Assembly: GCA_965369625.1 (NCBI GenBank)
Contig: CBDUQW010000006.1
Coordinates: 4,064-68,063 of the forward strand
Source: an uncultured Thermoplasmata archaeon
GTDB lineage: Archaea; Thermoplasmatota; DTKX01; GCA-020343715
Direction of reading: 5' to 3'
DNA: 64,000 nucleotides
The notes below the pieces were generated by a model that worked only from the letters and a program-made list of their open reading frames with translations, was not told the DNA's origin and did not search any database. A program made the position numbers and the translations under genes. Positions 1 through 64,000 of the stretch are shown here, in pieces (positions within the stretch are counted from its first letter, which is position 1; each line of letters opens with the position of its first letter).

Positions 1-1
1 C

Positions 2-478
2 AAGTTCGCCCACTACGTGGAGCACAAGCTCCCCGACGCCAAGGTCTTCGCCCTCCATACGGACGTGTGCGTGCCCGGCAAGACGCACCAGCGATTCCGG
101 GACAAGATGGTGGAGGGAGGCGCGAAGATGGTGTACGCCACCGATGTCAAGGTGGAGAAGGCCTCCGGGGGCATCAAGGTGGTGTACAAGGACGGGTCCG
201 GCAAGGCCTCGGACCTCAAGGTGGACATGGTGGTGCTGGCCCCGGCCTTCGTGCCCGCCGATGGCACAGAAGAGCTGGCCAAGGTTCTCGGCCTGCCCCT
301 CGACGGAAGCGGCTTCTTCGCCCACGGCGGGAACGGGGGGAGCATCGTATCGACGACCAAGGAGGGCATATTCGTTGCGGGCTGCGCCAGCGGCCCCAAG
401 GGGATATCCCAGGTCGTCATGGAGGCCGACATGGCCGTGGCAACGATGGTCACCCGGTCCGACACGGAGGTGAGCTGA
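2..478 (+). CDS. HdrA-like flavoprotein, 3' fragment (gene begins upstream of the window)
   Basis: The reading frame is open from position 2 and the listed ORF 17..478 is its tail. The C-terminal motif VAGCASGPKGISQVV matches the VYLAGCASGP motif at the same relative position in the downstream HdrA-like gene. The stop is immediately followed by the next hdrA-like start. Confidence 0.6.
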   Translation, partial: KFAHYVEHKLPDAKVFALHTDVCVPGKTHQRFRDKMVEGGAKMVYATDVKVEKASGGIKVVYKDGSGKASDLKVDMVVLAPAFVPADGTEELAKVLGLPLDGSGFFAHGGNGGSIVSTTKEGIFVAGCASGPKGISQVVMEADMAVATMVTRSDTEVS

Positions 479-2170
479 ATGTCGCGCAGGATCGGTTTCT
501 TCATCTGCGAGTGCGGTCCGAACATCGGGGAGGCCATCGACATCGATGCTGTCCTCAACGCCGTGGAGGGCATGGACGACATCGTGGTGGCCGCCAGGTT
601 CGGGTTGCTCTGCTCCGGTGACGGGAAGGAGTTCCTCAAGGTCAACATAGAGACCGAGAAGCTGACCCATCTCGTGGTGGCCGCGTGCTCACCCAAGCAG
701 CACGAGCTGACCTTCATGGAGGTGTGCCAGGAGGCGGAGATCAACCCCTTCCTCTTCCAGCTCGCGAACATCCGCGAACAGGTGGCCTGGGTCACCAAGG
801 ACAAACAGGAGGCGACGGAGAAGGCGATCCGCCTGTGCAAGGCCGCCATCCGACGGGTCCGGTACCACGACCCCCTGATGAAGACCGAGCTTGCCGTCAA
901 CGCGGACGTCCTCGTGATCGGTGGTGGCGTCGCCGGCATGACCGCCGCGCTGCGCATGGTCTCTCCCGAGAGGCGGGTGCACCTGGTGGAACTGACCTCA
1001 CAGCTGGGTGGGAAGGTCGCGAGGTACGACTCCGTCTATCCCACCATGACCAGTGGCAAGGAGATGACCGAGGCCATGGTGGAGAGGGTGGAGGCCAGCG
1101 ACCGGATCGACGTGTACATGGATTCCGAGGTCTCGGTGGTGGTAGGGTTCTTCGGCAACTTCGAGGTGGTCGTCACGGGCCAGCAGGAGGATGGAGGGAC
1201 CAAGGACACCAAGGTGAACGTCGGGGCGGTCGTGGTCGCCACGGGCGCCGAGATGCTGGCCGGAGGCCCCCTTGAAGGATTCGGGCACGGCACCGTGGAC
1301 GGCGTCGTGACCTCCGCGGAGCTGGAGGCCATGCTCGCCTCCGGCGAGGTCGTCGGCAGGGGAGGCAATGCCCCAACGAGGGTGGCCATCGTCCAGTGCG
1401 TCGGCAGGGACGAGGTGGGCTACTGTTCCGAGGTGTGCTGCATGTACTCGGCCAAGCACGCCCGGCTCCTCACGGAGAGGCTGAAGGGTGCCGAGGTCCA
1501 CGTGGTCCACGGGGACCTCTGTGTCCCCGGCAGGGACCAGCAGGCCTTCGTCTCGGGAGCCGAGGAGGCGGGGGCGAGGATGGTCAGGGCCTCCTCCGTC
1601 GAGGTCAAGGACGCCAAGGGAGGCATCGATGTGAGCCACGCCTTCGGTGGCTCGAAACCGGGTAAGCTGGAGGTCGACATGGTCGTCCTGTCCCCCGCGA
1701 TGGTGCCCGCCGAGGGCACGGACCTGATGGCGGAGATGCTGAACGTCGGCCTGGACCCCTCGGGCTTCCTCCTGGAGGCCCACGAGAAGCTGGACCCCAT
1801 GGCCACGGGGATAGACGGTGTCTACCTGGCAGGCTGTGCATCGGGACCTCGTTCGATAGGCGACTCCGTCGTCCAGGCCGAGGCCTGCGCGGGAAGGATC
1901 CTGTCCTCCCTGGTACCTGGCAGGACCATCGAGCCCGAGATCAGGGTGTCCCACATCCTCGAGACCCTCTGCACCGGCTGCCAGACCTGTCTGGAGGTCT
2001 GCTGCTACGGTGCCATCGTGTACGACCCCCTCAAGAACGTCTCAACGATCAACGAGGCCATCTGCCGGGGTTGCGGCAACTGCGTCGCCGCGTGCCCATC
2101 CAGTGCCATCACGCTGTACCACTTCACATACAAGCAGATCTACCAGGAGATCGAGGAGGCGATACGATGA
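479..2170 (+). CDS. hdrA: Heterodisulfide reductase subunit A-like FAD/FeS flavoprotein (HdrA/QmoA family)
   Basis: 563 aa. It has a GGGVAGMTAA FAD/NAD(P) Rossmann motif, an N-terminal Cys-rich domain (FFICECGPN) and a C-terminal 4Fe-4S ferredoxin motif (CTGCQTCLEVC ... CRGCGNCVAACP). GGAGGTGAG ribosome-binding site sits 5 nt upstream of the ATG. Confidence 0.8.
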   Translation: MSRRIGFFICECGPNIGEAIDIDAVLNAVEGMDDIVVAARFGLLCSGDGKEFLKVNIETEKLTHLVVAACSPKQHELTFMEVCQEAEINPFLFQLANIREQVAWVTKDKQEATEKAIRLCKAAIRRVRYHDPLMKTELAVNADVLVIGGGVAGMTAALRMVSPERRVHLVELTSQLGGKVARYDSVYPTMTSGKEMTEAMVERVEASDRIDVYMDSEVSVVVGFFGNFEVVVTGQQEDGGTKDTKVNVGAVVVATGAEMLAGGPLEGFGHGTVDGVVTSAELEAMLASGEVVGRGGNAPTRVAIVQCVGRDEVGYCSEVCCMYSAKHARLLTERLKGAEVHVVHGDLCVPGRDQQAFVSGAEEAGARMVRASSVEVKDAKGGIDVSHAFGGSKPGKLEVDMVVLSPAMVPAEGTDLMAEMLNVGLDPSGFLLEAHEKLDPMATGIDGVYLAGCASGPRSIGDSVVQAEACAGRILSSLVPGRTIEPEIRVSHILETLCTGCQTCLEVCCYGAIVYDPLKNVSTINEAICRGCGNCVAACPSSAITLYHFTYKQIYQEIEEAIR

Positions 2171-3288
2171 AGGACGGCCACAAGGGGATGGGGGTCCTCC
2201 TCGACGCCCCCGACGGGCCCAACGCGGCCATCCGCGAGATGCTGAGACAGGGTCACGAGCGCGGGGCCTGCGACGCCATACTGGTCCCCATGCGGGTCCC
2301 CTCCGGCGATTCCTACATGCACGTCCTGGTCGACGACACCGACATGCTGGACCGGGCCGCCCCCATCTCTCCCATCCTCACGGTGCAGGGAGCGAAGGCC
2401 GTCACCAGCATCACCAGGCGCGGTGACGAGGGCGTCTGCATCGCGGCCGTGATGCGGCCGTGCGAGGCCGAGGCCGCCATCGAGCTCCGGAAGCTGTTCC
2501 AGGTCGACATGGAGCACATCACCATCATCACCATGGACAGCCCGGGGGCCGTGCCGCTCCAGGACTACGCCCGGGACCCCGAGGAGGGGGAGCGGGTGTT
2601 CGAGGAGGCCTTTGCCAAGTGGGACGATTCTGCCATGCGGCCCATCTGCCAGACCTGCGAGAAGTCCAACTCGGCCGTGGGCGACCTGCACCTGGGTCTC
2701 CGGGGCGTGGAGAAGGGCAAGATCCTTGTCATACCCCAGGGCGAAAAGGGGTTGGAGGCGATAGCCAAGCTGGGCTTCACGCCCGACCACCCCATAGACG
2801 AGTGGAAGAAGGCCTCCGACAAGGCGATGGCCATCAAGAGGGAGGCCCTCAAGGTGGCCCACGAGAACCTGAGGGAACGGGCCGCCGGCCTCGAGGGCCT
2901 CCTGGACATCCTCGGCGCGTGCATCAACTGCCACAACTGCATGCGCGTGTGCCCCATCTGCTACTGCAAGCAGTGCACGTTCGATTCGCCCGAGCTCCGG
3001 AACACGTCCTCGGACTACCTGGACAGGGCCGACCGATCGGGGAGCCTGCGCATGCCCAGCGACATGCTGCAGTTCCACCTGGGCAGGATGAGCCACATGG
3101 CGCTCTCCTGCGTCTCGTGCGGCGCGTGCGAGGACGCCTGTCCCACGGGGGTCCCGGTGGCCCAGCTGTTCTCCCTGGTCGCCCAGGACGCCCAGGAGAG
3201 GTTCGAGTACGCTCCGGGACGCAGCTCAGAGGAGAAACGACCGCTGGTGACATTCCAGTTCGAGGAATTCTCCGAGGTGGAGGAGTGA
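2167..3288 (+). CDS. Hdr-associated iron-sulfur protein, 2x[4Fe-4S] (FrhB/FdhB- or HdrC-like)
   Basis: The ATG at 2167 overlaps the hdrA stop (ATGA). Motifs CINCHNCMRVCPICYC and CVSCGACEDACP are two ferredoxin-type clusters. The product is paralogous to the next ORF. Confidence 0.65.
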   Translation: MKDGHKGMGVLLDAPDGPNAAIREMLRQGHERGACDAILVPMRVPSGDSYMHVLVDDTDMLDRAAPISPILTVQGAKAVTSITRRGDEGVCIAAVMRPCEAEAAIELRKLFQVDMEHITIITMDSPGAVPLQDYARDPEEGERVFEEAFAKWDDSAMRPICQTCEKSNSAVGDLHLGLRGVEKGKILVIPQGEKGLEAIAKLGFTPDHPIDEWKKASDKAMAIKREALKVAHENLRERAAGLEGLLDILGACINCHNCMRVCPICYCKQCTFDSPELRNTSSDYLDRADRSGSLRMPSDMLQFHLGRMSHMALSCVSCGACEDACPTGVPVAQLFSLVAQDAQERFEYAPGRSSEEKRPLVTFQFEEFSEVEE

Positions 3289-3290
3289 CC

Positions 3291-4403
3291 ATGACCGACA
3301 CCATCACCATCGGAAGACCCCTGGACGAGGGCATGAGGCTCCTCCTGACCAAGTTGCTGGAGGAGGGAAGGGTCAGGGCCGTCGTGGCCCTGAGACGCCT
3401 GGAGCAGGGGGGAGGTGTCGCCTACAGCCTCATCTCCGACCCCGACGCCCTCGCCGAGGCCGAGCCGCTGTTCCCCGTGATGCCCACTCAGGGGGGCCAG
3501 GTGCTCTCCCACCTGACCCAGGAGGAGGCATTCCGGGACCCCGTCGCCGCCGTGGTGCGGCCGTGCGAGGTCCGGGCCTTCAACGAGCTGGTCAAGAGGA
3601 ACAAGGGCTTCTTGGAGAACCTGGTCCTCATCAGTCCCGAGTGCCCAGGCGTCTTCCCGGTCCAGAGGGCCTCGGGAGACCCGATGGACAAGGAGCTCGC
3701 GGCCTACTGGAAGGCCACCTCCGAGGGCAAGGGTGCCGAGGGGCTCAGACCGGTCTGCACCGGTTGCGAGCTGTTCGAGCCCATGGGCGTCGACATCACC
3801 GTCCGGCTGGTGGGGAGGGGGGACCTGGACAAGGGCCTCACCCTCCGCATCGACTCCGAGAGGGCCGGGGAGCTGGTGAAGGGCCTGGGGCTGGGCAAGG
3901 CGAAGGACGACGGGAAGGACCCCAAGGGACTGGAGGCCTTCAGGGAGATGCGCGCCCAGGGTCGGACCGCCCTGCGTGAGGAATTGGAGTTCACCGGGGA
4001 GGACATGGCCGAGTTCATCGCCACCTTCGGCAAGTGCATCTCGTGCCACGCATGCTCCAAGGTCTGCCCCATCTGCTACTGCCAGATGTGCTACTTCGAG
4101 GCGAAGGCGGCCTCCGCCGGGCCCACATGGTGGCGCAACGACCTCAAGAGGAAGGGGGCCACACGAGCGCCTCCCGGGACCGTCTTCTTCCACGTGGGGA
4201 GGTTGCTCCACATGAGCATCTCCTGCGTCTCGTGCGGCATGTGCGAGGACGTGTGTCCAGTGGACATCCCCGTGGCCAGGATATTCAAGAAGGTGGGCGA
4301 GGCCAGCCAGGAGGTCTTCGGGTACGTCCCGGGCAGGGACGCGGAGGAGGAGATCCCCATCAAGACCTTCGTCGAGGACGAGCTGCACGAGGTGGAGAGG
4401 TAG
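3291..4403 (+). CDS. Hdr-associated iron-sulfur protein, paralogue (2x[4Fe-4S])
   Basis: ATG at 3291 follows a GAGGTGGAGGAG ribosome-binding site. Motifs CISCHACSKVCPICYC and CVSCGMCEDVCP have the same architecture as the preceding gene. The listed ORF 2460..4403 is a read-through extension. Confidence 0.65.
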   Translation: MTDTITIGRPLDEGMRLLLTKLLEEGRVRAVVALRRLEQGGGVAYSLISDPDALAEAEPLFPVMPTQGGQVLSHLTQEEAFRDPVAAVVRPCEVRAFNELVKRNKGFLENLVLISPECPGVFPVQRASGDPMDKELAAYWKATSEGKGAEGLRPVCTGCELFEPMGVDITVRLVGRGDLDKGLTLRIDSERAGELVKGLGLGKAKDDGKDPKGLEAFREMRAQGRTALREELEFTGEDMAEFIATFGKCISCHACSKVCPICYCQMCYFEAKAASAGPTWWRNDLKRKGATRAPPGTVFFHVGRLLHMSISCVSCGMCEDVCPVDIPVARIFKKVGEASQEVFGYVPGRDAEEEIPIKTFVEDELHEVER

Positions 4404-4415
4404 GGAGGTGACGAT

Positions 4416-4859
4416 ATGGCCGATACCAAGATGAAGGAAGCCGAGTACGAACCGAAGATCCTGTCGTTCTGCTGCAACTGGTGCTCCTACGCGGGCGCCG
4501 ACCTGGCCGGCGTGAGCCGGCTCCAGATGCCGGCCCACTTCCGCACCATCCGGGTCATGTGCTCCAGCCGCGTCAATCCCGTTTACGTGGTCACCGCCCT
4601 CGAGCGTGGCGCCGACGGGGTCATCGTTACGGGGTGCCACCCCGGAGACTGCCACTACGCCCGGGGGAACTACTTCACCCGGAGGCGCCAGGCCCTCCTC
4701 GAGAAGGTCCTCGAGGAGATAGGGTTCGACAAGGACCGGGTCATGCTGCGCTGGATCTCAGCCTCCGAGGGCCCCGAGTTCGCCAGCACCATGAAGGAGT
4801 TCGACACCACGATCAAGGCCAAGGGGAAGAACCCCCTGAGCGAAGAGGTGTTCCTCTAG
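4416..4859 (+). CDS. mvhD: MvhD/FlpD-like [2Fe-2S] protein (methyl-viologen-reducing hydrogenase delta subunit family)
   Basis: 147 aa. Cys pattern FCCNWCSY...MCSSR...GCHPGDCHY is typical of MvhD. It lies directly downstream of the hdrA-like genes, and a GGGAGGTGA ribosome-binding site precedes the ATG. Confidence 0.75.
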   Translation: MADTKMKEAEYEPKILSFCCNWCSYAGADLAGVSRLQMPAHFRTIRVMCSSRVNPVYVVTALERGADGVIVTGCHPGDCHYARGNYFTRRRQALLEKVLEEIGFDKDRVMLRWISASEGPEFASTMKEFDTTIKAKGKNPLSEEVFL

Positions 4860-4883
4860 GGCCCTTGGAAGGATGACCCGACA

Positions 4884-4931
4884 GGTGGGCATGGAAGCCG
4901 GTGGGCATGGAAGCCGGTGGGCATGGAAGCC
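4884..4931. repeat. Perfect 3 x 16-bp tandem direct repeat (GGTGGGCATGGAAGCC)
   Basis: Three identical head-to-tail copies at 4884-4899, 4900-4915 and 4916-4931. They lie in the convergent gap between mvhD (ends 4859) and the minus-strand dehydrogenase; the last copy abuts or overlaps its stop codon. Confidence 0.8.
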
Positions 4932-5896
4932 TAGGCGAACTTGCGCTCCAGGTTCTCCAGCATGTCCACCGTCATCTTCTCCAGGTCGTACTCCGGTGCC
5001 CAGCCCCACTCCTCGCGGGCAGCGCTGTCGTCGATGGAGTCCGGCCAGGAGTCGGCTATGGCCTGGCGGAAGTCGGGCTCGTACTCCACCTCGAACTCGG
5101 GGTAGTGGGCCTTGATGGACTCGGCGATCTCCGCCGGTGAGTTGGAGAACGCGGTGACGTTGAAGTCGCAGTGGTGAGTGAGGTCCTCCACCGGGGCGAG
5201 GGCCAGGTCGATCATGGACTTGAGGCAGTCGGGCATGTACATCAGCGGGAGGCGGGTGTCCTCCTTGACGAAGCAGGTGTACCGCCTCTTCTGGACGGCC
5301 TCGTAGTAGATGGCCACCGAGTAGTCGGTGGTGCCGCCCCCCGGGAGCGTCTTCCAGGACACGATGCCGGGAAGGCGCATGCCGCGCACGTCCAGGCCGT
5401 ACTTGTAGAAGTAGTAGTCGCCCAGGATCTCGCCGGCCACCTTGGTCACGCCGTACATCGTCTTGGGCTTCAGGATGGTGTCGTTGGGGGTGTTGACCAG
5501 GGGCGTCTCGGGGCCGAAGGCCGCGATGGAGCTGGGGTTGACGACCTGGCGCATCTCCTTGGCCCTGGCAACCTCCAGGATGTTGATGAAGCCGTTCATG
5601 TTCACGTCCCAGCAAAGCTGGGGCTTCTGCTCGCCCACGGCGGACAGGATGGCCGCCATGTTGAACACGGTGTCGATGTCGTACTTCTCCACCAGGTCGG
5701 AGACCTCGTCGAAGTCCTGGATGCGGATCTTCTCCATCGGACCCGTGGAGGTCAGCTCGTCGGAGGGCAGCGTCCTGTGGAAGGTGCCTACCACGTTGTC
5801 GTTGCCGTAGCGGTCGCGCAGTTCCATGACCAGCTCGGAGCCTATCTGGCCCACCGAACCGGTCACGAGTATCCTCTTCATCGGCCTGTCACCCAT
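4931..5896 (-). CDS. tdh: L-threonine 3-dehydrogenase, NAD-dependent epimerase/SDR type
   Basis: N-terminus KRILVTGSVGQIGSEL is a Rossmann motif. Catalytic YxxxK is present in TMYGVTKVAGE. The fold is UDP-glucose-4-epimerase-like. An alternative start lies at the second ATG (5881). Confidence 0.7.
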   Translation of the reverse strand: MGDRPMKRILVTGSVGQIGSELVMELRDRYGNDNVVGTFHRTLPSDELTSTGPMEKIRIQDFDEVSDLVEKYDIDTVFNMAAILSAVGEQKPQLCWDVNMNGFINILEVARAKEMRQVVNPSSIAAFGPETPLVNTPNDTILKPKTMYGVTKVAGEILGDYYFYKYGLDVRGMRLPGIVSWKTLPGGGTTDYSVAIYYEAVQKRRYTCFVKEDTRLPLMYMPDCLKSMIDLALAPVEDLTHHCDFNVTAFSNSPAEIAESIKAHYPEFEVEYEPDFRQAIADSWPDSIDDSAAREEWGWAPEYDLEKMTVDMLENLERKFA

Positions 5897-6067
5897 GTCA
5901 TCACCAATCGAATGTGAGTCCCCATCCGGGACCGCCTCCCCGGCGGGCCACGAGGGAATTTCGAAATCCCATCCCCGGTATTATAAGTTACCTCTCCAGC
6001 AGAGGTGAATGTGGCCCTCGCTCAACTATGTTGAATAGGCCATCTCCGAAGATCGGAGGATGGCGGA

Positions 6068-6265
6068 TCACTTACTGTCCTCGGGTGCGACGCCAATGGC
6101 CTCCCCCAGCAGTGTAAGGGTGCCTATGAACGTGAACATGAAGCCAGCCCCGAGGAGCTCGGAGATGGGGCCAGCGGAAGTGCTGTTCACCCAGAAGTAG
6201 GCGATGATGCATATCACGCCCGTCACGAGCAGAATGACGCCTGCGTTCAATCTCGATATCTCCAC
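6068..6265 (-). CDS. Small membrane protein (two predicted transmembrane helices)
   Basis: 65 aa with two hydrophobic stretches. GTG start with GGTGG 4 nt upstream. No homology assignment is possible from sequence alone. Confidence 0.35.
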   Translation of the reverse strand: MEISRLNAGVILLVTGVICIIAYFWVNSTSAGPISELLGAGFMFTFIGTLTLLGEAIGVAPEDSK

Positions 6266-6363
6266 CGGACCACCCCCTGGTCCTGGACCTGATGGGATTA
6301 TTAGGGCGCATCGGCCATATCAAGGGTTCGACCCGATTCTCACACATTCACAATCCCCCCCGC

Positions 6364-6378
6364 GAAAGCTATATACGC
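6364..6378 (+). promoter_or_regulatory. BRE/TATA promoter (GAAAGCTATATAC) for the ABC transporter; the transcript is predicted to be leaderless
   Basis: The TATA box sits about 25-30 nt upstream of the ATG at 6401, so the transcription start should coincide with the start codon. No ribosome-binding site is present. Confidence 0.55.
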
Positions 6379-6400
6379 TGCGCCACCATCCGCCCCCAAG

Positions 6401-7339
6401 ATGGACGACGACGTGGTGATCCGCCTCCAAGGGCTCACCAAGAGGTTCGACGACCTGGTCGCGGTGGACGGGGTGGACCTGGACATCCCCCGGGGCGAGA
6501 TATTCGGGCTGCTGGGACCCAACGGGGCGGGCAAGACGACCATCATCCGAATGCTGGGTGGGCTGTCGCTTCCCACCGCCGGTGGAGCCACGGTGCTGGG
6601 CTACGACATCGTCAAGGACACCAGCGAGGTCAAGAGCCGCATCGGCGTGGTGCCCCAGAACAACGTCCTGGACCGGGACATCAACGTGCGGCAGAACCTC
6701 AGCTACCACGCCAAGCTCCACGGCATCCCGGGGGATGAGATCGATGCCAAGATCGACGAGGTGCTGACCTTCACCGAGCTGACGGCGAAGCGGGACTCGA
6801 AGATCGACGAGCTATCGGGCGGCATGAAGCGGCGCCTGGTCGTCGCCAAGGCCATGATGCACTCGCCCGAGGTGTTCATCCTGGACGAGCCCACCACCGG
6901 CCTGGACCCCCAGTCCCGCCGGCTGGTCTGGGACAAGGTCATGTCCCTCCGGGACGCCGGCATCACCATCATCCTGACCACCCACTACATGGACGAGGCG
7001 GACGCCCTGTGTGACAACATTGCCATCATCGACGATGGCAGGATCATCGCCCAGGGCACGCCCGAGGAGCTGAAGGCGAGCCTGGGCCACGAGACGGTGC
7101 TGGTGGCGAAGGTCCACGACGGGGCCCGGGAGCGCGTCCTGGCCTCCCTCGAGGGCACGTCCTTCTCCCAGGACATGACCCTGGAGGGCGACATGCTCTA
7201 CATCCGCACGAAGGACAAGAAGGCGGCCGCGGCCCACCTGCTGACGGACTTCGTGGACGACATCGAGACCCTCCAGTTCCGCGAGCCCACCCTGGAGGAC
7301 GTCTTCATCGAGCTGACGGGGAGGGAATTGCGGGAATGA
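6401..7339 (+). CDS. ABC transporter ATP-binding protein (ABC-2/DrrA-like exporter family)
   Basis: Walker A GPNGAGKTT, ABC signature LSGGMKRR and Walker B ILDEPTTGLD. Confidence 0.9.
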   Translation: MDDDVVIRLQGLTKRFDDLVAVDGVDLDIPRGEIFGLLGPNGAGKTTIIRMLGGLSLPTAGGATVLGYDIVKDTSEVKSRIGVVPQNNVLDRDINVRQNLSYHAKLHGIPGDEIDAKIDEVLTFTELTAKRDSKIDELSGGMKRRLVVAKAMMHSPEVFILDEPTTGLDPQSRRLVWDKVMSLRDAGITIILTTHYMDEADALCDNIAIIDDGRIIAQGTPEELKASLGHETVLVAKVHDGARERVLASLEGTSFSQDMTLEGDMLYIRTKDKKAAAAHLLTDFVDDIETLQFREPTLEDVFIELTGRELRE

Positions 7340-8103
7340 TCAGCCGCCACCGGGTCTGGGCCATCGTGGAGAAGGAGATGTTCGTCTTCTTCAAGTACTT
7401 CCACTCCGAGGTGTCCTTCGCCGTCCTCTTCCCCGTCTTCATGATCTGGACCATGGGCATCGGCCTGGGCGACGCCGAGATCGACTGGCTCCCCGAGGGG
7501 GTCAGCTACGTGGCGTTCATCATGCCGGGGCTAATCATGATGACGGTCATCTCCACCGGCTTCTTCAACACCGGCTTCGTCATCATGTTCGAAAAAGAGT
7601 ACAGCGACGCCTTCGACGGCCTGGTCCAGACGCCCGTCACCACCGAGGAGATCGCCCTGGCCAAGATCCTCGCCGGGACCATCAAGTCCCTCATCAACGG
7701 CCTCATCTCCATGCTGGTGGTGATGGTGCTCGTGGACGTCGACCTCACGTCGAGCTGGATACTGCTTCCAGTGCTCTTCGCCGCCGCCGGTTTCTTCTTC
7801 AGCTGCATCGGCCTGGCGATGGGAACCTGGCTCAAGAGGGGCTACCAATTGGGCACCCTGGGCAACCTGCTCATCTTCCCCTTGACCTTCTTCGGGGGCC
7901 TGTTCTTCGCCGTCAGCGAGCTGCCCGAGAACCTCCAGATCATCGTGAACATCAACCCCGTCACCTGGATGATCACGGCCATGCGGGAGATAACCCTCGC
8001 AGGCAGCTGGGACGTGGGGCTGGAGATGTTTGGGATAATCCTCATCTGCATCCCCCTCTACCTGGGAGCCTGGTGGCTGTTCCGTAGGCTCGTCATCAAC
8101 TGA
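7336..8103 (+). CDS. ABC-2 type transporter permease
   Basis: 255 aa with six hydrophobic segments. Its start overlaps the ATPase stop (ATGA). Confidence 0.8.
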   Translation: MISRHRVWAIVEKEMFVFFKYFHSEVSFAVLFPVFMIWTMGIGLGDAEIDWLPEGVSYVAFIMPGLIMMTVISTGFFNTGFVIMFEKEYSDAFDGLVQTPVTTEEIALAKILAGTIKSLINGLISMLVVMVLVDVDLTSSWILLPVLFAAAGFFFSCIGLAMGTWLKRGYQLGTLGNLLIFPLTFFGGLFFAVSELPENLQIIVNINPVTWMITAMREITLAGSWDVGLEMFGIILICIPLYLGAWWLFRRLVIN

Positions 8104-8109
8104 CGTGGG

Positions 8110-9441
8110 TCACTCCCAGTCCACGACCCACTCTTCCTCTTCCTCCTGAGCGGGAGGCTTCTTCTTGGGTGGCTGGACCGGCGGCTGTTGGTACACCGGC
8201 TGCTGCTGAGGTGGCTGAACAGGCGGTTGAGGTTGAGCGGGGGGTTGGGGCTGAGCCGGAGGCGGCGGCTGGAGGGCCGGCTGTGGTTGAGGGGCAGGCT
8301 GGGGAGGGGGTTGTTGCTGCTGGTATGCCGGGGCAGGCGGCTGGGGTTGCAGGGGTTGCTGGGGAGGCTGGTACTGCTGGGGCACTGGCAGTGCCGGTGG
8401 GGCCGTCGGTGATAGTTGGGGGGTCGGCTGGGGTGGCGGCGGTGGGGGCGCCGCCGGCTGGCTGAGGGTGGTCGATGGCGCGGGAGGTTGCGGGACCTCC
8501 GCGGGCAGCTCCTCCACGAGTGCGGGGGGCGCCGCCGCGGGTGGCGGTGGTGGCGGGGCCTGGGCCCCCTGGGGTGGGGCCGGGGGTGGTGGAGGTGCCA
8601 TGGCGGCGGGAGGTGATACCGGTGGAGCGGCTTGAACTGGTGGCGGGGCCTGGACCGGCGGCGCTGCCTGGACCGGCGGTGGGGCCGGGGGCGGAGGGGC
8701 GGCGCTGTCCGGCAGGTCCTCGATCAGCGGCATCGCCGGCGTCGGAGGCGCAGGCGTCCCCGGTGCGGGCAGGGGGACATGTTCGGGCGCGACCTCGGCG
8801 GGTGCAGGGGCCCCGGAGTCGACCCCCATGACCTCCCACTCCTTGGCGGCCACCACGGGTTGGGGGGTACCGGGGATGCCGTTGTCCGCGATCAGGAGGT
8901 CCGCCCGGGCCTGTGCAGTGGTGGGCGCGGGGGCCTGTTCCATCTCGACGGTGGGGGCCCTGGCCTCGGGCTCTGGTCCCGCCATGCTCTCCAGGCTCTC
9001 CAGGTCAGGGGTGGCCCTCGGGGGCGCGTGGGGGCGCTCGATCTCCACATCGGTGAGGAGGTTGCGCATCCTGTCGCCCACCGTCAGGGTCCGGAACTCG
9101 TTGAACAGGAAGCCACCGATGATGAGCGGGACGAAGGTGGCCGCGCCCACGATGGGACCCTTGAAGTCGGTGGTGTAGGCGAAGACCCAGAGGAGGCCGA
9201 TGAAGGCCAGCATGAGCACGACGATGCCCAGGATCCCGCCCCTGCGGCGGTAGGTGATGCGCAGGTAGGCCGAGTCCATGTTCCTGTCCAGGAGCCACTC
9301 GGCGTGCTGGTGGTCGACCCTGTTGCAGATGCGCCCCACCCTGCTCTTGACCTTCACCTTCATGGGATGGAGGCCGAGGGAGCCCTGGCATATCATGCAC
9401 TTCGTCGGGTCAATCTTAACCCTCTTCTTGGCCGTGGGCAT
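8110..9441 (-). CDS. Membrane protein with an N-terminal Cys-rich (zinc-ribbon-like) region and a roughly 300-aa Pro/Gln/Ala-rich low-complexity C-terminal region
   Basis: CMICQG...ICNRVDHQH lies near the N-terminus and is followed by two hydrophobic helices. Then come long PPxQ/PAPQ repeats, ending in EEEEEWVVDWE. Confidence 0.55.
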   Translation of the reverse strand: MPTAKKRVKIDPTKCMICQGSLGLHPMKVKVKSRVGRICNRVDHQHAEWLLDRNMDSAYLRITYRRRGGILGIVVLMLAFIGLLWVFAYTTDFKGPIVGAATFVPLIIGGFLFNEFRTLTVGDRMRNLLTDVEIERPHAPPRATPDLESLESMAGPEPEARAPTVEMEQAPAPTTAQARADLLIADNGIPGTPQPVVAAKEWEVMGVDSGAPAPAEVAPEHVPLPAPGTPAPPTPAMPLIEDLPDSAAPPPPAPPPVQAAPPVQAPPPVQAAPPVSPPAAMAPPPPPAPPQGAQAPPPPPPAAAPPALVEELPAEVPQPPAPSTTLSQPAAPPPPPPQPTPQLSPTAPPALPVPQQYQPPQQPLQPQPPAPAYQQQQPPPQPAPQPQPALQPPPPAQPQPPAQPQPPVQPPQQQPVYQQPPVQPPKKKPPAQEEEEEWVVDWE

Positions 9442-9597
9442 ACCCCCAGAGGTATGGTCTGGATTACTGAGGGCCGCCTATATAATGCTTCGGACCTTGT
9501 TTACCCTGGCCACAGGGACCGCAGGGCCCTGCCATCGAGGGCGAACGGGGGACTGGCCCCCGGATGCGATGGGTTCGGCATGCGCCGTTGAGCGGCT

Positions 9598-9620
9598 TCG
9601 AACATTTTTTATAGGGGGCG
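9598..9620 (+). promoter_or_regulatory. BRE/TATA promoter (CGAACATTTTTTATAGG) of the HMG-CoA reductase gene
   Basis: A purine-rich BRE plus a T-rich TATA sit about 55-75 nt upstream of the GTG start at 9673. The same motif class recurs at other genes in the window. Confidence 0.5.
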
Positions 9621-9672
9621 TGTATTCCCAACGACACTTACGATACCTGGATAGGTTCCGGGAGGCGATTTC

Positions 9673-10953
9673 GTGGAGAGGAGTTCTGATATCAGCGGTT
9701 TTTACAAGCTGCCCGTCGCAGAGCGGGTCGCTAAGATCCGAGAACTGGTGGACCTCACCGACGAGGAGGTCGAGGCGATAAGCAACACCGGTGTCCTGGG
9801 CGAGGACCTGACGGACAGGATGATAGAGAACGTGGTCGGGACGATGGCGATCCCCCTGGGCATCGCCATGAACTTCAGGATAAACGACAAGGACTACCTG
9901 GTCCCGATGGCCATCGAGGAGCCCTCGGTGGTGGCCGCCGCATCCAACCTGGCAAAGGTCGCCAGGAAGATGGGTGGCTTCCACACCAGCCACTCCGGCT
10001 CCCTGATGATCGGGCAGATCCAGCTCACCGGCGTCACCGACCCCTGGGGCACCCGGTCGAAGATCCTCCAGCACAAGGAGGAGATCATGGCCAAGGCGGA
10101 CGCCTGCGACCCCATCCTGATCAAGTTCGGTGGCGGCGCCCGCGACGTGGTGGTCCGGGTCCTCGAGACCATGTCGGGACCCATGGTCATCACCCACCTC
10201 ATCATCGACACCAAGGACGCGATGGGCGCCAACGCCGTCAACACCATGGCCGAGGCCGTGGCTCCGTACCTGGAGACCATAACCGGTGGGCGCGTCTACC
10301 TGCGCATCATCTCCAACCTGGCCACCTACAGGGTGGCCCGCTCGTGGGCCATCTTCGACAAGGACGAGCTGGGTGGCGAGGAGGTCGTGGACGGCATGAT
10401 CAAGGCCTACCACTTCGCCGCCGAGGACCCCTACCGGTGTGCGACCCACAACAAGGGCATCATGAACGGCATCTCGGCCGTGGTCGTCGCCACCGGCAAC
10501 GACTTCCGCGCCGTCGAGGCCGGTGCCCATTCCTACGCCACCGTCAACGGCGGCTACAAGCCCCTTACCAAGTGGGAGAAGACCGCCGAGGGCCACCTCA
10601 TCGGCACCATCGAGGTGCCCATGGCCGTGGGACTCGTCGGTGGCGCCACCAAGGTCCACCCCACCGCCCGGGCCAACGTGAAGATCCTGGGCATCGAGTC
10701 GGCCGACGAGCTGGGCATGGTGATGGCCACCGTGGGCCTGGCCCAGAACGCGGGCGCCCTGCGCGCCCTGGCCACCGAGGGCATCCAGAAGGGGCACATG
10801 CGCCTGCATGCCCGCAACATGGCGGTCCAGGCCGGCGCGCCCATCGAGATCGTCGACGAGGTCGTCCGGCGGCTCACGGAGATGAAGAAGTTCGACTTCG
10901 GCACCACCGAGGAAGTCGTCAAGCAGGTCAAGGCGGAGCGCGGCCTCGAGTAG
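9673..10953 (+). CDS. hmgA: 3-hydroxy-3-methylglutaryl-CoA reductase, class II (bacterial-like)
   Basis: 426 aa and collinear with class II HMGR. Motifs ENVVG, DAMGAN, GTIEVPMAVGLVGG and ALATEGIQKGHM are present. GTG start with GGGAGG 6 nt upstream. Confidence 0.9.
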   Translation: MERSSDISGFYKLPVAERVAKIRELVDLTDEEVEAISNTGVLGEDLTDRMIENVVGTMAIPLGIAMNFRINDKDYLVPMAIEEPSVVAAASNLAKVARKMGGFHTSHSGSLMIGQIQLTGVTDPWGTRSKILQHKEEIMAKADACDPILIKFGGGARDVVVRVLETMSGPMVITHLIIDTKDAMGANAVNTMAEAVAPYLETITGGRVYLRIISNLATYRVARSWAIFDKDELGGEEVVDGMIKAYHFAAEDPYRCATHNKGIMNGISAVVVATGNDFRAVEAGAHSYATVNGGYKPLTKWEKTAEGHLIGTIEVPMAVGLVGGATKVHPTARANVKILGIESADELGMVMATVGLAQNAGALRALATEGIQKGHMRLHARNMAVQAGAPIEIVDEVVRRLTEMKKFDFGTTEEVVKQVKAERGLE

Positions 10954-10964
10954 GCCCTTCCGTC

Positions 10965-10997
10965 ACGTAACCCTCCGGGGTTACGTCAAAACATTTT
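10965..10997 (+). terminator. Stem-loop (ACGTAACCC-TCCG-GGGTTACGT) followed by a T-run
   Basis: A perfect 9-bp inverted repeat lies 12 nt after the hmgA stop and is followed by CAAAACATTTTT. This T-rich stretch doubles as the TATA-like element for the next gene. Confidence 0.5.
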
Positions 10998-11034
10998 TCC
11001 CCTAAGTCGTCCCTAGCGCAGGCGAGGGACGAAA

Positions 11035-11511
11035 ATGGTTCGGATGCTTGTCTGTTACTATTCCAGGTCGGGACACACCAAGAGCATGGCGGAGGCGATC
11101 GGCGAGGCCGCCAAGGAGGCGGGGGCCCACGTGGACCTTCGCAACGTGGAGCAGGTGGATGTCAAGGACCTCCCGGACTACGACTGCATCGTCGCCGGCT
11201 CCCCCACCTACTACGGTCAGATGGCCGCGCCCCTCAAGGAGTTCTTCGACAAGTCGGTGAAGGTGCACGGGAAGCTGAACGGGCGCCTGGGTGGTGGCTT
11301 CGCCTCCTCCGGCCTGCGTGCCGGGGGGAACGAGACCACCGTGATGAGCATCCTGATGGCCTGGTTGATCCACGGCATGCTGGTGTCCGGCACCTCCGGC
11401 GCGGACCACTACGGCCCCGTGTCCATCGGGAAGCCCGACGAGGCGGCGCTGAAGAGCTGCGCCGAGTACGGAAGGCGGTTGACCGAGCAGACCGAGCTGC
11501 TGAGGGGTTGA
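11035..11511 (+). CDS. Flavodoxin-like / NAD(P)H-dependent FMN reductase family protein
   Basis: N-terminus MLVCYYSRSGHTKSMAE is a flavodoxin-like FMN-binding loop; SPTYYG is also present. GAGGGA ribosome-binding site. Confidence 0.7.
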   Translation: MVRMLVCYYSRSGHTKSMAEAIGEAAKEAGAHVDLRNVEQVDVKDLPDYDCIVAGSPTYYGQMAAPLKEFFDKSVKVHGKLNGRLGGGFASSGLRAGGNETTVMSILMAWLIHGMLVSGTSGADHYGPVSIGKPDEAALKSCAEYGRRLTEQTELLRG

Positions 11512-11583
11512 CGGGAAGCGACGGTCCACCTTGGCATCCCATGTCGCAACGCTCTTATAGCGGCCCCGCGCATCGAAGCCAGC

Positions 11584-14500
11584 ATGCCCAGCGGGACCAT
11601 TGGCCGTCGCAGAGGCAAGGTCGCGAGCCGAAGGGCCGTCCCTGCCGCCGTGGCGCTGTTGCTGGTCCTCGCGGGCCTTCCCCTCCTTCCGGGCATGGCA
11701 CCCATGGCCTCGGCCCAGGAGGAGGGGCTGGCGAACGTCATGGTCAACCCGGGCTTCGAGCGTGCCTTCGACGAGCCCTCGCAGGGCCCCCGACCGTTCT
11801 ACTGGCACCCCTCGCCCATGTGGCCCGCCTCGGGCACGGAGATGAGGCAGGACGGCGATCACCATCACAACGGCTCGAACTCGGTCAAGGTCCACATGGA
11901 GGATGTGAGCGACGACCAGGAGGCCTACTGGTACCAGAGCCAGTACGTCGGCGGCGGCGTCATCGCCCCCTTCGGTGGGTGGGTGAGGACGGACCTCGAG
12001 GAGGGCTCCACGGTCATCCTGCGCGTGATCGTCCGGGACGAGAACCGCTCGGTCCTTGACACCAGGGAGGTGTTCCTCGACGGAGACTGGCCTGTCTGGA
12101 GGGAGCTCCGGGGCGAGCCCTTCCTCCTGGACGACGAGACCAACCGGGTCCAGATGGAGTGCGTCCTCCTGGGACCCGGGACGGTGTGGTTCGACGATGT
12201 GTACGTCGGCATCCCCACGGACATGAACAACCCCCCCTTCGTCGTGTCCGTGCCCCAGCTGGACGCCGCCGTCGGCGTGGAGTACACCTACCGGGCGCGC
12301 GGCGTCGACCTGGAGGGCGACGTGGTGTCCTTCGGGTTGCAGAGGGGGCCGGATGGGATGAACGTGTCCGAGAGGGGTCTGGTATCCTGGGTGCCCGAGA
12401 CCCTGCCCGAGGCGGCCGTCAAGGTCGTGCTCAAGGCCATCGACGACGCCGGCGGTGTGTCCTACCAGGACTTCTTCATCCAGGTGCACGAGACGCCCGT
12501 CCAGCGCCCCGTCCACGTGTACCTGTACAGCACCTACGACGACCCGTTCAACGACGACCTGTCCGGTGAGAGGTACGACCGGCTGCTGCCCGTCCTCGAG
12601 AACCTGTGGCGGAACAACCCCGACCTCCATCCCTCGGTGACGGTCCTCCTCAACGGCGCGGACGTGACCGACCCGACCATCGGGCGCCTCGGTGCCATCC
12701 AGAGCATCGAGGAGGGGTCCGAGGCCGGTTGGCTGGAGGTTGGTTACACCGCCTTCCACGAGCCCACCTACGATACCAACCCCATCTACGACCCTGCATA
12801 CGACGGCTGGGACTGGACCGAGAGGGTCACGGCGGTCCAGGCCCTCCTCTCCCAGCCCCGGGACCCCCTGACCGGGGAGGAGCTGGCAATAGGGCATGGG
12901 GGCATCCAGGCCGTCATGGCGGCGATGGGGAACGTGTCCGTCGTGGCCGGCGCGGGCACCGACGGCGCGCAGCTGCACGCCCTGTCCCGCTTCGACGCCT
13001 CGTCCCTCCACCTGGGCATCGATGACGGCCCCTCCAAGATCGGCACGATAGTGGGTGACCCCTCAGCGGGTACGGTCGCCTCGATGCTGTCCGAGGACGC
13101 CGCGGTGCCCTACGGCCTCTACTGGCAGGGCGGTCGGTTGCACCTGGCGACGGCGGAGACGGGCCCGGACGGTCTGGTCGCCAGGGATGGTCCGGGTGCC
13201 CTCGGGGGGTCCTGGGATGGGCTCGACCCGCGACGCGTCAACGTGGTGCCCATCCTGCTGATGGACACGTCCACCTACTTCAACGCGTCCAAGGTGGTGT
13301 CATGGGACCCGGTCGGGTCCCCCACCGAATGGGCCTTCTCCCACACCGACGACCCTGGCCTGCCCGCCGAGGCCACCTACACGGAGGCCGAGCGTGACAT
13401 GATGTACGACGCCACCTGCGCCACCCTTGCGTGGCTGGCCAGGGAGGCGTTGCCCGCCACGGGTGGGCGCTTCGTCTCGAACACCGACCTGGCCGACATG
13501 GTGGACCCGGGTTCCGGCATCTCCGTGAGCCAGGCGGAGATCGCCGACGCCGCCAACGACCTCCTCGCCAGATGGACCCTCCTCAAGTACCCCAACTGGG
13601 TGGGGATATCCTGGGGCTACTGCCGGGGGGAGATCCAGTACTTCTCCCTCGCGGACATGTACGGCCTCCTCGCCCAGGCCCTGGCGGCCTACGATGAACG
13701 GGGGAGCCTGCCCTCCTCGGTGGGGCTTGTCACCGTCAACGGCCCCCGGGAGGACGCGACCCCCTCCCAACCCTGGAACCGGCTCCGCCTCGGGTCGGTG
13801 GTGGACGAGGCCGTGAGGCAGGTGGACGCCCTGACCGACGACGCCTGGCGGGTCGACCCCCGGAGCAAGGTGCCTTCCTCCAGCGCGCCGGGGGGCGTGG
13901 ACGTCAACGCGATGGAGTTCCTCCTGCTGATGGCCGAGGCCTACATGGTCCTGTACGAGGGCACCGCCACGGGCGACCCCCTCCTCACCCTCTACCCGTG
14001 CCACCAGTGGCCGGTCACCCAGCTGGCCCTTGACCTGGAGGGGAGGGTGACCGACGCGGGGGACTCGTGGGCGCTCAAGCCCGCCTCCTCCAACCTCAAG
14101 CAGGACACCGTCCCGCCCACGGTGAGGTACGTCACCCCGGCCCCGGGGTCCGAGGACGTGCCCCTGAACTCGAACATCACCGTCACCTTCTCCGAGCGGA
14201 TGGACGAGACCCTGTCCCTGGCGGACGCCGTCGAGGTGCTGCCTCCCGTCGGTGGGGAGGTCGCCTGGAGGTACCACAGGCTCGTGCTCGACCCGGGTGG
14301 CGACCTTCGGGACAACACGACGTACACCGTCACGGTGAAGCGTGGCCTCCGTGACGCCGCGGGCAACCCCCTGGCGGCGGAGGTCACATGGACCTTCGAG
14401 ACGGTGGGATTGGAGAACGGGCTGCCGTCGCTGCTACCCTGGCCCGAGGGTCGCTACGTGGAGGTGCTGGAGAACCAGACCGTCCGCCTGGGCGTCCTGG

Positions 14501-15402
14501 CAGAGGACGACGGCCCTCCGCCCCTGCGGTACTCTTGGCGCCTCGACGGGCTGCTGGTCGGGGGAGCAATAGGCGACAACTTCGTCTTCACGCCCACGTA
14601 CACGGACGCGGGGGAGCACATCGTGACCGTGGTGGTCAGCGACGCGGCGGAGCCCCCCGGGACCTCCTCCTTCACCTGGAACGTGACGGTGGTCAACGTC
14701 AACATACCCCCGTTGCTGCTGGGAACCGAGCCCTTCGCCGGGAGGGTGGACCTGCTCGAGAGTGAGGGGGTCGCCAGGTTCTATGTGGTCGCAGAGGACC
14801 CTGACGAGGGACTGCTGACCTTCCGGTGGTACCTGGATTCTCAGCCCGTCCCCGGGGAGCCCCACTCCGAGGGGGGCTCGGTCTACGACCTTCCCCTCAG
14901 CTTCGAGTCCGCTGGGGAGCACGAGCTCACATGCAGCATCGAGGACAGCGCCGGTGAGGGATTCCAGGTGGAATGGAGGGTCTTCGTGGAGGACGTCAAC
15001 CGCCATCCCATCATCCTGGCCATCTCGCCCGACCCTCCGCCCACGGTCCACATCGGGGAGAGCGTGCTCATCGAGGTGAACGCCTCCGACCCCGACGGCG
15101 ACGACCTGCTGTACAGCTGGTACCTGGACGGCATCCCCGTGGCGGCCACCGAGGTGGGGCAGTGGACCTTCGTGCCTCAAACGGAGGGCAGCTTCACCAT
15201 CGGTGTGCTGGTGGAGGACGGGCGGGAGGGGACGGTCTCGACCCAGACCGCGGTCAACGTGCTGCCCGAGGCGGCGGTGTCCCCGGACCCGGAGCCCTCG
15301 TACTGGCCCTGGATCGTCCTCCTCATCGCGATGGCGCTCATCATCCTGGTGCTGGTCTGGCCCCATCTACGTTGGCTCAGGGAGGGTGGGAACGAGCTGT
15401 GA
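11584..15402 (+). CDS. Large secreted cell-surface protein (signal peptide, Ig-like/PKD-like repeats, C-terminal transmembrane anchor)
   Basis: 1272 aa. Signal peptide AVALLLVLAGLPLLPGMAPMASA. A bacterial-Ig-like module follows (PPTVRYVTPAPGSEDVPLNSNITVTFSERMD), then repeated PKD-like units, then the transmembrane segment WPWIVLLIAMALIILVLVW. Confidence 0.7.
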   Translation: MPSGTIGRRRGKVASRRAVPAAVALLLVLAGLPLLPGMAPMASAQEEGLANVMVNPGFERAFDEPSQGPRPFYWHPSPMWPASGTEMRQDGDHHHNGSNSVKVHMEDVSDDQEAYWYQSQYVGGGVIAPFGGWVRTDLEEGSTVILRVIVRDENRSVLDTREVFLDGDWPVWRELRGEPFLLDDETNRVQMECVLLGPGTVWFDDVYVGIPTDMNNPPFVVSVPQLDAAVGVEYTYRARGVDLEGDVVSFGLQRGPDGMNVSERGLVSWVPETLPEAAVKVVLKAIDDAGGVSYQDFFIQVHETPVQRPVHVYLYSTYDDPFNDDLSGERYDRLLPVLENLWRNNPDLHPSVTVLLNGADVTDPTIGRLGAIQSIEEGSEAGWLEVGYTAFHEPTYDTNPIYDPAYDGWDWTERVTAVQALLSQPRDPLTGEELAIGHGGIQAVMAAMGNVSVVAGAGTDGAQLHALSRFDASSLHLGIDDGPSKIGTIVGDPSAGTVASMLSEDAAVPYGLYWQGGRLHLATAETGPDGLVARDGPGALGGSWDGLDPRRVNVVPILLMDTSTYFNASKVVSWDPVGSPTEWAFSHTDDPGLPAEATYTEAERDMMYDATCATLAWLAREALPATGGRFVSNTDLADMVDPGSGISVSQAEIADAANDLLARWTLLKYPNWVGISWGYCRGEIQYFSLADMYGLLAQALAAYDERGSLPSSVGLVTVNGPREDATPSQPWNRLRLGSVVDEAVRQVDALTDDAWRVDPRSKVPSSSAPGGVDVNAMEFLLLMAEAYMVLYEGTATGDPLLTLYPCHQWPVTQLALDLEGRVTDAGDSWALKPASSNLKQDTVPPTVRYVTPAPGSEDVPLNSNITVTFSERMDETLSLADAVEVLPPVGGEVAWRYHRLVLDPGGDLRDNTTYTVTVKRGLRDAAGNPLAAEVTWTFETVGLENGLPSLLPWPEGRYVEVLENQTVRLGVLAEDDGPPPLRYSWRLDGLLVGGAIGDNFVFTPTYTDAGEHIVTVVVSDAAEPPGTSSFTWNVTVVNVNIPPLLLGTEPFAGRVDLLESEGVARFYVVAEDPDEGLLTFRWYLDSQPVPGEPHSEGGSVYDLPLSFESAGEHELTCSIEDSAGEGFQVEWRVFVEDVNRHPIILAISPDPPPTVHIGESVLIEVNASDPDGDDLLYSWYLDGIPVAATEVGQWTFVPQTEGSFTIGVLVEDGREGTVSTQTAVNVLPEAAVSPDPEPSYWPWIVLLIAMALIILVLVWPHLRWLREGGNEL

Positions 15403-15508
15403 TGTGGGTCCCCGGGTCCATGCCAGGCCCGCACGAAAGGTATAATTCCCATTGTGTTCATCTGAATCGAGTGTCGGGGGATCGCCCTCCCTCGGTATAA
15501 TAAGGTAG

Positions 15509-16408
15509 ATGTCGCCTGGAGGAAGCCTGATGTCCATGGATAGGAGGGTATTGATCGTCCTTGGTGCCATCATCATTCTGGTCCCGGTAGCCAGTGGATG
15601 CTCCCCTTTCGAGCCCAAGGACGAGGTGGTGGACATGGACGGCATCATCGGTGACGACTGGCCTGTAATAATGGCGGAGGACGAGACGCCTCCTTTCGTC
15701 CCAACGATGCTGGACCTGGCCGTGGACCAGGGGACCTCCGTCACGCTGGACGGCTCCGGGGCCACGGACGATGAGGGCATCGAATCGTACGTTTGGACAT
15801 TCAAGTACGATTACGAAGAGGTAACATTGGAGGGGATGGTCCAGCATCACACCTTCGATATCCCTGACGTGTACGAGATACGGCTCGACGTGACGGACGA
15901 GGCTGGCAACAGCGCCTTCTCGACCTTCGACCTGACCGTCCGCGACACCGAGGTTCCCGTCGCCGTCCTCGACACCGGGAACACGGAGATCTGGGCGGGA
16001 GAGACCGCTGGCTGGGGAGCCCACCTCTCGACGGACAACGTCGGTGTCGTCAAGTACACCTGGACCTTCGAGTACGAAGGCAAGATGGTCAGCCTCGATG
16101 GTCCCGCCCCGACCTTCGTGTTCGAGAAGACGGGGGATTACGAGGTGACCCTCACCGTGGAGGACGCGGCGGGCAACACCGATTCGGAGACCTACGCCCT
16201 CACGGTCCAAGGTAATGCATGGCATTGGCTCCAGTTCGCCATCATCATAGGGGCCGTCGCCCTGGTCACGATATTCGTCATGCGCAGGCTCGGCTACGGG
16301 AAAGATGCCGGGGGAGAAGGGTCGGAAGAGGTAGTGGAGGGACCGGTAGGGGAGGAGCCGGAAGAGGAGGATGGGTCGGAAAAAGACGAGGAGGGGCCGG
16401 ACCCCTAG
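15509..16408 (+). CDS. PKD-domain membrane-anchored surface protein
   Basis: N-terminal signal/anchor followed by VASGCS. Two PKD-like repeats are present (TFKYDYEEV...; YTWTFEYEGKMV...). A C-terminal transmembrane helix is followed by an acidic tail (EEPEEEDGSEKDEE). Confidence 0.65.
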   Translation: MSPGGSLMSMDRRVLIVLGAIIILVPVASGCSPFEPKDEVVDMDGIIGDDWPVIMAEDETPPFVPTMLDLAVDQGTSVTLDGSGATDDEGIESYVWTFKYDYEEVTLEGMVQHHTFDIPDVYEIRLDVTDEAGNSAFSTFDLTVRDTEVPVAVLDTGNTEIWAGETAGWGAHLSTDNVGVVKYTWTFEYEGKMVSLDGPAPTFVFEKTGDYEVTLTVEDAAGNTDSETYALTVQGNAWHWLQFAIIIGAVALVTIFVMRRLGYGKDAGGEGSEEVVEGPVGEEPEEEDGSEKDEEGPDP

Positions 16409-16412
16409 GGGT

Positions 16413-16874
16413 TCACTCCAGCCGCTCGACGGACACGTCCTGCTCCCGGCTGCAGTAGACACACTTGAGGACCATGGGCTCCTTCCGGATGACCTTGAAC
16501 CGGGTGGAGACGGGCTCGTTGGAGTTGGTGATGCAGTTGGGGTTCTCGCAGCTGGCCAGGTCCACAACCTCCCGGGGAGGGCGCACGTGGTGCTTCTCGG
16601 CCACCTCGCCGTCCCGGATGATGTTGATGGTGGCGTGGGGCGACAGCAGCGCGATGCGGTTGAGCTCCCGCTTCTTGAGCTCCCGGTCCTCGATCTTGAC
16701 GATGTCCTTGTGCTCGTGGGCCCTGCTGGGCACGTGCATGATGACCGAGACGGTGGAGGTGGGCGGGTCCTCGTCCAGGCCCAGGATGTGGAGCACCTTC
16801 AGGGCCATGCCGGCCGTGATGTGGTCGATCACCGTCCCGTTCTGGATGGCACTGATCTTCAGCTCCTTCCTCAC
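16413..16874 (-). CDS. pyrI: Aspartate carbamoyltransferase regulatory subunit
   Basis: KISAIQNGTVIDHI is the PyrI signature. The C-terminal zinc domain shows CENPNC...CVYC. Confidence 0.9.
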   Translation of the reverse strand: MRKELKISAIQNGTVIDHITAGMALKVLHILGLDEDPPTSTVSVIMHVPSRAHEHKDIVKIEDRELKKRELNRIALLSPHATINIIRDGEVAEKHHVRPPREVVDLASCENPNCITNSNEPVSTRFKVIRKEPMVLKCVYCSREQDVSVERLE

Positions 16875-17812
16875 TTGATCACCCCCACGTCACCGCCCAG
16901 GACCAGGGTGAGGAGGGCCATGCGGACCGGTACCCCGTTGAAGGCCTGCTGGAAGTAGCGGGCGTACTTGGTGCCGTCCACCTCGGGGGATATCTCGTCC
17001 ACCCTCGGCAGGGGGTGCATGATTATCATGTTCTTCCTCGCGCCCTCCAGGGACGCCGTGTCGATGCGGAAGGCGCCCGCCACCTTGTTGTACTCCTCGA
17101 TGTCGGGGAAGCGCTCCTTCTGGATGCGGGTGACGTACAGCACGTCCACCTCCCCCATCACCTCGGAGATGTCCTCGTGGACCTCGAAGCGGGCGTTCCG
17201 CTTCTCCAGGTGGGAGACCACCTCGGGTGGCATCTGCAGGGCCTCGGGGGCCACGAAGTGGAGGTCCGCCCCGAACTTGGCCAGGGCGTAGGTGAGGGAG
17301 TGGACGGTGCGGCCGTACTTGAGGTCGCCCACCAGGGCGATGCTCTTCTTCCGGAGGTGGCCCAGCTCGTTGCGCATGGTGTAGAGGTCGAGGAGCGTCT
17401 GGGTGGGATGCTGTCCCGCCCCGTCCCCCGCGTTGATGACCGGGATGTCCGAGAACTCGGCCGCCATCCGGGCGGCGCCCTCGCGACCGTGGCGCAGCAC
17501 GATGACGTCGGCGTACGCGTCCACCATCTTGATGGTGTCGGCGAGGGTCTCGCCCTTGGCCGTGGATGTGGCCCGGACGTCGGAGAAGCCGATGACCTTC
17601 CCGCCGATGCGCTTCATGGAGGTCTCGAAGGAGAGCATGGTGCGCGTGGAGGGCTCGTAGAACATCATGGCCAGAATCTTCCCTGGCACCAGGTCGAGCA
17701 CCTCCTCGCCCCGGGCGGCGGGGACCATCCTCTCGGCCACGTCGAGTATGTAGTTTATCTCCTCCGTCGTGAAGTCCTTGATGCTTACGACGTCCCTCCC
17801 ACGGAAGTCCAC
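16871..17812 (-). CDS. pyrB: Aspartate carbamoyltransferase catalytic subunit
   Basis: STRTR and HPTQ motifs. Length is 313 aa if it starts at the in-frame GTG, which is preceded by GGAGGG. The rest of the 625-aa listed ORF (to 18748) has no ATCase similarity and runs antisense to trm5. Confidence 0.8.
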   Translation of the reverse strand: MDFRGRDVVSIKDFTTEEINYILDVAERMVPAARGEEVLDLVPGKILAMMFYEPSTRTMLSFETSMKRIGGKVIGFSDVRATSTAKGETLADTIKMVDAYADVIVLRHGREGAARMAAEFSDIPVINAGDGAGQHPTQTLLDLYTMRNELGHLRKKSIALVGDLKYGRTVHSLTYALAKFGADLHFVAPEALQMPPEVVSHLEKRNARFEVHEDISEVMGEVDVLYVTRIQKERFPDIEEYNKVAGAFRIDTASLEGARKNMIIMHPLPRVDEISPEVDGTKYARYFQQAFNGVPVRMALLTLVLGGDVGVIK

Positions 17813-17854
17813 GCCATCCCTCCGAAACCTCAATGGCCTAGAGTTACATAAAGG

Positions 17855-18907
17855 TTGACCATGCGTGTGGTCAGGGTGCGTCGCACCGACGTGGACCGGG
17901 CCCTGGGCCGGCTCCTCGACGCCGACCTGGTGGAGCGGGGCCTCAAGGTGGCCAGGAGGGGCGACCACGCCCTCATCCCCCTCAGGGAGGAACCTCCCGA
18001 GGGGCTCCTCGAAGGCATCGACCACGACATGGGGGAAGTGGCCACGGAGGGACTGATGCCGAGGGAGCAGCTGCGAACCCCCCTCGAGAGGGTGGTCCGG
18101 GCCGCCCGCGATGGGGGCTGGACCGAGGACCGGGTGGGAATGCTCCCCGACCGCTGGGAGCGCCTGGGCCGGTTGGTGCTGCTGAGGGTGCCTCCCGGCC
18201 TGGAGGACCGGGAGGTGGAGATGGCGTCCCTCTACGCCAGCGCCCTGGGAGTGGAGGCGGTGCTCGCCGAGGAGGGGCCGGTGACGGGGATCGAGCGCAG
18301 ACCCTCCGTGCGCCTGCTCTGGGGCGAGGGCACCGTCACCGTCCACCGGGAGCACGGCGTGGAGTACGAGTTCGACGCCGCCCGCCAGATGTTCTCCAAG
18401 GGCAACGTCCACGAGCGGCTTCGCATGGGCCAGGTCGTGGAGGAGGGGAACGTGGTGGTGGACATGTTCGCGGGCATCGGATACTTCACCCTGCCCATGG
18501 CCGTCCTCGGCTCCCCTGCGGTGGTGCACAGTGCCGAGATCGACCCCGGGGCCCACGGCTACCTGGAGGGCAACGTGGTCCGCAACGGGGTCGAGGTGAC
18601 CGTCGAGCCCCTGATGGGGAACTGCAGGGAGGTCGTCCCACGGGGGGTGGCCGACCGGGTGGTGATGGGCTACGTTGGCGGCACCGAGGGCTTCCTGGAC
18701 GTGGCCATGGAGGCCCTGGGACCGTCGGGCGGCGTTGTTCACCTCCACGAGAAGTACGGCATCGAGGAGGTACCTGACCGCCCCATGAGGGCCATCGGGG
18801 CGGCGGCCTCGGCATCCGGCAGGACGGCTCGGCTGCTGTCGTGGCGCGAGGTCAAGTCCTACGCGCCCGCCATCTTACACGCCGTGGTGGACGTCGACGT
18901 CAGGTGA
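17855..18907 (+). CDS. trm5: tRNA (guanine37-N1)-methyltransferase Trm5 (Trm5/Tyw2 family)
   Basis: VVDMFAGIGYFTLPMA is the SAM-binding motif of the Met-10+/Trm5 family. Length is 350 aa with a TTG start. Confidence 0.75.
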   Translation: MTMRVVRVRRTDVDRALGRLLDADLVERGLKVARRGDHALIPLREEPPEGLLEGIDHDMGEVATEGLMPREQLRTPLERVVRAARDGGWTEDRVGMLPDRWERLGRLVLLRVPPGLEDREVEMASLYASALGVEAVLAEEGPVTGIERRPSVRLLWGEGTVTVHREHGVEYEFDAARQMFSKGNVHERLRMGQVVEEGNVVVDMFAGIGYFTLPMAVLGSPAVVHSAEIDPGAHGYLEGNVVRNGVEVTVEPLMGNCREVVPRGVADRVVMGYVGGTEGFLDVAMEALGPSGGVVHLHEKYGIEEVPDRPMRAIGAAASASGRTARLLSWREVKSYAPAILHAVVDVDVR

Positions 18908-19102
18908 TGTCAGTGACATCAGGGACGTCCGGCGACCGCGGGGGCCTTGACCCATATGGCCATTGCCGGTGCTCTAGGCATTGAGCCCTTGAGGGGGATC
19001 TCGAGCCCCCGAGTTCAGTGTGACACCATGTCATGTTCCCTTGGAAGTCGGCCTAGAAGGGGCTGACGCTGAGGGGGATGGATGACGGGCGTAGTGGCCC
19101 GC

Positions 19103-22003
19103 CTAGTAGTCCAGCTCGTCGGAGTAATCGGGGAACCCGTTGGCAGGGACCTCTTGGGTCTCCTCCTCCGTGGGTGGCCTCGGCACCGAGGTCGGTGAGG
19201 TGGAGGCGGCCTGGTCGGCGCCGTAGAGGGCGACGGCCTCGTCCTCGGCCGGGGCTCCTGGCTTCCCCCTCATCACCATGATGGCGACGATGATGATGAC
19301 GAGGACGGCCACGATGACGCCCACCAGGACCATTACTCCCGAGGCTCCAGTGGACGTGGTGGTGGCCTCCTCCTCTATCTTGATCTCGAAGCTGTCGGTG
19401 GAGACGCCACCCCTGCTGTCGGTGACCTTCAGGGTCACGTTGTAGGTGCTTGGACTGGCGTAGATGTGGCTCCCCACCTTGTCGGTGGAGGTGGTGCCGT
19501 CACCGAATTCCCAGAGGTACGTCATGTCGTCATCGTTGGCGTCGGTCGCACCTGGGTCGAAGTAGACGGTCTCGTCCACCCTGTAGTTGCCACCCCCCAC
19601 CCTCTCACGGGGCGCTGGGTCGAGGGTCGGGATCCGGTTGGCGTCCACGTAGGCCTCCAGGGGGTACGAGTCCCCGGTGATCTCGAAGATCAGGTCGTGG
19701 GTCCCTGCCTCGGCCGTCCAGTAGAAGATCAGGGTCACCGGGGTGTCGACGTTGATGTTGATGGTGTCCTGGGAGACCTCGGTACCGTCGACGATGAAGG
19801 TGACGGTCACCCCACTGGCCCTGGCCTCGCCCCTGTTGTCGAGGACCACGGTGTACTTGATCGTGTCGGTCTCCACGGGGTACTCGTTGTTGGCCTCCGC
19901 GGTGATGAAGAACGGGTCGGGCTCGTAGGGCTTGACGGTGATGGTCACGTTGGTGCTGTGCTCGCCCTCGAAATCGTCCCTCACCGTCAGGGTGATGGCG
20001 TGCTCGCCCTCGGAGAGGGCCTTGTCGAAGGCCGCGGCGGTGCTCAGCAGACCGTCGATGTCGGAGACCCATTCGTACGTGAGGTCGTCGTCCTCCGGGT
20101 CCGTCGAGCTGACGGCGCTGAAGGGTATGTACTCGTCGGGGATGTACCTCTTCCCGTCGACGGGCAACGATATCTTGGCCAGGGGGTCCATGTTGATCAC
20201 GGTGGGTCCCTCCATGGGGCCCACGGCGGGATATCTCACCTGGTGCTTCCCATCGTTGAAGACGAAGTATATCCAGTGGGTGCCCATCGAAAGGGTGGTG
20301 GTGTACCTGAAGGTCTCGCCTCTGTAGTACTCGGACCCGTCGGGGTCCATGATGTTGGCCACCTCGTCGACGTAGATGTACGAGATGCTGGGATGGTCGT
20401 TCTCCTGGTCGGTGTAACTGATGGAGAAGGTGAACTCGTCCTTCCTGGTCCCCTCGTCGGGGCTGAACATGGGCATGGTCAGGTAGGGCTCGTTGTTCGG
20501 GGGGTCCACCTCGGGGCCGAGTATCCAGTTGGGGCTGTCGGTCTGGGGCGGCAGGCGCTTCTCGTCGATGCCGTCGGAGAAGAGGTAGTAGTACTTGTGG
20601 TTGAATCCCACCGCGAGCTTGGTGTCGTAGTAGTAGGTGACCCAGTCGTTCCACGGTCCCGTCGAGTCCGTCTGCATCTCGTGGGCGACGCCGTTGATGT
20701 TGATCATCGGCGAGACGGCCTCCTCGTTGTCGGCGTCCTTGTACATGATGTCGAAGTGGAAGATGGTGGACGTGTCGCCTCGCAGCGGGGCGTAGCTGGG
20801 CGACATGAGCTGCGGGTACTTGTTCCGGGGCTTGATGACCACCTGGGTGGCGTTCCATCCGTTGTCGCCCGTGGCGTCGGCGAAGCCGTCGGTGGCGAAG
20901 AACCGGTAGGTGTAGGTGCCCGGGTCGAGCCTTGTGGTCCAGGAGACCCACCTGCCGTCGGTCCAGGGGTCCGGCGAGTGCATGGGGGAGAGGGAGTGCT
21001 CGAGGACCGAGGAGGTGGCGTTCCTGAAGTACACCTTGGCCTCGGAGGGGCCCAGGTCCGGCCAGTCGTCGGGGTCCTGGTAGAACACCTTGAAGGTGAC
21101 GTCGTCGTCCTCGTTGGGGTTTTCTGGGGTCGCGACTTGTCCGGAGGCGATGGAGGGGGCCTGGTTGGGCACGGGGGTCATGTCGCTGTAGGTCGACTGG
21201 AGCACCTCGGCCGCGTACCTGTCGCTGCCTCCGTCTACCCGTGTGTGGGTCTGGACGAAGGCCACTACGGCCATGTCGTCCACCTTGGTGAAGGCGTCGG
21301 AGCTCAGGTCGAAGTTGTACTCGTACTCCTTGGTCTCTCCGTTGGCGATGGTCATCACCTCGCCGTTGGCGGAGGGCAGCATCTTGCGCACGGTGTAGTG
21401 GTGCATGGTCACACCGTTGCCACCATTCCAGGGCCCGTACTCCTTCCGCACGAGGACTGTGTGCAGGTACAGGTTCGATATGGAGGGCGTCTCCAGGGCG
21501 GTGACGTTCACCCAGACCTTGCCCGCCTTGTTGGGGGGTATGATGCCGTCCACGGTGATGTGCAGCTGGGACTGGATGGCCCGCCGGGTGTCGTACTGGG
21601 TCTCGAACCAATCCTCGGCGGCCTGTTCATCATAGAAACCACCCGCATGGATGATCTTGCCATCCACCCACATGTTGGGGGTCGAATGGGGTCCTGAGCT
21701 GATGTACCAGCCTTGGCGGGTGGCGGCGTCCTGGGTGGAGAGCTTGTCGGGTCGGGGGATCGGCCGGTGGTACACGAGGGCGATGGCCTCGTCGCGAGTG
21801 TGGGAATCCAAGAAGCCGTCAAGTCCCAGGTCCGCGTTCCTGCAGGGGGGACAATCCGCCCCCGTGAACATCTCCACCAGGACCGCCCTGGCCTCGGTGG
21901 CGTTCGGGGTGATGTTCCTGTCCGCGGCCCCAACGGGGACGAGGAGGGAGAAGCCAGATAGCAGGAACATGGTCAGTATCAAGGTGGTCATCAACCTTTT
22001 CAT
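19103..22003 (-). CDS. Giant surface protein: signal peptide, N-terminal thioredoxin-fold domain (CPPC), Ig-like/PKD repeats, C-terminal transmembrane anchor
   Basis: Start at MKRLMTT (ATG with GGAGGT 6 nt upstream). The domain VLVEMFTGADCPPCRNADLG follows directly after the signal peptide. The C-terminus is a hydrophobic helix (GVMVLVGVIVAVLVIIIVAIMV) plus an acidic tail. Confidence 0.75.
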   Translation of the reverse strand: MKRLMTTLILTMFLLSGFSLLVPVGAADRNITPNATEARAVLVEMFTGADCPPCRNADLGLDGFLDSHTRDEAIALVYHRPIPRPDKLSTQDAATRQGWYISSGPHSTPNMWVDGKIIHAGGFYDEQAAEDWFETQYDTRRAIQSQLHITVDGIIPPNKAGKVWVNVTALETPSISNLYLHTVLVRKEYGPWNGGNGVTMHHYTVRKMLPSANGEVMTIANGETKEYEYNFDLSSDAFTKVDDMAVVAFVQTHTRVDGGSDRYAAEVLQSTYSDMTPVPNQAPSIASGQVATPENPNEDDDVTFKVFYQDPDDWPDLGPSEAKVYFRNATSSVLEHSLSPMHSPDPWTDGRWVSWTTRLDPGTYTYRFFATDGFADATGDNGWNATQVVIKPRNKYPQLMSPSYAPLRGDTSTIFHFDIMYKDADNEEAVSPMININGVAHEMQTDSTGPWNDWVTYYYDTKLAVGFNHKYYYLFSDGIDEKRLPPQTDSPNWILGPEVDPPNNEPYLTMPMFSPDEGTRKDEFTFSISYTDQENDHPSISYIYVDEVANIMDPDGSEYYRGETFRYTTTLSMGTHWIYFVFNDGKHQVRYPAVGPMEGPTVINMDPLAKISLPVDGKRYIPDEYIPFSAVSSTDPEDDDLTYEWVSDIDGLLSTAAAFDKALSEGEHAITLTVRDDFEGEHSTNVTITVKPYEPDPFFITAEANNEYPVETDTIKYTVVLDNRGEARASGVTVTFIVDGTEVSQDTININVDTPVTLIFYWTAEAGTHDLIFEITGDSYPLEAYVDANRIPTLDPAPRERVGGGNYRVDETVYFDPGATDANDDDMTYLWEFGDGTTSTDKVGSHIYASPSTYNVTLKVTDSRGGVSTDSFEIKIEEEATTTSTGASGVMVLVGVIVAVLVIIIVAIMVMRGKPGAPAEDEAVALYGADQAASTSPTSVPRPPTEEETQEVPANGFPDYSDELDY

Positions 22004-22039
22004 AGCATTACCTCCAGTAAGCCTTCTCATTGCGATGGC

Positions 22040-22062
22040 GAAGACCTTTAAAAAATGTTTGG
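22040..22062 (-). promoter_or_regulatory. BRE/TATA promoter (sense strand CGAAACCAAACATTTTTTAAAGG) for the thioredoxin-fold surface protein gene
   Basis: A T-rich TATA preceded by an A-rich BRE lies 40-60 nt upstream of the ATG at 22003. Confidence 0.5.
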
Positions 22063-22363
22063 TTTCGAACACTGGCGCCTGAATGGGAGGTGGCTGGCAG
22101 GGACCGCTTCGGATTAGGTGTGGCTAAATCTCGAGACCCCCTTCCGTGCCGGTGAGGGGGCCTGAGATGACTGGCATCGGTGGTCACGGGAGGTGACGGG
22201 GGAGGCCTATCCCGAGGTTCCACCCCGTGGTGCTCCCCCCCAGGCTCGCGCAGATGTTGAAATGTCCAGTTCGAACTGCCTTCGGCTCGCGCTGTGGGCT
22301 AGGCGGGCCCCGTGGGGTCCGCGCCGTTGCACCCTGGGGGGGGTGCTAGGTCGTTCCAATTGT

Positions 22364-25075
22364 CTACCGTCGGCGGCGCACTACCACGACCAGCATGGCG
22401 ACCAGGAAGGCGCTGGCGGCGAGGAGCGCACCGAAGCCAGGGGACTCGTCGTCCGACTGGGGCTTGGTGACGGTCACCGTCAGTTCCTTGCTCACGACAC
22501 CACCGCGCTCGTCGGTGACGGTGACCTTCACGGTGTAGGTACCGGCCTCCGAGTACACGTGGGTGGGGGTCGCCCGGGTGTCGGTCATGCCGTCGCCGAA
22601 GTCCCAGAAGTAGGTGGCGTCATCGCCGTTGGCGTCGGTGACCTCGATGGTGAAGTAGACGTCCTTGCCAGGCTCGACCTCCAGTTCGGTGCCACCGCCC
22701 TCGAGGAAGGTCACCGTGACCTCGGGCAGCGTGTTGGCGGCCACGACCTCGGTGAGGTCCATGGACTCCTTCCCCACCTCGATGGTGATGGTGTGGGTGC
22801 CGACCACGGCCTCGGGCCAGGTGAAGACCTGGTCCGTGAGGGTGTTGCGCTGCACCGTCAGGGTGTCCGAGCTTATCTGGACGCCGTCCACCAGGAAGCG
22901 GATCTCCACGCCGGTGTCCTGGATCTCGCCGTCGTTGTTGAGGGTGACGGTGTACTTCACGCGGTCCATCTCCACGGGCTCGGCCGCGTCGGGGGTGATG
23001 CTCACGATGAAGGTGTGAGGCTCGTAGGGCTTGACCGTCAGGGAGACGGAGGTGGAGTGGACGCCGCCCCAGGAGTCGGTGACCTCAAGGGTGATGGTGT
23101 GCTCGCCCTCCGAGAGGGGCTTGTCGAAGGCCTCCAGGGTGCTGAGCTCGCCATCGACGTCCGAGGTCCACTTGTAGCTCATCTCGTCGCCCTCGGGGTC
23201 GTCGGAGCCGACGGCGCTGAAGGGGATGTAGTCGTCCGGAGTGAAGCGGACGCCGTCCGCGGGGGCAGCTATCTTCGCCACGGGGTCCATGTTGGTCACC
23301 ACGGGGCCGGTGATGTAGCCCGTCGCGGGGAACCTCACCATGGTCTTCCCGTCGTTGAACCCGAAGTGGATATCGTGGCCGCCCATGGTCATCCGGGTGG
23401 TGTAGCGGAAGGTGACGCCGACATCGTAGACCGACCCGTCGGGGTTCATGATGTACGGGACGTCGTCGATGTACACGTAGGATATGGTGGGATGGGCGTT
23501 CTCGGCATCGGTGTATTTGACGGTGAAGGTGAACTCGGTGTCCCGGGTGCCCTCCGCTGGCGTGAACTTCCCTTCGGTCAGGTATGGCTCGTTGTTGGGG
23601 GCCAAGACCTCCGGTCCTATGAAGAAGTTGGGGCTGGCGCCGGCGGACGGCATCCTCACCGAGTCCTCGCCGTCCGAGAACGTGAAGTAGTATCGGTAAA
23701 TGTCCTTGACCGACAGGGTGGTCTCGTAGTAGAAGGTCGCCCAGCTGTTCCATGGTCCAGTGGAATCGGTGTCCATGTCGTGGCCGACATTGTCGATGTA
23801 GATCTTGGCCTCCGCGGGCTCCTCGTTGTCCAGGTCCCGGTAGAGGATGTCGAAGCGGAACACGGTGTTGGTATCGCCGTCCTGGGGAGCGTAGCTGTGG
23901 GTGCTGAGCTGGGGCACCTTGTTCCGGGGGAGGATGGTGATCTGGGTGGCGTTCCAGGCTACGTCCCCGGTCGCGTCGTCCTCGCCGTCGTTGGCGGAGA
24001 AGCGGTAGGTGTACGTGCCCGGGGTCAGCGTGTTGGTGTACTGCATCCATTTGCCTACAGTGAAGGGGTCACCGCTGGAGATTTTGATCAGGTCGTGGCT
24101 GGTCGGATCGTTCGTGCCGTTCTTGAGGTAGACCTTGGCCTCGGAGGGGCCTTTGTCCTTCCTGTCGTCAGTGTCGCGGTACCATACCTTGAACTGGACC
24201 TCGTCATCCTCGGTGGCCTCGAGGGTCGATGCCTGTCCATCGCTGATGGTCGGAGGGACGTTGGGGAGCACGGGCACGCCGACGTAAGCTGCCTGGAGGA
24301 CCTCCAGGCCCGTTCCATGGGACTGCACGAAGGCGATGATGCCGATCTCCTCCCGGTCCTGGGCGTACGAGGACGTGTCGAAGGAGTATTCGACGTTCTT
24401 CGTCTGACCCTGGGTCAGGGAGACGGTGGTGCCCGACGCGCCCTCGGACTCAAGGAAGTCCCGGGCGGACCAGTTATGCCAATTCTCATTGTTACCACCG
24501 TTATAGGGACCGTAGTTCATTTCGAAGACCACGGTGTGGAGCTTCAGGTTAGAGAGGCTTGGGGTATCGACGGCGGTGATGTTGATCCAGGCATCGCCCT
24601 CTCCAGTCATGTCATCGTAGTCCCACTCCACCGTCAATCGGAGGGGAGAGGTAATGACCGACCGTTGGTTTATTAATCCCACGACCCGGTTGTAGTTCTG
24701 AACGGGGGTCCCAGCGGATCCATGAGCAGCAAGTTTTCCGTCGACCTTGATATGTGGGATACCGGACGGGTTGTAGAGGCTTAAACGAGCGTTCCCCTCG
24801 GTGTTCGAGAGTTGGTCACCCGAATGATAGGCGAGAATGACAACCTCGTCCCTCTCAAAGTTGTCCTCAACCATCTGCAGGCCCTTGTTCGCATTCACGC
24901 AGGGACCACACCAGGCTCCGGTCATTAGCTCCGCCAGCACCACGCGCTGGGTGCCCATGGGCGCGATGTCCATGGGCGCTGGCCCGGCTTCCTCGGCAGA
25001 AGCTGCCGGCACGAAGACGGCCATGGTCGATATCAAGAACAATACAACGATTCCAATGGTACGGATCTTTGCCAC
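22364..25075 (-). CDS. Giant surface protein, paralogue: thioredoxin-fold domain (WCGPC), Ig-like/PKD repeats, C-terminal transmembrane anchor
   Basis: GTG start giving MAKIRTIGIVVLFLISTMAVFVPAASA as signal peptide, with AAGGAGGA 7 nt upstream. LAELMTGAWCGPCVNANK is the canonical thioredoxin active site. Architecture is collinear with 19103..22003. Confidence 0.75.
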   Translation of the reverse strand: MAKIRTIGIVVLFLISTMAVFVPAASAEEAGPAPMDIAPMGTQRVVLAELMTGAWCGPCVNANKGLQMVEDNFERDEVVILAYHSGDQLSNTEGNARLSLYNPSGIPHIKVDGKLAAHGSAGTPVQNYNRVVGLINQRSVITSPLRLTVEWDYDDMTGEGDAWINITAVDTPSLSNLKLHTVVFEMNYGPYNGGNNENWHNWSARDFLESEGASGTTVSLTQGQTKNVEYSFDTSSYAQDREEIGIIAFVQSHGTGLEVLQAAYVGVPVLPNVPPTISDGQASTLEATEDDEVQFKVWYRDTDDRKDKGPSEAKVYLKNGTNDPTSHDLIKISSGDPFTVGKWMQYTNTLTPGTYTYRFSANDGEDDATGDVAWNATQITILPRNKVPQLSTHSYAPQDGDTNTVFRFDILYRDLDNEEPAEAKIYIDNVGHDMDTDSTGPWNSWATFYYETTLSVKDIYRYYFTFSDGEDSVRMPSAGASPNFFIGPEVLAPNNEPYLTEGKFTPAEGTRDTEFTFTVKYTDAENAHPTISYVYIDDVPYIMNPDGSVYDVGVTFRYTTRMTMGGHDIHFGFNDGKTMVRFPATGYITGPVVTNMDPVAKIAAPADGVRFTPDDYIPFSAVGSDDPEGDEMSYKWTSDVDGELSTLEAFDKPLSEGEHTITLEVTDSWGGVHSTSVSLTVKPYEPHTFIVSITPDAAEPVEMDRVKYTVTLNNDGEIQDTGVEIRFLVDGVQISSDTLTVQRNTLTDQVFTWPEAVVGTHTITIEVGKESMDLTEVVAANTLPEVTVTFLEGGGTELEVEPGKDVYFTIEVTDANGDDATYFWDFGDGMTDTRATPTHVYSEAGTYTVKVTVTDERGGVVSKELTVTVTKPQSDDESPGFGALLAASAFLVAMLVVVVRRRR

Positions 25076-25282
25076 CCTAACATCCTCCTTATACAGGATC
25101 TTATCCCAATCGACAAGATGGCAAGGGCGTTCTCCCCACTCTTCTACATGGGTCCCCCTGACCAATCTCAGTACGACTGGTGGAGATTCAAAGCGTGGGT
25201 CCAGTAGATAAAACCTTTGGTTTTTAGTTGGACTGGAGTGTTAGGGCCAGCTAATCCCATTAGAGGAGTTTTGGGAACATTC

Positions 25283-25771
25283 CTACAGTTGGTCCAGCAG
25301 CAGGGAGAGCACCGCATCGGCCGAGGCCGCCTTGACGGCCATGCGGTCCCCGGGGAAGACGTTCCGGCGGACCTCCGCGCCAGGGGGGCCAGAAACGGCC
25401 ACGAAGACCAGGCCCAGGGGCTTCTCCTCGGTGGCCCCGGTGGGGCCCGCGATGCCGGTGGTGGAGATGCCCCAGGTGGTCCCTGCGTTGGCCCTGACGC
25501 CCTCGGCCATCTCCCGGGCCAACGCGCTGACCGCCCCGTGGGCGATAAGGGTGGCCTCCTGGACGTCCAGAAGGGCCTCCTTGGCCTCGTTGGCGTAGGC
25601 GATGACCCCCTCCACGAAGTAGGCGGAGCTGCCGGGCACGTCGGTGATCCTGCTGGCCACCAGGCCGCCGGTGAGGGATTCGGCTATGGCCAGGGTATCT
25701 CCTCGTTCCGTCAGGAGCCTGCCGATCTCCTCCTCAAGCGACATCCTCTCCTCTCCCGATTCTCGTAGCAC
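25283..25771 (-). CDS. CinA C-terminal domain protein (nicotinamide-nucleotide amidohydrolase PncC family)
   Basis: TLAIAESLTGGLVASRITDVPGSS is the CinA/PncC signature. An alternative start lies at the second Met (25744). Confidence 0.75.
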   Translation of the reverse strand: MLRESGEERMSLEEEIGRLLTERGDTLAIAESLTGGLVASRITDVPGSSAYFVEGVIAYANEAKEALLDVQEATLIAHGAVSALAREMAEGVRANAGTTWGISTTGIAGPTGATEEKPLGLVFVAVSGPPGAEVRRNVFPGDRMAVKAASADAVLSLLLDQL

Positions 25772-25855
25772 CCGACATGGTGATAAACGTTCGGACTTTC
25801 ACCGAACCCCTGTCTCGGGTTTTTTTACCCAAGGTCATCATCCCCCACTGTCGAG

Positions 25856-26271
25856 GTGGACCAGGTGTGGAAGGACGACATCAGGGAGTTGGATGACATC
25901 CCAGTCCTCTGCGTGAGGGCGGAGGGGGGCTGAACGGTGTCAAGGAGGCATGGGAGCGGGTCGAGGAGCCCCTGGAAAGCCTCCGGGGTCGCAGGTTCTA
26001 TGGGACCTACCTCTGCGAGGCAGAGGACTACCGGGCCTGCTTCAGGGCAAGGAGGGACGACCCTGAGTTCGAGGGTCTGGAGAGGTGGGTGATCCCCGGA
26101 GGAAGGTACGCCCGGCGGAAGCTGACGGACTGGAGGGACGATACGAGCCGGATCGGAAGGGCGTTCGATGAGATGGCCCACCATTTCGGCGAGGAGGGGG
26201 ACGCGGAGCGTCCCAGCATCGATTTCTACAGGAACCTGAATGAGGTCATCCTGTACTTCCCCATAAGGTGA
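25856..26271 (+). pseudogene. GyrI-like small-molecule-binding domain protein, interrupted by a frameshift in a G6 homopolymer
   Basis: The N-terminal part (GTG start; ...DIPVLCVRAEGG) ends at a TGA at about 25931. The same protein continues in the +1 frame (LNGVKEAWERVEEPLESLRGRRFYGTYLCEAEDYRACF...WVIPGGRYARR...) to 26271. Inserting one G into GGGGGG (25924-25929) restores a single roughly 140-aa ORF. Confidence 0.5.
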
Positions 26272-26295
26272 ACCTCCAGGAACGATAGGATAAGG

Positions 26296-26371
26296 TGGGC
26301 CTAGCCGGATTCGAACCGGCGACCTCCCGGTTATCAGCCGGGTGCTCCAGACCGTACTAAGCTATAGGCCC
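26296..26371 (-). tRNA. tRNA-Ile (anticodon GAU)
   Basis: The reverse complement folds as a cloverleaf. The 7-bp acceptor stem pairs GGGCCTA with TAGGCCC. The anticodon stem CCCGG/CCGGG carries loop CTGATAA. The T-arm contains GGTTCGAATCC. No CCA is encoded. Confidence 0.85.
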
Positions 26372-26425
26372 AGTGGGATTTGGGAAAGCCCTGTCCCCTA
26401 GATAAAATCTTCGACCCCCCGCCGC

Positions 26426-27433
26426 TCAGGGCTCCCTCTCCTGGCCCTTCTTCCAGGCCCTGGGGTACGTGCCCTCACGCATGAAGACGCGGGACAGCTC
26501 GGCGGCGATGCCATCGGGGGCGGCCACCATCTCCTCGGCGGTCATGACGGCGTGGCCGTAGCCCACCGCCTCTCCCTTGCCGGTCAGGACCGCCAGGTGC
26601 CTGCCCCTCATGACGGTCTCGTCCACCTCGAGGACGCCCGCGACGGCCAGGGGGGCCCCGTGGCAGAGGGCGTCCACGGCGGTGTCGCGGATGGTTATCG
26701 TCGGCACGCCCTCCAGGAGGTGCTCCATCGGGCGGACCACCCGGCGGAGCTCTGTCTCGTCCCCGTCCTCGCGGTACCACTCCATGGCGTCCCGCAGTTC
26801 GTGGAGGGTGACCATCTCGTCCTCGTCGAAGGGTCCGAGGCGGGTGCGTCGGAGGTCGCCCATGTGGGCGCCGGTGCCCAGGACGAGCCCGATGTCGTGG
26901 CACAGGCTGCGGATGTAGGTGCCCGCCTCGCTGTGGACCCGCAGGAGGGCGCGGCGGCCCTTGTGCTCGAGGAGGTCGAGGGTGTACACCTTCCTCGTGC
27001 GGAGGCGCCGCTTGACGGCGGACCTCTTGGGAGGGACCTGGAGCACGTCGCCCACGAAGCCCTCCAGGGTGTGCCGGAGGTGCTTGGTGTCCACGTCCCT
27101 GTGTATCACCATCTCCGTCACGTACTCCTTGCCCGCCTCGCGGACCAGGTCGAGGGCGCGGGTGGCAGCGTCGAGGCCCACGACCAGCATGCCGGTGACC
27201 TTGGGGTCGAGGGTGCCCGCGTGACCGGCCTTCCTGGTGCCCACCGCGCCGCGGGCCCAGGCGGCCACCTGGTGGGAGCTGGGACCCGAGGGCTTGTCGA
27301 GGATGACGATGCCGTAGTCCAGGTGCTCCTTGGCGGGCCTCGCCTCCGGGTCGTGTCCGTGGGCGGGGTCCGAGGGCGCCTTCGCCCTGGTAAGTCGTCT
27401 CGTGGGGCCCGGTTCGGGCTCCGGGGAGGCCAT
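26426..27433 (-). CDS. cbf5: H/ACA RNP pseudouridine synthase Cbf5 (TruB family, with PUA domain)
   Basis: GIVILDKPSGPSSHQV with HAGTLDP is the catalytic Asp motif. A C-terminal PUA-like region is present. Confidence 0.85.
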   Translation of the reverse strand: MASPEPEPGPTRRLTRAKAPSDPAHGHDPEARPAKEHLDYGIVILDKPSGPSSHQVAAWARGAVGTRKAGHAGTLDPKVTGMLVVGLDAATRALDLVREAGKEYVTEMVIHRDVDTKHLRHTLEGFVGDVLQVPPKRSAVKRRLRTRKVYTLDLLEHKGRRALLRVHSEAGTYIRSLCHDIGLVLGTGAHMGDLRRTRLGPFDEDEMVTLHELRDAMEWYREDGDETELRRVVRPMEHLLEGVPTITIRDTAVDALCHGAPLAVAGVLEVDETVMRGRHLAVLTGKGEAVGYGHAVMTAEEMVAAPDGIAAELSRVFMREGTYPRAWKKGQEREP

Positions 27434-27440
27434 CGCGGGC

Positions 27441-27983
27441 TCAGCCTCCCTTCTTCTTGGCCTTCTCGAACTCCGAGACGATCTCGTCCGTGATGTCCTC
27501 GGGGGTCTTGTCCTGGGTCTGGACGATCAGGTTGTACACCGTGAGGTCCCGGATGTCGACGTGGTAGATGTTGTAGTACCGGTCCCACTCGGACTTCTCA
27601 CGCACCTGGGTGTCGGCGAGGGCGGCCTCGGTGGACTTGGTGTCCCTGCCGGAGACGCGCTCCACGCGGGTCTCCAGGGGGGCCTCCAGCCAGACCTTCA
27701 GGGCCTCCACGTCGTTGAGCTCCAGCATTATGCCGGCGAGCCGGCCCTCCAGGATGACGTTGTCCCGGCGGGCGATCTCCAGGAGCTTCTTGTCGATGGC
27801 CCGGTCGATGTTGGGGTTGCGCTCGGCGAAGAAGCCGAACTCCTCCAACGTCATGCCCTTCTTGGCGGCAAGGTTGCGGAAGATGTCCCCGGCGTTGATG
27901 TACTCCATCTTGAGCTTGTCAGCCAGGATGCGTGCCACCGTCGTCTTCCCGCTGCCCGGTAGTCCTCCAAGGGTGATGATCAA
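27441..27983 (-). CDS. cmk: Cytidylate kinase, archaeal type
   Basis: (M)IITLGGLPGSGKTTVARILA is the P-loop. TTG start with GGAGGTGA 5 nt upstream. The start overlaps the stop of the upstream gene. Confidence 0.8.
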   Translation of the reverse strand: MIITLGGLPGSGKTTVARILADKLKMEYINAGDIFRNLAAKKGMTLEEFGFFAERNPNIDRAIDKKLLEIARRDNVILEGRLAGIMLELNDVEALKVWLEAPLETRVERVSGRDTKSTEAALADTQVREKSEWDRYYNIYHVDIRDLTVYNLIVQTQDKTPEDITDEIVSEFEKAKKKGG

Positions 27984-28666
27984 ATGGTCACCTCCGGTTC
28001 CTCTTCGGCATCCAATACCTTGAGCCGCCTTGAGAATGTGATGTACTTCCAGATATTTACGAGCATCTGTGACAGCGGGATGGTGAAGAGGATGTAGATG
28101 AGGATGACGCCCCCGGTGAAGAAGCTGCCCGCCTTGAGCACGTACTCGTGGTTCCAGGGTATGGCGATGGTGTGGACGGCGGCCATCTCGACGAAGATGT
28201 AGATCCACGTGATGAAGGCGACGAAGAGCAGCATGGTGAAGATGGTGGGCTTCATGGTCGCGCCCTGGATCTCCATCTGCTTGGACATCATCTGGGGCTG
28301 CAACTCCATCAGCTTCTGGAGGCGCTGCTGGTTCTGGCTCTTGCGGGCCTCAGAGATCTCCTTGTTGAAGGCCTTCATGAAGTTCTGGGTGTCGGCCAGC
28401 TTGATCCAGTCCGTCATCAGGTGACGGAGGGTCTGGGAGATGGTGACGATGAGCAGCGTGCCCACGAAGATGGACCAGATGGGGTTGGTGCCACCGAAGC
28501 CGATGAGGGGGTTGAGGGCGTACCCGATGGCCGCGCCCAGGTAGGTCCTGGTGTCCCCCGTGAACAGGAGGAGCATGACCATGAGGAAAAGGAACATCCA
28601 GGTCATGCCAGAGCTGCTGGGAGCGGCCTTCTGGCCCCCAGCCCCGGCTCCAGCCTGTCCCGACAT
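27980..28666 (-). CDS. DUF106 membrane protein (archaeal YidC/Oxa1/EMC3-like insertase family)
   Basis: Transmembrane helices flank a Lys/Gln-rich coiled-coil loop (DWIKLADTQNFMKAFNKEISEARKSQNQQRLQKLMELQ). Preferred start is the second Met (MSGQ, 28666), which has GGAGG upstream. The ORF is open to 28720. Confidence 0.65.
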   Translation of the reverse strand: MSGQAGAGAGGQKAAPSSSGMTWMFLFLMVMLLLFTGDTRTYLGAAIGYALNPLIGFGGTNPIWSIFVGTLLIVTISQTLRHLMTDWIKLADTQNFMKAFNKEISEARKSQNQQRLQKLMELQPQMMSKQMEIQGATMKPTIFTMLLFVAFITWIYIFVEMAAVHTIAIPWNHEYVLKAGSFFTGGVILIYILFTIPLSQMLVNIWKYITFSRRLKVLDAEEEPEVTI

Positions 28667-28778
28667 ATCCAGTCCTGCCTCCAGCACGACCTGCCACGGG
28701 TGGCGGGTCTGCCACCTCATAACGTCATTGAAATAAAACCTTTCGGAGGTGAGGCGGCACCACCTCGTGGTTCTACCC

Positions 28779-28994
28779 CTACGGGTTCTCGACCTCGCAC
28801 TCCTTGTCGCCCATCAGGCACGTGATGACGGTGAGGATGCCGAAGATGAGGAAGACGAAGCCGATCCCCAGGAAGGTGGGGAGGCCCTGATACGTGCTCC
28901 CATCCAATGCGATGACGTGCATGATCATGAATATGATGCCCACCACGAGCATGATGTATCCCGCCATCTTTCGAGTTATCTGCATCCGGATCAC
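28779..28994 (-). CDS. Small membrane protein
   Basis: 71 aa with two hydrophobic segments and a C-terminal CxxxxxxC. No further support. Confidence 0.3.
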   Translation of the reverse strand: MIRMQITRKMAGYIMLVVGIIFMIMHVIALDGSTYQGLPTFLGIGFVFLIFGILTVITCLMGDKECEVENP

Positions 28995-29375
28995 CGATGG
29001 GCCTCAATCTCCGAAGCCCGTATAAAAATGGCAGGGGCCCAAATATCACGGGAACGGAAAAACCCGCCCCCGCGCGGCCCGACCTCCACTTGAAGGGAAG
29101 GGGTATTCGACGCTCGCCGATGTACAAAAGCACTGGCCCTTCGAGGGGTAGATAAAGCTTCAGGCGAAATGTTCGTATATTTATATTTTTCTATCCGGGT
29201 TCTGCCTGTGAGAGCTACTCATTTCCGAGTAGGGTTTCTTGTCCCCGGAGTGTCTCCCTTATGTTAATCTCAGGTGCCCTGTGACGAACGGAATCGCAAT
29301 TCTACACCTGATTCTGCATTGTATATTTAACGAGTTATGGGTCCCTAGGGATGGGGTTCCACATGAAACGCCCAA

Positions 29376-29393
29376 CGTAAAGGATATATAGTG
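29376..29393 (+). promoter_or_regulatory. BRE/TATA promoter (CGTAAAGGATATATAGTG)
   Basis: A canonical archaeal TATA box in an AT-rich block. It points into the roughly 1-kb protein-free structured region. Confidence 0.45.
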
Positions 29394-29414
29394 AATAGGG
29401 CGTATGGAAGGTTT

Positions 29415-30422
29415 GCAGTCGCGGGGGGCGTAAAACCCCTTGATACTGCCGATACACGGATCGGACAAAATGTGATATTCCGCATCGAGCATTTCGGTGC
29501 TCACCGCGGAACGCCGCGTTCCGGACCAACGCTCGCTCGACTCGTGAACGAGGGTCGCTCGGCTTCGGCCTTGCTTCCTCTCGACCGCGGATCGGGTTGT
29601 TGGACCGGGTGACACGCACTAGCACGCGAGGATGGTCATCGACCCTCTGGGGATTGTGTTCGCACAGACCCCTGGGTTGCTGCCTTCCCTTCCCGCGCAC
29701 GGCCCTCGGTGGCCGCCCGATCCCCACTTCGGTGGGGAATGGAAGACCACCACTGGACCGAGCACCGCCGTCACGCCCTCGGGCGTGTCGTCGTAGGGCG
29801 CGTCGACGGGGTCCCTCCGTCGGACCTTCCCTTCGGGGAAGCGATGTCGGTTCCTCCCCGCCGGGAGCTTGTTCGTGCCGATCCCACACGCGCCCAGGCA
29901 TGGCGACCTGAGTCATCGACACGGTTTCGGCCGTTGACTTGGCTCGGAACGTTGGCATGCAACACCTGGTTCCGCTTCGGCGGTCCCTCCAGTTGCATTC
30001 CGACCATTCGGTCGTGGCACCCGGGTCGACCTCGGTCGACCTTTCCGTCACGGACGGGACGCCCAGTTGACGCCATACGGGCCGGCCTCGGTCGGTCCAG
30101 TGACGCCAACCCAAACGTCCGGTCGTCCCCTGACCCCCTCGGCTTCGGCCGTCGAGGTCTTCGGTGATCGATGGCTGTCGCCCGGACGCGCCGTGTCCGC
30201 ATGGGGCACCGACGCGACCTCGGTCGCACTGGAGTTCCATGCGGCGCCACGGAAAAATCGGCAGTCAGAGAAGGTCCGGACCTTCTCGATTGGGGGGCTT
30301 TCCCCCGAAGCGACCCCGGATCGCACCGGGGGAAAAGCCCTCCGCGCCTGCCCTTTTGGCCCGCTGTACACTGGCACCAGGCCTGTTCTCCTTATCGACA
30401 AGGTAGCCAGATATACTTTTTT
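29415..30422 (+). ncRNA. Candidate large structured noncoding RNA (class unknown)
   Basis: About 1 kb with no protein-like ORF on either strand. It has five perfect GC stems capped by UUCG tetraloops (for example CCCCAC-TTCG-GTGGGG at about 29722-29737; CCGC-TTCG-GCGG at about 29972-29983; CGGC-TTCG-GCCG at about 30141-30152), plus further palindromes. It starts about 25 nt downstream of the TATA box and ends at a T6 run (30417-30422). Confidence 0.3.
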
Positions 30423-30553
30423 CAGACCAGAAATGGTAATCGAGATTGTTACCGGATTTGGTAACATACACCGTACCGGTGTCCCCTGGGCGAGGTTATT
30501 TGTGGGGTGATGCCCATGGCATCGGTCGCGTGGTGGAGATTTCCTTGGGTTGG

Positions 30554-32230
30554 GTGAAATGCATGCTCCTGGCATCCGCCCTGGCAATACTGGCAATGGC
30601 CCTTCTCCCAGCGGGGAGCGTGGCGGCCGAGGACATCGAACCCGACTTCTACGGCCTGGTCGACCAGCCCTTGGCCCTGAACGTGGACGTGGAACCCGGT
30701 GGGCCAGTGGACCTCTACCACTGGGATCTCGACGGTGATGGCGTCTTCGATCGGTCGTCCGTTCAGGCGAACGTGACCCACACGTACAACGCCTCCGGTA
30801 CCTATCAGGCGGTGCTGCGGGCGAACCTCACCAACGGCTCGATCAGGATGTGGTTGTTCCTGGTGGAGATCGCACCACGGAACCAGATCCCCGTGGTGGT
30901 CATCATCGGTCACGAGGATGATTACGTGGAGACGGACAGGCTCACACCAGTGGAGCTGCTGGGAACGGCCACCGATGATGGCCAGATCGTTCTGTACGAA
31001 TGGGACTTCGAGGGGGACGGTATCTACGATTGGTCCTCTCCCGTGACCAAGGGCACCAACCACACCTTCACCCAGCTGGGCACCCACGTGGCAGTGCTAC
31101 GGGCCACCGATGACCAAGGGGCCAACGGCATGGCCATCCTCATCGTCCATGTGATCAACCTGGCTCCCGTGATGCAGAACCATCACAGGATCATCACCAA
31201 CAGACCAGATGTGGAGCTCAAAGCTTACGCGGAAGACCCCGACGGGGAGATCGTCACCTACACCTGGACCTTCGACGATGGCTCGGAGCCCGTGAACACC
31301 ACCGTCCCGTGGGTGACCCACATCTTCCCAGTGCATCCCGGGTACTACTTGGTCCAGATACAGGTCTTGGACAACGACGGTGGCTCATCGACTACATCGT
31401 TTTACGTGGAGATGAAGGGAGATATCCATTTCAGGGTCCACAAGGTCGATGCAGGGCCCGACATCATCACCGTGGTGGGCAAGGCCGTCCAGTTCAACGT
31501 TAACGTGTCGGACGGCACCGAGGCGATCGAGCACTACTACTGGGACCTGACGGGCGATGGTGTCACGGACACCGACGCGAGGACCATCACCTACGTTTAC
31601 GACCATGCGTGGACCATCGAGGTCACCGTGTCCGTGGTGGACGAGTGGGGATATGCGGTGAACGATTCGCTGGTGGTCACCGTGTATCCCGAGGAGAACG
31701 AGCCGCCCGTGCCCGTTCCCTCGATGGAGCAGTGGGTGAGGCCCGGACGGAACCTGAGGTTCTCAGAACAGTCGTACGACCCCGACGGCTCCATCGTGCT
31801 GTACCAGTGGGACTTCGACGGGAACGGCACCTTCGACCACGCCGACACCGAGGACGGCAACGTCACCCACGTGTACGTCGACGAGGGCGTCTACGTGGCG
31901 GTGCTCCAGGTGACCGACAACCGGGGCGAGGTGGCCTCGGTCCCGGTGACCATCAAGGTGAGCAACGACGCCCCCGACGAGGACGATGTGGACGACAGCA
32001 TGGGCGCCGCGGTGTGCTGCATATCCATGGTGGTGGTGATGGTCGTCATCGCGTACTGGACCATGCGGAAGTCCGCGGCCACACCGCGGAAGGACGGGGG
32101 CCCGGTCCAACAGGAGGTCGAGGCCTCCGAGGGGCCCACGGAAGAGGAGGAGGAAGCAGAGCAGGAGGCAGAACAGGAGGCAGAACAGGAGGCAGAACAG
32201 GAGGCGGGACCCGAGGGCGGTCCTGATTAG
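30554..32230 (+). CDS. PKD-repeat surface protein (signal peptide, at least 4 PKD-like domains, C-terminal transmembrane helix and acidic EAEQ-repeat tail)
   Basis: GTG start gives MKCMLLASALAILAMALLPAGSVAA; the ATG at 30563 is an alternative. Repeated units of the YxWDxDGDG type are present. The tail reads EEEEEAEQEAEQEAEQEAEQEAGPEGGPD. Confidence 0.7.
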   Translation: MKCMLLASALAILAMALLPAGSVAAEDIEPDFYGLVDQPLALNVDVEPGGPVDLYHWDLDGDGVFDRSSVQANVTHTYNASGTYQAVLRANLTNGSIRMWLFLVEIAPRNQIPVVVIIGHEDDYVETDRLTPVELLGTATDDGQIVLYEWDFEGDGIYDWSSPVTKGTNHTFTQLGTHVAVLRATDDQGANGMAILIVHVINLAPVMQNHHRIITNRPDVELKAYAEDPDGEIVTYTWTFDDGSEPVNTTVPWVTHIFPVHPGYYLVQIQVLDNDGGSSTTSFYVEMKGDIHFRVHKVDAGPDIITVVGKAVQFNVNVSDGTEAIEHYYWDLTGDGVTDTDARTITYVYDHAWTIEVTVSVVDEWGYAVNDSLVVTVYPEENEPPVPVPSMEQWVRPGRNLRFSEQSYDPDGSIVLYQWDFDGNGTFDHADTEDGNVTHVYVDEGVYVAVLQVTDNRGEVASVPVTIKVSNDAPDEDDVDDSMGAAVCCISMVVVMVVIAYWTMRKSAATPRKDGGPVQQEVEASEGPTEEEEEAEQEAEQEAEQEAEQEAGPEGGPD

Positions 32231-32268
32231 CCGCGATGGTTATCCACCCGTCGTTATAACCCCCGGAG

Positions 32269-35200
32269 GTGGTCGAGGGCCGCGAAGGTCCATTGGGGAC
32301 CTTCCGGGATGGTGATGCACGCCTGAGAACCCCGTACTCCGCCAGCTACCGCTGGCGCCGCGATCGTGCCGGGAGGGTCAGCTTCTCCTCCGCGGCCGTC
32401 CTCCTGCTGGTCCTCTTCACCTACTCGATGGCCCTCACGGGGCCGAACGGGCCCTGGGCCGGGGACGGAGCGGACGACCTCTCCCTTGCGGACCTGGAGG
32501 CAATGCTGCGTGACGGCATCCAGCAGGCACTGGATGCGGCCCTCGAGAGGGCGGTCCATGCTGCGGCGCTGGCGGATGGGATCGACCTTGCCAGCGCCCT
32601 TGACGCCGCCTTCTCGTCCTGTCTTCCACGATACCTGCCAGAGGAGGCGCGGGGATGGAAGGTGGACCTCGAGCGCGCCCGCGCCGGCCTGAGGTGCTCT
32701 CCCGTCCCTCCCCCGGGACCGGGTCTGCACCTCGCCGCCACCGGACCCGTCGCCCTGGTCGAGGTGAGCCTGACGGCACCCTACTTCGACACGGCCAGAC
32801 CCCTCCGCCTGGCACTGGTGGTGTCGGGACCCCTCTCATCCCCCAATGCCCTCGTGGCCAGGACGTCCTCCACCATGGCAGCCCTGTCGGACGACGGGGG
32901 TCCCCTCGCCTACGCCCTTCGCAACATCCTGTGGGAGACGGTCCAGTCGGAGGTCCTCAAGGGTCAGCGGGGGGCCAGTGGGTCGATCGGACCTGAGGCG
33001 GTCGAGACGGTCTTCAAGCGGGTCATCGGGGATGTCGCCCGAGGCGGTCCACCGGCGGCCCCCGGTGTGCCCAGTATCGACCTGGAGGCTCTGGTCCGGC
33101 AGGCCGTCGAGGGGATGCTCCAGCGGAACCTGGGCTGGTTGGACGAGTACATCCTCGGGGGAGAGGTGATGGAGTGGCTGGAGGAGCTGGGGGGGCTGGG
33201 GGGGCTGGGGGGGCTGGGTGAACTGGGGTCGATCCGAAGGGACCTCCGGACGCTGGCGGCCCGGAGGGTGGCCGAGGTCACCATCGCCGTCCTCGAGGAT
33301 GCGGGTCTCGGGGTCTGGGCCCCCGATCGTGAGGATGACCTCACGGGGACGGTGGAGGCGGGAGTGGATGCCCTCAGGGGGCTCTCCGACCGCCTCCAGG
33401 AGGCCTCCGCCTTCGAGGGAGCGGCGGCCAGGGCCGGGAGGGAGTTCGCACAGGAGGCCCTCACAGCACTCCTGGGGGCCATTCCCGGGTCCCTGGAGGA
33501 TGGGATGGTCGAGGCCCTCGAGGGTCGTGCGGCCTGGGCATTCTCCCAGGTCGCCCTCGTCGTGGCCAGGCTTGGGCTCGACTGTGCCAGGGACGCCCTC
33601 CTGGCCATAGGGACCTGCGGTCGCGAGGTCGATGCCGGAGAGGTGGGGCGGGTGGACGCCTCATCATCCGGTCCCCGCGTGGAGCTGGGGCCTTTGAACG
33701 TCTCCACCTCCTGGTCGGGAGTGGTGGCCTGCGAGCCTGGCAACCTGATCGGTCCGGCGGTGAGGGCGCTCTGGGAAGGGGACGGGCTGCCAGAGGTCCC
33801 CATGGGCTCGATGCCCTACCGGGCGACGTGCCTGGTGGCCGTCGAGGGGACGGCCCGGCTCGTGGCGAGGTTGGGGCCATCCGCACACGGGGACGGGGGA
33901 GGGGAGGTGGTCTGGCACGTCCCGGTGGACCTGTCCGTGGAGGTGCCCCTGGTCAGCGGCTGGCCGTTGGAGGGCGTGGAGTACGTGCCGTCCGCGACGC
34001 TGGCAGGGGACCTGACGACGGTGGTGGAGGCGGCCTACGGCAGCGTCGGGTCGTCCTTCGGGTGGCTGGTGCAGAGGTTCTCGGACGCGGACGAGTGGGT
34101 CAGGACGCAGCTTCTCGACCTGGCCGGCGACATGAGGGAGAGCCTGATGACCGAGTCGGCCTACACCCTCTCCCAGGCCCTGTGGAGCATCGGGGACGAC
34201 CTGGTGGACCGGAAGGTCAACGACGCCATCAACCGCTCTTGGGACCTGCTGATGGACCTGTTCGGGGACGACCTTCGCGAGGCCCTCACCTGGGAGTTCG
34301 AGGTCATGGGGATCGACATGCGGCTGTCGGTCGACCCTGCCAAGCAGCAGCTGGAGGTGCTCGCAAGGAGGGGGGAGGTGTCCCTGTTGCTGTGCGTCCG
34401 ACGCCTGTGCGACCCGCATCCGCCCTTCGCCGCGAGGCCCATCTCGGGCTACCACTGGGGGGTCTTCGGTGAGGCCAGGCTCGATACGGAGGACGGGGGT
34501 GCGGTGCTGTACCTCGACCCCCTGACGCTGGAGCATCCCTCGGTGATGACGGTGGAGGCCCGCTGGGGGGACGTGACGAACGGCTCGGGTCGGCTCCTCC
34601 GGGTGGAGGCGCTGGAGGCCCGGAAGCAGCGGGGGACCACGGGGGTGTCCCTCTCCCAGCTGGTCGGAGGGTCCGCGTTGCTCTCCATGGTCGGGGGCCT
34701 CGCCGTGGACGCCGGCGTGGCGGTCCACGGGGACCTGGGCGAGGAGGGGGCGATGGAGGAGATGCTGTCCCGTGCGGTGAAGGACGCGTGGATGGCCACC
34801 GTGCGCGGGTGGAAGGTGGGCGACCTCCTGGGTGGGACGGGCAGGGGGCCCGACGCCGGGGCATTCCTCGAGACCCTGCTCCGTGAGCTGTACTTCGCGC
34901 TGGTCGAACGCGGGTCGGGCCTGGTGGAGGAGATCGAGGCCTTCGTCGAGGTGGACCCTCCCGACCCCGTGTGGCCCGCGGTGAGGGTGTCCCTGGTGGT
35001 GTTGCGGCCCCTGGAGGTGCTGCTCCCCCTCGTCGAGTGGGTGAGGGGGGCGCTGCCCGGGCTCGTGGACGGGGCGTGGTCCGGGAGCGGCGGGGGGGGG
35101 TCACACGGTGGCGGGACGGGGCTGGCGGCCTGGGCGGCCGAGCATGTGGTGGTGCGGACCGAACTCTCGTGGACGGTGGACGTCCCGGAACGCCTTCGTT

Positions 35201-35898
35201 CCCTGGCCGGCGAGGCGGTCCCCGACCAGGTGGGCCTGGTGCTGCGGTTCTCGGCGAACCTGGCCTCCCTCGCCGCACTGGCCGGCAGGGGTGTCGGTCT
35301 GTGGGAGGCCTCCGCGGAGGTGCTGCTGAGGGGCCTGCCTGGTGTCGTGCTGGCCGTTGTGCCCGGCATGGGGGAGCCCCATTGGAGGTGGGTGGAGGTG
35401 ACCCTGTTGCGGGTGAGGTTGCGGGAGACGGCGTCGCCCATGGTGCTGCTGTCCCAGGTGCTGTACGATGCCCGGGGGAAGGACGCGGACCTGGAGTTCG
35501 TGGAGCTGGTCAACCGGGGCGACCGGGTGCTGGACCTGGAGGGATGGTGCATCGAGGACGATGGCGGGCGGCTCGTGGTCAAGGGCCACCACCCGCTGCT
35601 GCCGGGGGACCACCTGCTGGTGGCCCGCAACGGGTCGGCCGTTCGGGAGACGTGGGGCCAGCGGGCCGACGTGGACCGCATGCGGCTCCGCCTGTCCAAC
35701 GAGGGCGACCACGTCAGGCTGCTGGGGCCGGACGGTTCCCTGCTCGACATGGTGGCGTGGGAGGGACACGTGCCGGGCTGGGAGGGGCTGGATGCCGGGG
35801 AGGGGTTCGCCCTCATACGGGCCGAGGGCTCGCTGGAGCGGTGTGAGCCCTCAGCGTGGACGGTGGGTGTGCCGGCACCACGGGGTTCGGTGTGGTGA
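32269..35898 (+). CDS. Large Ala/Leu/Gly-rich membrane-anchored protein with a C-terminal lamin-tail-domain (LTD)-like module
   Basis: N-terminal hydrophobic anchor (AAVLLLVLFTYSMALTG). The C-terminus LLSQVLYDARGKDADLEFVELVNRGDRVLDLEGWCIEDDGG...HLLVARN matches the LTD pattern (EFVEL-N-G...L-GW). The body is low-complexity and Ala-rich. Confidence 0.6.
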   Translation: MVEGREGPLGTFRDGDARLRTPYSASYRWRRDRAGRVSFSSAAVLLLVLFTYSMALTGPNGPWAGDGADDLSLADLEAMLRDGIQQALDAALERAVHAAALADGIDLASALDAAFSSCLPRYLPEEARGWKVDLERARAGLRCSPVPPPGPGLHLAATGPVALVEVSLTAPYFDTARPLRLALVVSGPLSSPNALVARTSSTMAALSDDGGPLAYALRNILWETVQSEVLKGQRGASGSIGPEAVETVFKRVIGDVARGGPPAAPGVPSIDLEALVRQAVEGMLQRNLGWLDEYILGGEVMEWLEELGGLGGLGGLGELGSIRRDLRTLAARRVAEVTIAVLEDAGLGVWAPDREDDLTGTVEAGVDALRGLSDRLQEASAFEGAAARAGREFAQEALTALLGAIPGSLEDGMVEALEGRAAWAFSQVALVVARLGLDCARDALLAIGTCGREVDAGEVGRVDASSSGPRVELGPLNVSTSWSGVVACEPGNLIGPAVRALWEGDGLPEVPMGSMPYRATCLVAVEGTARLVARLGPSAHGDGGGEVVWHVPVDLSVEVPLVSGWPLEGVEYVPSATLAGDLTTVVEAAYGSVGSSFGWLVQRFSDADEWVRTQLLDLAGDMRESLMTESAYTLSQALWSIGDDLVDRKVNDAINRSWDLLMDLFGDDLREALTWEFEVMGIDMRLSVDPAKQQLEVLARRGEVSLLLCVRRLCDPHPPFAARPISGYHWGVFGEARLDTEDGGAVLYLDPLTLEHPSVMTVEARWGDVTNGSGRLLRVEALEARKQRGTTGVSLSQLVGGSALLSMVGGLAVDAGVAVHGDLGEEGAMEEMLSRAVKDAWMATVRGWKVGDLLGGTGRGPDAGAFLETLLRELYFALVERGSGLVEEIEAFVEVDPPDPVWPAVRVSLVVLRPLEVLLPLVEWVRGALPGLVDGAWSGSGGGGSHGGGTGLAAWAAEHVVVRTELSWTVDVPERLRSLAGEAVPDQVGLVLRFSANLASLAALAGRGVGLWEASAEVLLRGLPGVVLAVVPGMGEPHWRWVEVTLLRVRLRETASPMVLLSQVLYDARGKDADLEFVELVNRGDRVLDLEGWCIEDDGGRLVVKGHHPLLPGDHLLVARNGSAVRETWGQRADVDRMRLRLSNEGDHVRLLGPDGSLLDMVAWEGHVPGWEGLDAGEGFALIRAEGSLERCEPSAWTVGVPAPRGSVW

Positions 35899-35924
35899 GG
35901 CTAGTTGGCCTGGGGGGTTCCCGG

Positions 35925-38900
35925 TCACTCGTCATCCCTGGGGGGCCTCGGGGCCGCCGCGGGGGTCTCGTCGTCCCTGGGGGGTCTCGGGGTCTGGTCG
36001 GGCGCCTGTGGCGGTTGTTGTTGGGCCATGACCTTGGCCTGGAGAGCAGAGGGCGGGGCCGGCTGGGCCGGCGGTGCCTGGGCCGGGCCAGTGGAGTAGC
36101 CCATCCTCTTGAGGCGCCTCTTGTACTCGGTGTTCATCAGCATCATGACCACGGGGATGGCGATGAGCACGGCGGCAACCACGAAGATGATGCCCCATAC
36201 GACATCGCTGTTGGCCTCGTAGAAGCCGGGCTCCTCGGGCTCCACCCGCTTCACGGTGAAGTTGACCGTGTAGGCGTTGCCCGCATAGTCCGTCGCGGTG
36301 ATGGTGACCCAGGTGGTCTTGTTCTTGCCGAGGATCACCGGGTGGGAGAACTCGCCCTTGGAGTCGACGTACACTATCTCCGTGGTCTTGTCGGACTCGG
36401 ACCCGTAGCCGATGACGACCGCCGCCGTGGTCTCGGTGTTGCCGATCACGGTGTAGAAGCTGTCCTCGGTCTTGACGATGCCGTTCAGCACATCGTCCAC
36501 GAAGACCTGGGGCTGCTGGGTGTCGAGGGTGACGATGGGGTTGACGGTCCGGGTGTTGCCCGCCTCGTCGCTGATGCGGATGGTGATGACGTTCTCGCCT
36601 TCCTCCATGTGGACCTTGGTGCTGAACCGACCGTCGCTGACCACGACGATCTTGTTCTCGATGTAGAGGGTCACTCCGTTCTCGGTCTGCCCCTCCACGG
36701 TGAGGACGCGGGTGTTGACGATGTCGCCGTCGGCTATCGAGAGGTTCGAGATCACGGGCGGGGTGAGGTCTATGACCAGGGGCACGGTGCGGCTGGCCTT
36801 GTTGCCGGCCCAGTCCGTGGCGTTGATCACCAGGTCGAAGGAGCCCTCCTCGACCACCGTCACGTTGGTCCTGAAGTAGCCCAGCTCGTCGACCTCTATG
36901 CGGATGTCGTTCACGGTGATCTGGTTGAACTCGATGTCCCGGTCGGTCCTGCCCCTCACCACGAAGATGGAGCTGTTGATGAGGCCGCCGTCGGCGGGCT
37001 CGTCGATGTCGATGACCGGCGGGTCGGGGTCGTAGTAGATCTCGTGGTTGACCACCCTGTGGTTCTTGGCAATGTCCACCGCGTCTATGACGAGGATGTT
37101 GTTGCCCTTCACCAGGGATATCCTGGAGGTCCAGACGCCGTTGGAGACCTCTATGGACCTCCCGTTGATGGTCATCGTCACGCCCTCCAGGTCCGTGTAG
37201 CCTCCCATGTCCACCGCGTCCTTGTTGGTGCGGAGGCCGTCCCTCGGCTGGTCCACAACGACGATTGGGGCGATGGAATCGAGGAGGATGTACCGGATGT
37301 CCTTGGCGATGTTGCCAGCGTAGTCGGTGGCGACGGTGACCAGGGTATTGTTGCCCTCGTACAGCGTGAGGGGTTTGTTGAAGGTCCCTCCGGAGAAGGG
37401 CAGGTACTCGCCGTTTATCGTGAGGGTGATCACGTCGGCATCGGTGGTGCCGAGGACGGTTATCTGGGAGCTGTTGGTGATGGTGTTAGGGCCCGGCTGG
37501 ATTATTACCAGCGACGGGGCTGTGGTGTCCACTGTCACGTTCATGATGGTGATGTTGGCGTAGATGCCGCCCGGGTAGTTGGCCCAGTCGAAGGCCCTCA
37601 CGTAGATGGTGTACACGCTGTCCAGGGCGGGGTCCAGGTAGAAGTCCCAGGCGGAGGTCCCGGAGGCGTTGAGCCACACCTTGTTCTTCCACAGCGGCTC
37701 GTCGTCGAAGCTGATCTGCACGACACGGGCGTGGGAGTGGGCGTCCAGGCACGTTCCCCTGATGGTGAGGTTGTCGTAGTTCTGCACGTGGTTGGAGCCG
37801 GGGGAGACCACAGTGAGGTCGGGGGCCTGGTTGTCGAAGAAGACCAGGTTCTCGTTGTAGTCCCTGTCGAAGTCTATCCCGGGGCCGGTCAAGCGCATCT
37901 GACCGCCCACCAGGTAGGCCGTGATGGACCGCCGGATCGTCGACCTGGTCTCGTGGACCATCCAGTCCCATTCCTCGTGACGGCCCAGCCATCCGTCGTA
38001 GTCGGATGTGTAGTAGAACAGCCGGTCCCCCGCGGGGTCCTCGAACTCCACGGTGTTGTGCCGGCAGGGCATGCCGTTCTGCCAGGTGGCGGTGAACTCC
38101 AGGGTGCGGAAGGAGGTGATGAGGTAGGAGCCACCCGAGACGCGGGCCATGGCCTTCCTGTGGGTGGTCCCGTAGATCTCCAGCACGGTGTTGACGGAGG
38201 TGTAGTCCGCCTGGGAGCCCTCGTTCACGTTGTACGAGTCCTCCAACGTCGCGCACAAGAAGTTGCGGAAGGCGAAGCCGCCGCCCTCGTTGTCCTCGAT
38301 GTACAGGTTGCTGAACACGGGGCGGAGCCAGTGGGTCTGGGTGAAGTCGATGACGATGCCCTGGCCACCGTTGCCGATGGAGGTGACGCCCGACACATAC
38401 TTCATGTGATGGATGGAGCAGCCTACGACCAGGTGGACGCCGTCCCCGGTGTTGTTCTTGGCCCACACGTCGTCGACCCGGACCTCCACCACGCGCACCG
38501 TCAGGGAGGCGTAGAGGCCGTGACCCCCGTTCTTATAGACCTCGTTGTCCTTGAGGAAGAACCGGCCCTTGTCGGTGGTGGTGGTCACCCGTATGCCGTC
38601 CTGGAGCGAGCCCGAGGCGTTGTTGCCGTGGCAGATCACCTTGACCTCGGTGTTGTCCATGTCGGGCAGGTTGATGAGGATGCCGTACCCGGAGGCGTTG
38701 GTGACGTTGTTGTGGCTGATGTCCATTCCGCCCTGGTAGGTGCCGGTGGGCTGGACGTTGATCCCCGTGCCACCGGCACGGTGGATGGTGCAGTTCTTCA
38801 CCTGGGTGCTCCACGAGTTGATGAGGATGCCGTCGGTGTGGGTCATGTCGCACTCGTTGATGGCGGTGCGGCCCTCCGACTCCATCTTCCAGTTGCTGCC

Positions 38901-39191
38901 CGAGGAGGTGATGGTCCCGCCCTGTATGGTCAAGCGGGCGTTGGTGGTGGTGGTTATCTTGTGGTCGACGATACCGGTGAACCTGAGGTTCACGTTGCTC
39001 AGGGACAGGTGCCCGTTGCCGATGACCCTCACGCTGCCGGTGATGGTGACCTGCCGGTTGGAGATCGAGGTCGAGTCCGAGATGACCCAATCACCCGAGG
39101 CGGGCGGGTTGGTCTGGGCGGAGGCCGAGAGGGCCACCGCGACGATGGCCAGCAGTGCCACGAGTGCGATCAGTATCAGTGCGCGCTTCAT
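35925..39191 (-). CDS. Giant surface protein A: signal peptide, right-handed parallel beta-helix (pectate-lyase/NosD-like), multiple Ig-like domains, C-terminal transmembrane helix and Pro-rich tail
   Basis: 1088 aa. Signal peptide is followed by AQTNPPASGDW. Beta-helix repeats are present (NCTIHRAGGTGINV, ISHNNVTNASGYGILIN). Ig-like repeats begin with TTAPSLVIIQP, SIAPIVVVDQP, PDPPVIDIDEP, LTPPVISNLS. The transmembrane segment is VVWGIIFVVAAVLIAIPVVMML. Confidence 0.75.
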   Translation of the reverse strand: MKRALILIALVALLAIVAVALSASAQTNPPASGDWVISDSTSISNRQVTITGSVRVIGNGHLSLSNVNLRFTGIVDHKITTTTNARLTIQGGTITSSGSNWKMESEGRTAINECDMTHTDGILINSWSTQVKNCTIHRAGGTGINVQPTGTYQGGMDISHNNVTNASGYGILINLPDMDNTEVKVICHGNNASGSLQDGIRVTTTTDKGRFFLKDNEVYKNGGHGLYASLTVRVVEVRVDDVWAKNNTGDGVHLVVGCSIHHMKYVSGVTSIGNGGQGIVIDFTQTHWLRPVFSNLYIEDNEGGGFAFRNFLCATLEDSYNVNEGSQADYTSVNTVLEIYGTTHRKAMARVSGGSYLITSFRTLEFTATWQNGMPCRHNTVEFEDPAGDRLFYYTSDYDGWLGRHEEWDWMVHETRSTIRRSITAYLVGGQMRLTGPGIDFDRDYNENLVFFDNQAPDLTVVSPGSNHVQNYDNLTIRGTCLDAHSHARVVQISFDDEPLWKNKVWLNASGTSAWDFYLDPALDSVYTIYVRAFDWANYPGGIYANITIMNVTVDTTAPSLVIIQPGPNTITNSSQITVLGTTDADVITLTINGEYLPFSGGTFNKPLTLYEGNNTLVTVATDYAGNIAKDIRYILLDSIAPIVVVDQPRDGLRTNKDAVDMGGYTDLEGVTMTINGRSIEVSNGVWTSRISLVKGNNILVIDAVDIAKNHRVVNHEIYYDPDPPVIDIDEPADGGLINSSIFVVRGRTDRDIEFNQITVNDIRIEVDELGYFRTNVTVVEEGSFDLVINATDWAGNKASRTVPLVIDLTPPVISNLSIADGDIVNTRVLTVEGQTENGVTLYIENKIVVVSDGRFSTKVHMEEGENVITIRISDEAGNTRTVNPIVTLDTQQPQVFVDDVLNGIVKTEDSFYTVIGNTETTAAVVIGYGSESDKTTEIVYVDSKGEFSHPVILGKNKTTWVTITATDYAGNAYTVNFTVKRVEPEEPGFYEANSDVVWGIIFVVAAVLIAIPVVMMLMNTEYKRRLKRMGYSTGPAQAPPAQPAPPSALQAKVMAQQQPPQAPDQTPRPPRDDETPAAAPRPPRDDE

Positions 39192-42100
39192 CAGTATCCA
39201 CCTCCCTCGCGGTACTGTTCATCATCGTAATGGGCCTGGTCGTAGTCGTAAAGACCCTCCCGGTCCGCCTTGCTGTCGTAGTCCTCCAGCTCGGGGTGCT
39301 CCTGGAGGAACTTGCCCCTCTGCCAGATCACGGTCAACGGGATGACGATGGCGATCGCGATGATTATCCCGAAGACCCACCAGAAGCCCTTGAGCTGCTG
39401 GCCGAGGGTCTCATCTTCGTCCGCCTCGGTGGCGTAGGTGATGTGGAGCAGGTCGGTGGCGGTGTTGCCCGCGCGGTCGGTGACGACGACCTCGATGTTG
39501 TTGAGGCCCGGTACCAGGGGAACGTTGGTCTGGTAGGTCCCCGTCTCGGGGGTCACCAGGACCTGCCTGCTGTTGATCGTCAGGGTGACGATGCCCAGGT
39601 CCTCGACCTTGCCGGAGATGGTAACGGTGTCCTCGTACACCGTGACCTCCATCGCGTTGTTCATCTTGGGGTTGAAGTACTTCATCTCGGGGGACCGGGG
39701 GTCCACGTCCAGGATGTATATGACCCGCATCTTGTTGCCCGCGATGTCGGTGGCGTAGAAGCTGATGGTGTTCTCGCCCTCGTCCAGGTTGAAGTCCCTG
39801 AAGAAATCGGTCTTCGAGCCCTCCTCCATGATGGCCGACCTGTTGTCGGACCCCACCTGGATCCACATCTCCCGCATGTCCTCCCGGGCGAGGCGGCCAC
39901 GGAAGGTCACGGAGCGCTCGTTGATGACCAGGTCGTCCGTCATCTCCCATACCCTGCCGCCGATCTTCGTCGAGCTGACCGTCAGGTCCACCAGCATGGG
40001 CGGGGTGACGTCCACGTGGATGTTGCGGGTGGTCATGTTGTAGTTGCCGGCGGGGTCCTCCACCTCGATGGTCAGGACCTGGTCGCCCTCCAGCATGTTG
40101 ACCTCCACGGCGAAGGTACCCTTCTCCACGTCGAAGATGAAGCCGTTGATCTTGACCTTGGTCACCTCGGTGTCGGTCCGTCCGGCCACGTAGACCCTCT
40201 GGTCGTTGGTGGGCTTGGGGTCGAAGGGTGGCACGATGTCCTCCAGCACCGGCGGGGTGATGTCGAACTTGACGTGCCGCTGCTGCTCGTTGACGTTGCC
40301 GGCCTCGTCCTCGGCGATGATGGTGATGGTGTGGACGCCCTCGTCCTTGATGTGCTGCACGAAGTAGAACCGTGTGCCTCCACGGTCCTCCACCTTCGTG
40401 GGCTGCCCGTCGTCCAGCTTGACGAACACCTTGGCCGTCTGCTCCGTGTCCCCGGAGACCTCGAAGTCGTTCTCCCTGGAGCTGAAACCCGTTCGAGGTG
40501 TCGAGATTATCAGGGTGGGCTCCTGGGTGTCCAGCACGATCTGCCGGGTCACCACTGCGATGTTGCCCGCGGTGTCCTCGGCTATGATCAGGAAGGTGTT
40601 GGTCCCCTCGATTAGGGTGGCGTTGAACGTGAAGGTGTTACCGATTATCTGCAGGGGGATGTCGTTGATGGTCAGCTTGCGGATGTTGCTGGACCGCTCG
40701 GTGTGGCCGATGATGTCGTACAGCCTCTTGTTCGTCACCGAGAAGGGGTCCTCGGGGTCGAGGACCTGCAGGTAGGGGGGCTCGGTGTCGATCTTGACGT
40801 TCTTGATGGTGACCAGCGCGAAGCTCAGGTTCTCTATCGGATACCTGGCCACGTCCCACCCACGGATGGAGATGGTGTACACGCCGTCGGTCAGGTCGTC
40901 GATCTCCACCTGGAAGCCGGACCTGGACTGCCCCCTCTTGGGGGGCACCTGCACCGCCTGGTACCAGACCACGTTGTCCAGGGTGACCTCCACGGCGCGC
41001 ACGCCGCTGTGCACGTCCCGGATCTCGCCCTGTATGATCAGGGAGCCCGATTTCTGCACCGTGTCGTCTCCGGGGGTGTTGATCACCAGGGTTGGCACGT
41101 CGGGGTCCTCGATGCCGACCTTCGACACGTTGAAGTCGAACCACAGGCTGTTGAGGGTCTCGCCACGGACGGTGAGGAAGGCCTGCAGCTCGTCGTTGCG
41201 CAGGGGGTTGTTGTTCTCGTCCTTCTCCCAGAAGGGCACCATCGCGTGGGTCAGGTTCCCGTACGCATCCGTCCTGCCGGTGAAGACCTCCACCTGGGGC
41301 GCCCGGTAGCGCTTGATGAGGACGGTCTGGTTGGCGATGGGCTCCAGGTTCTGCCAGGCCACCAGGCTGATGTTCAGCCACTGGTAGTAGAAGACGCCGA
41401 TCTTTATGCCGCTGCCCATGGTCTGGGCGGAGAGGTCTGGGAGGGTGCAGTACCTTAGGTGGATGTTGCTGTCCCGGGCCACCACGCTCGGGCCGACACC
41501 GGTCAGGTTGCAGTACCTTGCATCGACCTCGCAGTACTGGGCATCGAGGGAGGTGCCGGGCTCCGTGATGTAGGAGTTGCGCAGGTTCAGTTCCCACCGC
41601 TTGTTCTCGTCCACGCCCTGCAGGACAAGGCCGGTGGCGCCGGCCGCGCTGCCGCCGGTGTACTCGACGCGCACGCGGTTCAGGGTCGCCTTCGGGTTGA
41701 AGCTGGCGGCGGCCAGCCGGATGGTGATCGCCACGTCGTTGGGCGAGTTGTCGATGGCGGTGAGGCCGTCGAGCTTGAAGTTGATGTTCCCCAGCTGGGA
41801 GTTCGAGTGGATGTACACGCCGCCATCGTCGTTCTCGTTCGCCTGGACGTTCTTGATGTCGTACACCGACCTCTGGGCGTTGGCACCGTAGTCGTCCATG
41901 ATGAAGACGCCGTACTCGGTGTTCACGTTGAAGTTGCAGTTGTGGAGGGAGTACCTGGTGTCGGTGGCGGTGTTCACGGCCAGGGTCCCGCCCATGTCGA
42001 TGCCCAGGCCGTTGCCCATGTTGTTGGTGACGATGGTGTCCGCCACCTTGACGTCGAGGGTCCCGGTGAGGCCGCTGCCGGTGAGGGAGATGGCACCCTC

Positions 42101-43528
42101 GTCGTTCCATACATCGGGTCGGTTGCGGGTGAGGGTCGAGTTCTCCACCAGGAGGGTCACGTCGCCGCCGATGGACACGGCGTTGACCATCAGGCCGGCT
42201 CCCCGGTTGTTCGTGAAGGTGTTGGACCTGGTGGCCAGCACCTCGAGGTCGCCGGTGCGGCTCTGGGCGTCTATGTACACGCCCCTGGCGTGGTTGCGCA
42301 GGAAGTTGTTCTGCTGCAGTATGACGGTGAGGTCGCCGGACCCGGATGGGGCAAATATGGCGAGGCCGCAGTCCTCGAGGCCAGTGGTGGTCATCTCGCC
42401 GTTGTCGTTGAAGTCGTTCTCGGACACGTTGATGTCGCAGTCGCGGGAGACGGCGTTCAGCACGAACATCGCGCCGCCCTTGGCGTTGCTGGACATGTTG
42501 TTGTCGATGATGACGTCGAAGGTCATCTTGCCCCCGGTGGTGGAGGTGCTGACGATCATGTACAGGCCGTAGTTGGAGGTGAAGACGTCGTTGAGCTTGA
42601 TGTTGGCACCGAAGGACTGGTAGCCGTAGATGCCAGCCACGCTGTACCTGTAGAACCTCTGGTTGACGGTGTTGCACCCGTCCATGAAGGTGTCGGAGGG
42701 CACGTCGAGCACACCGGTGTCGGTCACGGTGCTGCTCTCCACGTCCAGCCGGGTCGAGCGGGCGGCCACGGCGTGGGCTATGACCTGGTAATCGTTGGCG
42801 TTGGTGGAGGCGCCCCCGTAGTACACCGAGGTCATGGTGTCGAACTCGCCGATGTTCGTGAAGTCGTTGTACTCCAGCCTCGCCGGGGCGTTGTCAAGCA
42901 GGACGCCGAAGGCAACGGCGGACCACTTGGTGGTCGAGGGGTCCGAGGTGACCTGCGAGTAGGCCCTGACGTCGTAGATCACGTCGGAGATGGTGTTACC
43001 GTAGAGGAAGGGGCTGCAACCGCTGATGTAGACCATGGTCAGCAGGCCCTTGCTCAGGGTGCAGTTGCCGATATACACGTTGTTGGAGTAGATCTGGATG
43101 CCGCCCACCATGTTGGTAAGGTCCGGCGACCGTCCCGTGGAGGCGTCGAAGGCCTGTCCCTGGCCCCAGGTGTCGGTCACGGTGACGCCTTCCAAGACCG
43201 CGGCCCCGCTCAGGATGACCTTGTACCTGTACATCGATTGGCCAGCGGTGATGGAACCGCCGTCCATGGTGAGCTTGCCGCCGGTGTTCACGCGGATGGT
43301 GTACTGTCCGTCCACGGTGCAATTCATCACGAGGTCGATGTCGGTCAGTTCGAGCCAACCTCCTGATAGGACCGTGATGTTGCCATTCACGTTCGTGTCC
43401 GTGGACCAGGTGGTGTGACCGCCAACGTCCAAGTCACCAGGGATGTCTAGGGCGGACACGGTGCCGGCCAGGGCGCACACCGCGAACGCCAGTGCGATAA
43501 TAAGATAGGGCCAGTGGGGAAACCTCAT
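39191..43528 (-). CDS. Giant surface protein B: beta-helix/Ig-like paralogue
   Basis: Start at MRFPHWPYLIIALAFAVCALAGTVSA (internal Met of the listed ORF). Pectin-lyase-like beta-helix repeats are followed by Ig-like modules (TEPPYLQVLDP, TQEPTLIISTP, ITPPVLEDIVP, VTPPMLVDLTV). C-terminal transmembrane helix plus an acidic/Tyr-rich tail. Its stop abuts or overlaps the gene A start. Confidence 0.7.
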   Translation of the reverse strand: MRFPHWPYLIIALAFAVCALAGTVSALDIPGDLDVGGHTTWSTDTNVNGNITVLSGGWLELTDIDLVMNCTVDGQYTIRVNTGGKLTMDGGSITAGQSMYRYKVILSGAAVLEGVTVTDTWGQGQAFDASTGRSPDLTNMVGGIQIYSNNVYIGNCTLSKGLLTMVYISGCSPFLYGNTISDVIYDVRAYSQVTSDPSTTKWSAVAFGVLLDNAPARLEYNDFTNIGEFDTMTSVYYGGASTNANDYQVIAHAVAARSTRLDVESSTVTDTGVLDVPSDTFMDGCNTVNQRFYRYSVAGIYGYQSFGANIKLNDVFTSNYGLYMIVSTSTTGGKMTFDVIIDNNMSSNAKGGAMFVLNAVSRDCDINVSENDFNDNGEMTTTGLEDCGLAIFAPSGSGDLTVILQQNNFLRNHARGVYIDAQSRTGDLEVLATRSNTFTNNRGAGLMVNAVSIGGDVTLLVENSTLTRNRPDVWNDEGAISLTGSGLTGTLDVKVADTIVTNNMGNGLGIDMGGTLAVNTATDTRYSLHNCNFNVNTEYGVFIMDDYGANAQRSVYDIKNVQANENDDGGVYIHSNSQLGNINFKLDGLTAIDNSPNDVAITIRLAAASFNPKATLNRVRVEYTGGSAAGATGLVLQGVDENKRWELNLRNSYITEPGTSLDAQYCEVDARYCNLTGVGPSVVARDSNIHLRYCTLPDLSAQTMGSGIKIGVFYYQWLNISLVAWQNLEPIANQTVLIKRYRAPQVEVFTGRTDAYGNLTHAMVPFWEKDENNNPLRNDELQAFLTVRGETLNSLWFDFNVSKVGIEDPDVPTLVINTPGDDTVQKSGSLIIQGEIRDVHSGVRAVEVTLDNVVWYQAVQVPPKRGQSRSGFQVEIDDLTDGVYTISIRGWDVARYPIENLSFALVTIKNVKIDTEPPYLQVLDPEDPFSVTNKRLYDIIGHTERSSNIRKLTINDIPLQIIGNTFTFNATLIEGTNTFLIIAEDTAGNIAVVTRQIVLDTQEPTLIISTPRTGFSSRENDFEVSGDTEQTAKVFVKLDDGQPTKVEDRGGTRFYFVQHIKDEGVHTITIIAEDEAGNVNEQQRHVKFDITPPVLEDIVPPFDPKPTNDQRVYVAGRTDTEVTKVKINGFIFDVEKGTFAVEVNMLEGDQVLTIEVEDPAGNYNMTTRNIHVDVTPPMLVDLTVSSTKIGGRVWEMTDDLVINERSVTFRGRLAREDMREMWIQVGSDNRSAIMEEGSKTDFFRDFNLDEGENTISFYATDIAGNKMRVIYILDVDPRSPEMKYFNPKMNNAMEVTVYEDTVTISGKVEDLGIVTLTINSRQVLVTPETGTYQTNVPLVPGLNNIEVVVTDRAGNTATDLLHITYATEADEDETLGQQLKGFWWVFGIIIAIAIVIPLTVIWQRGKFLQEHPELEDYDSKADREGLYDYDQAHYDDEQYREGGGY

Positions 43529-43703
43529 AGTGACCACTGGTCCGCAAACCGGTGGGTTTGTATAAATACTTTCGCTTGACGTTGACGCGGGGGCAGAGGT
43601 ACTGGCACCCCGTTCACCGGGGTCCTCCGGGGCCACGTTGGAGCAGTCTTCGACATGTACGCCGTCGGCCACCTCTCGTGGTGCTGCCGAGCCCGCCGCC
43701 CCT

Positions 43704-46700
43704 CTATCTCCACGGGGGCTTGGGAGGCACGCTGGGCCCCTCCTGATGGTCCGGCGGGGGCGGAGGGAGGGGGCGGGCCGGCTGGGGCTGGGGCTGGGGC
43801 TCCTCGACGGGTGCGGGTTCCTCCTCGGTCACTGGTGCGGGTTCCTCCTCGGTCACTGGCGCGGGTTCGGGTGGGATCTCGGGGAAGCCGTGTCCCTTGG
43901 CCCACGGGGGGGTCTCGTGGAGGAATCCATCCTCCTCGATGACCTCCTCCTCGTGGGACCTGTCCCGACGGGACCGGACACCGGGGTAGATGATGGCCAT
44001 CCCGATGATCAGCACCACGAGGATGAGGGCGATGGACACTCCCCATCCCGCTCCCATGATGCCCGTGGGGGGTGGCTCATCGGAGTACCTGGTGACGTTG
44101 ACCACGGTGGTCGCGCTGTTGCCAGCGGCGTCGTAGGCCACCACCCTGAGGGCGTTCTTGCCCTTCTGGAGGTGGATCGCCTCGGTGAACTCGCCGTTGG
44201 GTCCGAGGACCACGGGAACGTTGTTGATCCTGACCTCGTCCCCCTCCTCGAGGATGCCGCTGACCTCCACTATCTCGTTGGGAGTGCGCTCCACCATCGC
44301 CGACAGGTAGAGGACGGGAGCCACCAGGTCGTGGTCGATCTCCAGGACCAGGTGGGCCTTGTTGCCAACATCGTCCTCGGCCATGATATGGATGGTGTTG
44401 AGACCCCGCACCAGGGGGTAGGCGTCGTACCTGAACGTGTTCTCCAGGCGCACCAGGTATATCAGGTCGAAGTCGTCGTGCTGGGGCTCTCCCCAGATAG
44501 TCAGGTCCACGTCGGTGTCCACGCGGCCATATATACGGACCGAGGACTCGCGGGTCTCGAGGTACAGCTCCGGCTCCTCCAGCTCCAGGTCGGGCGGGGT
44601 GGTGTCCAGGAGGATGGTGTATCTGCGGGAGTTGTAGTTGCGGGCGTTGTCCCAGGCCTCGATGGTGATGTGGTTGACGCCCTCGTCGAGGCGGAAGTCC
44701 TTGGAGAAGGCCTGGTCCACCACCTCCACCAGCAGCCCGTTGATGATCACCATGCCCACCGTGGGGTCGTCGATGGTGCCTCGGATGTCGAGGTACCGCT
44801 GGTTGGTCAAGATGTCGCCCTGGGGGCTCTCGACCCGCAGCAGGGGCGGGATGCTGTCCAGGTGCACGTCCCTGACAACCCTCAGGATGTTGTTCGCCCG
44901 GTCCACGGCCTCGACGATGATGCTGTTGAGGCCCTCGGACAGGTAGATGGTCTCGGCGAAGCGGCCGCCGTAGGTGTCTATCGGCTTGCCGTTCACCCGG
45001 ATGGTGGCCCCCAGCTCGGTGATGCCCTTGACCTCCAGCTGGGAGACGTTGGTCCAGGTGTCCTGCTCGGGGCTGGTCAGGATGAGCTTGGGGATGGTGG
45101 AATCCCGGACGATGGCCTTGTGCACCTCGGCGGTGTTGCCCACGTGGTCGGTGGCGGTGATGCGGAACTCGTTGGAGCCGCTGTGTATCTCCTGGGTCGA
45201 CGACCAAGTGCCGTCGGGCAGTACCTCCACCTCCTGCCGGTTGATGATGAGGCTCACCTGACCGTGGACCTTGCCGCGCAACGTGTAGTTCACCGAGGAT
45301 GTGTACCATGTGTCCTTGACGGGGTCCAGCACCTCTATGGTGGGAGGTGTCAGGTCGATCTGGATATTCTCCACCGTCATCAACACGTCGTTGCCCGCGT
45401 TGTCCTCGGCCTGGATGTAGATCGTGTGGGTACCCTCCTCCAGCTCGAGGACGACGAGCCAGGTCTGCTCCTCGCGGCCGGCGATGATCCAGTTCTCGCC
45501 GTCGGTCGAGACCTTGGTGGTGTTCATGCCCGCACCCACATCGGTGCACATGCCCCTGACCTCCAGGAGCACGTCGTTCTGGGCATGGCCCTCGCCGGGG
45601 CTGAAGACGTAGATGACCGGGTCCACGTCGTCGTCGATGAGTATGCGGGCGTCCAGGTTGGAGATGAACACGAACTCCTTGCCCGTCGTGGAGGATTCGA
45701 GCCCGGCGCTGTAGGCCTTGATGTACAGCGGGGAGTTCGACACCTCCGTCTGGGAGCTGGATACGACGTAGATGGTCTTGGACGTCACGATCAGGGGACC
45801 GATGGTGCCGTTCTCGTCGGCGATGCCGCCGTAGACGAAGGCCTCGGATTTGTTGAAGACCTGGACGAAGGCGCCCGGGATGGGCATGAGGTTCTGCCAG
45901 GTCACCTCGATGTCCAGGTAGTACATGATGCGCACCGTGGAGCCAGCATAGGAGTAGCTCTCGACGCGGAGGGGGCTGAAGGTGCAGTTGACGGCGTCCA
46001 CCTTCGTCGACTGGAGCATGAAGGTGGCCTGGTCGGTGGACCTGATGCTTGAGTTGGCCATGAAGATGTAGGCGCCGTTCCAGCTGGTGGTGTAGATACC
46101 GTAGTCGCCGCCTATCAGCTCGCTCCCCAGTATCCTGACCTTGGGCGCAGGGTTCCCGTAGGAGACGTAGAGGTTCGTCGCCAGGCCAGGTCGTGCGTCC
46201 AGGTAGCAGTCCTGGATCCTGTGGTTGCCCTGACCCACGTAGATGTTGTAGGCATTGCTCACTACGTTGTTGTCGTTGGAGAAGTTGATCAGGTGGAGGG
46301 TGGTCCCGTAGACCCAGATGTTGGCGATCACGAGGTTGCCGCCGGCAGAGGAGTTGGCCACGGTCATGGTCCCGCCCCCCTCCGCGATGTAGATGCCTCC
46401 CGAGGGGCTGTACACGGTGGTGCCCCGGAGGTAGCGGTTGCCGTTCACGGTGCATCCGTCCACGAGCGAGGGATAGCCGCCGTCCATCCCGTAGATGCCG
46501 AAGACGTCGTTGTTCTGGAAGGACGAGTCGTGGACCGTGGGATGGGCGCTGGTGCCGACGCACACCAGCCCTCCCTCGGGGATATCGTCCCAGAAGAACT
46601 GCTCGAAGAATATCTGCCGCACCCCGTCGACGGTGCGATCGGGGGGCTGGTCGCCGTTGTTCCTGAAGGTGCAACCGGTGATGTTGGGAGCGGAGTTGTA

Positions 46701-47462
46701 GTCCAGCAGGCCGCGGCCGAAGGTCATCACGCCGTTGTAGTAGTAGGAGGTGGAGTAGAACTGGTTGGCGGTGTTGCGCAGGCCGTTGTTGCGGAAGACG
46801 CAGTCGGTGATGTTGGAATCCGAGTCCTCGAGGTAGAGGCCCGTGGCGTCCACGTACCAGCCATAGATGGTGGCGCCCCACTGGTAGCTGTAGCCGTTGT
46901 AGTTGTACGTGCTCACGTACTCGGCGTTGTAGAACTCGCAGTCGGTGATCTCGATGGCGACGCCGCTGACGAACACGTTGATGCGCTGGCTGTCGTGGAA
47001 CTTCGACCTGACCAGCCGGGAGTTGTCGTCGTATATCTGGACGCCTCCCGCGATGTCATCCCAGAGGTTCCACCTGAGGGAGTTCGCCGCCAGGTCCCGG
47101 ACGTCGGAGTCCACTATCACCAGCTGGCCCTGGGCCTCGAACCAGATGTGGAGGCCAGGATCGGAGGACTTGAGGGTCACGTTGGCCAGCTCCAGGGTCG
47201 AGCCCGCCTCGACGTAGATCAGGAGGCCACCGTCGACCGAGGGGTCCATGGTGAGGGTCATCTCGTCCAGCTTGAGCGAGCCGCTGCTGTTCACGGTGAG
47301 GTTGCCGGCCAGGACCAGGTCCTCGTCCCAGTACGTCACGTCCTCGACCACCCAGTCGTCCCCCGCCGTCGACGGCGGGTCGGTCTGGGCCGTGGCGAGG
47401 GCGGCGACGGCAACAAGGACCAGGAGGGCGGCCATAGGCAGGATGCTGGCAAGGCGCCTCAT
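43704..47462 (-). CDS. Giant surface protein C: beta-helix/Ig-like paralogue
   Basis: 1252 aa. Signal peptide followed by AQTDPPSTAGDDW. Beta-helix region is followed by Ig-like modules (LTPPTIEVLDP, STIPKLILTSP, SIPPLLRVESP, TTPPDLELEEP). Transmembrane helix plus a tail with the duplicated motif APVTEEEPAPVTEEEPAPVEE. Confidence 0.75.
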   Translation of the reverse strand: MRRLASILPMAALLVLVAVAALATAQTDPPSTAGDDWVVEDVTYWDEDLVLAGNLTVNSSGSLKLDEMTLTMDPSVDGGLLIYVEAGSTLELANVTLKSSDPGLHIWFEAQGQLVIVDSDVRDLAANSLRWNLWDDIAGGVQIYDDNSRLVRSKFHDSQRINVFVSGVAIEITDCEFYNAEYVSTYNYNGYSYQWGATIYGWYVDATGLYLEDSDSNITDCVFRNNGLRNTANQFYSTSYYYNGVMTFGRGLLDYNSAPNITGCTFRNNGDQPPDRTVDGVRQIFFEQFFWDDIPEGGLVCVGTSAHPTVHDSSFQNNDVFGIYGMDGGYPSLVDGCTVNGNRYLRGTTVYSPSGGIYIAEGGGTMTVANSSAGGNLVIANIWVYGTTLHLINFSNDNNVVSNAYNIYVGQGNHRIQDCYLDARPGLATNLYVSYGNPAPKVRILGSELIGGDYGIYTTSWNGAYIFMANSSIRSTDQATFMLQSTKVDAVNCTFSPLRVESYSYAGSTVRIMYYLDIEVTWQNLMPIPGAFVQVFNKSEAFVYGGIADENGTIGPLIVTSKTIYVVSSSQTEVSNSPLYIKAYSAGLESSTTGKEFVFISNLDARILIDDDVDPVIYVFSPGEGHAQNDVLLEVRGMCTDVGAGMNTTKVSTDGENWIIAGREEQTWLVVLELEEGTHTIYIQAEDNAGNDVLMTVENIQIDLTPPTIEVLDPVKDTWYTSSVNYTLRGKVHGQVSLIINRQEVEVLPDGTWSSTQEIHSGSNEFRITATDHVGNTAEVHKAIVRDSTIPKLILTSPEQDTWTNVSQLEVKGITELGATIRVNGKPIDTYGGRFAETIYLSEGLNSIIVEAVDRANNILRVVRDVHLDSIPPLLRVESPQGDILTNQRYLDIRGTIDDPTVGMVIINGLLVEVVDQAFSKDFRLDEGVNHITIEAWDNARNYNSRRYTILLDTTPPDLELEEPELYLETRESSVRIYGRVDTDVDLTIWGEPQHDDFDLIYLVRLENTFRYDAYPLVRGLNTIHIMAEDDVGNKAHLVLEIDHDLVAPVLYLSAMVERTPNEIVEVSGILEEGDEVRINNVPVVLGPNGEFTEAIHLQKGKNALRVVAYDAAGNSATTVVNVTRYSDEPPPTGIMGAGWGVSIALILVVLIIGMAIIYPGVRSRRDRSHEEEVIEEDGFLHETPPWAKGHGFPEIPPEPAPVTEEEPAPVTEEEPAPVEEPQPQPQPARPLPPPPPDHQEGPSVPPKPPWR

Positions 47463-50400
47463 TCGGATGGCACCCCCTTGCGCCTCTCGAGGATGTAGAG
47501 CACGATCATGCCGATGGCGAGGCCGACGAACAGGAAGAGCACGAGCACGAGCCAGCTGGCGTCGCCCAGGCCCATGATCCCGGTGTCGTCCACCTGGAGG
47601 GCCGCCCTCTCGATGGCGACCTCCTCGGTGTGGGTGTTGCCCGCGGCGTCGACGGCCTTCACGACGAACACGTTGTCGCCCATCTGGAGGGGCACGTAGG
47701 CCGCGAAGTAGCCCCGATTGTTGGGCTGGATGGGGACGTCGTTGATGGTCATGAGGACCACGTCCTCCACGTCGACCACCATCCCGGTGATGTTGGTGAA
47801 GTCGGAGGTTCTCGTGGGGGAGGTCTCGTACACCGTGAAGGAGGGGGCCTTGGTGTCACGGTACACCCTCAGCTCCTTGGTGACGGTGTTGCCCACCTCG
47901 TCCATGGCCACTATGGTCAGGACGTTGGGCTCGCCTCCGGGAGGTGTCTCCGTGAGGGTCGCCTCGTGGGCGAAGAACCCGCCGGTGACCGGGACCTCCT
48001 CGTCGTCGATGGTGAGCATGGAGCCCACATCGACGCGGCCGTGGACCAGCACCGTCTCCTCGGTAGAGTAGGCACCGTCCTCGGGGCCGTCGATGACCAG
48101 GTCGGGCGCCGAGATGTCCAGTAGCAGGGTGTAGGTGCGGGAGATGGAGTTGCCCGCCATGTCCGTGACCTCCACCAGGATGACGTTCTCGCCCTCGCTC
48201 AGCTTGAAGCTCTTGCTGAAGGAGTTCTTGCGGATGGGCAGGGGCACCTGGTTGACCCTGACCTCCTTGACGTCGGGCCCCACGGTGCCGGACACCGTGA
48301 TGGTGGAGTGGCTGACGGCCTCGTCGCGGACGGGGTAGGTCATCTGGACGTCGGGCGGGGTAACGTCGTAGATGACGTCCCGCCTGACCACCTTGTAGTT
48401 CCTGGCCAGGTCGACGGCCACGATGAGGATGATGTTGGTCCCCTCCTGGAGGGTCATCGGCATCGTGAACAGGCCGTTCTCGACCTGGATGGGCAGGTCG
48501 TTGATGGTCACGACCACGTCGATCTCCGTCAGGCCGGAGATCTCCAGGACCCTTCTGTTGGTCACCAGGTCCTCAGTGGGGCTCTCCACCAGCAGGATGG
48601 GTGCGCTGATGTCCTGGTAGATCCGGATGAGGGAGATGTTCTTGTTACCAACGAGGTCGACGGCCATGACCTCGTAGGTGTTGAGGCCCTCCTGCTGATC
48701 GGACAGCTGGGTGGAGAAGGAGCCGCCATGGGTGGTCAGCTCGACGCCGTTGAGGAAGACCTTCGCACCTATCTCCGCCTGCCCGTTGATCAGCACTGTG
48801 CTCTGGTTGGTGTAGATGAAGTCGCTCTTGGGCGAGGTGATCCTCAACCAAGGCTCGCTGAGGTCGACGGTGACGTTCCTGATGATGTAGAGCTGGCTGG
48901 CGCCAGCGATGTCCACGCCGCGGACCTGCATGTCGTACACGCCCTCGGGCAGGTCCAGGGAGAGGTTCCACCTCAGGTTCCCGTCGGCGCGGTGCCATGT
49001 CTCGCCCTCGTCGGCCGAGACCTCGACCCGTTCCAGGCCGGACCCCACATCGACGGCGATCCCGAGAAGGCGCATCGTCGTTATGTTCTGGGCGTGGTCC
49101 TTTTTCGGTGCGTAGATCTCGACGTTGGGGGGAAGGTTATCGACCACGATGCACTGGAAGAAGGTGTTCTTGTCGAAGGTGACGGTGTACATCTCGGACT
49201 CGATGGCGTTGGCGTAGGCCGATATCTTGAGGGGGCTGTTGACCACCGAGACCTTGTTGTTGGAGGTGCCGGACAGCCTGGTCTGGAGGAGCGTCCTGGT
49301 GGGCATCTTGCCCTGGTCGTCCGCCTTGTTGGCCTGGAGCAGGCCATTGGACTCGTTGAAGATCTGGACGATGGCGGAGGGCACGGGAACGCCGTTCTGC
49401 CACGTCACCTGCACGTTCAACCTCCAGTAGATGTTCACCTCGGCGGAATAGTACCCCAGCTCGATGTCGCTGCGCTGGATGGTCACGTTGTAGAAGTCCA
49501 CCCGGCCGTTGTTCGCGTACACCTTCTTCGAGCAGTTGTTTATCCACGTGTCGTGGATCTCGACCAGGCCGGTGTCGGTGATGTAGATGGCCCGCTGGCA
49601 GAAGGTGATGTTGAGCTCGCGGATGTCGATGTTCCCGCTCCCCTGCTGGATGTAGATGGCCGACTCGTAGCGAACGTTCCTGGCCTCGGCCGTGCCGTTG
49701 AAGGTGTTGTTGAAGGCGGTGATGGTCCCCCGGCCGTTGATGTAGAGGCCATAGTAGAAGAAATCGTACATCTTGTTGTTCTTCATGATGGTGTCGCCCG
49801 AGAAGATGCCAACACAGCTGCCGCCGTTGGTCCAGAACTCGTTGTTCTTGATGGCGGACTTGCCACCGGTCTGGTATATCCCGTGGGCCTGCCTGGTATA
49901 GGAGTAGTAACCCTGGTAGTTCTCGGTGAAGTTGCACCCCGTGACCTCGAGGATGAGGGGGTCCTGGGCGCGCACGGCGCCCCGGTACTCCTGGCTATAG
50001 AAGTAGAAGTAGATGTACCGGTTCTCGGAGGGGATGTACATCCTGTAGGACGAGGAGGTGTGCATCCTGCCTATGTCGGTGAAGATACAGTCGATGATCT
50101 TGGGCGAGCCCCTGAGGGTGTAGACGGCCATGCCGTTCAGCCGGAGGTATGTGGTCGAGTAGCTCCCCCAGTCGGTGTAAGCGGTGGAGTAGTCGCCCAG
50201 CTCGGTGAAGGTGCAACCCTCGATCCTGGGGGCGCCGTCGATGACCACGATCCCGAAGGCCTCCCTGTACACGTAGTTGGAGCTCTTGTAGTAGGTGTAG
50301 TACGCCGACCGCTGGAAGGTGGTGTTGATGATGGTGGGGTTGGCGTTGGTGATGACCATGGCCACCCGCGGGTTGTCGGTGAAGGTGCACTCGGTGATGG

Positions 50401-50869
50401 TCACCGAGTGGGACTTGACCTGCATGCCGCCCTGGAGGGCGCTGGAGGTGGAGGACGTGTCGTGCCACAGGCCCGACACCGTCACCCCGTCCATGTCGAC
50501 GGTGGCCCCGTCGTCGATGATGAACCTGTAGGTGTAGGACTTGCTGCTGTGGGTGATGGAGCCTCCGTCGAAGGTGAGCTCTGCGTTGTTCCTTATCCTG
50601 ATGCTGGTGCCTCCGACGCTGGCATGGGACATGACCAGGTCCACATCGTTCAGCGTGAGCGTGCCACCGCTGTAGACGTAGAGGTTGCCGCGGAGGGTCA
50701 CCCTCTGGTTCGAGATCGTGGTGGAATCGTAGATGTTCCAGTCACCGGAGCTGGGAGGGTTCGTCTGGGCCTCGGCATCCTCGGGGGCGATGACGAGGGC
50801 GAGCACTACAACGAACAACAGTCCCAGGGCGATGGAAAGCCCTATCCTGCTTGACATCTGGCCAGTCAT
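47459..50869 (-). CDS. Giant surface protein D: beta-helix/Ig-like paralogue
   Basis: 1136 aa. Signal peptide followed by AQTNPPSSGDW. Beta-helix region is followed by Ig-like modules (LSEPWLRITSP, ISAPILLVESP, VTPPDVQMTYP, ISAPDLVIDGP). C-terminal transmembrane helix. Its stop overlaps the gene C start (ATGA). Confidence 0.75.
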   Translation of the reverse strand: MTGQMSSRIGLSIALGLLFVVVLALVIAPEDAEAQTNPPSSGDWNIYDSTTISNQRVTLRGNLYVYSGGTLTLNDVDLVMSHASVGGTSIRIRNNAELTFDGGSITHSSKSYTYRFIIDDGATVDMDGVTVSGLWHDTSSTSSALQGGMQVKSHSVTITECTFTDNPRVAMVITNANPTIINTTFQRSAYYTYYKSSNYVYREAFGIVVIDGAPRIEGCTFTELGDYSTAYTDWGSYSTTYLRLNGMAVYTLRGSPKIIDCIFTDIGRMHTSSSYRMYIPSENRYIYFYFYSQEYRGAVRAQDPLILEVTGCNFTENYQGYYSYTRQAHGIYQTGGKSAIKNNEFWTNGGSCVGIFSGDTIMKNNKMYDFFYYGLYINGRGTITAFNNTFNGTAEARNVRYESAIYIQQGSGNIDIRELNITFCQRAIYITDTGLVEIHDTWINNCSKKVYANNGRVDFYNVTIQRSDIELGYYSAEVNIYWRLNVQVTWQNGVPVPSAIVQIFNESNGLLQANKADDQGKMPTRTLLQTRLSGTSNNKVSVVNSPLKISAYANAIESEMYTVTFDKNTFFQCIVVDNLPPNVEIYAPKKDHAQNITTMRLLGIAVDVGSGLERVEVSADEGETWHRADGNLRWNLSLDLPEGVYDMQVRGVDIAGASQLYIIRNVTVDLSEPWLRITSPKSDFIYTNQSTVLINGQAEIGAKVFLNGVELTTHGGSFSTQLSDQQEGLNTYEVMAVDLVGNKNISLIRIYQDISAPILLVESPTEDLVTNRRVLEISGLTEIDVVVTINDLPIQVENGLFTMPMTLQEGTNIILIVAVDLARNYKVVRRDVIYDVTPPDVQMTYPVRDEAVSHSTITVSGTVGPDVKEVRVNQVPLPIRKNSFSKSFKLSEGENVILVEVTDMAGNSISRTYTLLLDISAPDLVIDGPEDGAYSTEETVLVHGRVDVGSMLTIDDEEVPVTGGFFAHEATLTETPPGGEPNVLTIVAMDEVGNTVTKELRVYRDTKAPSFTVYETSPTRTSDFTNITGMVVDVEDVVLMTINDVPIQPNNRGYFAAYVPLQMGDNVFVVKAVDAAGNTHTEEVAIERAALQVDDTGIMGLGDASWLVLVLFLFVGLAIGMIVLYILERRKGVPSE

Positions 50870-50949
50870 ATGACTACCCTTAGTTAGGAAGCGGCTGGCC
50901 GTATAAACAATTTATGGTTTGGGGTTGTACCTCACCAACAGTGAGCCAG

Positions 50950-51891
50950 TCATGCCAGGTGGGGCTCGTCGATGAGGGCCATGGCACCCTCGCCGCCGGG
51001 TCTCCAGATGGCGTAGGCCATCCGCGGTGTGTTGAAGTCGGCGGTGATGGCCCCGTCGGGGGTCACCAGGATCACACCGCCACGCCCCTCGTGGCGCTCC
51101 AGCATCTCTGCCAGGGCGGCCCCGGCCGCCGGCGTTGGGGCCATCCCCCGCTCGATGAACTCCAGGACGCGACGGCTCAGGCAGCTGATGATGATGGGCT
51201 CGCCCCAGCCAGTGGCCGAGACCGCGCCGGTCGCATTGTCGGCATAGGCGCCCGCGCCCACCAGGGGTGAGTCGCCGACACGGCCCATGCGCTTCTTGGG
51301 CGTGCCCCCTGTGGAGGTGGCGGCGGCCGTGTCCCCGGCGCGGTCGATGGCCACGGCACCCACGGTGTCCCCGGGTGTGTCCCAGCTGGGTCGCGCTCCC
51401 GGCGGCTCGAAGATGACCCGGGCCCGGAACTTCGGGTCCTTCCGGAGGGCCTTCCAGCGCTCCAGTTCACGACCCACGAGGAGCTCCTCCTCGGGGGTCG
51501 CCTCGACGCCCATCTCCGCAGCGAATATGTTGGCCCCCTCGCCCACCAGCATCACGTGGTCCGTATGTTCCATGACCATGCGCGCCAGGGATACGGGGTG
51601 GAGTATGTTGCGGACCGCCGCGACCGACCCCGCCTTGAGGACCGCGCCGTCCATGATGACGGCGTCCATCTCCACCGCGCCCTCGCGATTGAGGAAGGAC
51701 CCGCGACCAGCGTCGAAGGTGGGGTCCTCCTCCATCGTGCGGATGGCGGCCTCCACGGCGTCCAGTGCGGTGCCTCCGCCCTCGAGGACCTGACCGCCCT
51801 CCTCGGCGGCCGCCCGGCAGCCCTCCAGGTGGGCCTCCACCACCCTATCCGGGATGGCCCAGGCCCCTCCGTGCACGATGATGCCCTCCAT
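50950..51891 (-). CDS. Isoaspartyl peptidase / L-asparaginase (Ntn-hydrolase, plant-type asparaginase family)
   Basis: Nucleophile region GTVGAVAIDRAGDTAAATSTGG. N-terminus IIVHGGAW. Overall length and order match asparaginase-2/taspase. Confidence 0.8.
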   Translation of the reverse strand: MEGIIVHGGAWAIPDRVVEAHLEGCRAAAEEGGQVLEGGGTALDAVEAAIRTMEEDPTFDAGRGSFLNREGAVEMDAVIMDGAVLKAGSVAAVRNILHPVSLARMVMEHTDHVMLVGEGANIFAAEMGVEATPEEELLVGRELERWKALRKDPKFRARVIFEPPGARPSWDTPGDTVGAVAIDRAGDTAAATSTGGTPKKRMGRVGDSPLVGAGAYADNATGAVSATGWGEPIIISCLSRRVLEFIERGMAPTPAAGAALAEMLERHEGRGGVILVTPDGAITADFNTPRMAYAIWRPGGEGAMALIDEPHLA

Positions 51892-51978
51892 CTGTTCCAG
51901 CTCCGGCTCTGTGACGTCGAGTGCGGGTGAGAGGGGGTCGTGCTGGGAGAGGCGGGGGGGATGGTAGGGGTGGGTCCC

Positions 51979-54900
51979 TCAGTCCTCCTTCTCCTTCTCC
52001 TCATCCTCGGACGAGGATTCCAGATCCTCCTCCAGCTCGTCGAGGAGCGCGGCCGCGTCGGCCTCCTCATCGGCCTCTTCCTCGACCTCTTCCTCGGTCT
52101 CCTCTTCGGCTGCCTCGTCGTCGGTCCCCTCGGTCTCGGGGGTGTCCATGTGGTAGGCAGGCACAGCCCGCTCCTCCACGACGCCTGGGGGCACCTTCTC
52201 GATGGGACCGGTGTCCTCCGGCGGGGGAGCATCACTGTGCATCTCCTCCATCAGCCGCCTGGCCTCCACTTCGGCCTCCTGGGATGCCTTGTCCTGCTCG
52301 GCCAGCCAGTCACCGAGGCCGGCCTCGACGTCGTGGTGCTCGGGCTCGGCCTCGCCCCGCTCCTCGTAGGCCTCCTCGTAGAGGGTGGCGATGTCGGGCC
52401 TCTGGGTCTCGGGGGAGGATTCCGCCAAGGGGGCAGCCCGAATCTCGCGGTCCGTCACGACCTCATCCCGGGCGCCAGAGCGGCTCACCAGGAAGATGGC
52501 TATTACCACCACCAGGATGATCACGATGGCGGCGGCGACGTAGATGGCCAGCGAGCCGAAGCCCCCGTCATCCGTCGTCCCGCCGTTGTCGGAGGTGCCG
52601 CCGGACTCGGTCTGGACCTGGATGGAGAAGGCGCCTTGGGGATAGTCCAGGGAGTTGCCGGCCAGATCCTCGACGCCGTACACGAGGATGCTGTAGTCGG
52701 AGGTGCCGTCCAGCTCCTCCGTGACCTCGAAGGTGACCACTGAGCGGACCCGGTTGTACTCCTTGAGGACGGGGATGATGTTGTTGCTGCTGCCGATGTT
52801 CGCCACCAGGGTCGAGGTGTCGAACTTGCCCTTGACCAGGTAGGCCTTGATGGAGTCCAGCTTGACCTCCTCGGTGAAGGTCACCTCGAAGGTGAAGTTG
52901 ATCCTCTCCACGTTCTTGGTCGCGGTCTCGGGCACGGTGGACTCGACCGAGGGACCGGCGAGGTCAACGTAGATGGTGTGGCGGATGCTCATATCCGACT
53001 TGCCTGCATCGTCCTCGGCCTCGGCGGTTACCTCGTTGGGTCCGCTCTTCAGCCGCAGGGTGACCTCGAAGTAGCCATCGTCGTCGCAGTACACGGGGTC
53101 CTGGGGGTACAGGTTGAGGTAGACGGTGATCTTCACGTTGGGCTCGCAGTAACCCCTGAGGACCTGGTCCTTCTCGTTGGTGGACGGCGGCAGATCCAAG
53201 AACACCGGTGGCTCCGGTCTGATGGTGTCCGTCGGGATGACATCCACCCGCAGGGAGTTGGGGGACTCGTTGTCCGCCTCGTCCAAACTCCGGACCACGT
53301 AGGCGTATGGCTGGTTGTTCTCCAGACCGTCTATGTAGAGCCAGTCCTGGGGGTGGTCCACCATGCCGACCTCGACCCACCGGGTCCCGCTCCACTGCAT
53401 GATCACGTAGGCCACGGTGTCGTCGTTGTTGGTGTCCCAGCTGATGTTGACCGCCCTGCCGTTGGGGTCGAGCTCGGTCCTTATTCCCTGGGGGATGTCC
53501 GGTGGATGGGTGTCGGCGGGTCTGGCCGTGACCTCGTTGGACCATTCGGACTCGCTGTCGGCGCCGTCCACCGCCTTGACCCTGAACTGGTAGCTCACCC
53601 CGTTCTCGAGACCGGTGATCTCGTACATGGATGTCCCCTGGCTCACCTGGCCCTTGAGCTCCCACACCGAGCTCGTCTCGTCCCAGATGTAGATCAGGTA
53701 CGACGCGGTGTCATCGGTGTTGAGGTCCCAGGTCAGGCGGAGCATGTTGCCCACGGGGCGTGGCTCCACCGTCAGGCCGGTCGGAGCCACGGGCGGTTCC
53801 GAGTCCACCGTGATGGCGGACACTATCGCCGTGAAGTTGGAAGGGTTGTCGGCCTCGTCGCGGGCCCGCATGCGGTAGTAGTACCGGACGTCGTCCTCCA
53901 GGCCTGTGTCCGTGTATGTGTCATCGTTCATTCCCATGAGGATGACCTCCCGCCAGTCGCCGGTCCTGTTGCTCTCGATGGAGTATGCCACCGTGTCGTC
54001 GGTGTTGAGGTTCCAGGAGATCGTCAGGGCGCGGCCGGATGATACCACCTCGATCCGCAACCCTGTCGGGATGCTCGGGGGCTCCAGGTCGTTCAGGACG
54101 CCCCACACGATGGTGGAGAGGGGACTCTCCAATGGCACCTCGTCCCATGCACGGATCCTGTAGAAGTACCTCGGTCCATCCTCAACGTCGGTGTCGATGT
54201 AGTACGTCATGGGGGCCGACACATTGGTCAGGACCGCCCACTCGCCCGACTTGTTGGACCAGACCTCGTAGTTCGCCGTGTCCTCGTCGCTGGCGGCCCA
54301 GGATACGTTGATACCCATCAGGTCCCGGTCCTCCACGGTCAGGAGGTTGATCACCTTATCGGGTGCCTTGGTGTCGCCGGGGGTGACCGCCACCTCAACA
54401 CTGGGTATGGAATAGGCCTGGACATCGCCGTCGAAGGCCCTCAGCCGGAAACGGTACTCGGTGCCGTCCTCCAATCCCCTTATCACGTGGGTGGTGTTCC
54501 GCTTTGAGACCTTCTCCAGTTCCTCCCAGTCCGTACCGTTCCAGAACTCTATGGCCATCTTGCTTATGTCGTCCGTCTTGGCGGTGTGGTCGTCCCAGGA
54601 TAGACGGACCGCGTTGCCCTCGGCCATTGGCCTGGCGTCAAAGCCAGTTGGCACTACCAGCTTGTAGATCTGGATGATGATGCTGTGGAGCTTGATCTTC
54701 CCCGCCCTGCCCAGGGACACATTGATGGGCACTATCAGGTTGCCGTACTCGTCTTCCTCTCCCTGGTGCGCCTGGATGTAGGCGTTCAGCTTGATGGAGA
54801 AGTCGGGGATCTCCGCGTCCCCCCGTAGGGCATCGCTCTTGCTCCATATCTCCACATCATCCAGGTTGATCTTGGGTGCCGCAGCGTCGGCGCCACCGTA

Positions 54901-56553
54901 GAACACGTAGGTGTGCAGTATGGTCATGTCCCCAGCGCACACATCGGAGTAACCGTCGCCGTTGCCGTCGCCGCAGGGACCCACGGAGCTTCCCATGTCA
55001 CCGTTGGTGTACCATCCGCCCAGCTTCTTGTCAGGGGCCGAATTCACGCCGCCGGAGTCGCCGAAGTGGACCTGGATATGGCCGTTGGAGGTCAGCGTTC
55101 CGTTGCTGGTGTTCGGGGCGCTGAGAACGAAGTCGTCAATCCCATCGCCGTTGATGTCCTGGCAGTAGGCCACGTCATAACCCAGCCATCCGGTGCCGGT
55201 GTCCCCCTCGATGGTAACGTCGGGGGAGGAGGAGAGACCGCCGCTCCCGCCATAGAACACCAGGCCAGCACCGGCATCGGTGATCGTGCTGGTGTCATAG
55301 TTGGGCACGCCCAGGAGGATGTCGTCATAACCGTCGTCGTTAACGTCGCCCACGCCCGTGGCCGAGTAGCCCAGGAGGTCGCTCTGCTCGGTGCCGGTGT
55401 AGGTCCAGTCGGCAGTGGTCTTGATACCGCTGGAGCTGCCGTGGTAGACGTACGCCTTGCCCACGTCGAAGTCGGTGCCGGTCCCGTTGTGGCTCGGAGC
55501 GGTCACCAGCACGTCGTCGTATCCATCGCCGTTCACGTCGCCGCAGATCCTGACAAGGTAGCCGAAGGCATCGCCGTTGTCGGTACCGGTGAGGGTGATG
55601 TTCGGGGCGTTCGATATGGTGCGGTTGCCGTCGAGGTGGTAGACGTAGGCGCGACCAGGGTTGTTGGTGTTCTCCACATGCCGCGGTGCACCCACGACGA
55701 GGTCCATGTTGCCATCGCCGTTGATGTCACCATCGGCCCATACGTCGTACCCGAACATATCTCCGCTGGACCCGTAGCTGATGGTCACGTCGGGGTTGGC
55801 GCTTATGGTTCTCCCGCCCCACCAGATGAGCACGTCGCCGACGCCCGTGCCAGTGCTGGTGCCGAAGTCCATCTTGATGCGGCTCGACACCAAGTCGTCG
55901 TAGCCGTCGCCGTCGATGTCACCGCCGGTGCTCAGCGCCCAGCCCAGGAAGTCGTTGTTGGTGGTACCCTGGATGATGATCTCCTGTGGGTTGGTCACGT
56001 AACCGGTGTTCCGACCAGCGAAACCTCCGATGTAGCCCTGGTTGGTGTTCCTCCCGGGGGCCGTGAGAACCAGCTCGGTCAAGCCATCGCCGTTCAGGTC
56101 CCCAGAGGTGTCGATGCCCCTGTTCGCGAGGGTGAAGGTGGGTGCCGCCTGAAGGCTGAATGCGTTGGACAACTCCAGCATCACCGCCGAGGCCTTCATG
56201 GTGGCCTGGGCTACCGTCGCGTCGGCCTTGACCTTCAAGTAGACGGTGGCCACCTCGCCTGGAAGTGGATCGGTCGTGAACTCGATCAGCATGGAGGTCT
56301 CGCCGTCCTTGAAGGTGTTGATGAGGCGTGCGCCCTTGACATCGGGCGCCGACATCGGCAACGATGTCAGCAATGCCATGGCGACGAAGAAGACTATCAG
56401 CGCTCGCGCGCCGTTCACTATGCTTTTTCTACTCGGTCGAGTGTGGTGAGAGTAACTATTCTGGTATTCCATGTTACCACGCCCTGGGTCCCAAAAACGC
56501 ATGGCCATCTCCCTACAAAAACGTTTGCATGTTGTGTATATAAGCTGGCTCAC
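51979..56553 (-). CDS. Giant surface protein with FG-GAP (integrin-alpha-like, Ca-binding) repeats and multiple fibronectin type III domains, C-terminal transmembrane helix and poly-acidic tail
   Basis: Repeated DxNGDGxxD loops (DINGDGNMD, DVNGDGYDD, DVNDDGYDD, DINGDGIDD) flanked by FGY/LGY. At least five FN3-like units are present (YRFRLRAFD, YFYRIRAWDE, YYYRMRARDE, YQFRVKAVDG, YAYVVRSLDE). The transmembrane segment is AIYVAAAIVIILVVVIAIFLV. The tail is EEETEEEVEEEADEEADAA...EDEEKEKED. Confidence 0.7.
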   Translation of the reverse strand: MSQLIYTTCKRFCREMAMRFWDPGRGNMEYQNSYSHHTRPSRKSIVNGARALIVFFVAMALLTSLPMSAPDVKGARLINTFKDGETSMLIEFTTDPLPGEVATVYLKVKADATVAQATMKASAVMLELSNAFSLQAAPTFTLANRGIDTSGDLNGDGLTELVLTAPGRNTNQGYIGGFAGRNTGYVTNPQEIIIQGTTNNDFLGWALSTGGDIDGDGYDDLVSSRIKMDFGTSTGTGVGDVLIWWGGRTISANPDVTISYGSSGDMFGYDVWADGDINGDGNMDLVVGAPRHVENTNNPGRAYVYHLDGNRTISNAPNITLTGTDNGDAFGYLVRICGDVNGDGYDDVLVTAPSHNGTGTDFDVGKAYVYHGSSSGIKTTADWTYTGTEQSDLLGYSATGVGDVNDDGYDDILLGVPNYDTSTITDAGAGLVFYGGSGGLSSSPDVTIEGDTGTGWLGYDVAYCQDINGDGIDDFVLSAPNTSNGTLTSNGHIQVHFGDSGGVNSAPDKKLGGWYTNGDMGSSVGPCGDGNGDGYSDVCAGDMTILHTYVFYGGADAAAPKINLDDVEIWSKSDALRGDAEIPDFSIKLNAYIQAHQGEEDEYGNLIVPINVSLGRAGKIKLHSIIIQIYKLVVPTGFDARPMAEGNAVRLSWDDHTAKTDDISKMAIEFWNGTDWEELEKVSKRNTTHVIRGLEDGTEYRFRLRAFDGDVQAYSIPSVEVAVTPGDTKAPDKVINLLTVEDRDLMGINVSWAASDEDTANYEVWSNKSGEWAVLTNVSAPMTYYIDTDVEDGPRYFYRIRAWDEVPLESPLSTIVWGVLNDLEPPSIPTGLRIEVVSSGRALTISWNLNTDDTVAYSIESNRTGDWREVILMGMNDDTYTDTGLEDDVRYYYRMRARDEADNPSNFTAIVSAITVDSEPPVAPTGLTVEPRPVGNMLRLTWDLNTDDTASYLIYIWDETSSVWELKGQVSQGTSMYEITGLENGVSYQFRVKAVDGADSESEWSNEVTARPADTHPPDIPQGIRTELDPNGRAVNISWDTNNDDTVAYVIMQWSGTRWVEVGMVDHPQDWLYIDGLENNQPYAYVVRSLDEADNESPNSLRVDVIPTDTIRPEPPVFLDLPPSTNEKDQVLRGYCEPNVKITVYLNLYPQDPVYCDDDGYFEVTLRLKSGPNEVTAEAEDDAGKSDMSIRHTIYVDLAGPSVESTVPETATKNVERINFTFEVTFTEEVKLDSIKAYLVKGKFDTSTLVANIGSSNNIIPVLKEYNRVRSVVTFEVTEELDGTSDYSILVYGVEDLAGNSLDYPQGAFSIQVQTESGGTSDNGGTTDDGGFGSLAIYVAAAIVIILVVVIAIFLVSRSGARDEVVTDREIRAAPLAESSPETQRPDIATLYEEAYEERGEAEPEHHDVEAGLGDWLAEQDKASQEAEVEARRLMEEMHSDAPPPEDTGPIEKVPPGVVEERAVPAYHMDTPETEGTDDEAAEEETEEEVEEEADEEADAAALLDELEEDLESSSEDEEKEKED

Positions 56554-56709
56554 ATGCCAGAAGGCCCCGATCCGACCCCATTAGAGTAGTATTGGAAAGG
56601 TCCGCCTGGATAGTCTTCCCCAAAAGCGCCGCGCGACCTGACGAAAGGTTCATTAGGAGGGCCCCCATAATGGGATGGCACACCAACCCCCTAGCCAGGA
56701 GGTCATCGC

Positions 56710-57618
56710 TTGCCCCTCGACCTGGACCTTACCAAACTCAAGCATGGAACCACCCTTCTCAAGCGCGGATTCGCCAAGATGCAGAAGGGCGGCGTGATCA
56801 TGGACGTGACGAACGCAGAGCAGGCCGGCATCGCCGAGGACGCGGGTGCAGTGGCCGTAATGGCGCTGGAGAGGGTCCCCGCCGACATCCGTTCCCAGGG
56901 TGGCGTGGCCCGCATGGCCGACCCGAACAAGATCTCCGAGATCATCGCGGCGGTCACCATCCCCGTGATGGCCAAGTGCCGCATCGGCCACTTCGCCGAG
57001 GCACAGATGCTGGAGTACATGGGGGTCGACATGATCGACGAGAGCGAGGTGCTGACCCCCGCCGACCCCTTCCGACACGTGGACAAGAGCCACTTCAAGG
57101 TGCCCTTCGTCTGTGGCGCCACCAGCCTGGGAGAGGCCGCCCGACGCATCGACGAGGGTGCCGCCATGATCCGCACCAAGGGCGAGGCTGGCACCGGCAA
57201 CGTGGTCGAGGCCGTGCGCCACTTCCGCATGATCTACGACCTCATGGAGTCCCTGAAGGACAAGGACGACCACGCCCTCCTCGAGGTGGCGGAGAGCATC
57301 AGGGCGCCCTACCCCGTCGTCAAGGAGATCGCCGGCCTCCAGCGGCTGCCCGTGGTCAACTTCGCCGCCGGCGGCCTGGCCACTCCCGCCGACGCCGCGA
57401 TGATGATGCAGCTGGGCGTGGACGGCGTCTTCGTGGGCTCCGGCATCTTCAAGTCCTCCGACCCCGAGGTCCGTGCCAAGGCCATCGTAGAGGCGACCAC
57501 CCACTTCGACGACCCCGAGGTCATCACCGAGGTCTCCCGTGGCCTGGGCGAGGCCATGCCGGGCATCGAGATCTCCGACATCCCGGCCAACGAGCGGCTC
57601 CAGGAGCGCGGCTGGTAG
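56710..57618 (+). CDS. pdxS: Pyridoxal 5'-phosphate synthase, synthase subunit PdxS (Pdx1)
   Basis: [17 protein letters not shown]...[28 protein letters not shown] is near-invariant PdxS sequence. TTG start with AGGAGGT 7 nt upstream. No pdxT is adjacent. Confidence 0.9.
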
Positions 57619-57654
57619 GCCGGTCCTCCGTGCGAGCGAGGGCCGCCGCGACCC

Positions 57655-60600
57655 TCACATCCTACCTACGGTGAAGGGGACCGCCGTCCCCTCCTCCTCT
57701 TCCTCGACCAGGTCCTCCTCCTCGTCGTCCCAGTCGTCCTCGGCCTCCGCTTCCTCGATGGCCTCGTCCTCGTACTCCTCATCGTCGTCGAGGTCTTCGT
57801 CCTCGTACCCCTCGTCCTCATCGACCACCTCGACCACCTCGGTGGCCTCCTCCTCGCCGCCCCCTCCGCCGAGCAGGGCGATGGCGATGATGACCATGAC
57901 CACCAGGATTATGATGACTATCCAGAACAGGCCGCTCTCAAGGAAGCTGTCCCCCTCGGGCGCGGAGACGCGCATCGGCCTGACCCACTCGTTGTTGTCG
58001 TAGTCTATCTCCCAGATGGCACCCTCCTCGCCGGGCGGGTTGACAACGATGCGGACCTGGACCGACCCCTCCTTCAGGGGGAACCACTCCATGGTGATCT
58101 CCTTCTCGCCCGCCGCCGACACGACGCCGGCGGACTTCTTCTCGGTCTCGTCGCCGAAGTAGGCGTAGACGTACACCCCCGCGGCGTCGTCGGGTCCAAG
58201 GTTCTTCACAGTGATGGTGAACACCACCTTCTGGCCGACCTTGGGCGAGTCTGTGCTGGTGCTCACGTCGAGGGTCAGGTCCAGTATGCCCTTGAGCTCC
58301 AGCTGGAGCACGACGTTGTCGAGGGCGGTGGCCTCGTTCACGGAGGTGACCTTGACGGTGATCTCCAGGTTGGGGGAGGGGAGGGTGGTGAACACGTCGG
58401 GGATGTCCACCTCGAAGATGGCGGTCTCCTTGCCCCCCGGGTCGAGGGAGATCCCCGTCACCGTCGAACCGTCCACCGTGAATCGGTAGTCGTAGTCGGT
58501 CCCAAGGCCGAAGACGGAGAACCTGTAGGTGTCCTTCACGTTGCCCAGGTTCTCGACCTCGAGGTGCCACCAGACCGTCTCCCCGGGTTTGCCCGAGATC
58601 GATGTGTCCGTTGCCTCGATGGAGACGCTGTACGCCAGTGCCTCCACCTCCTCGACCACGTGGGTGTTCGCGACCACGGTCTCGTCGTCCTGGCTGATGC
58701 CGGTGACGGCTATGGTGTACTCGCCGGCCTGGGCGTAGTCCGGGACCATGAGGGTCATCCTGATGAGGACCTGGTCGAAGGCGGGCACCGGCACCGGGTT
58801 GACGTCGAAGGTGACGCACCATGCCAGGAAGTTCCTGTCGAAGGAGAGGTCGACCACCTCGTCCACGTTGCCGTCGTTGGTTATAGTGAGGTTGTGGAGC
58901 CGCGTCTCGCCGGGGTGCGCGGGGTCGGACGGCGATGAGACCACATCCATCTCGATGCCCCTCTCCACGTTGACGGTGGCGGTGAGGTTGAGCTGGTCCG
59001 AGACCTCCGGGTCCTCCCTGGGGACGGCCAGCAGGATGAACTCCATCTCGGTGTCCCCCTCGGCGTCGGCGGGCACGTCGAAGGTCAGCACCAGGTCGGC
59101 TTGGGACCCCACCGGCAGGAACACGGTGGTGGCCGTCGTGCCGTTGGGGAACTCCAGCTGGGGACCCCATCCGGACGACTGGACGGAGAGGTCGACCGTG
59201 GTGTCCCTGGTGCCCACGGACAGGAGGGTGACGTTGACCCTGGCGGCCTCGCCCGTGTCCACCATGACCGGGTCGGAGACGATGACCCACATCACGTCGT
59301 AGTGCTCGCCCTCGCTGAGGACCAGGTCCTGGACGATGCTGATGTCCTCGGAGTAGGCGTGCAACGTCTCCTCGGCGAAGTCGCGGCCGTCGGTGGCGTT
59401 GACCACCACCTCGTCCCCGTCCTCGTACCGGTCGTCGGGGATGCTGGCGCTGTAATGGCCCAGCCCGTTGGCCTCCACCGAAAAGGAGTAGCCCGTCCCG
59501 GTGACGGTGATGCGCACCATGGCGTCGGGCACGGGCGTCACGTTGTCGGACATGTAGACGGTCCCGGTCACCTCGAAGGCACCCACGGGACCGCTGGACT
59601 TCACGTCGACGGTACCCGTGGCCACGTTGTTGGACCGGTCGGCGTCCGAGATCACCTCGAAGGGGTCGGCCGTGACCCGGACGGAGTGGGTGCCATGGGT
59701 GGTGAACCTGTGAGTGTAGTTGACCCGCGTCACCCCCTCTGCGGGCAGGTCCTTGACCGTCACGTCGTTGTCGACGCCGTCGATGGTGAACCTGACCCTC
59801 AGGTTGGATATGTCGGTGTTGCTGCGCAGGTTCGTCAACCTGGCCACGATGGTGGAATCCTCGCCCACCACCAACCGTTTCGTCGTGCCGTCCACCCGGG
59901 AGCCATCGCCGCGCAGGTACTCGATGCCCAGCACCGCGATGTCGGGAATGACCACCTTGGTGACCACCCTGGCCTCGTCGTAGCTGGAGGGCTCGCTCAG
60001 TGATTCCACGTACAGGAACACCGTGAAGGACTCTCCCTCGTTCGCCTCGAAGGGGGCCGACACGGACACCGATATCTCCACGGAGCCATCCGGGTCCATG
60101 GCGGTGATCTGGCGGGGGGCGAAGTTCACGCCCCACTCGGGGTCGGGGTTGGGGATGACGACGTCGACAGAGAAGCTGTCCACCGAGTTGCCGATGTTGG
60201 TGGCGTTGAACTTGTAGACCACCGAGCCTCCGGCGGCCACGCTGCCCCGGACCTCGCCCGGTGACAGGTAGATCCCGTACTGACCCCTGATGACGGTGGT
60301 GAGCACCACGGAGTCGTTGTTACGCGTCTCGTTGAGGGAGGTGGTGGTGACGGTGATGGGGTACTCCCCCGCCGCGGCCGCGTGGTCGGTGCTGACCTCC
60401 ACGTCCACGATGGTCGAGTCGGAGGAGGTCCCCGAGGGGCTCAGGAGGAAGTTGATCGGGTCGATGGTGACCGTCCAGTCCTGGGGGGCGGCGGAGCTGG
60501 TCACCCTGATGCGATTTGCGTTCTCGCCCAGGTTGGTCACCTCGCAGAAGAAGTGCCAGGTGGTGCCGGGATTGATGATGGTCTCGTTGTTCGCGCATTC

Positions 60601-62502
60601 GATCTTGAGGCCGTACCGCGAGACGATGGTCACTTCCTTCTCGGCCTCGTTGTTGTCCTTCCGCAGTTCCTCGATCTCGTCCAGGGGGTCGACCACCACC
60701 CGCAGGGTGTGGTGCACCCTGCCGTAGAACTCGTGGTTCACCCGGGCGGAGTAGGAGGAGCCAGCCACGATGTTGTTGATGGTGGCGTTGCCCGCCAGTA
60801 CCCCGTTGTCGAACACCGACAGCAGCACGTCCGAGGCGTCGTCGTTGCCCACGTTGTGCACCAGCACGTCGATGCCCACCTGCTCGCCCTCCTCGGGCTT
60901 GGGGTCCGTCAGGGTGATGTCCTCGGAAGTGATCTCCAGGTCCGGCAGGAGGAAGCTGATGGCCTGCGAATTGATGACGACCTCGGGGAATCCGTCCTTG
61001 TCAAGGTCGCCCACAGCGGGAGATGTGGTGAGCAGGGAGACGGGGTAACCGTTGGTGGTCAGGTCCCAGAGGGCCGTTCCATTCTTGCCGGATATGGCGT
61101 TCAAACGACCGTTGTACTGACCGATGAGCACGTCCAACACGCCGTCCTCGTCGGCGTCCATCAACACAGGAGAGGAGATCGCCCATTCCAGGTCCACGCC
61201 CACCGTCTCGTCGATATCGGCGCCCCACCCACGGACACCACTTGCGCCCTTGAAAACCGATAGGTTGGTGTAGACCCTGGTGCTCAGGGGAGCGATGTAG
61301 GGCTTGTAGGAGGCCACCACCACGTCCAGGGTGCCGTCGTCCTCCAGGTCACCGACCACGGGGGTTGCGAAGGCGATATGGTGGAGGTCGGATGAACCCC
61401 CCAGGCTCTTGTTGTAGGCGAGGGAGTTCCAGGCCAGGTTCCCGTCCTTGAAGACCATGATGCGACCTGTGGAATCCTCGTAAGGCTGTATGATTATCAG
61501 CTCGTCCCCGTCATCCTGGCCGTCCAGGTCGGCGGTCACCGGGGATGGCATGAAGGTGAAGGGGGGCAGTAACGTTCCCATCTGGGTGGTCAGCTCCATT
61601 GAGACCTTTCTGATGAGGGAGCCTGATGTGCCACGCAACGTGTAGACGTGCAGCTCGTCGGGGGAGGCGGTCGTATTGAAGGATGTGGCCAACACGTTCC
61701 GCTGGGCTCCCAGCTGGTAGACCGCAGGGGTGGAGATGGAGTTGCCCGAAACGGTGTGGTTCCAGAGCTCGTTGCCGTACCTGGCGTTCATGCAGAACAC
61801 GCCTTGCGACGTCCCCACCAGCAGCTCGTCGGTGCCGTTGGAGTTCAGGTCGTCGAGGACCAGGCTCGAGGCGGTGACGGCGCCCACCGGGTCGGCCGTG
61901 GTGTTCCACAGCTGCTCCCGCGCGGTGTTGTTGCCCCACCAGGTGAAGCGAGTGCCGTTCCAGCGGATGACGGGTTCGTACGAGTAGAGCACCCCGGTGC
62001 GGGTCGCCAGCAGTATGTCCGTCCGCCCGTCGCCGTCCACATCGCCCAGGGCGGGGGCGGCGGAGAAGGTCCCCGTGATGTTGAGCAGCCATACGTCCTC
62101 ACCGTCCTTGCCCTCCACCACATGGACCTGGTTCGTCGTGGAGATGTAGACAGCGCAGTGCAGCTCGTCGTCCCACGTGAAGCTGGCGTTCTCCTCCATC
62201 ACGTTGCCGGAGAAGTTGCCCATGACCGTCCCGATGCCCTGGGTGGCGACCGCCCGTTCCCACTTGATGCCCGGGTTGGCGATCCCCCGGTCGAAGGCAT
62301 CGGCCTCCCCGCTGTGGGATGCATCCCTGCCGAACATCGGCCACATGTGGCCACCGTCGGAGCCGGACCATCCCGCCGGCTGGGTACCGCCACCGTCCCT
62401 GGCCAACGCCAGTGCGACGGGGAACGCCGCTCCCAGCATGAGGGTGACCATCATTACGGCTAGCAAACGCTCTCGAAAGTCGTGTGAGCCCATCCTTCCC
62501 AC
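57655..62502 (-). CDS. Giant surface protein: beta-propeller (FG-GAP/PQQ-like) repeats, CARDB-type domains, C-terminal transmembrane helix and poly-acidic tail
   Basis: 1615 aa. Signal/anchor LLAVMMVTLMLGAAFPVALALA. Repeats of the VGDLDxDGxxD type are present. CARDB-like modules are present (ITSEDITLTDPKPEEGEQVGIDVLVHNVGNDDAS; TITVKNLGPDDAAGVYVYAYF). The transmembrane segment is LFWIVIIILVVMVIIAIALL. The tail is VVDEDEGYEDEDLDDDEEYEDE...EEEDLVEEEEEG. Confidence 0.7.
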   Translation of the reverse strand: MGRMGSHDFRERLLAVMMVTLMLGAAFPVALALARDGGGTQPAGWSGSDGGHMWPMFGRDASHSGEADAFDRGIANPGIKWERAVATQGIGTVMGNFSGNVMEENASFTWDDELHCAVYISTTNQVHVVEGKDGEDVWLLNITGTFSAAPALGDVDGDGRTDILLATRTGVLYSYEPVIRWNGTRFTWWGNNTAREQLWNTTADPVGAVTASSLVLDDLNSNGTDELLVGTSQGVFCMNARYGNELWNHTVSGNSISTPAVYQLGAQRNVLATSFNTTASPDELHVYTLRGTSGSLIRKVSMELTTQMGTLLPPFTFMPSPVTADLDGQDDGDELIIIQPYEDSTGRIMVFKDGNLAWNSLAYNKSLGGSSDLHHIAFATPVVGDLEDDGTLDVVVASYKPYIAPLSTRVYTNLSVFKGASGVRGWGADIDETVGVDLEWAISSPVLMDADEDGVLDVLIGQYNGRLNAISGKNGTALWDLTTNGYPVSLLTTSPAVGDLDKDGFPEVVINSQAISFLLPDLEITSEDITLTDPKPEEGEQVGIDVLVHNVGNDDASDVLLSVFDNGVLAGNATINNIVAGSSYSARVNHEFYGRVHHTLRVVVDPLDEIEELRKDNNEAEKEVTIVSRYGLKIECANNETIINPGTTWHFFCEVTNLGENANRIRVTSSAAPQDWTVTIDPINFLLSPSGTSSDSTIVDVEVSTDHAAAAGEYPITVTTTSLNETRNNDSVVLTTVIRGQYGIYLSPGEVRGSVAAGGSVVYKFNATNIGNSVDSFSVDVVIPNPDPEWGVNFAPRQITAMDPDGSVEISVSVSAPFEANEGESFTVFLYVESLSEPSSYDEARVVTKVVIPDIAVLGIEYLRGDGSRVDGTTKRLVVGEDSTIVARLTNLRSNTDISNLRVRFTIDGVDNDVTVKDLPAEGVTRVNYTHRFTTHGTHSVRVTADPFEVISDADRSNNVATGTVDVKSSGPVGAFEVTGTVYMSDNVTPVPDAMVRITVTGTGYSFSVEANGLGHYSASIPDDRYEDGDEVVVNATDGRDFAEETLHAYSEDISIVQDLVLSEGEHYDVMWVIVSDPVMVDTGEAARVNVTLLSVGTRDTTVDLSVQSSGWGPQLEFPNGTTATTVFLPVGSQADLVLTFDVPADAEGDTEMEFILLAVPREDPEVSDQLNLTATVNVERGIEMDVVSSPSDPAHPGETRLHNLTITNDGNVDEVVDLSFDRNFLAWCVTFDVNPVPVPAFDQVLIRMTLMVPDYAQAGEYTIAVTGISQDDETVVANTHVVEEVEALAYSVSIEATDTSISGKPGETVWWHLEVENLGNVKDTYRFSVFGLGTDYDYRFTVDGSTVTGISLDPGGKETAIFEVDIPDVFTTLPSPNLEITVKVTSVNEATALDNVVLQLELKGILDLTLDVSTSTDSPKVGQKVVFTITVKNLGPDDAAGVYVYAYFGDETEKKSAGVVSAAGEKEITMEWFPLKEGSVQVRIVVNPPGEEGAIWEIDYDNNEWVRPMRVSAPEGDSFLESGLFWIVIIILVVMVIIAIALLGGGGGEEEATEVVEVVDEDEGYEDEDLDDDEEYEDEAIEEAEAEDDWDDEEEDLVEEEEEGTAVPFTVGRM

Positions 62503-62637
62503 CTCTGACTAAGCTGATATTGAGAGGGTCCTGGACTATATATAAGGGTTGCGCGACTGGCGGGAGGCCTCTGCCTCTACATGTAATCAGAAGAGTTATT
62601 ATCCCCGGAGGCCAAAGGGGCCGGTAGGGGTGAAAGG

Positions 62638-64000
62638 TTGAACAAGAAGGTTCTGGCCGCCATCGTGGTGGTGGCGTTGATCATACTTGCTAGCGTGGCG
62701 TGGGTGATGGTATCCGGGTCCGGTGACGAAGGGCTCGAGCAGGTCGACACCTTCGCTGACCTCACGTCGGGACAGCAGGGGTTCCTCGAGGACCATGGGT
62801 TCGTGGTGGTGGACGGCTCGTCCCTGGGATACGATACATTCCAGGAGGCCTACTACGACATGACCGAGGAGGACGTGCCGGTGGTGGTGACGACGGACTG
62901 CATGCTCCACCAGTACCACGTGTTCTTCGACAACGCCCTCAAGACCATAGAGGAGGAGGAGTTGTTCGATCTCCACCTGAACATGAGCCAGCGGTTGATG
63001 GACAACGCGGAGCTGCAGTACCTGGAGATCACCGACCCCTGGCTCGCCAACCTGTCAGAGCGGCTGGTGGCATTCTTCGCCGTCCCGTTGCGATTGGCGG
63101 AACACGACGCGGACGTCCCCGACCACGTGGAGGGCCTGGTCGCCCAGGAGCTGGCCCTGATAGAGGCGCACTCCGGGATGGCCGCTTCTCCCGTCTTCCC
63201 GGGCGCCCACGAGGAGGACTATTCCCAGTACGTCCCCCGGGGCCACTACACCAGGACCGAGACCCTCGAGAGGTACTTCAAGGGCATGATGTGGTACGGC
63301 CGCCAGACCTTCTACAACATGAGCCTGGATGAGACGGCGATGGCCGTCCTCGCGGTGATCGCGATGTACGAGAGGGACACCGACTGGGTCTATCCCTTCG
63401 AGCCCTGGGACCGCATCTACCAGGTCACGGAGCTGTTCGTGGGGGAGAGCGACGACCTGATGCCCCGCGAGTACCTGTTGGACGTGCGGGACCTGTTCGG
63501 TGAGGGCGGGGAGGGCTACTGCCACGTGGCCAACGGGACGAGGCTCGAGGAGTTCCGGCTCCGGGTGGGCGAGATGCGTTCGCCATCCATCCTCTCGACC
63601 CGCCTGATGGAGGGTGAGGATATCGGCCAGGTGACCAAGGGGCTGCGGATCATGGGCCAGCGATGGATCCCCGACTCGTACATGTTCCAGAACCTGGTAC
63701 ATGATGAGGTACAGGGTCGGTCCTTCCCCTCGGGGATGGACGTGCTCAACGTCCTGGGCGTGGAGCGGGCCGAGGAGCTGATGGCCGACACCTCCGACCA
63801 GTACCCCGACTACGACCCGCAGATCGCCAAGCTCCACGCAGAGTTCGAGGACCTCCCCCAGGGCGAATGGGACGCCAACCTGTACATGGGCTGGATGGAC
63901 ACCCTCACCGTGCTCCATCAGGACTTCGAGGGGGACGACGACTACCCGGAGTTCATGCGGGACCCCGCGTGGAGGACCCTGAAGGTCAACACCCACCTGG
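62638..64000 (+). CDS. Hypothetical membrane-anchored protein, 5' part (continues beyond the window end)
   Basis: The frame is open from the TTG at 62638 to the window edge, so it is absent from the ORF track, which needs a stop. N-terminal transmembrane segment AAIVVVALIILASVAWVMV. Codon usage (GC3-rich) matches neighbouring genes. The opposite-strand ORF 63055..63996 is His/Val/Gly-rich antisense noise. Confidence 0.55.
   Translation, partial: MNKKVLAAIVVVALIILASVAWVMVSGSGDEGLEQVDTFADLTSGQQGFLEDHGFVVVDGSSLGYDTFQEAYYDMTEEDVPVVVTTDCMLHQYHVFFDNALKTIEEEELFDLHLNMSQRLMDNAELQYLEITDPWLANLSERLVAFFAVPLRLAEHDADVPDHVEGLVAQELALIEAHSGMAASPVFPGAHEEDYSQYVPRGHYTRTETLERYFKGMMWYGRQTFYNMSLDETAMAVLAVIAMYERDTDWVYPFEPWDRIYQVTELFVGESDDLMPREYLLDVRDLFGEGGEGYCHVANGTRLEEFRLRVGEMRSPSILSTRLMEGEDIGQVTKGLRIMGQRWIPDSYMFQNLVHDEVQGRSFPSGMDVLNVLGVERAEELMADTSDQYPDYDPQIAKLHAEFEDLPQGEWDANLYMGWMDTLTVLHQDFEGDDDYPEFMRDPAWRTLKVNTHL

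Follow-up and report, generated by a model that had tools for sequence, protein, structure and literature searches.

The tandem gene pair at positions 19,103–25,075 of a 64 kb stretch of DNA from an uncultured Thermoplasmata-type archaeon (hereafter the window, to which all positions refer) raises the question of what very long, apparently secreted proteins do with a CxxC motif near their N-terminus. Both open reading frames were found on the minus strand where the earlier note, made from the sequence alone, had placed them. Gene 1, the downstream paralogue (19103..22003, 966 aa), begins with an ATG at 22003 (GGAGG 7 nt upstream) and combines a DCPPC-bearing head with a transmembrane anchor and a cytoplasmic tail. 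Gene 2, the upstream paralogue (22364..25075, 903 aa), begins with a GTG at 25075 (AAGGAGG upstream), a start conserved in the orthologue of locus L001, and combines a WCGPC-bearing head with a PGF-CTERM-like end. The gene 2 protein is identical to database protein P0005, the gene 1 protein is 88% identical to P0007, and the two peptides quoted in the note (VEMFTGADCPPCRNAD and AELMTGAWCGPCVNANK) were both found in the proteins. End-to-end alignment of the two proteins gave 46% identity over 914 columns (E = 0), which excludes chance resemblance and confirms the genes as collinear tandem paralogues. In each protein, more than 900 residues long, the two cysteines of the CxxC are the only ones, and the orthologues P0007, P0008 and P0025 likewise have none beyond this pair. 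The N-termini look like cleavable signal peptides on direct reading, in agreement with the note: MKRLMTTLILTMFLLSGFSLLVPVGA, cut between VPVGA and AD, in gene 1 (aa 1–26, 21926..22003, minus strand), and M/VAKIRTIGIVVLFLISTMAVFVPAASA, cut between PAASA and EE, in gene 2 (aa 1–27, 24995..25075, minus strand). Both proteins are predicted to be secreted.

An A-rich/T-rich motif had also been reported upstream of both genes, and it was recovered at both. On the minus strand, AAACCAAACATTTTTT lies at 22050..22065, ~45 nt before the ATG of gene 1, as a putative promoter, and AAACCAAAGGTTTTAT lies at 25208..25223, ~130 nt before the start codon of gene 2, as a putative BRE/TATA-type promoter. With two mismatches allowed, the pattern AAACCAAA[C/G][A/G]TTTT[T/A]T occurs in the 64 kb only at 22050-22065(-) and 25208-25223(-), a count for which any chance estimate is circular because the search pattern came from these same two sites. 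The motif is also kept 5′ of the orthologue in L001, and it would act as a promoter of the two genes.

To characterize the N-terminal segment, in which the note had seen a thioredoxin domain, we combined structure prediction with profile comparisons. The first ~270 residues were modelled as a thioredoxin fold followed by a beta-sandwich; the AF2 model covers aa 28–272 of gene 2 and is of moderate confidence (pLDDT 74, pTM 0.78, from a 4-sequence alignment). In model numbering its topology reads E19-25, H30-45, E51-57, H65-74, E81-84, E87-89 and H97-112, then the beta-sandwich, with C29/C32 at the start of helix 30-45. Foldseek against the PDB ranked HBP35 of Porphyromonas gingivalis first (5Y1A, E 1.3e-13, TMq 0.69, 248 columns) and an Omp28 domain second (2R2C). 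A sequence profile built from 26 diverse heads and run against PDB sequences matched HBP35 (9e-11, both halves aligned, CxxC on C48/C51), the DUF1223 protein 2AXO (1.7e-10), the M. jannaschii thioredoxin 1FO5 (1.2e-7, from beta1 through the VPT cis-Pro, CxxC on CPHC), the thioredoxin 1NHO (1.9e-6) and Omp28 2R2C (7e-5). Furthermore, hhalign placed the gene 2 head on E. coli TrxA with a probability of 97%, WCGPC on WCGPC and GIPH on GIPT; the cis-Pro loop before beta3 is accordingly assigned by alignment to GIPH in gene 2 and STPN in gene 1, on TrxA GIPT and 1FO5 VPT. On the minus strand, the thioredoxin-fold subdomain of gene 2 spans 24656..24946 (aa 44–140, beta-alpha-beta-alpha-beta-beta-alpha, defined by the AF2 model, hhalign and profile matches), with its CGPC motif at 24899..24910 (C56 and C59, aligned to HBP35 C48/C51 and TrxA C32/C35). 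The Omp28-type beta-sandwich follows at 24278..24655 (aa 141–266; AF2 strands 118–238, Foldseek 5Y1A/2R2C, profile match to 2R2C). The corresponding two-part head of gene 1 occupies 21173..21916 (aa 30–277; 350 bits with the HMM of alignment A1), with its CPPC motif at 21842..21853 (C51 and C54), both also on the minus strand. Model and profiles therefore agree in supporting a thioredoxin fold whose Cys pair sits on the thioredoxin active site, an alignment that speaks against placement in a non-redox family.

Curated family models recognized this head poorly. Neither protein matched Pfam Thioredoxin (PF00085, threshold 23.5 bits) at E <= 1, and the relative P0001 reached 20.8 bits. Gene 1 scored 26.6 bits with Pfam Omp28 (PF11551, cut-off 34.9) and 18.7 bits with DUF1223 (PF06764, gathering threshold 30.7), and gene 2 had no match to PF11551 or PF06764. 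The NCBIfam Omp28 models NF033782 and NF045500 gave 28.5–40.6 bits versus cut-offs of 150–200. The top NCBIfam match is named ‘Omp28-related selenoprotein’ (Omp28_seleno, 2e-9 for gene 1), and selenocysteine marks redox-active sites. The gene 2 head, however, matches P0001 at 3e-18, and P0001 passes both PF11551 and PF06764; the head profile retrieves ‘Omp28-related outer membrane protein’ entries at 1e-57 to 1e-60. Taken together, sequence and model comparisons indicate that the head is a two-part thioredoxin plus beta-sandwich module of the Omp28/HBP35/DUF1223 superfamily. At 50% identity the profile reached 13,293 clusters, many of which bear the name “Omp28-related outer membrane protein”. 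PKD or Ig domains regularly accompany such heads in one protein, as do signals for sorting to the surface, for example T9SS C-terminal domains, dockerins, PGF-CTERM-like ends and TM anchors. A CxxC domain on a surface stalk is thus not the unusual arrangement that the earlier note took it for, and because the head belongs to this large, named and little-understood family, genes 1 and 2 represent a new archaeal example and no new kind of protein. Relative to the Omp28 family (PF11551; NF033782, NF045500; 2R2C), the window proteins share the two-domain head and its common fusion to PKD domains and sorting signals, but they score below every curated cut-off, and the proteins bearing the family name come from bacteria (Bacteroidota, Marinimicrobia, Cloacimonadota and others), most of them 250–450 aa in length.

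HBP35, the best structural and the best PDB profile match, offers the closest guide to function. It is a secreted, surface-anchored protein in which an Ig-like beta-sandwich comes after the thioredoxin fold, and the window CxxC falls on its required C48 and C51: in insulin reduction HBP35 outpaces E. coli Trx, and C48S/C51S substitution abolishes this activity (PMC2907840). Moreover, the hbp35 gene complements an E. coli dsbA mutant, and its product is anchored at the surface (PMC2907840). The CxxC of both window proteins looks functional, and we consider it fairly probable that they are stalk-displayed thiol-disulfide exchange modules, membrane-anchored at the surface. The tethered oxidoreductase proposed in the earlier note thereby becomes the best-supported reading, with HBP35 as its experimental precedent. 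The likeness has limits: HBP35 is a stalkless protein of 344 aa, exported by the type IX route via its C-terminal domain and attached to anionic LPS, whereas in the archaeal window proteins (903 and 966 aa, ~17% identical to it) a stalk of 600 aa is combined with an anchor of PGF-CTERM-like or TM type. HBP35 also binds hemin, even as a 27-kDa form without the thioredoxin motif, and the mutant grows poorly without hemin, a phenotype of hemin utilisation with no demonstrated redox role (PMC2907840). The heads could accordingly be mainly ligand-binding or adhesion modules (for hemin, another cofactor or a polymer), non-enzymatic, with the thioredoxin fold as a scaffold and the Cys pair as a staple or leftover. 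We regard this as unlikely: the HBP35 cysteines are catalytically competent, the pair supplies the only cysteines of proteins of more than 900 aa, and one family model is named as a selenoprotein.

Conservation across the family bears on both readings. The CxxC is kept in 162 of 172 domains (150 best representatives), and the cis-Pro position in 99% of related domains; the joint presence of a CxxC at the exact catalytic position and a cis-Pro in 94% of domains argues against a mere scaffold. The ~6% of related domains in which a cysteine is missing from an otherwise intact signature point the other way, towards binding, as does the hypervariability of the dipeptide: relatives carry CGYC, CGFC or CGWC, and the xx residues change even between close orthologues. 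The earlier note had stressed that the two copies diverged at this dipeptide (PP versus GP). The difference is present, but CGPC is found in an orthologue that is 88% identical to the CPPC gene, so no fixed specialisation of the paralogues follows, and hypervariability among close orthologues argues against a finely tuned redox potential.

Beyond the cysteines, E49, H84, D87, R97, Y101, E185, R205 and Q251 are 88–99% conserved in CxxC-bearing domains, on par with the cysteines, and these signature residues persist in domains that lost the first Cys. Since this non-Cys set is as conserved as the cysteines and outlasts the first of them, chemistry beyond that of a plain thioredoxin is suggested. 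The same residues are common to the heads and to DUF1223 proteins (PF06764; Atu2684, 2AXO), which are thioredoxin-like (SCOP c.47.1.19; PMC3091736) and display the signature E-x6-CxxC ... YH ... D ... R..Y ... P ... (D/N)G, but are, unlike the window proteins, small and single-module. HBP35 may lack the YH..D..R..Y part, because HMMER left the middle of its thioredoxin portion unaligned. Classical thioredoxins (TrxA; Mj0307, 1FO5; MtH895, 1NHO) share the fold, the CxxC at a helix N-terminus and the cis-Pro loop, and gene 2 even has their WCGPC; in contrast to the window heads, which are predicted to be extracytoplasmic, are fused to a beta-sandwich and stalk and carry the extra conserved residues, they are cytoplasmic, ~85–110 aa long and recycled by thioredoxin reductase. 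Domains losing a cysteine tend to lose the first and retain the second, the reverse of classical monothiol thioredoxins. The head might therefore be an enzyme or a metal or metalloid module with a composite site, made of the CxxC and E, H, D, R and Y of the thioredoxin part together with E, R, Q and Q of the sandwich. Its role would be one particular extracellular reaction, for instance reducing or binding a metal, metalloid or sulfur compound, rather than general protein disulfide exchange. Other thioredoxin-fold families, such as ArsD and ArsC, use the motif in metalloid or metal handling (PMC3091736), which lends this proposal some weight; HBP35, on the other hand, behaves in vitro as a plain disulfide reductase, and we judge the proposal improbable. 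A bolder version, to which we give a small chance, is that Omp28/DUF1223-type heads, instead of being generic thioredoxins, form a still uncharacterised class of redox enzymes that work outside the cell through a composite active site. Uncultured Thermoplasmata would display them, along with other swappable heads, on a common 600-aa stalk, where they would act on external substrates, for example organosulfur compounds, metal(loid)s or organic matter linked by disulfides.

The head is followed in both proteins by collinear Ig/PKD-like repeats, as the note had described, although the stalk they form is ~600 aa long and not ~900 aa: three Ig-like repeats, then PKD-like, CARDB and PKD domains. In gene 2 (all on the minus strand), these comprise three repeats of ~105 aa each at 23291..24265 (aa 271–595; repeat alignment and AF2 model), a K319L-like PKD domain at 23033..23239 (aa 613–681; Pfam PF22352, 27.7 bits), a CARDB-like domain at 22772..23011 (aa 689–768; Pfam PF07705, 22.6 bits, at the cut-off) and a PKD domain at 22469..22684 (aa 798–869; Pfam PF18911/PF00801, E 4e-21). 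Their gene 1 counterparts, on the same strand, are the three repeats at 20192..21169 (aa 279–604; repeat alignment), the K319L-like PKD domain at 19934..20140 (aa 622–690; 23.6 bits, sub-threshold and collinear with gene 2), CARDB at 19643..19903 (aa 701–787; Pfam PF07705, 29.9 bits) and PKD at 19379..19585 (aa 807–875; Pfam PF18911, 7e-21). The Ig-like repeats had no Pfam match and no PDB sequence match; those of gene 2 were modelled as beta-sandwiches (AF2 pLDDT 84.5; top Foldseek match 6FHJ, TM 0.77). PKD, CARDB and Ig-like stalk domains are typical of binding proteins, and the modelled repeats look similar to glycoside hydrolase sandwich modules and CBM-like domains, both in keeping with the ligand-binding alternative. 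In relatives, two to three paralogues of this kind are kept at the corresponding chromosomal site, and a paralogue in locus L012 joins this stalk to an unrelated head; on this comparison of sequences, the head is an exchangeable functional part on a common stalk.

A transmembrane anchor had been claimed for both proteins, but the two anchors differ. Gene 1 has a transmembrane helix at 19271..19339, minus strand (aa 889–911; 23 hydrophobic residues, then RGK) and an acidic, Pro-rich, putatively cytoplasmic tail of 55 aa at 19106..19270, minus strand (aa 912–966, ending YSDELDY), conserved in P0007 and resembled by the tail of the downstream copy of locus L015. Gene 2 ends at 22367..22444 (minus strand) in a tripartite sorting-signal-like segment, SPGF-GALLAASAFLVAMLVVVV-RRRR, with a hydrophobic helix between the PGF motif and the basic end, which has the form of a PGF-CTERM signal with weak scores below the cut-offs (Heimdall-CTERM 19.6/24, PGF_CTERM TIGR04126 12.1/24.5, PF18204 10.9/18.8). 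Neither protein matched the T9SS C-terminal domain (PF18962), and the host is an archaeon. The helix and acidic tail with an aromatic last residue, kept by gene 1, P0007 and the downstream L015 copy, and the cytoplasmic zinc-finger-like tail after the TM helix in P0006, P0031 and P0078, would be expected if gene 1 encoded a transmembrane redox sensor relaying the state of its outer CxxC through the single helix to the acidic tail. We find this highly improbable: the gene 1 tail contains no recognisable signalling domain, gene 2 and most relatives are without any cytoplasmic part, and conformational coupling is implausible across the 600-aa stalk that separates the head from the membrane.

Under the thiol-disulfide exchange reading that we favour, the head (~230 aa after the signal peptide) would present its CxxC where the first helix begins, opposite the cis-proline loop, and the Cys pair would cycle between dithiol and disulfide, exchanging with extracellular or cell-surface substrates as HBP35 does in vitro. 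The ~600-aa stalk would keep the head away from the membrane, with gene 2 probably processed and lipid-anchored through its PGF-CTERM-like signal and gene 1 presumably remaining a type I membrane protein with its short acidic cytoplasmic tail. TlpA, ResA, CcmG/DsbE and DsbA of bacteria also hold a thioredoxin-fold CxxC domain on the outer side of the cytoplasmic membrane, where it acts on secreted proteins; they are short, N-terminally anchored and served by dedicated partners (DsbD/CcdA or DsbB). The window proteins resemble them in layout, and no such partner was seen in the window: none of DsbD/CcdA, VKOR, DsbB or thioredoxin reductase was found among the window genes scanned, nor was a recycling partner found beside three bacterial homologues.

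With scores under all curated thresholds, the head would escape standard annotation in both proteins, which would be labelled PKD-domain or hypothetical proteins. The surface-displayed thioredoxin/Omp28 module, hitherto discussed for Bacteroidota (HBP35), also occurs in archaea, with archaeal anchors, and is maintained there as a conserved paralogue array. Of this family of 13,293 clusters (50% identity), HBP35 is the one biochemically studied member; a soluble head from an archaeon, with no more than two cysteines, would be convenient for measuring redox potential and finding substrates. If the composite-site enzyme should prove true, the window genes would offer a way into the function of a family that counts more than 13,000 clusters.

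Both adhesin-like genes that the earlier note had described as tandem paralogues are intact open reading frames on the minus strand, gene 1 (the downstream copy) at 19103..22003 encoding 966 aa and gene 2 (the upstream copy) at 22364..25075 encoding 903 aa, separated by a 360-bp spacer. Their products align with 46% identity over 914 columns and, judged from this alignment, are collinear paralogues; the gene 2 product is identical to the 903-aa database protein P0005. Gene 1 starts at an ATG with GGAGG upstream; gene 2 starts at a GTG 9 bases downstream of AAGGAGG, and both the GTG and the Shine-Dalgarno-like element are also present at locus L001, which carries a gene 2 orthologue. The A-rich/T-rich motif claimed for both upstream regions was recovered as AAACCAAA[C/G][A/G]TTTT[T/A]T, with one copy upstream of gene 1, another upstream of gene 2 and no third site in the window when up to two mismatches were allowed; the motif of gene 2 is conserved before its orthologue in L001. 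It looks like a putative archaeal BRE/TATA-type promoter, and a chance estimate for it is circular because the search pattern was derived from these same two sites. A bacterial promoter/terminator scan returned nothing useful, as expected for an archaeal host. Upon direct reading of the sequences, both proteins begin with putative signal peptides of typical form, as previously claimed (…VPVGA|AD in gene 1, …PAASA|EE in gene 2), and the only two cysteines of each, a chain of over 900 residues, are C51/C54 (CPPC) in gene 1 and C56/C59 (CGPC) in gene 2, a two-cysteines-only pattern also seen in the related database proteins P0007, P0008 and P0025.

The N-terminal head of these proteins very probably has a thioredoxin fold and belongs to the Omp28/HBP35/DUF1223 superfamily. 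Pfam matches were obtained for gene 1 only and lay below cut-off (Omp28, 26.6 bits vs 34.9; DUF1223, 18.7 bits vs 30.7), and the NCBIfam models “Omp28-related selenoprotein” and “Omp28 family outer membrane lipoprotein” matched at E 1e-7 to 1e-10, far under their cut-offs. Gene 2 residues 28–272, modelled with AlphaFold2 from a 4-sequence alignment (pLDDT 74, pTM 0.78), show the thioredoxin-type beta-alpha-beta-alpha-beta-beta-alpha topology with both cysteines where the first helix begins and, C-terminal to this fold, a seven-to-eight-stranded sandwich. Foldseek against the PDB returned the Porphyromonas gingivalis hemin-binding protein HBP35 (5Y1A) as the top match for this model (E 1.3e-13, TMq 0.69, 248 aligned columns) and an Omp28 domain (2R2C) as the second. 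DUF1223 itself has been placed in the thioredoxin-like clan (PMC3091736). Since a single head gave only marginal thioredoxin matches against PDB sequences (phmmer, E ~0.7–1.6), 26 diverse heads were combined into a profile (alignment A3), which yielded significant matches to HBP35 (9e-11, with CxxC aligned to C48/C51), the DUF1223 protein Atu2684 (2AXO; 1.7e-10), the small archaeal thioredoxins 1FO5 (1.2e-7) and 1NHO (1.9e-6) and Omp28 2R2C (7e-5), with weaker matches to dozens of classical thioredoxins and glutaredoxins. Furthermore, hhalign aligned this profile with E. coli TrxA at 97% probability, so that WCGPC coincides with the TrxA WCGPC and GIPH with the cis-Pro motif GIPT; the agreeing PDB thioredoxin matches corroborate this alignment independently. 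The thioredoxin reading of the N-terminus thus holds in model topology, structural search and profile comparison alike, and the searches led not to a non-redox family with a displaced cysteine pair but to a CxxC that aligns with the active site.

Conservation in the head extends beyond the cysteines. Twelve positions (gene 2 numbering: E49, T52, H84, D87, R97, Y101, P107, G113, E185, R205, Q251 and Q261) are about as conserved as the cysteine pair, with E49, H84, D87, R97, Y101, E185, R205 and Q251 conserved at 88–99% in the family alignment (gene 2 head, 24278-24946), and the signature residues of the thioredoxin part are common to the DUF1223 protein 2AXO. In classical thioredoxins the first cysteine of CxxC is the nucleophile; the rare domains that lose a cysteine mostly lack this first one and keep the second together with the remaining signature. 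These twelve positions, and the loss of the first cysteine with the rest of the signature kept, suggest a possible composite site between the thioredoxin and sandwich subdomains.

A word-indexed search with the gene 2 head recovered only 4 homologues, so HMMER had to be run exhaustively with the head profile over 1.84 billion cluster representatives, of which 13,293 matched at E <= 1e-3 (5,953 at E <= 1e-10 and 449 at E <= 1e-30). Among the best 150 of the 13,293 matches, the head is N-terminal in 115, 49 are at least 700 aa long, and CxxC is retained in 162 of 172 head domains, with a highly variable dipeptide (CPPC 29, CGPC 19, CGYC 10, CPNC 9, CPYC 9 and about 35 further forms). Named homologues include the “Omp28-related outer membrane protein” of Bacteroidales, Marinimicrobia, Cloacimonetes and Blastocatellia, typically carrying T9SS sorting, PKD, FlgD-Ig or dockerin domains, and JGI labels some homologues “thiol-disulfide isomerase/thioredoxin” or “glutaredoxin”. 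The ends of the closest representatives include PGF-CTERM-like segments, a transmembrane helix with cytoplasmic tail, dockerin and T9SS domains. Given these partner domains and anchors, the fusion of a CxxC head to a surface stalk, which had been called unusual, is instead the family norm: thioredoxin-like head, beta-sandwich and surface anchor. Literature searches found nothing for Omp28 together with selenoprotein and incidental mentions only for Omp28 together with thioredoxin. Three database homologues (P0006, P0031 and P0078) have, besides the head, a transmembrane helix followed by a cytoplasmic tail that terminates in a zinc-finger-like C-x2-C ... H-x3-H, and are possible transmembrane signalling variants within the family.

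Directly after the head, each protein carries three repeats of ~105 aa (gene 2, 23291-24265; gene 1, 20192-21169; both minus strand, delimited by repeat alignment). These had no Pfam match and no PDB sequence match, and a 6-repeat profile found no homologue in a word-indexed search; they are assigned as Ig-like sandwiches because structure prediction alone gave a placement (single-repeat model, pLDDT 84.5; best structural match, a module of the multi-modular xanthanase 6FHJ, TM 0.77), and they are probably a lineage-specific domain family. Pfam places K319L-like PKD, CARDB and PKD domains C-terminal of the repeats, so that the collinear Ig/PKD-like stalk of the earlier note was confirmed. The transmembrane anchor proposed for both proteins applies to gene 1, which ends in a helix of 23 residues followed by an acidic, proline-rich tail of 55; gene 2 instead ends in SPGF, a hydrophobic helix and RRRR, a sequence of PGF-CTERM-signal form that scores under cut-offs. 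At the related locus L012, the middle of three copies (4533-7361) keeps the whole stalk, 42–46% identical to aa ~270–880 of genes 1 and 2, and a PGF-CTERM-like end, with a first ~270 aa unrelated to the thioredoxin/Omp28 head and matching Lactamase_B_3 (metallo-beta-lactamase fold) weakly and under cut-off (E 0.006, 17 bits). From sequence comparison, heads appear to have been swapped on a common stalk, which fits a picture of one stalk with exchangeable heads.

The active-site dipeptide does differ between the two copies (PP versus GP); a stable specialisation of the paralogues was rejected, since P0007, an 88%-identical orthologue of gene 1, has CGPC rather than CPPC. As further relatives carry CGYC, CGFC or CGWC, the difference in the window is recent and lineage-specific. 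Two archaeal MAGs carry related loci, one labelled “Methanobacteriota archaeon” (79% identity to gene 2) and the other “uncultured Thermoplasmata archaeon” (51%), and eight further loci are metagenomic. A tblastn search with the window neighbours delineated a conserved site comprising, in this order, EMC3-like, cytidylate kinase, Cbf5 and CinA genes, 2–3 paralogues, and convergent Trm5/Tyw2, pyrB and pyrI; the array lies between CinA and the convergent Trm5-pyrB-pyrI at L015:7836-13928 and likewise in L011, L012, L013 and L016. In L015 the upstream copy has a PGF-CTERM-like end and the downstream copy a transmembrane helix and acidic tail, the arrangement of the window, with CGPC in both copies.

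No further head copies were detected in the window (other giant surface proteins, E > 4). Six consecutive giant genes for surface-type proteins of 1088–1615 aa (35925-62502, minus strand; Glucodextran_B, Big_13, right-handed beta-helix, FG-GAP, fn3 and CARDB domains), with no interruption other than one gene for an asparaginase and one for PdxS/SNZ, all lack the thioredoxin/Omp28 head. Additional secreted-type multi-domain proteins are encoded on the plus strand at 11584-16408 and 30446-35898 (a 1272-aa Big_5/PKD, a 299-aa PKD, a 594-aa protein with five PKD domains and a 1209-aa lamin-tail-domain protein). GC content rises to 0.70–0.72 at 32001-36000, across the 1209-aa LTD-domain gene (~0.63 elsewhere), which could reflect an insert of distinct composition or coding sequence of low complexity. 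The sole Rfam match in the window is a tRNA gene (26296-26371, minus strand, 71 bits) between the CinA-like and Cbf5 genes.

Functional precedent comes from HBP35, whose recombinant form outpaces E. coli thioredoxin in reducing the disulfides of insulin, an activity lost upon C48S/C51S substitution; in E. coli, hbp35 complements a dsbA mutant, mature HBP35 is located on the cell surface, and an hbp35 mutant grows poorly without hemin (PMC2907840). The immediate neighbours of genes 1 and 2 are housekeeping genes, and the window genes that were scanned revealed no DsbD/CcdA, VKOR or DsbB-type redox partner. In a heterodisulfide-reductase-like cluster (479-4859, plus strand), further ferredoxin-domain ORFs and an MvhD/FlpD-like gene accompany the gene for an HdrA-like flavoprotein that contains 4Fe-4S domains; we drew no link between the HdrA/MvhD-like genes (0.5–4.9 kb) and the heads because they are cytoplasmic and 14 kb distant. 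No redox partner was seen beside three bacterial homologues either, which sit among secreted T9SS cargo genes (among them those for a C25 peptidase, a PAD enzyme and PKD proteins). In the bacterial locus L005:1-7598, an Omp28-related gene directly follows gingipain-type C25 cysteine peptidase and PAD_porph genes, all apparently T9SS cargo, and at this single locus a surface thioredoxin-like protein beside a surface cysteine peptidase could have a thiol-maintenance role. We propose that the products of genes 1 and 2 would be stalk-displayed, membrane-anchored thiol-disulfide exchange modules of the Omp28/HBP35/DUF1223 superfamily, and our assessment leans modestly towards actual redox catalysis by their heads. 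Genes 1 and 2 are new, divergent archaeal members of a known, very large and poorly characterised family.

Follow-up and report, generated by a model that had tools for sequence, protein, structure and literature searches.

Large and intricately folded non-coding RNAs are rare, and beyond rRNA, RNase P RNA, tmRNA and the self-splicing introns the few known examples are OLE, GOLLD, ROOL, HEARO and raiA, each of which has opened new biochemistry. OLE RNA, from members of the Bacillota, is a ribonucleoprotein held at the membrane by OapA, a protein that is encoded next to OLE. To our knowledge, all of these RNAs are bacterial or phage-borne, and we are aware of none reported from the Thermoplasmata other than the universal large RNAs. 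A literature search likewise returned no description of such an RNA from archaea, the Thermoplasmata included. In kind, the RNA described here comes closest to the bacterial so-called ornate RNAs OLE, GOLLD and ROOL (PMC9723947, PMC12286853), of which GOLLD and ROOL, found in bacteria and phages, self-assemble into cages (PMC12286853).

The locus analyzed here is situated in a 64-kb stretch of DNA from an uncultured Thermoplasmata archaeon (the entire stretch being referred to as the window). It holds what is apparently a new family of large structured RNA, and the first of its type to be described in archaea.

A conserved structured RNA on the plus strand

A gap with no credible ORF extends between a small gene ending at position 28994 and a gene for a PKD-repeat surface protein (the PKD gene) starting near 30557-30563. 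A GC-rich island is located within this gap, with a GC content of 0.60-0.72 across 29400-30400 compared to 0.47-0.55 in the flanks. A preliminary description of this DNA had proposed a candidate RNA spanning 29150-30530, an extent that proved too wide: the structured RNA core occupies 29415-30351 on the plus strand (~937 nt), is multi-domain and self-closing, with G29415 as its first base and 30344-30351 as its closing strand, the sequence at 29150-29414 representing AT-rich, apparently regulatory DNA outside the RNA. The same description had pointed to an abundance of UUCG-capped hairpins, and this was borne out, since six of the seven plus-strand UUCG hairpins of the window (perfect stem of at least 3 bp) are located within 29415-30352, the remaining one being elsewhere in the 64 kb. 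Three CUCG hairpins with perfect stems are present in the same interval, and no UUCG hairpin meeting the same definition was found on the minus strand of the window. The MFE z-score of the core is -8.1 on the plus strand and -6.9 on the minus strand, whereas a length-matched coding control gave -0.9; the stability of the core thus exceeds that of composition-matched sequence, as is generally expected of a structured non-coding RNA.

The RNA element is present in 11 distinct lineages, i.e., that of the window and ten other uncultured Thermoplasmata lineages. The DUF106/EMC3 protein that flanks the RNA assigned the source of the window to the uncultured Thermoplasmata, although an exact look-up of the window's own DUF106 sequence returned no record. 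Contigs bearing relatives of this protein were found to carry the same region, with 69-77% DNA identity over about 1.1-1.5 kb, while pattern scans added L014, a GTDB representative, and L019, a metagenome contig, and orthologues of the downstream PKD protein led to four further lineages (L026, L027, L028 and L029). One of the six matches of the pattern scan in genome contigs and one of the seven in metagenome contigs were true, the others being chance matches, those of the metagenome scan in GC-rich bacterial genes; the same scan of viral contigs gave no match to the RNA, and neither did a blastn search against phage and plasmid records. Between lineages, the DNA identity of the RNA (69-77%) may be set against that of the neighbouring PKD proteins, which are only 47-69% identical, and this difference indicates that the RNA is under selection.

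Base pairing was assessed using an alignment of seven sequences and, later, one of 11 sequences (one per lineage, the window included). For the seven-sequence set, RNAalifold predicted 313 pairs, 71 of which exhibit compensatory double changes, and a pair count yielded 334 pairs that are 92.7% paired and include 81 double-change pairs, compared to 13-19 such pairs in controls with slid partners; none of 500 shuffles reached the observed value. The 11-sequence alignment returned 329 consensus pairs (89.4% paired), 117 with double changes as against 30-46 in controls with shifted partners, and again 0 of 500 shuffles attained the observed number. Covariation among relatives, which the preliminary description had proposed as a check on its stems, is thus very strong. 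The strand is equally clear, as G.U combinations (309 cells in paired columns) far outnumber A.C combinations (114), and the RNA is therefore read from the plus strand; furthermore, the tetraloops read UUCG on this strand only, and the covariance model of the 3' domain (R1) scored 100-155 bits in the sense orientation versus 25-37 bits in antisense, with exactly one match per locus. The element is therefore almost certainly a genuine, selected, plus-strand structured RNA.

A coding function is not apparent. Substitutions in the RNA region lack three-nucleotide periodicity (p=0.84), as opposed to those in the neighbouring PKD coding sequence (p=8.5e-7), indels are nearly all of 1-2 nt and thus frame-breaking, and the ORFs inside the region have no Pfam match, in agreement with the earlier remark that no credible ORF is present. 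Gene callers nevertheless placed ORFs of 182-294 amino acids (aa) over the RNA in some contigs, and public metagenome annotations carry spurious 'hypothetical proteins' of 180-300 aa at this site; a six-frame pseudo-protein search for such spurious ORF calls in a set of 5.8 billion proteins returned nothing that scored, low-complexity words being dominant. Neither a disrupted protein gene nor a lack of conservation or covariation, the outcomes that had been named as speaking against a structured RNA, was found.

Comparison with known RNA families was performed using the 4227 models of Rfam 15, which include RNase P, SRP, rRNA, group I and II introns, OLE, GOLLD, ROOL, HEARO and raiA. At the gathering threshold, a tRNA-Ile was the only match in the whole window, and at E values up to 10 the RNA region yielded three junk matches of 14-18 bits, against cut-offs of 45-79. 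The RNAs of homologues L014 and L019 similarly gave no match, so that no credible family assignment emerged from this comparison, which had been proposed from the outset, for either the window or the two homologues.

Architecture of the fold

The core (29415-30351) consists of about 40 helices, with 313-334 pairs assigned by RNAalifold, and is closed by the terminal helix P1 (29415-29422/30344-30351), which joins its 5' and 3' ends; inspection of P1 by eye for a K-turn or bulge-helix-bulge motif revealed nothing convincing. Helix 2 is a 5' G-run hairpin (29423-29441) with an invariant G6 run, of the form GGGGGGCG-loop-CCCYCU, whose covariation support is weak because variation occurs on one side only. 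The long-range helix P3 (helix 3; 29445-29453/30257-30265), with ACUGCCGAU as its 5' strand, encloses two large domains and is 92-94% paired with two covarying pairs.

Domain I (29458-29884), closed by helix 29458-29464/29878-29884, encompasses helices 4-22, among them several arms capped by UUCG or CUCG, and contains the invariant stretches GAUAAAACGCGAUA, UGACACG..CUAGCACGCGAGGAUGG and GGGAUUGUG. Domain II (29890-30189), closed by helix 29890-29904/30174-30189, encompasses helices 23-35 and displays six YUCG-capped arms, including repeated hairpins of the CGACCUCGGUCG type (repeat family D1). This domain represents the variable part of the RNA: nine lineages have a core of 926-944 nt, but that of L026 measures 743 nt and that of L029 732 nt, about 170-200 nt of domain II being missing from both. 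Since L026 and L029 retain the core while part of domain II is missing, the RNA appears modular, and domain II is evidently dispensable in part.

Domain II is followed by a long arm (30191-30252; helices 36-37) with a nearly invariant CUCG loop (GCGACCUCGGUCGC) and nine covarying pairs. The 3' domain (30257-30343), the most conserved part of the RNA, is composed of the 3' strand of P3 and two hairpins (helices 38-39), i.e., the GAGAAGGUCC/GGACCUUCUC hairpin at 30268-30287 and a 52-nt hairpin at 30292-30343, whose loop is invariant or nearly so (CCCCGGA in the window). Of two additional palindromes listed in the preliminary description, GAGAAGGUCC/GGACCUUCUC corresponds to a covarying helix, whereas the local GGGG-CUUU-CCCC hairpin is unsupported, its bases pairing instead at longer range within the 52-nt hairpin. 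Beyond the closed core, a 3' tail hairpin is located at 30358-30383 (helix 40/42), in which six of ten pairs covary among the 11 sequences.

The hairpin loops of the consensus fold are strikingly uniform, with UUCG or CUCG occupying 11 of 16 loops in almost every member and swapping freely between members at these 11 positions; none of the 16 is a GNRA loop. UUCG and CUCG are both members of the YNMG class of stable tetraloops.

Flanking control regions and gene neighbourhood

Two motifs of an archaeal transcription unit, a BRE/TATA promoter (expected about 26 nt ahead of the 5' end) and an oligo-T tract at the 3' end, are present, conserved and at fixed spacing, in the positions given in the preliminary description. 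The BRE/TATA promoter (CGTAAAGG ATATATAG; 29376-29391, plus strand) is conserved in all 11 loci, and its distance to the first base of P1 is constant at 22-23 nt, while the sequence of the spacer varies. A fixed distance combined with a variable spacer is the signature of a promoter-to-start interval, and transcription is therefore predicted to start at about G29415. At the other end, a T6 tract (30417-30422, plus strand) directly follows a TATA-like GATATAC sequence (30410-30416), 65 nt beyond the end of the closed core, with ATATACTTTTTTCAGACCAGA being invariant or nearly so in 10 of the 11 loci and L029 possessing T4. T6 is a standard archaeal stop signal and, because archaeal RNA polymerase generally stops at oligo-T, this tract probably represents the transcription stop of the RNA. 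From these motifs we infer that the RNA gene is transcribed independently.

A further conserved box, TCCACATGAAAC (29358-29369, plus strand), is positioned 14 nt upstream of the TATA box, resembles a mini-ORB and is matched exactly in the window; its position and orientation are alike in related loci, and it is a probable regulator-binding site of the RNA promoter. The upstream DNA of ~270 bp is AT-rich (GC 0.47-0.49) and flanked by ORB-like boxes, which include CTTCAGNNGAAA at 29158-29169 and TCTCCACATGAAACGGAGGGGT, the latter occurring once per RNA locus at about -330. A second, divergently transcribed small RNA in 29055-29150 and a structured element in 29196-29352 were both considered and rejected, since RNAalifold returned no consensus structure on either strand for either interval, and these intervals are therefore favoured to be regulatory DNA rather than a second RNA element.

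The T6 tract is separated from the PKD start codon by only about 135-145 nt. GATATAC resembles the TATA box of the RNA gene itself and may be part of the promoter of the downstream gene, while a GGTAAT-N7-GTTACC-N6-GGTAAC element (30435-30465, plus strand), located outside the RNA core and consisting of near-invariant half-sites separated by variable spacers, could be an operator or belong to the PKD 5' UTR. The TATA-like box and the operator-like palindrome between the RNA and the PKD start together suggest that a separate promoter and operator for the PKD gene are situated in this interval. The presumed PKD 5' UTR contains a second T-rich run (30495-30503, plus strand), and T-runs in this interval therefore need not all terminate transcription.

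The RNA gene is single-copy and occupies a fixed site: in all 11 loci an orthologous PKD gene, with an LTD gene next in line, is located immediately downstream on the same strand. In the window, the PKD gene (30557-32230, plus strand; Pfam PKD/PKD_4) is followed by a gene for an LTD protein (32269-35898, plus strand; Pfam LTD), the PKD orthologues being roughly 535-610 aa and the LTD proteins approximately 1100-1200 aa in length. A convergent gene beyond LTD encodes a protein of at least about 1090 aa with Glucodextran_B and beta-helix domains. Otherwise, the window consists of ordinary chromosome together with a long run of giant surface proteins.

The upstream flank is variable. DUF106 adjoins the RNA in some lineages, and in others pilin-like, AbiE, dehydrogenase or acetyltransferase genes are placed between the two. 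The divergent neighbour in six of the 11 lineages (the window, L004, L009, L014, L027 and L028) encodes a conserved two-helix membrane protein of 68-71 aa, for which no gene was found within the examined flanks of the RNA in L005, L011, L026 and L029; an obligatory partnership of this protein with the RNA was accordingly rejected. A twelfth lineage, L030, possesses a PKD orthologue without the RNA, the corresponding slot being taken up by a gene for a 577-aa protein with a sub-threshold match to a tubulin/FtsZ GTPase, and neither nhmmer nor covariance model searches revealed a hidden RNA copy in L030 or L012. Given how closely related the lineages sampled here are, the conservation of gene order carries little weight either way.

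Interpretation and comparison with known systems

The proposal of a novel large structured non-coding RNA made in the preliminary description is supported by the covariation of its stems, by the failure to assign it to an Rfam family and by homologues in ten other lineages. The explanation that we prefer, with moderate confidence, is that the locus encodes a large structured non-coding RNA of a family not described before, which is independently transcribed, very stable, of scaffold type and active in trans. In such a scheme, archaeal RNA polymerase would start at about G29415, 24 nt past the BRE/TATA element, and stop at the T6 tract, so that the primary transcript would be roughly 1,000 nt long. 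Its bases 29415-30351 would fold into a closed structure in which a terminal helix unites the two ends and a second long-range helix encloses two multi-arm domains, hyper-stable UUCG/CUCG tetraloops capping about 11 of the arms. The functional core would be made up of the invariant junctions, the internal loops and the 3' domain, part of domain II being dispensable, and the RNA would act in trans, rather than as an mRNA leader, as a protein-binding or self-assembling scaffold comparable to the 'ornate large' RNAs of bacteria. Because transcription of the RNA would pass over the TATA-like box ahead of the PKD gene, it may additionally dampen the PKD promoter.

An alternative that must be weighed against a trans-acting RNA is that the RNA forms a giant 5' leader acting in cis on the PKD-LTD operon, co-transcribed with it and controlling read-through at T6 (attenuation), mRNA stability or translation, and possibly cut out afterwards. 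The invariable presence of a co-oriented PKD gene next to the RNA, in contrast to the changing genes on the opposite flank, is consistent with such a leader, as are the short distance between the T6 tract and the PKD start codon and the occurrence in this interval of mutually exclusive hairpins (GGUAAU/GUUACC versus GUUACC/GGUAAC) together with the second T-run. However, the first base of the closed core coincides with the predicted start, the core ends well ahead of an invariant T6 tract that represents a strong archaeal stop signal, and the downstream gene appears to possess a control region of its own. Furthermore, L029 retains the RNA although the block from CAGACCAGA to GGTAAC is absent, while L030 has the PKD orthologue in the absence of the RNA; it is for these reasons that the trans-acting RNA is favoured and that we regard a leader as unlikely. 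Many archaeal mRNAs have short leaders or none, and we know of no archaeal precedent for a 40-helix leader of such size. The three direct ORB-like boxes upstream (TCTCCACATGAAACGGAGGGGT, CTTCAGNNGAAA and TCCACATGAAAC) raise a different notion, i.e., that of an Orc1/Cdc6-binding module, in which the AT-rich 270 bp would serve as an origin of replication or be regulated by Orc1, and would either control the RNA or be the site at which the RNA acts. The boxes, which flank the AT-rich stretch, are similar to two published consensus sequences (PMC4153887, PMC1868953), namely CTTCCAGTGGAAACGAAAGGGGT for archaeal ORBs and GTTCCAGTGGAAATGG-AGGGGTA for the Methanomassiliicoccales. In archaeal origins, the ORB repeats on either side of the AT-rich unwinding element are usually inverted and adjacent to orc1/cdc6. 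Here, all boxes are in direct orientation and none is inverted, the window's own box is degenerate (two mismatches), no orc1/cdc6 gene is present in the window, nor is there one less than about 10 kb away in related loci, and no GC-skew switch occurs at 29 kb; given also that a link from boxes to RNA function would be purely conjectural, such a module is considered very improbable.

That the RNA is instead a very divergent member of a known large class (RNase P, SRP, an rRNA fragment, a group I or II intron, or OLE, GOLLD, ROOL or HEARO) might be argued on the grounds that the lineage is uncultured and divergent and that large models can lose sensitivity. Against this, no credible match was obtained at E values up to 10 with permissive filters for three independent homologues, at about 940 nt the RNA is far longer than SRP RNA or the RNA of RNase P, the locus contains neither an ORF for a reverse transcriptase or maturase nor an interrupted host gene, and the element is single-copy at a fixed position, such that this option appears scarcely credible. 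Finally, the ORFs that gene callers placed over the region in some contigs could be taken to reflect a decayed protein gene, and one might likewise invoke GC-rich noise with chance hairpins, a cluster of palindromes acting at the DNA level or the remnant of a mobile element. All of these are effectively refuted by the absence of codon periodicity and of Pfam matches and by the frame-breaking indels, by the compensatory changes and strand-specific G.U pairs, and by the absence of copies elsewhere and of any match in viral contigs, phages and plasmids.

Returning to the trans-acting RNA, a bolder version of this proposal is that of the first archaeal large 'ornate' RNA, a 1-kb RNA machine (a self-assembling or protein-organising scaffold, or a ribozyme) whose gene is coupled both to a control region of the ORB-like (Orc1/Cdc6) type and to an operon for cell-surface proteins. 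We put this forward tentatively and consider it rather doubtful; if true, it would imply a role without RNA precedent, such as one in the biogenesis of the cell envelope or in regulation tied to replication. Its approximately 40 helices, the more than 100 covarying pairs among 11 sequences, a defined promoter and a compact conserved core make the RNA a usable object for chemical probing, cryo-EM and pull-downs.

When set against known systems, the RNA resembles archaeal RNase P and SRP RNAs, stable molecules with their own promoters, in having a terminal helix that joins its 5' and 3' ends, but it is two to three times larger, has a narrow rather than universal range and finds no match among the Rfam models. 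With riboswitch or attenuator leaders it shares a position upstream of a same-strand gene and a T-run ahead of the coding sequence, yet it is an order of magnitude larger, its closed fold ends before the T-run, and the core showed no alternative pairing of the terminator/antiterminator kind. Features of group II introns or retroelements were likewise not observed, as there is no Rfam match, no ORF with a Pfam domain inside the RNA and only one copy per locus. OLE is similar in being a large, highly conserved, multi-helix non-coding RNA with invariant junction nucleotides and a likewise undescribed biochemical role, and the proximity of the 68-71 aa membrane protein gene in six of 11 lineages is reminiscent of the OLE locus. 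The two nevertheless differ in that no sequence or structure match exists between them, one is archaeal and of about 940-1000 nt and the other bacterial and of about 600 nt, and the Thermoplasmata RNA has its own predicted promoter while OLE sits within an operon; moreover, the strict co-occurrence with an adjacent membrane-protein gene that would characterize an OLE-type membrane ribonucleoprotein is not observed. From GOLLD and ROOL, the Thermoplasmata RNA is distinguished by the lack of a model match and of any association with a prophage or tRNA cluster, locations that are frequent for GOLLD and ROOL, by its single chromosomal copy with fixed synteny, and by loops that are dominated by UUCG and CUCG. 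It is nonetheless akin to these RNAs in its size class (about 600-800 nt for GOLLD and ROOL), its many-armed ornate fold, its apparently dispensable peripheral arms and the absence of an associated protein-coding function.

Genomic association of the RNA

In L004, one of the related loci that carry a homologue of the RNA, the RNA module is separated from the DUF106-cmk-truB block by inserted genes (L004:6059-7610), among them an AbiEii/AbiEi toxin-antitoxin pair. This arrangement shows the RNA to be linked to the PKD surface-protein gene and not to the translation-related genes. The PKD gene opens a region of ~32 kb downstream of the RNA (30557-62502) that encodes almost exclusively giant predicted surface proteins of 594 to 1615 aa, the only interruptions being an asparaginase gene (50950-51891) and a gene of the SOR/SNZ family (56710-57618). 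PKD, LTD, Glucodextran_B and Big_13 domains were identified in the scanned surface proteins of this run, all of which lie outside the ORFs at 43704-50869, 51979-56553 and 57655-62502. Further PKD/CARDB proteins are encoded at 11584-25165 of the window. L030 represents the sole lineage found to possess a PKD orthologue and no RNA. The slot of the RNA is occupied there by a gene for a 577-aa protein (L030:4156-5889, forward strand), which exhibits a sub-threshold match to the tubulin/FtsZ GTPase domain (E=1.7e-6, 28.9 bits versus a cut-off of 33).

The RNA is also adjoined divergently, in six of the eleven lineages, by a conserved gene (28782-28985, reverse strand) encoding a protein of 68-71 aa, for which two membrane helices are predicted and whose C-terminus bears a C..MG..EC motif. 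This protein matched no Pfam family and was not seen in loci without the RNA; its gene is followed by one encoding an archaeal pilin-like (Pilin_N) protein in L004, L009, L027 and L028.

Variants and internal features of the RNA

Public gene calls extend across the RNA in four related loci (L005:8763-9311, L009:6826-7668, L011:7486-8370 and L029:5165-6049). These ‘hypothetical proteins’ of 182-294 aa, called on either strand, contain no Pfam domain and are very probably annotation artefacts.

Natural deletion variants occur in L026 (5049-5791) and L029 (5129-5860), both of which have lost ~170-200 nt of domain II but keep all three conserved cores, at 5', central and 3' positions. The most conserved hairpin (30292-30343) harbors a stem strand, CCCCCG, and a loop, CCCCGG, each of which could pair with the same CCGGGGG strand, the 5' G6 run at 29423-29428 being an additional possible partner. 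These competing pairings could constitute a conformational switch or a pseudoknot; covariation is uninformative as to the choice among them, because all bases involved are invariant. A hairpin module of the CG(N)CGACCUCGGUCG type is present in three copies (30022-30038, 30078-30094 and 30210-30226), which may represent reiterated binding sites.

Conserved elements flanking the RNA

Shortly after the T6 tract, the near-invariant element GGTAAT-N7-GTTACC-N6-GGTAAC (30435-30465) could act as a perfect 6-N6-6 palindrome operator or form two mutually exclusive RNA hairpins. Together with a second T-rich run (30495-30503), ~55 nt upstream of the PKD start codon, it could make up either a small attenuator or a distinct RNA ~65 nt long. 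In the deletion variant L029, the stretch beyond the T-run that extends from CAGACCAGA to GGTAAC is missing as well.

Upstream of the RNA, three direct repeats (29083-29105, 29158-29169 and 29358-29369) resemble archaeal origin recognition boxes (ORBs), and are present at the same positions in L004, L005, L009, L011, L014, L019, L027 and L028. They bracket a conserved AT-rich segment of 270 bp, which includes TATATTTATATTTTTC. No orc1 gene was found near the boxes, either in the window or within ~10 kb in the related loci, and no GC-skew switch was found at their position (~29 kb of the window). Boxes and AT-rich segment could correspond to an orphan origin or to an Orc1/Cdc6-type regulatory region. 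The consensus of the first box, TCTCCACATGAAACGGAGGGGT, was compared with the ORB of the Methanomassiliicoccales, GTTCCAGTGGAAATGG-AGGGGTA (PMC4153887).

Follow-up and report, generated by a model that had tools for sequence, protein, structure and literature searches.

Two overlapping gene pairs encoding putative anchored beta-helix surface proteins in an uncultured Thermoplasmata archaeon

The window analysed here, a 64-kb stretch of DNA from an uncultured Thermoplasmata archaeon, contains four adjoining paralogue genes on the minus strand (A, B, C and D in the ORF list). Their coordinates agree with the gene number and lengths given in a preliminary description of this DNA. Listed in the direction of transcription, they are:

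47459..50869, minus strand: gene D, an ORF call of 1136 aa with a 10-aa basic tail; orthologues P0001, P0003, P0002 and L088
43704..47462, minus strand: gene C, 1252 aa, architecture as in D, with a 94-aa Pro-rich cytoplasmic tail; orthologues in the C-type group P0004, P0005 and P0010-P0019
39191..43528, minus strand: gene B, 1445 aa counted from the ATG (the ORF runs on to 43672), whose head is the longest (~800 aa) and whose N-terminal motif is degenerate, with a Tyr/acidic tail of 44 aa; B-type orthologues P0016, P0018 and P0030
35925..39191, minus strand: gene A, an ORF call of 1088 aa with the shortest head (~430 aa) and a 69-aa Pro-rich tail; orthologues in the A-type group P0020, P0031 and P0048

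At least eight further giant anchored surface proteins are encoded within the window. That the DNA is archaeal and from Thermoplasmata is borne out by an HMG-CoA reductase 92% identical to one named [Thermoplasmata archaeon] and by a Taw2/Trm5 gene. GC3 in the called frame is 0.92–0.93 for all four genes, and the B start (MRFPHW) is common to the L082 orthologue and P0016, with MRYPYW at the equivalent position in L088. Pairwise protein identity among A–D is 25–28%. Cross-type BLAST scores of 57–132 bits, together with the fit of A and B to a shared family profile, indicate that the four are homologous, and each has its own orthologue group. The single paralogous surface-protein family proposed earlier is thus upheld by shared architecture as well as by homology. 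Judging from sequence, A–D appear to be anciently diverged members of a type-I membrane-anchored cell-surface protein family.

The layout previously described for all four proteins (signal peptide, right-handed beta-helix, Ig-like modules, transmembrane helix and tail) was recovered by Pfam, by alignment and in AlphaFold models of D. A hydrophobic signal segment opens each protein, which also has a single C-terminal transmembrane (TM) segment and 4–5 stretches matching Glucodextran_B and Big_13. PF13229 (Beta_helix) scores above its gathering threshold of 25.9 bits in C (52.4 bits) and D (54.3 bits), and is not reported by Pfam in A and B at E < 0.01. In the full-length model of D (pLDDT 84.7) a signal helix (residues 13–24) is followed by a beta-helix (44–~475), a beta-sandwich (~476–575), six Ig-like modules (577–1088) and a TM helix (1104–1127). 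The head modelled by itself (pLDDT 95.8, pTM 0.92) is all-beta with short regular strands, and every significant Foldseek match to it is a right-handed beta-helix protein, identifying the head as a right-handed parallel beta-helix. Since D shows six Ig-like modules and the stalk can be aligned across A, B, C and D without large gaps, the earlier figure of four or five modules is an undercount, and the beta-sandwich had been overlooked. We suggest that a Sec-type signal peptide would export each of the four, leaving a head, a ~100-aa beta-sandwich, a six-module Ig-like stalk and one TM helix, with a cytoplasmic tail particular to each paralogue. By analogy, the stalk junctions (D-x-x-P-P ... 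D-x-A-G-N) may be stabilised by Ca2+, and a sandwich, stalk and TM helix in this arrangement would raise the head tens of nanometres off the membrane.

A, C and D begin with AQT[ND]PPxxGDW, and these are the sole matches to Q[TS]xPP in real coding frames of the window. The N-terminal elements are:

50738..50770, minus strand: AQTNPPSSGDW of D (aa 34-44), spanning the signal-peptidase site, the Pro-rich lead and the first beta-helix strand
47352..47390, minus strand: AQTDPPSTAGDDW of C (aa 25-37), read from the sequence
43424..43453, minus strand: ALDIPGDLDV of B (aa 26-35), a degenerate form placed by alignment that retains P-G-D-[LWY]-x-[VI]
39087..39119, minus strand: AQTNPPASGDW of A (aa 25-35), read from the sequence

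Near-identity over 11–13 residues cannot be put down to chance, as the proteins are only 25–28% identical overall, and conservation throughout the family supports what had been said of the motif in three of the four genes. Among D-type orthologues (n=7), A34, Q35, T36, P38, P39, G42, D43 and W44 are all invariant, as are A25, P29, P30 and W37 among C-type sequences (n=11); the N-termini of B-type orthologues read ALDVPGDLDI, AIEVPGDLVV, AVDITSDWDV and ATDIPGDYII. An exhaustive HMMER search, of the kind that the preliminary description had proposed for the beta-helix and its motif, returned 2187 representative relatives and showed the motif to be family-wide. Among the best 151 of these relatives, 106 carry PPxxGDWx[IV] just after the signal peptide, within 90 aa of the N-terminus, and in 97 of these 106 it lies 7–15 residues past the hydrophobic segment. 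P38, P39, G42 and W44 are invariant or nearly so in unbiased alignments of 30 and 36 sequences. Twenty-five internal copies of the module include the GDW columns, several of them with a PP lead, such as three in P0038. In the AlphaFold models of D, the paralogue chosen for the structure prediction suggested earlier, W44-N-I forms the first beta-helix strand; residues 24–34 have pLDDT below 50, Q35–S40 are modelled with only moderate confidence, and the block 41–50 reaches pLDDT 91. DSSP assigns no N-terminal helix in the head model of D. The motif falls outside every Pfam and NCBIfam model (PF13229 begins at aa 48 of D), and no curated model was found for the subfamily, the cap or the beta-sandwich that follows it.

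On the best reading, the motif joins a signal-peptidase site and a Pro-rich lead to the N-terminal opening of the beta-helix module. Cleavage after A-x-A, judged only from the AxA pattern, would leave Gln as the first residue, followed by a short Pro-rich lead, T-[ND]-P-P-x-x, and by G-D-W-x-[IV] as the first strand of the right-handed beta-helix head. AQT[ND]PPxxGDW would in that case combine a signal-peptidase site with a non-helical cap found across the family, rather than serve as a dedicated sorting or modification tag. Its fixed position relative to the signal peptide, claimed earlier and borne out by the 97 cases above, follows from the beta-helix module being nearly always N-terminal. 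Two findings together had been named as telling against the earlier reading: the motif does belong to a widely distributed beta-helix start, but its position relative to the signal peptide is conserved. With the N-terminal "tag" reduced to a cleavage site and the standard first strand of a head domain, we regard the locus as a real but fairly ordinary observation.

Metagenome contigs of related Thermoplasmata retain, 1:1, the array of PdxS, an FG-GAP protein, asparaginase, D-C, B-A and an LTD protein. L082–L084 match it in gene array, in spacer and in both the -4 and the -1 overlap. L088 agrees in gene order, in spacer and in the -4 overlap of D/C; its B and A genes are 8 nt apart as called, and overlap by -4 only if A starts at an upstream ATG (MRRRM). 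Lineages that retain the four-gene synteny have HMG-CoA reductases of 83–92% identity. Further away, one metagenome-assembled genome (MAG) has an adjacent C-like/D-like pair 1 nt apart, L085 has the C-like gene before the D-like gene, and in more distant D-type homologues the gene stands alone and encodes a PKD stalk. The junctions and upstream elements at the locus are:

50902..50917, minus strand: promoter-like block upstream of D, CCATAAATTGTTTATA, with a TATA-like element ~33-40 nt before the D ATG
47459..47477, minus strand: D/C junction, SD-like GGGGGTG (47471-47477) and then ATGA (47459-47462), the C start overlapping the D stop
43544..43586, minus strand: promoter-like block preceding B, GTCAACGTCAAGCGAAAGTATTTATACAAACCCACCGGTTTGC, also conserved in L082 and L088
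39189..39206, minus strand: B/A junction, SD-like GGGAGGTGGA (39197-39206) and then TGATG, the B stop and A start sharing base 39191

The D/C arrangement is repeated in L082 (GGGGGTGCCCCAATGA) and L088 (GGAGGTGGTAGGTTGA), and the corresponding B/A junctions read GGGAGGTGATTACTGATG in L082 and GGAGGTGATCTCCGATGA in L088. The overlaps reported earlier for D-C and B-A can be read directly as ATGA and TGATG, and they are kept in orthologous loci. Both are same-strand overlaps of the coupling type (4 nt ATGA or 1 nt TGATG). Genes that overlap by -4 or -1 nt are tightly coupled in translation, the coupling being gone at about 20 nt, and heteromeric complexes are enriched in such overlaps (PMC10666635). 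The C-to-B gap of 175 nt exceeds this limit. Within it, the last ~45–85 nt (GTCAACnTCAAgCaAA..TATTTATA..ACC..CGGTTTGC) are conserved in three lineages, including a TATA-like TTTATA (43561-43566) 33 nt before the B ATG, while the remainder has diverged and contains indels. This conservation points to a separate archaeal promoter (BRE/TATA-like) for B-A. Upstream of D, CCATAAATT..[TA][TA]ATA is conserved in L082, L001 and L088. No oligo-T terminator was found in the C-B spacer, so read-through into a four-gene transcript may occur. In place of the single translationally coupled four-gene operon of the preliminary description, we propose two bicistronic units, D-C and B-A, each probably served by its own conserved BRE/TATA-like promoter, in which the second gene would be translated by termination-reinitiation at ATGA or TGATG with the assistance of the SD-like sequence. 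The conserved coupling suggests that D may pair with C and B with A.

In archaeal adhesin-like proteins (ALPs), right-handed beta-helix domains commonly lie at the N-terminus, with Ig-like repeats and a TM anchor after them; beta-helices also bear capping motifs (PMC11532034). A–D likewise place an N-terminal beta-helix before Ig-like repeats (Pfam, and the AlphaFold model of D) and share with the ALPs of Methanobrevibacter and Methanosphaera an N-side beta-helix, repeated Ig-like domains, a single TM anchor and a family with many paralogues per genome (PMC11532034), although ALP is a descriptive category rather than a homology family. Most ALPs have an N-terminal TM anchor and a pseudomurein wall, whereas A–D have a signal peptide that looks cleavable and, at the C-terminus, a TM segment with a cytoplasmic tail. 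A–D differ further in that their Ig modules are of the Glucodextran_B/Big_13 type, their helix opens with the PPxxGDW element, and their genes are arranged in a conserved 2 x 2 coupled array. The absence of an N-terminal helix in the D head also sets it apart from known beta-helices, which usually have other caps; PMC11532034 cites an alpha-helical N-cap. The generic family PF13229 (NCBI "right-handed parallel beta-helix repeat-containing protein", the name given by NCBI to one relative) matches 29 of 36 family N-termini, its model beginning downstream of the conserved N-terminal motif.

By fold-level analogy with such proteins, A–D most likely act in the cell coat as adhesin-like components that bind glycans or surfaces, an S-layer-like heteromer being the other function considered. 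We hold it probable that the explanation as a whole is correct: anchored beta-helix paralogues encoded as two coupled pairs, with an N-terminal motif that combines cleavage site and cap, and an adhesin-like role in the coat.

The preliminary description took the conserved N-terminus for a processing or recognition tag, for example a sorting signal. On a strict version of this reading, AQT[ND]PP would be recognised, whatever the fold, by a dedicated enzyme or by sorting machinery, for instance to form pyroglutamate, to O-glycosylate Thr or to mature the protein by proteolysis. The invariance of A34, Q35 and T36 among D-type orthologues down to 30% identity would suit such a tag, as would the frequency of these residues directly before PP (A in 46, Q in 43 and T in 52 of the 106 sequences) and the lower modelling confidence of AQTNPP compared with GDW onwards. 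Strict conservation falls, however, on P, P, G, D and W rather than on A, Q and T; large subfamilies have ATNDPP..GDW, Y-P-A-P-x-N-G-D-W or ADPP instead, PP..GDW is retained in internal copies that have no signal peptide, and B and its orthologues are conserved yet lack QTxPP. The motif was not found among the organism's other secreted proteins in the window, although their signal peptides end in AxA, and no candidate processing gene is conserved beside the array. A private tag of A–D is rejected, the motif being the N-terminus of a beta-helix module in >2000 representative proteins, and a dedicated recognition tag of any kind seems to us quite improbable. We also think it unlikely that the heads are surface-displayed polysaccharide-degrading enzymes (pectate-lyase-like lyases or glycosidases) with complementary activities encoded in the operons. 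The best Foldseek matches of the D head do include endoglycosidase tailspikes, GH110, GH87, a K1 capsule lyase and GH28, and the fold is typical of glycan-acting proteins according to work cited within PMC11532034, but these matches are generic (TM 0.17–0.37, identity 8–14%), and the pure adhesins PfbA, pertactin and Ag43 are among them. C-type heads have an invariant polar cluster on consecutive rungs (H156, D157, Q159, R160, E181 and D205) that may serve catalysis instead of binding; the columns invariant in all four paralogue types, by contrast, are P38, G42, L71 and G148, none of them a charged helix residue, and Pfam and NCBIfam searches of A–D gave no CAZy-type match.

Membrane-anchored stalk S-layer systems include the SlaA/SlaB operon of Sulfolobales and the haloarchaeal S-layer glycoprotein built of Ig-like domains. 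Beta-rich ectodomains on a membrane anchor, encoded by envelope genes that are probably transcribed together, would be common to these systems and A–D, and N-glycosylation may be as well. In keeping with the multi-component surface structure suggested in the preliminary description, A–D might together build a single ordered envelope, an S-layer-like or canopy lattice of a Thermoplasmata lineage that has no wall, with D-C and B-A as obligate heterodimers held at a 1:1 ratio by translational coupling. The 1:1 synteny and coupling-type overlaps over the 83–92% HMG-CoA reductase range fit this proposal, as do the C-like/D-like pair of the distant MAG and the enrichment of heteromeric complexes among overlapping gene pairs (PMC10666635). 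The anchor, the six-module stalk and the 14–17 N-x-S/T sequons per protein would also resemble archaeal S-layer glycoproteins; the sequon density is 1.0–1.6 per 100 aa vs 0–0.6 in the window's cytoplasmic proteins, and only z = -0.1 to 2.0 above composition-matched shuffles. We nevertheless consider a lattice rather unlikely. A–D show no homology to S-layer systems in sequence or overall fold: searches of Pfam, NCBIfam and PDB sequences for S-layer families (SlaA/SlaB, haloarchaeal csg, DUF1608 and others) found none, and the sole match is a weak, local Foldseek alignment of the D head to SlaB (8qox_B; 111 columns, E = 2.8e-3). A–D are all anchored, have one architecture and contain no coiled coil; the other giant anchored proteins of the window better fit a varied adhesin repertoire, and the reversed order in L085 and the solitary, PKD-stalked D-type homologues also speak against a lattice. 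It is speculative, and in our estimate improbable, that the 2 x 2 array specifies two obligate heterodimers building a head-assembled canopy in place of a classical S-layer, with Q-T-x-P-P-x-x-G-D-W as a head-to-head or maturation interface instead of a plain cap; if so, the paralogue-specific tails (Pro-rich, Tyr/acidic, short basic) would connect the canopy with intracellular partners. Antigenic variation often draws on tandem paralogous surface genes, and the preliminary description had also raised a variation cassette, in which surface antigens would be exchanged or switched by recombination. Such a cassette is effectively refuted: A–D are only 25–28% identical, long DNA repeats are lacking (short 60–80% matches at AGN codons of the Ig modules were all that was seen), no meaningful inverted repeat was found and no recombinase or invertible element is present, and gene order is fixed with strict 1:1 orthology in three lineages.

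PfbA, pertactin, Ag43 and the HK620/P22 tailspikes, the best structural matches to the D head, are anchored and secreted by systems unlike that of A–D. NCBIfam detects no PGF-CTERM/archaeosortase sorting signal, which would include a short basic tail, in A–D; the tails of A, B and C run to 44–94 aa, and D and C both have TGI[ML]G[LA]G, which matches no known signal, ahead of the TM helix.

The array comprises four consecutive minus-strand genes for paralogous surface proteins, A to D:

35925-39191, minus strand: gene A, ORF of 1088 aa
39191-43528, minus strand: gene B, ORF of 1445 aa, counted from an ATG also used by its orthologues
43704-47462, minus strand: gene C, ORF of 1252 aa
47459-50869, minus strand: gene D, ORF of 1136 aa

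All four carry the codon signature of real genes (GC3 0.92-0.93 and GC2 0.40-0.42 in a sequence of 63% GC), and their products are 25-28% identical over the full length. Each protein begins with a hydrophobic signal segment and has a single transmembrane (TM) segment, at its C-terminal end. In Pfam, PF13229 (Beta_helix) scores above threshold in C and D, while Glucodextran_B stretches (four or five) and Big_13 are found in all four proteins, whose Ig-like stalks can be aligned with one another. The preliminary description of this array and of its shared N-terminus, AQT[ND]PPxxGDW, is confirmed with minor corrections: its count of four or five Ig-like modules was too low, there being six in the model of D, and a beta-sandwich had been overlooked. 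Structure prediction for one paralogue, which it had proposed, gave D as a beta-helix head followed by the sandwich, an Ig-like stalk and a TM helix (AlphaFold2, full length, 30-sequence alignment, pLDDT 84.7):

aa 13-24: signal-peptide helix
aa 24-34: disordered segment
W44 to about aa 475: long all-beta solenoid
aa about 476-575: beta-sandwich with a conserved VTWQNG
aa 577-1088: six Ig-like modules
aa 1104-1127: TM helix

With the full-length model, Foldseek matches were dominated by Ig-chain proteins (alpha-2-macroglobulins, DSCAM, GhpA) and left the head unrepresented, so the head was modelled separately (aa 35-580, 48-sequence alignment; pLDDT 95.8, pTM 0.92). Its first ten residues, QTNPPSSGDW, have a mean of 85, its first strand is W-N-I, and an N-terminal helix is absent from the model. 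Foldseek matches of the head in the PDB were only generic right-handed beta-helices (TM-scores ≤ 0.37, identity ≤ 14%), namely the HK620 and P22 tailspikes, PfbA, GH110, GH87, K1 capsule lyase and pertactin. Searching the PDB by sequence gave 0 matches, and NCBIfam has no model for the head.

Beyond the TM segment the four proteins differ in their cytoplasmic tails:

35925-36131, minus strand: A tail, 69 residues, Pro-rich, PRPPRDDE repeated
39194-39325, minus strand: B tail, 44 residues, Tyr/acidic, YDYDQAHYDDEQY
43707-43988, minus strand: C tail, 94 residues, long, Pro-rich, EEPAPVTEEEPAPV...PPPPPD
47462-47491, minus strand: D tail, 10 residues, short, basic

These paralogue-specific tails are also kept at a distant orthologous locus (contig L088), and such conservation hints at distinct intracellular partners. 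A PGF-CTERM-type anchor was rejected, as NCBIfam found no sorting signal in A to D and returned only sub-threshold or stalk-repeat matches (Ca_tandemer, OmpL47 barrel). Directly before the TM helix, C (~43990-44015) and D (~47560-47590), but not A or B, share TGI[ML]G[LA]G, which has no match among known C-terminal sorting signals; D of L088 has SGILGLG at this site.

Within the window, the N-terminal motif occurs in A, C and D only. The signal peptides of the other secreted proteins end in A-x-A and are followed by acidic residues; the motif is thus not an organism-wide export signal, and a secretion tag of that scope was rejected. Word-indexed homologue searches (two matches for the D head, one for a 36-sequence N-terminal profile) were uninformative on family size, so that an exhaustive HMMER search was needed. 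The head profile, run against 1.84 billion representatives, recovered 2187 relatives at E ≤ 1e-3, of which 84 reach E ≤ 1e-30, putting the subfamily at a minimum of 2187 clusters at 50% identity. Such a profile search had been suggested in the preliminary description, and it indicates that the motif start is typical of the N-terminal module in most of the relatives inspected: among the best 151 of the 2187, which motif inspection covered, 106 have PP-x(1-9)-[GAS][DENTHP]-W-x-[IVL] within their first 90 residues, preceded in 97 of the 106 by a hydrophobic segment at a median distance of 10 residues. The consensus is A-Q-T-P-P-P-A-S-G-D-W-[TVI]-[VI]-x-D-x-T, and large subfamilies use alternative starts, A-T-N-D-P-P-x-G-G-G-T-V-x-G-D-W or Y-P-A-P-x-N-G-D-W.

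The conservation of the motif is real and functional. In alignments that were not pattern-selected, P38, P39, G42 and W44 (D numbering) belong to the very small set of columns with no or almost no variation, and A34, Q35, T36, P38, P39, G42, D43, W44, D48 and T50 do not vary among D-type orthologues, even those of only 30% identity. When an HMM was built from the first ~215 residues, it located 25 internal copies with the GDW columns in 19 proteins, and several internal copies keep the proline lead. B and its orthologues have a degenerate core only, P-G-D-[LWY]-x-[VI]. Multi-head relatives exist, with two or three beta-helix modules and Ig-like domains between them; P0038 (2722 aa, JGI) has three modules, each opening HGSGPDYPPPxxGDWVIDS after an Ig-like domain.

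We suggest that the motif is best read as a domain start joined to a signal-peptidase site rather than as a special tag. Its first part, A-x-A↓Q (the arrow marking the putative cleavage), would be an ordinary signal-peptidase context, where cleavage and possibly pyroglutamate formation would take place; the second, T-x-P-P-x-x, would be a Pro-rich lead doubling as a linker ahead of internal modules; and the third, G-D-W-x-[IV], would form the first strand of the solenoid. A non-helical N-terminal cap or start would be expected to have this form in a beta-helix, for which capping motifs are an established feature (Bryan et al. 2011, cited in PMC11532034). The fixed distance to the signal peptide would then follow from the N-terminal place of the module in most members of the family. 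The preliminary description had seen in the motif a processing or recognition tag rather than chance, and was right that the conservation is not fortuitous. That the Q-T part serves as a dedicated recognition tag is improbable: the prefix is variable across the family, module copies occur internally, B-type proteins have only the degenerate core, and no conserved processing gene is found near the array, all of which argues against a special tag.

The junctions between the genes, read from the sequence, are of two kinds. The D stop and C start overlap as ATGA, and the B stop and A start as TGATG with base 39191 common to both, whereas a gap of 175 nt lies between C and B. Experiments in Haloferax and E. 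coli have shown that -4/-1 overlaps couple genes tightly by termination-reinitiation and that a distance of about 20 nt all but abolishes the coupling; genes for subunits of heteromeric complexes are enriched in these overlaps (PMC10666635). Comparison of the C-B spacer between the window, L082 (a contig from a related organism) and L088 shows a diverged first part with indels and a final ~45-85 nt before the B start that is almost identical, GTCAACnTCAAgCaAA..TATTTATA..ACC..CGGTTTGC, with TTTATA 33 nt upstream of the B ATG in the window. Upstream of D, CCATAAATT..[TA][TA]ATA is kept at four loci, and conserved SD-like sequences precede the internal genes (GGGGGTG for C, GGGAGGTGGA for A). Of the four-gene coupled operon initially proposed, the D/C and B/A overlaps stand, but the spacer with its promoter-like block would split the unit in the middle, and the array is best read as a pair of bicistronic units, D-C and B-A, with translational coupling inside each and a separate predicted promoter for each. 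With no oligo-T tract in the spacer, read-through from C to B may occur. A further element, GTCAACnTCAAgC (43571-43586, minus strand), lies upstream of the B TATA-like box and is conserved in three lineages; it could be a candidate regulator-binding site and not part of the BRE.

The arrangement is conserved in other lineages. Three ENA contigs from a related organism (L082-L084) carry, in order, a CARDB protein, PdxS, the FG-GAP/fn3 protein, asparaginase, D, C, B and A, with a D/C overlap of 4 nt, a C-B spacer of 155 nt and a B/A overlap of 1 nt; identity to the window is 90% for PdxS, 85% for asparaginase, 72% for D and 69% each for C, B and A. The more distant L088 (JGI; HMG-CoA reductase 83% identical) has the same gene order including the convergent LTD gene, with a D/C overlap of 4 nt, a C-B spacer of 122 nt and ATGA at the B/A junction, provided that A starts at MRRRM. 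BLAST typing of representative proteins gave a separate orthologue group for each of A, B, C and D, which are thus old paralogues kept 1:1. This stable orthology, together with DNA repeats that are only short 60-80% matches at the AGN codons of the Ig-like modules, led us to reject the variation cassette raised at first.

Further loci fall outside this pattern. In a more distant MAG (L085 3119-10160, GCA_975959785.1) a C-like gene (P0010, 1189 aa) is followed after 1 nt by a D-like one (P0008, 1156 aa), an order opposite to that of the window, so that the C/D adjacency predates the gene order. At a still more distant locus (L086/L087 10001-13177; JGI 3300033154, 3300033155) a solitary gene adjoining a TBP gene has a D-type head (36% identical) on a stalk of PKD modules without Glucodextran_B, pointing to head/stalk domain shuffling in the family. 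The D orthologue P0002 (L001 4133-6589, GCA_975959645.1) becomes low-complexity Ser/Thr/Arg past about aa 740, probably because of a frameshift or MAG assembly error and not because the protein is truly shortened. Exact look-up of D in an assembly index gave no record, D-type patterns found no relative among GTDB species representatives, and a six-sequence alignment yielded no usable conserved stretch for a genome-collection search. Searching that collection with the neighboring asparaginase gave matches of ≤ 56% identity, a mixture of Methanomassiliicoccales, Thermoplasmata and bacteria, with no head-family gene near them.

With a distal beta-helix, an Ig-like stalk and a TM anchor, A to D have a layout that would fit the archaeal adhesin-like category (PMC11532034). 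Module junctions in the stalk read D-x-x-P-P ... D-x-A-G-N, and there are weak matches to Ca2+-stabilised adhesin repeats. None of the helix positions that are invariant in all four paralogue types carries a charged residue, which argues against one shared catalytic site, and type-specific polar patches are kept (e.g. H156, D157, Q159, R160, E181 and D205 in C), making glycan binding or a type-specific enzymatic activity of the heads possible. N-glycosylation sequons, at 14-17 per protein, are barely above composition expectation. Partnership within D-C and within B-A is plausible, the coupled pairs being conserved across lineages, and if they are heteromers they would offer a tractable case of how paralogue pairs assemble on the surface of an archaeon; an S-layer-like assembly is less likely. 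An ISME J 2025 paper on Thermoplasmatales surfaces contains nothing on proteins of this type. Nothing in these findings runs contrary to expectation for archaeal adhesin-like proteins: A to D form an uncurated group within a known kind of archaeal surface protein, of low surprise and moderate annotation value. That value lies chiefly in defining a large archaeal beta-helix surface subfamily by a recognisable start, [A↓Q-T]-x-P-P-x-x-G-D-W-x-[IV]-x-D-x-T, which no Pfam or NCBIfam model covers; the Pfam Beta_helix model starts at D residue 48, so that the motif falls just outside any curated model. The start would mark a true domain boundary and, in most members, probably also the mature N-terminus.

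To our knowledge, the cell surface of this uncultured Thermoplasmata clade is essentially undescribed. For the HMG-CoA reductase of the window the database has an entry of 100% identity as well as one of 92% identity, the latter named [Thermoplasmata archaeon]; the presence of a Taw2/Trm5 gene and of promoter elements of the TATA type fits an archaeon, and Rfam and tRNA scans found only tRNA-Ile (26294-26371). Besides A to D, the window encodes at least eight more large surface-island proteins (11584-35898 and 51979-62502):

11584-15402, plus strand: Big_5/PKD protein
15509-16408, plus strand: PKD protein
19103-22072, minus strand: PKD/CARDB protein, 989 aa
22364-25165, minus strand: PKD/CARDB protein, 933 aa
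30446-32230, plus strand: protein with five PKD domains
32269-35898, plus strand: LTD protein
51979-56553, minus strand: FG-GAP/fn3 protein
57655-62502, minus strand: FG-GAP/CARDB protein

Seven of the eight have PKD, CARDB, FG-GAP, fn3 or Big_5 domains, and these seven start with a signal peptide and end with a C-terminal TM helix and a tail, which is acidic in most of them; in the LTD protein there is a hydrophobic segment at the N-terminus and no C-terminal TM helix. Within this 40-kb island of anchored giant proteins, the conserved D-C/B-A array is a good candidate locus for major components of the clade's envelope. In the two adjacent, paralogous PKD/CARDB proteins, a CxxC (FTGADCPPCRNAD and MTGAWCGPCVNAN) follows soon after the signal peptide and suggests an extracellular domain of thioredoxin-like type. 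GC content is 0.70-0.72 over the LTD gene (32001-36000) versus ~0.63 in the flanking surface genes, and this gene is still the conserved convergent neighbor of A in L088.
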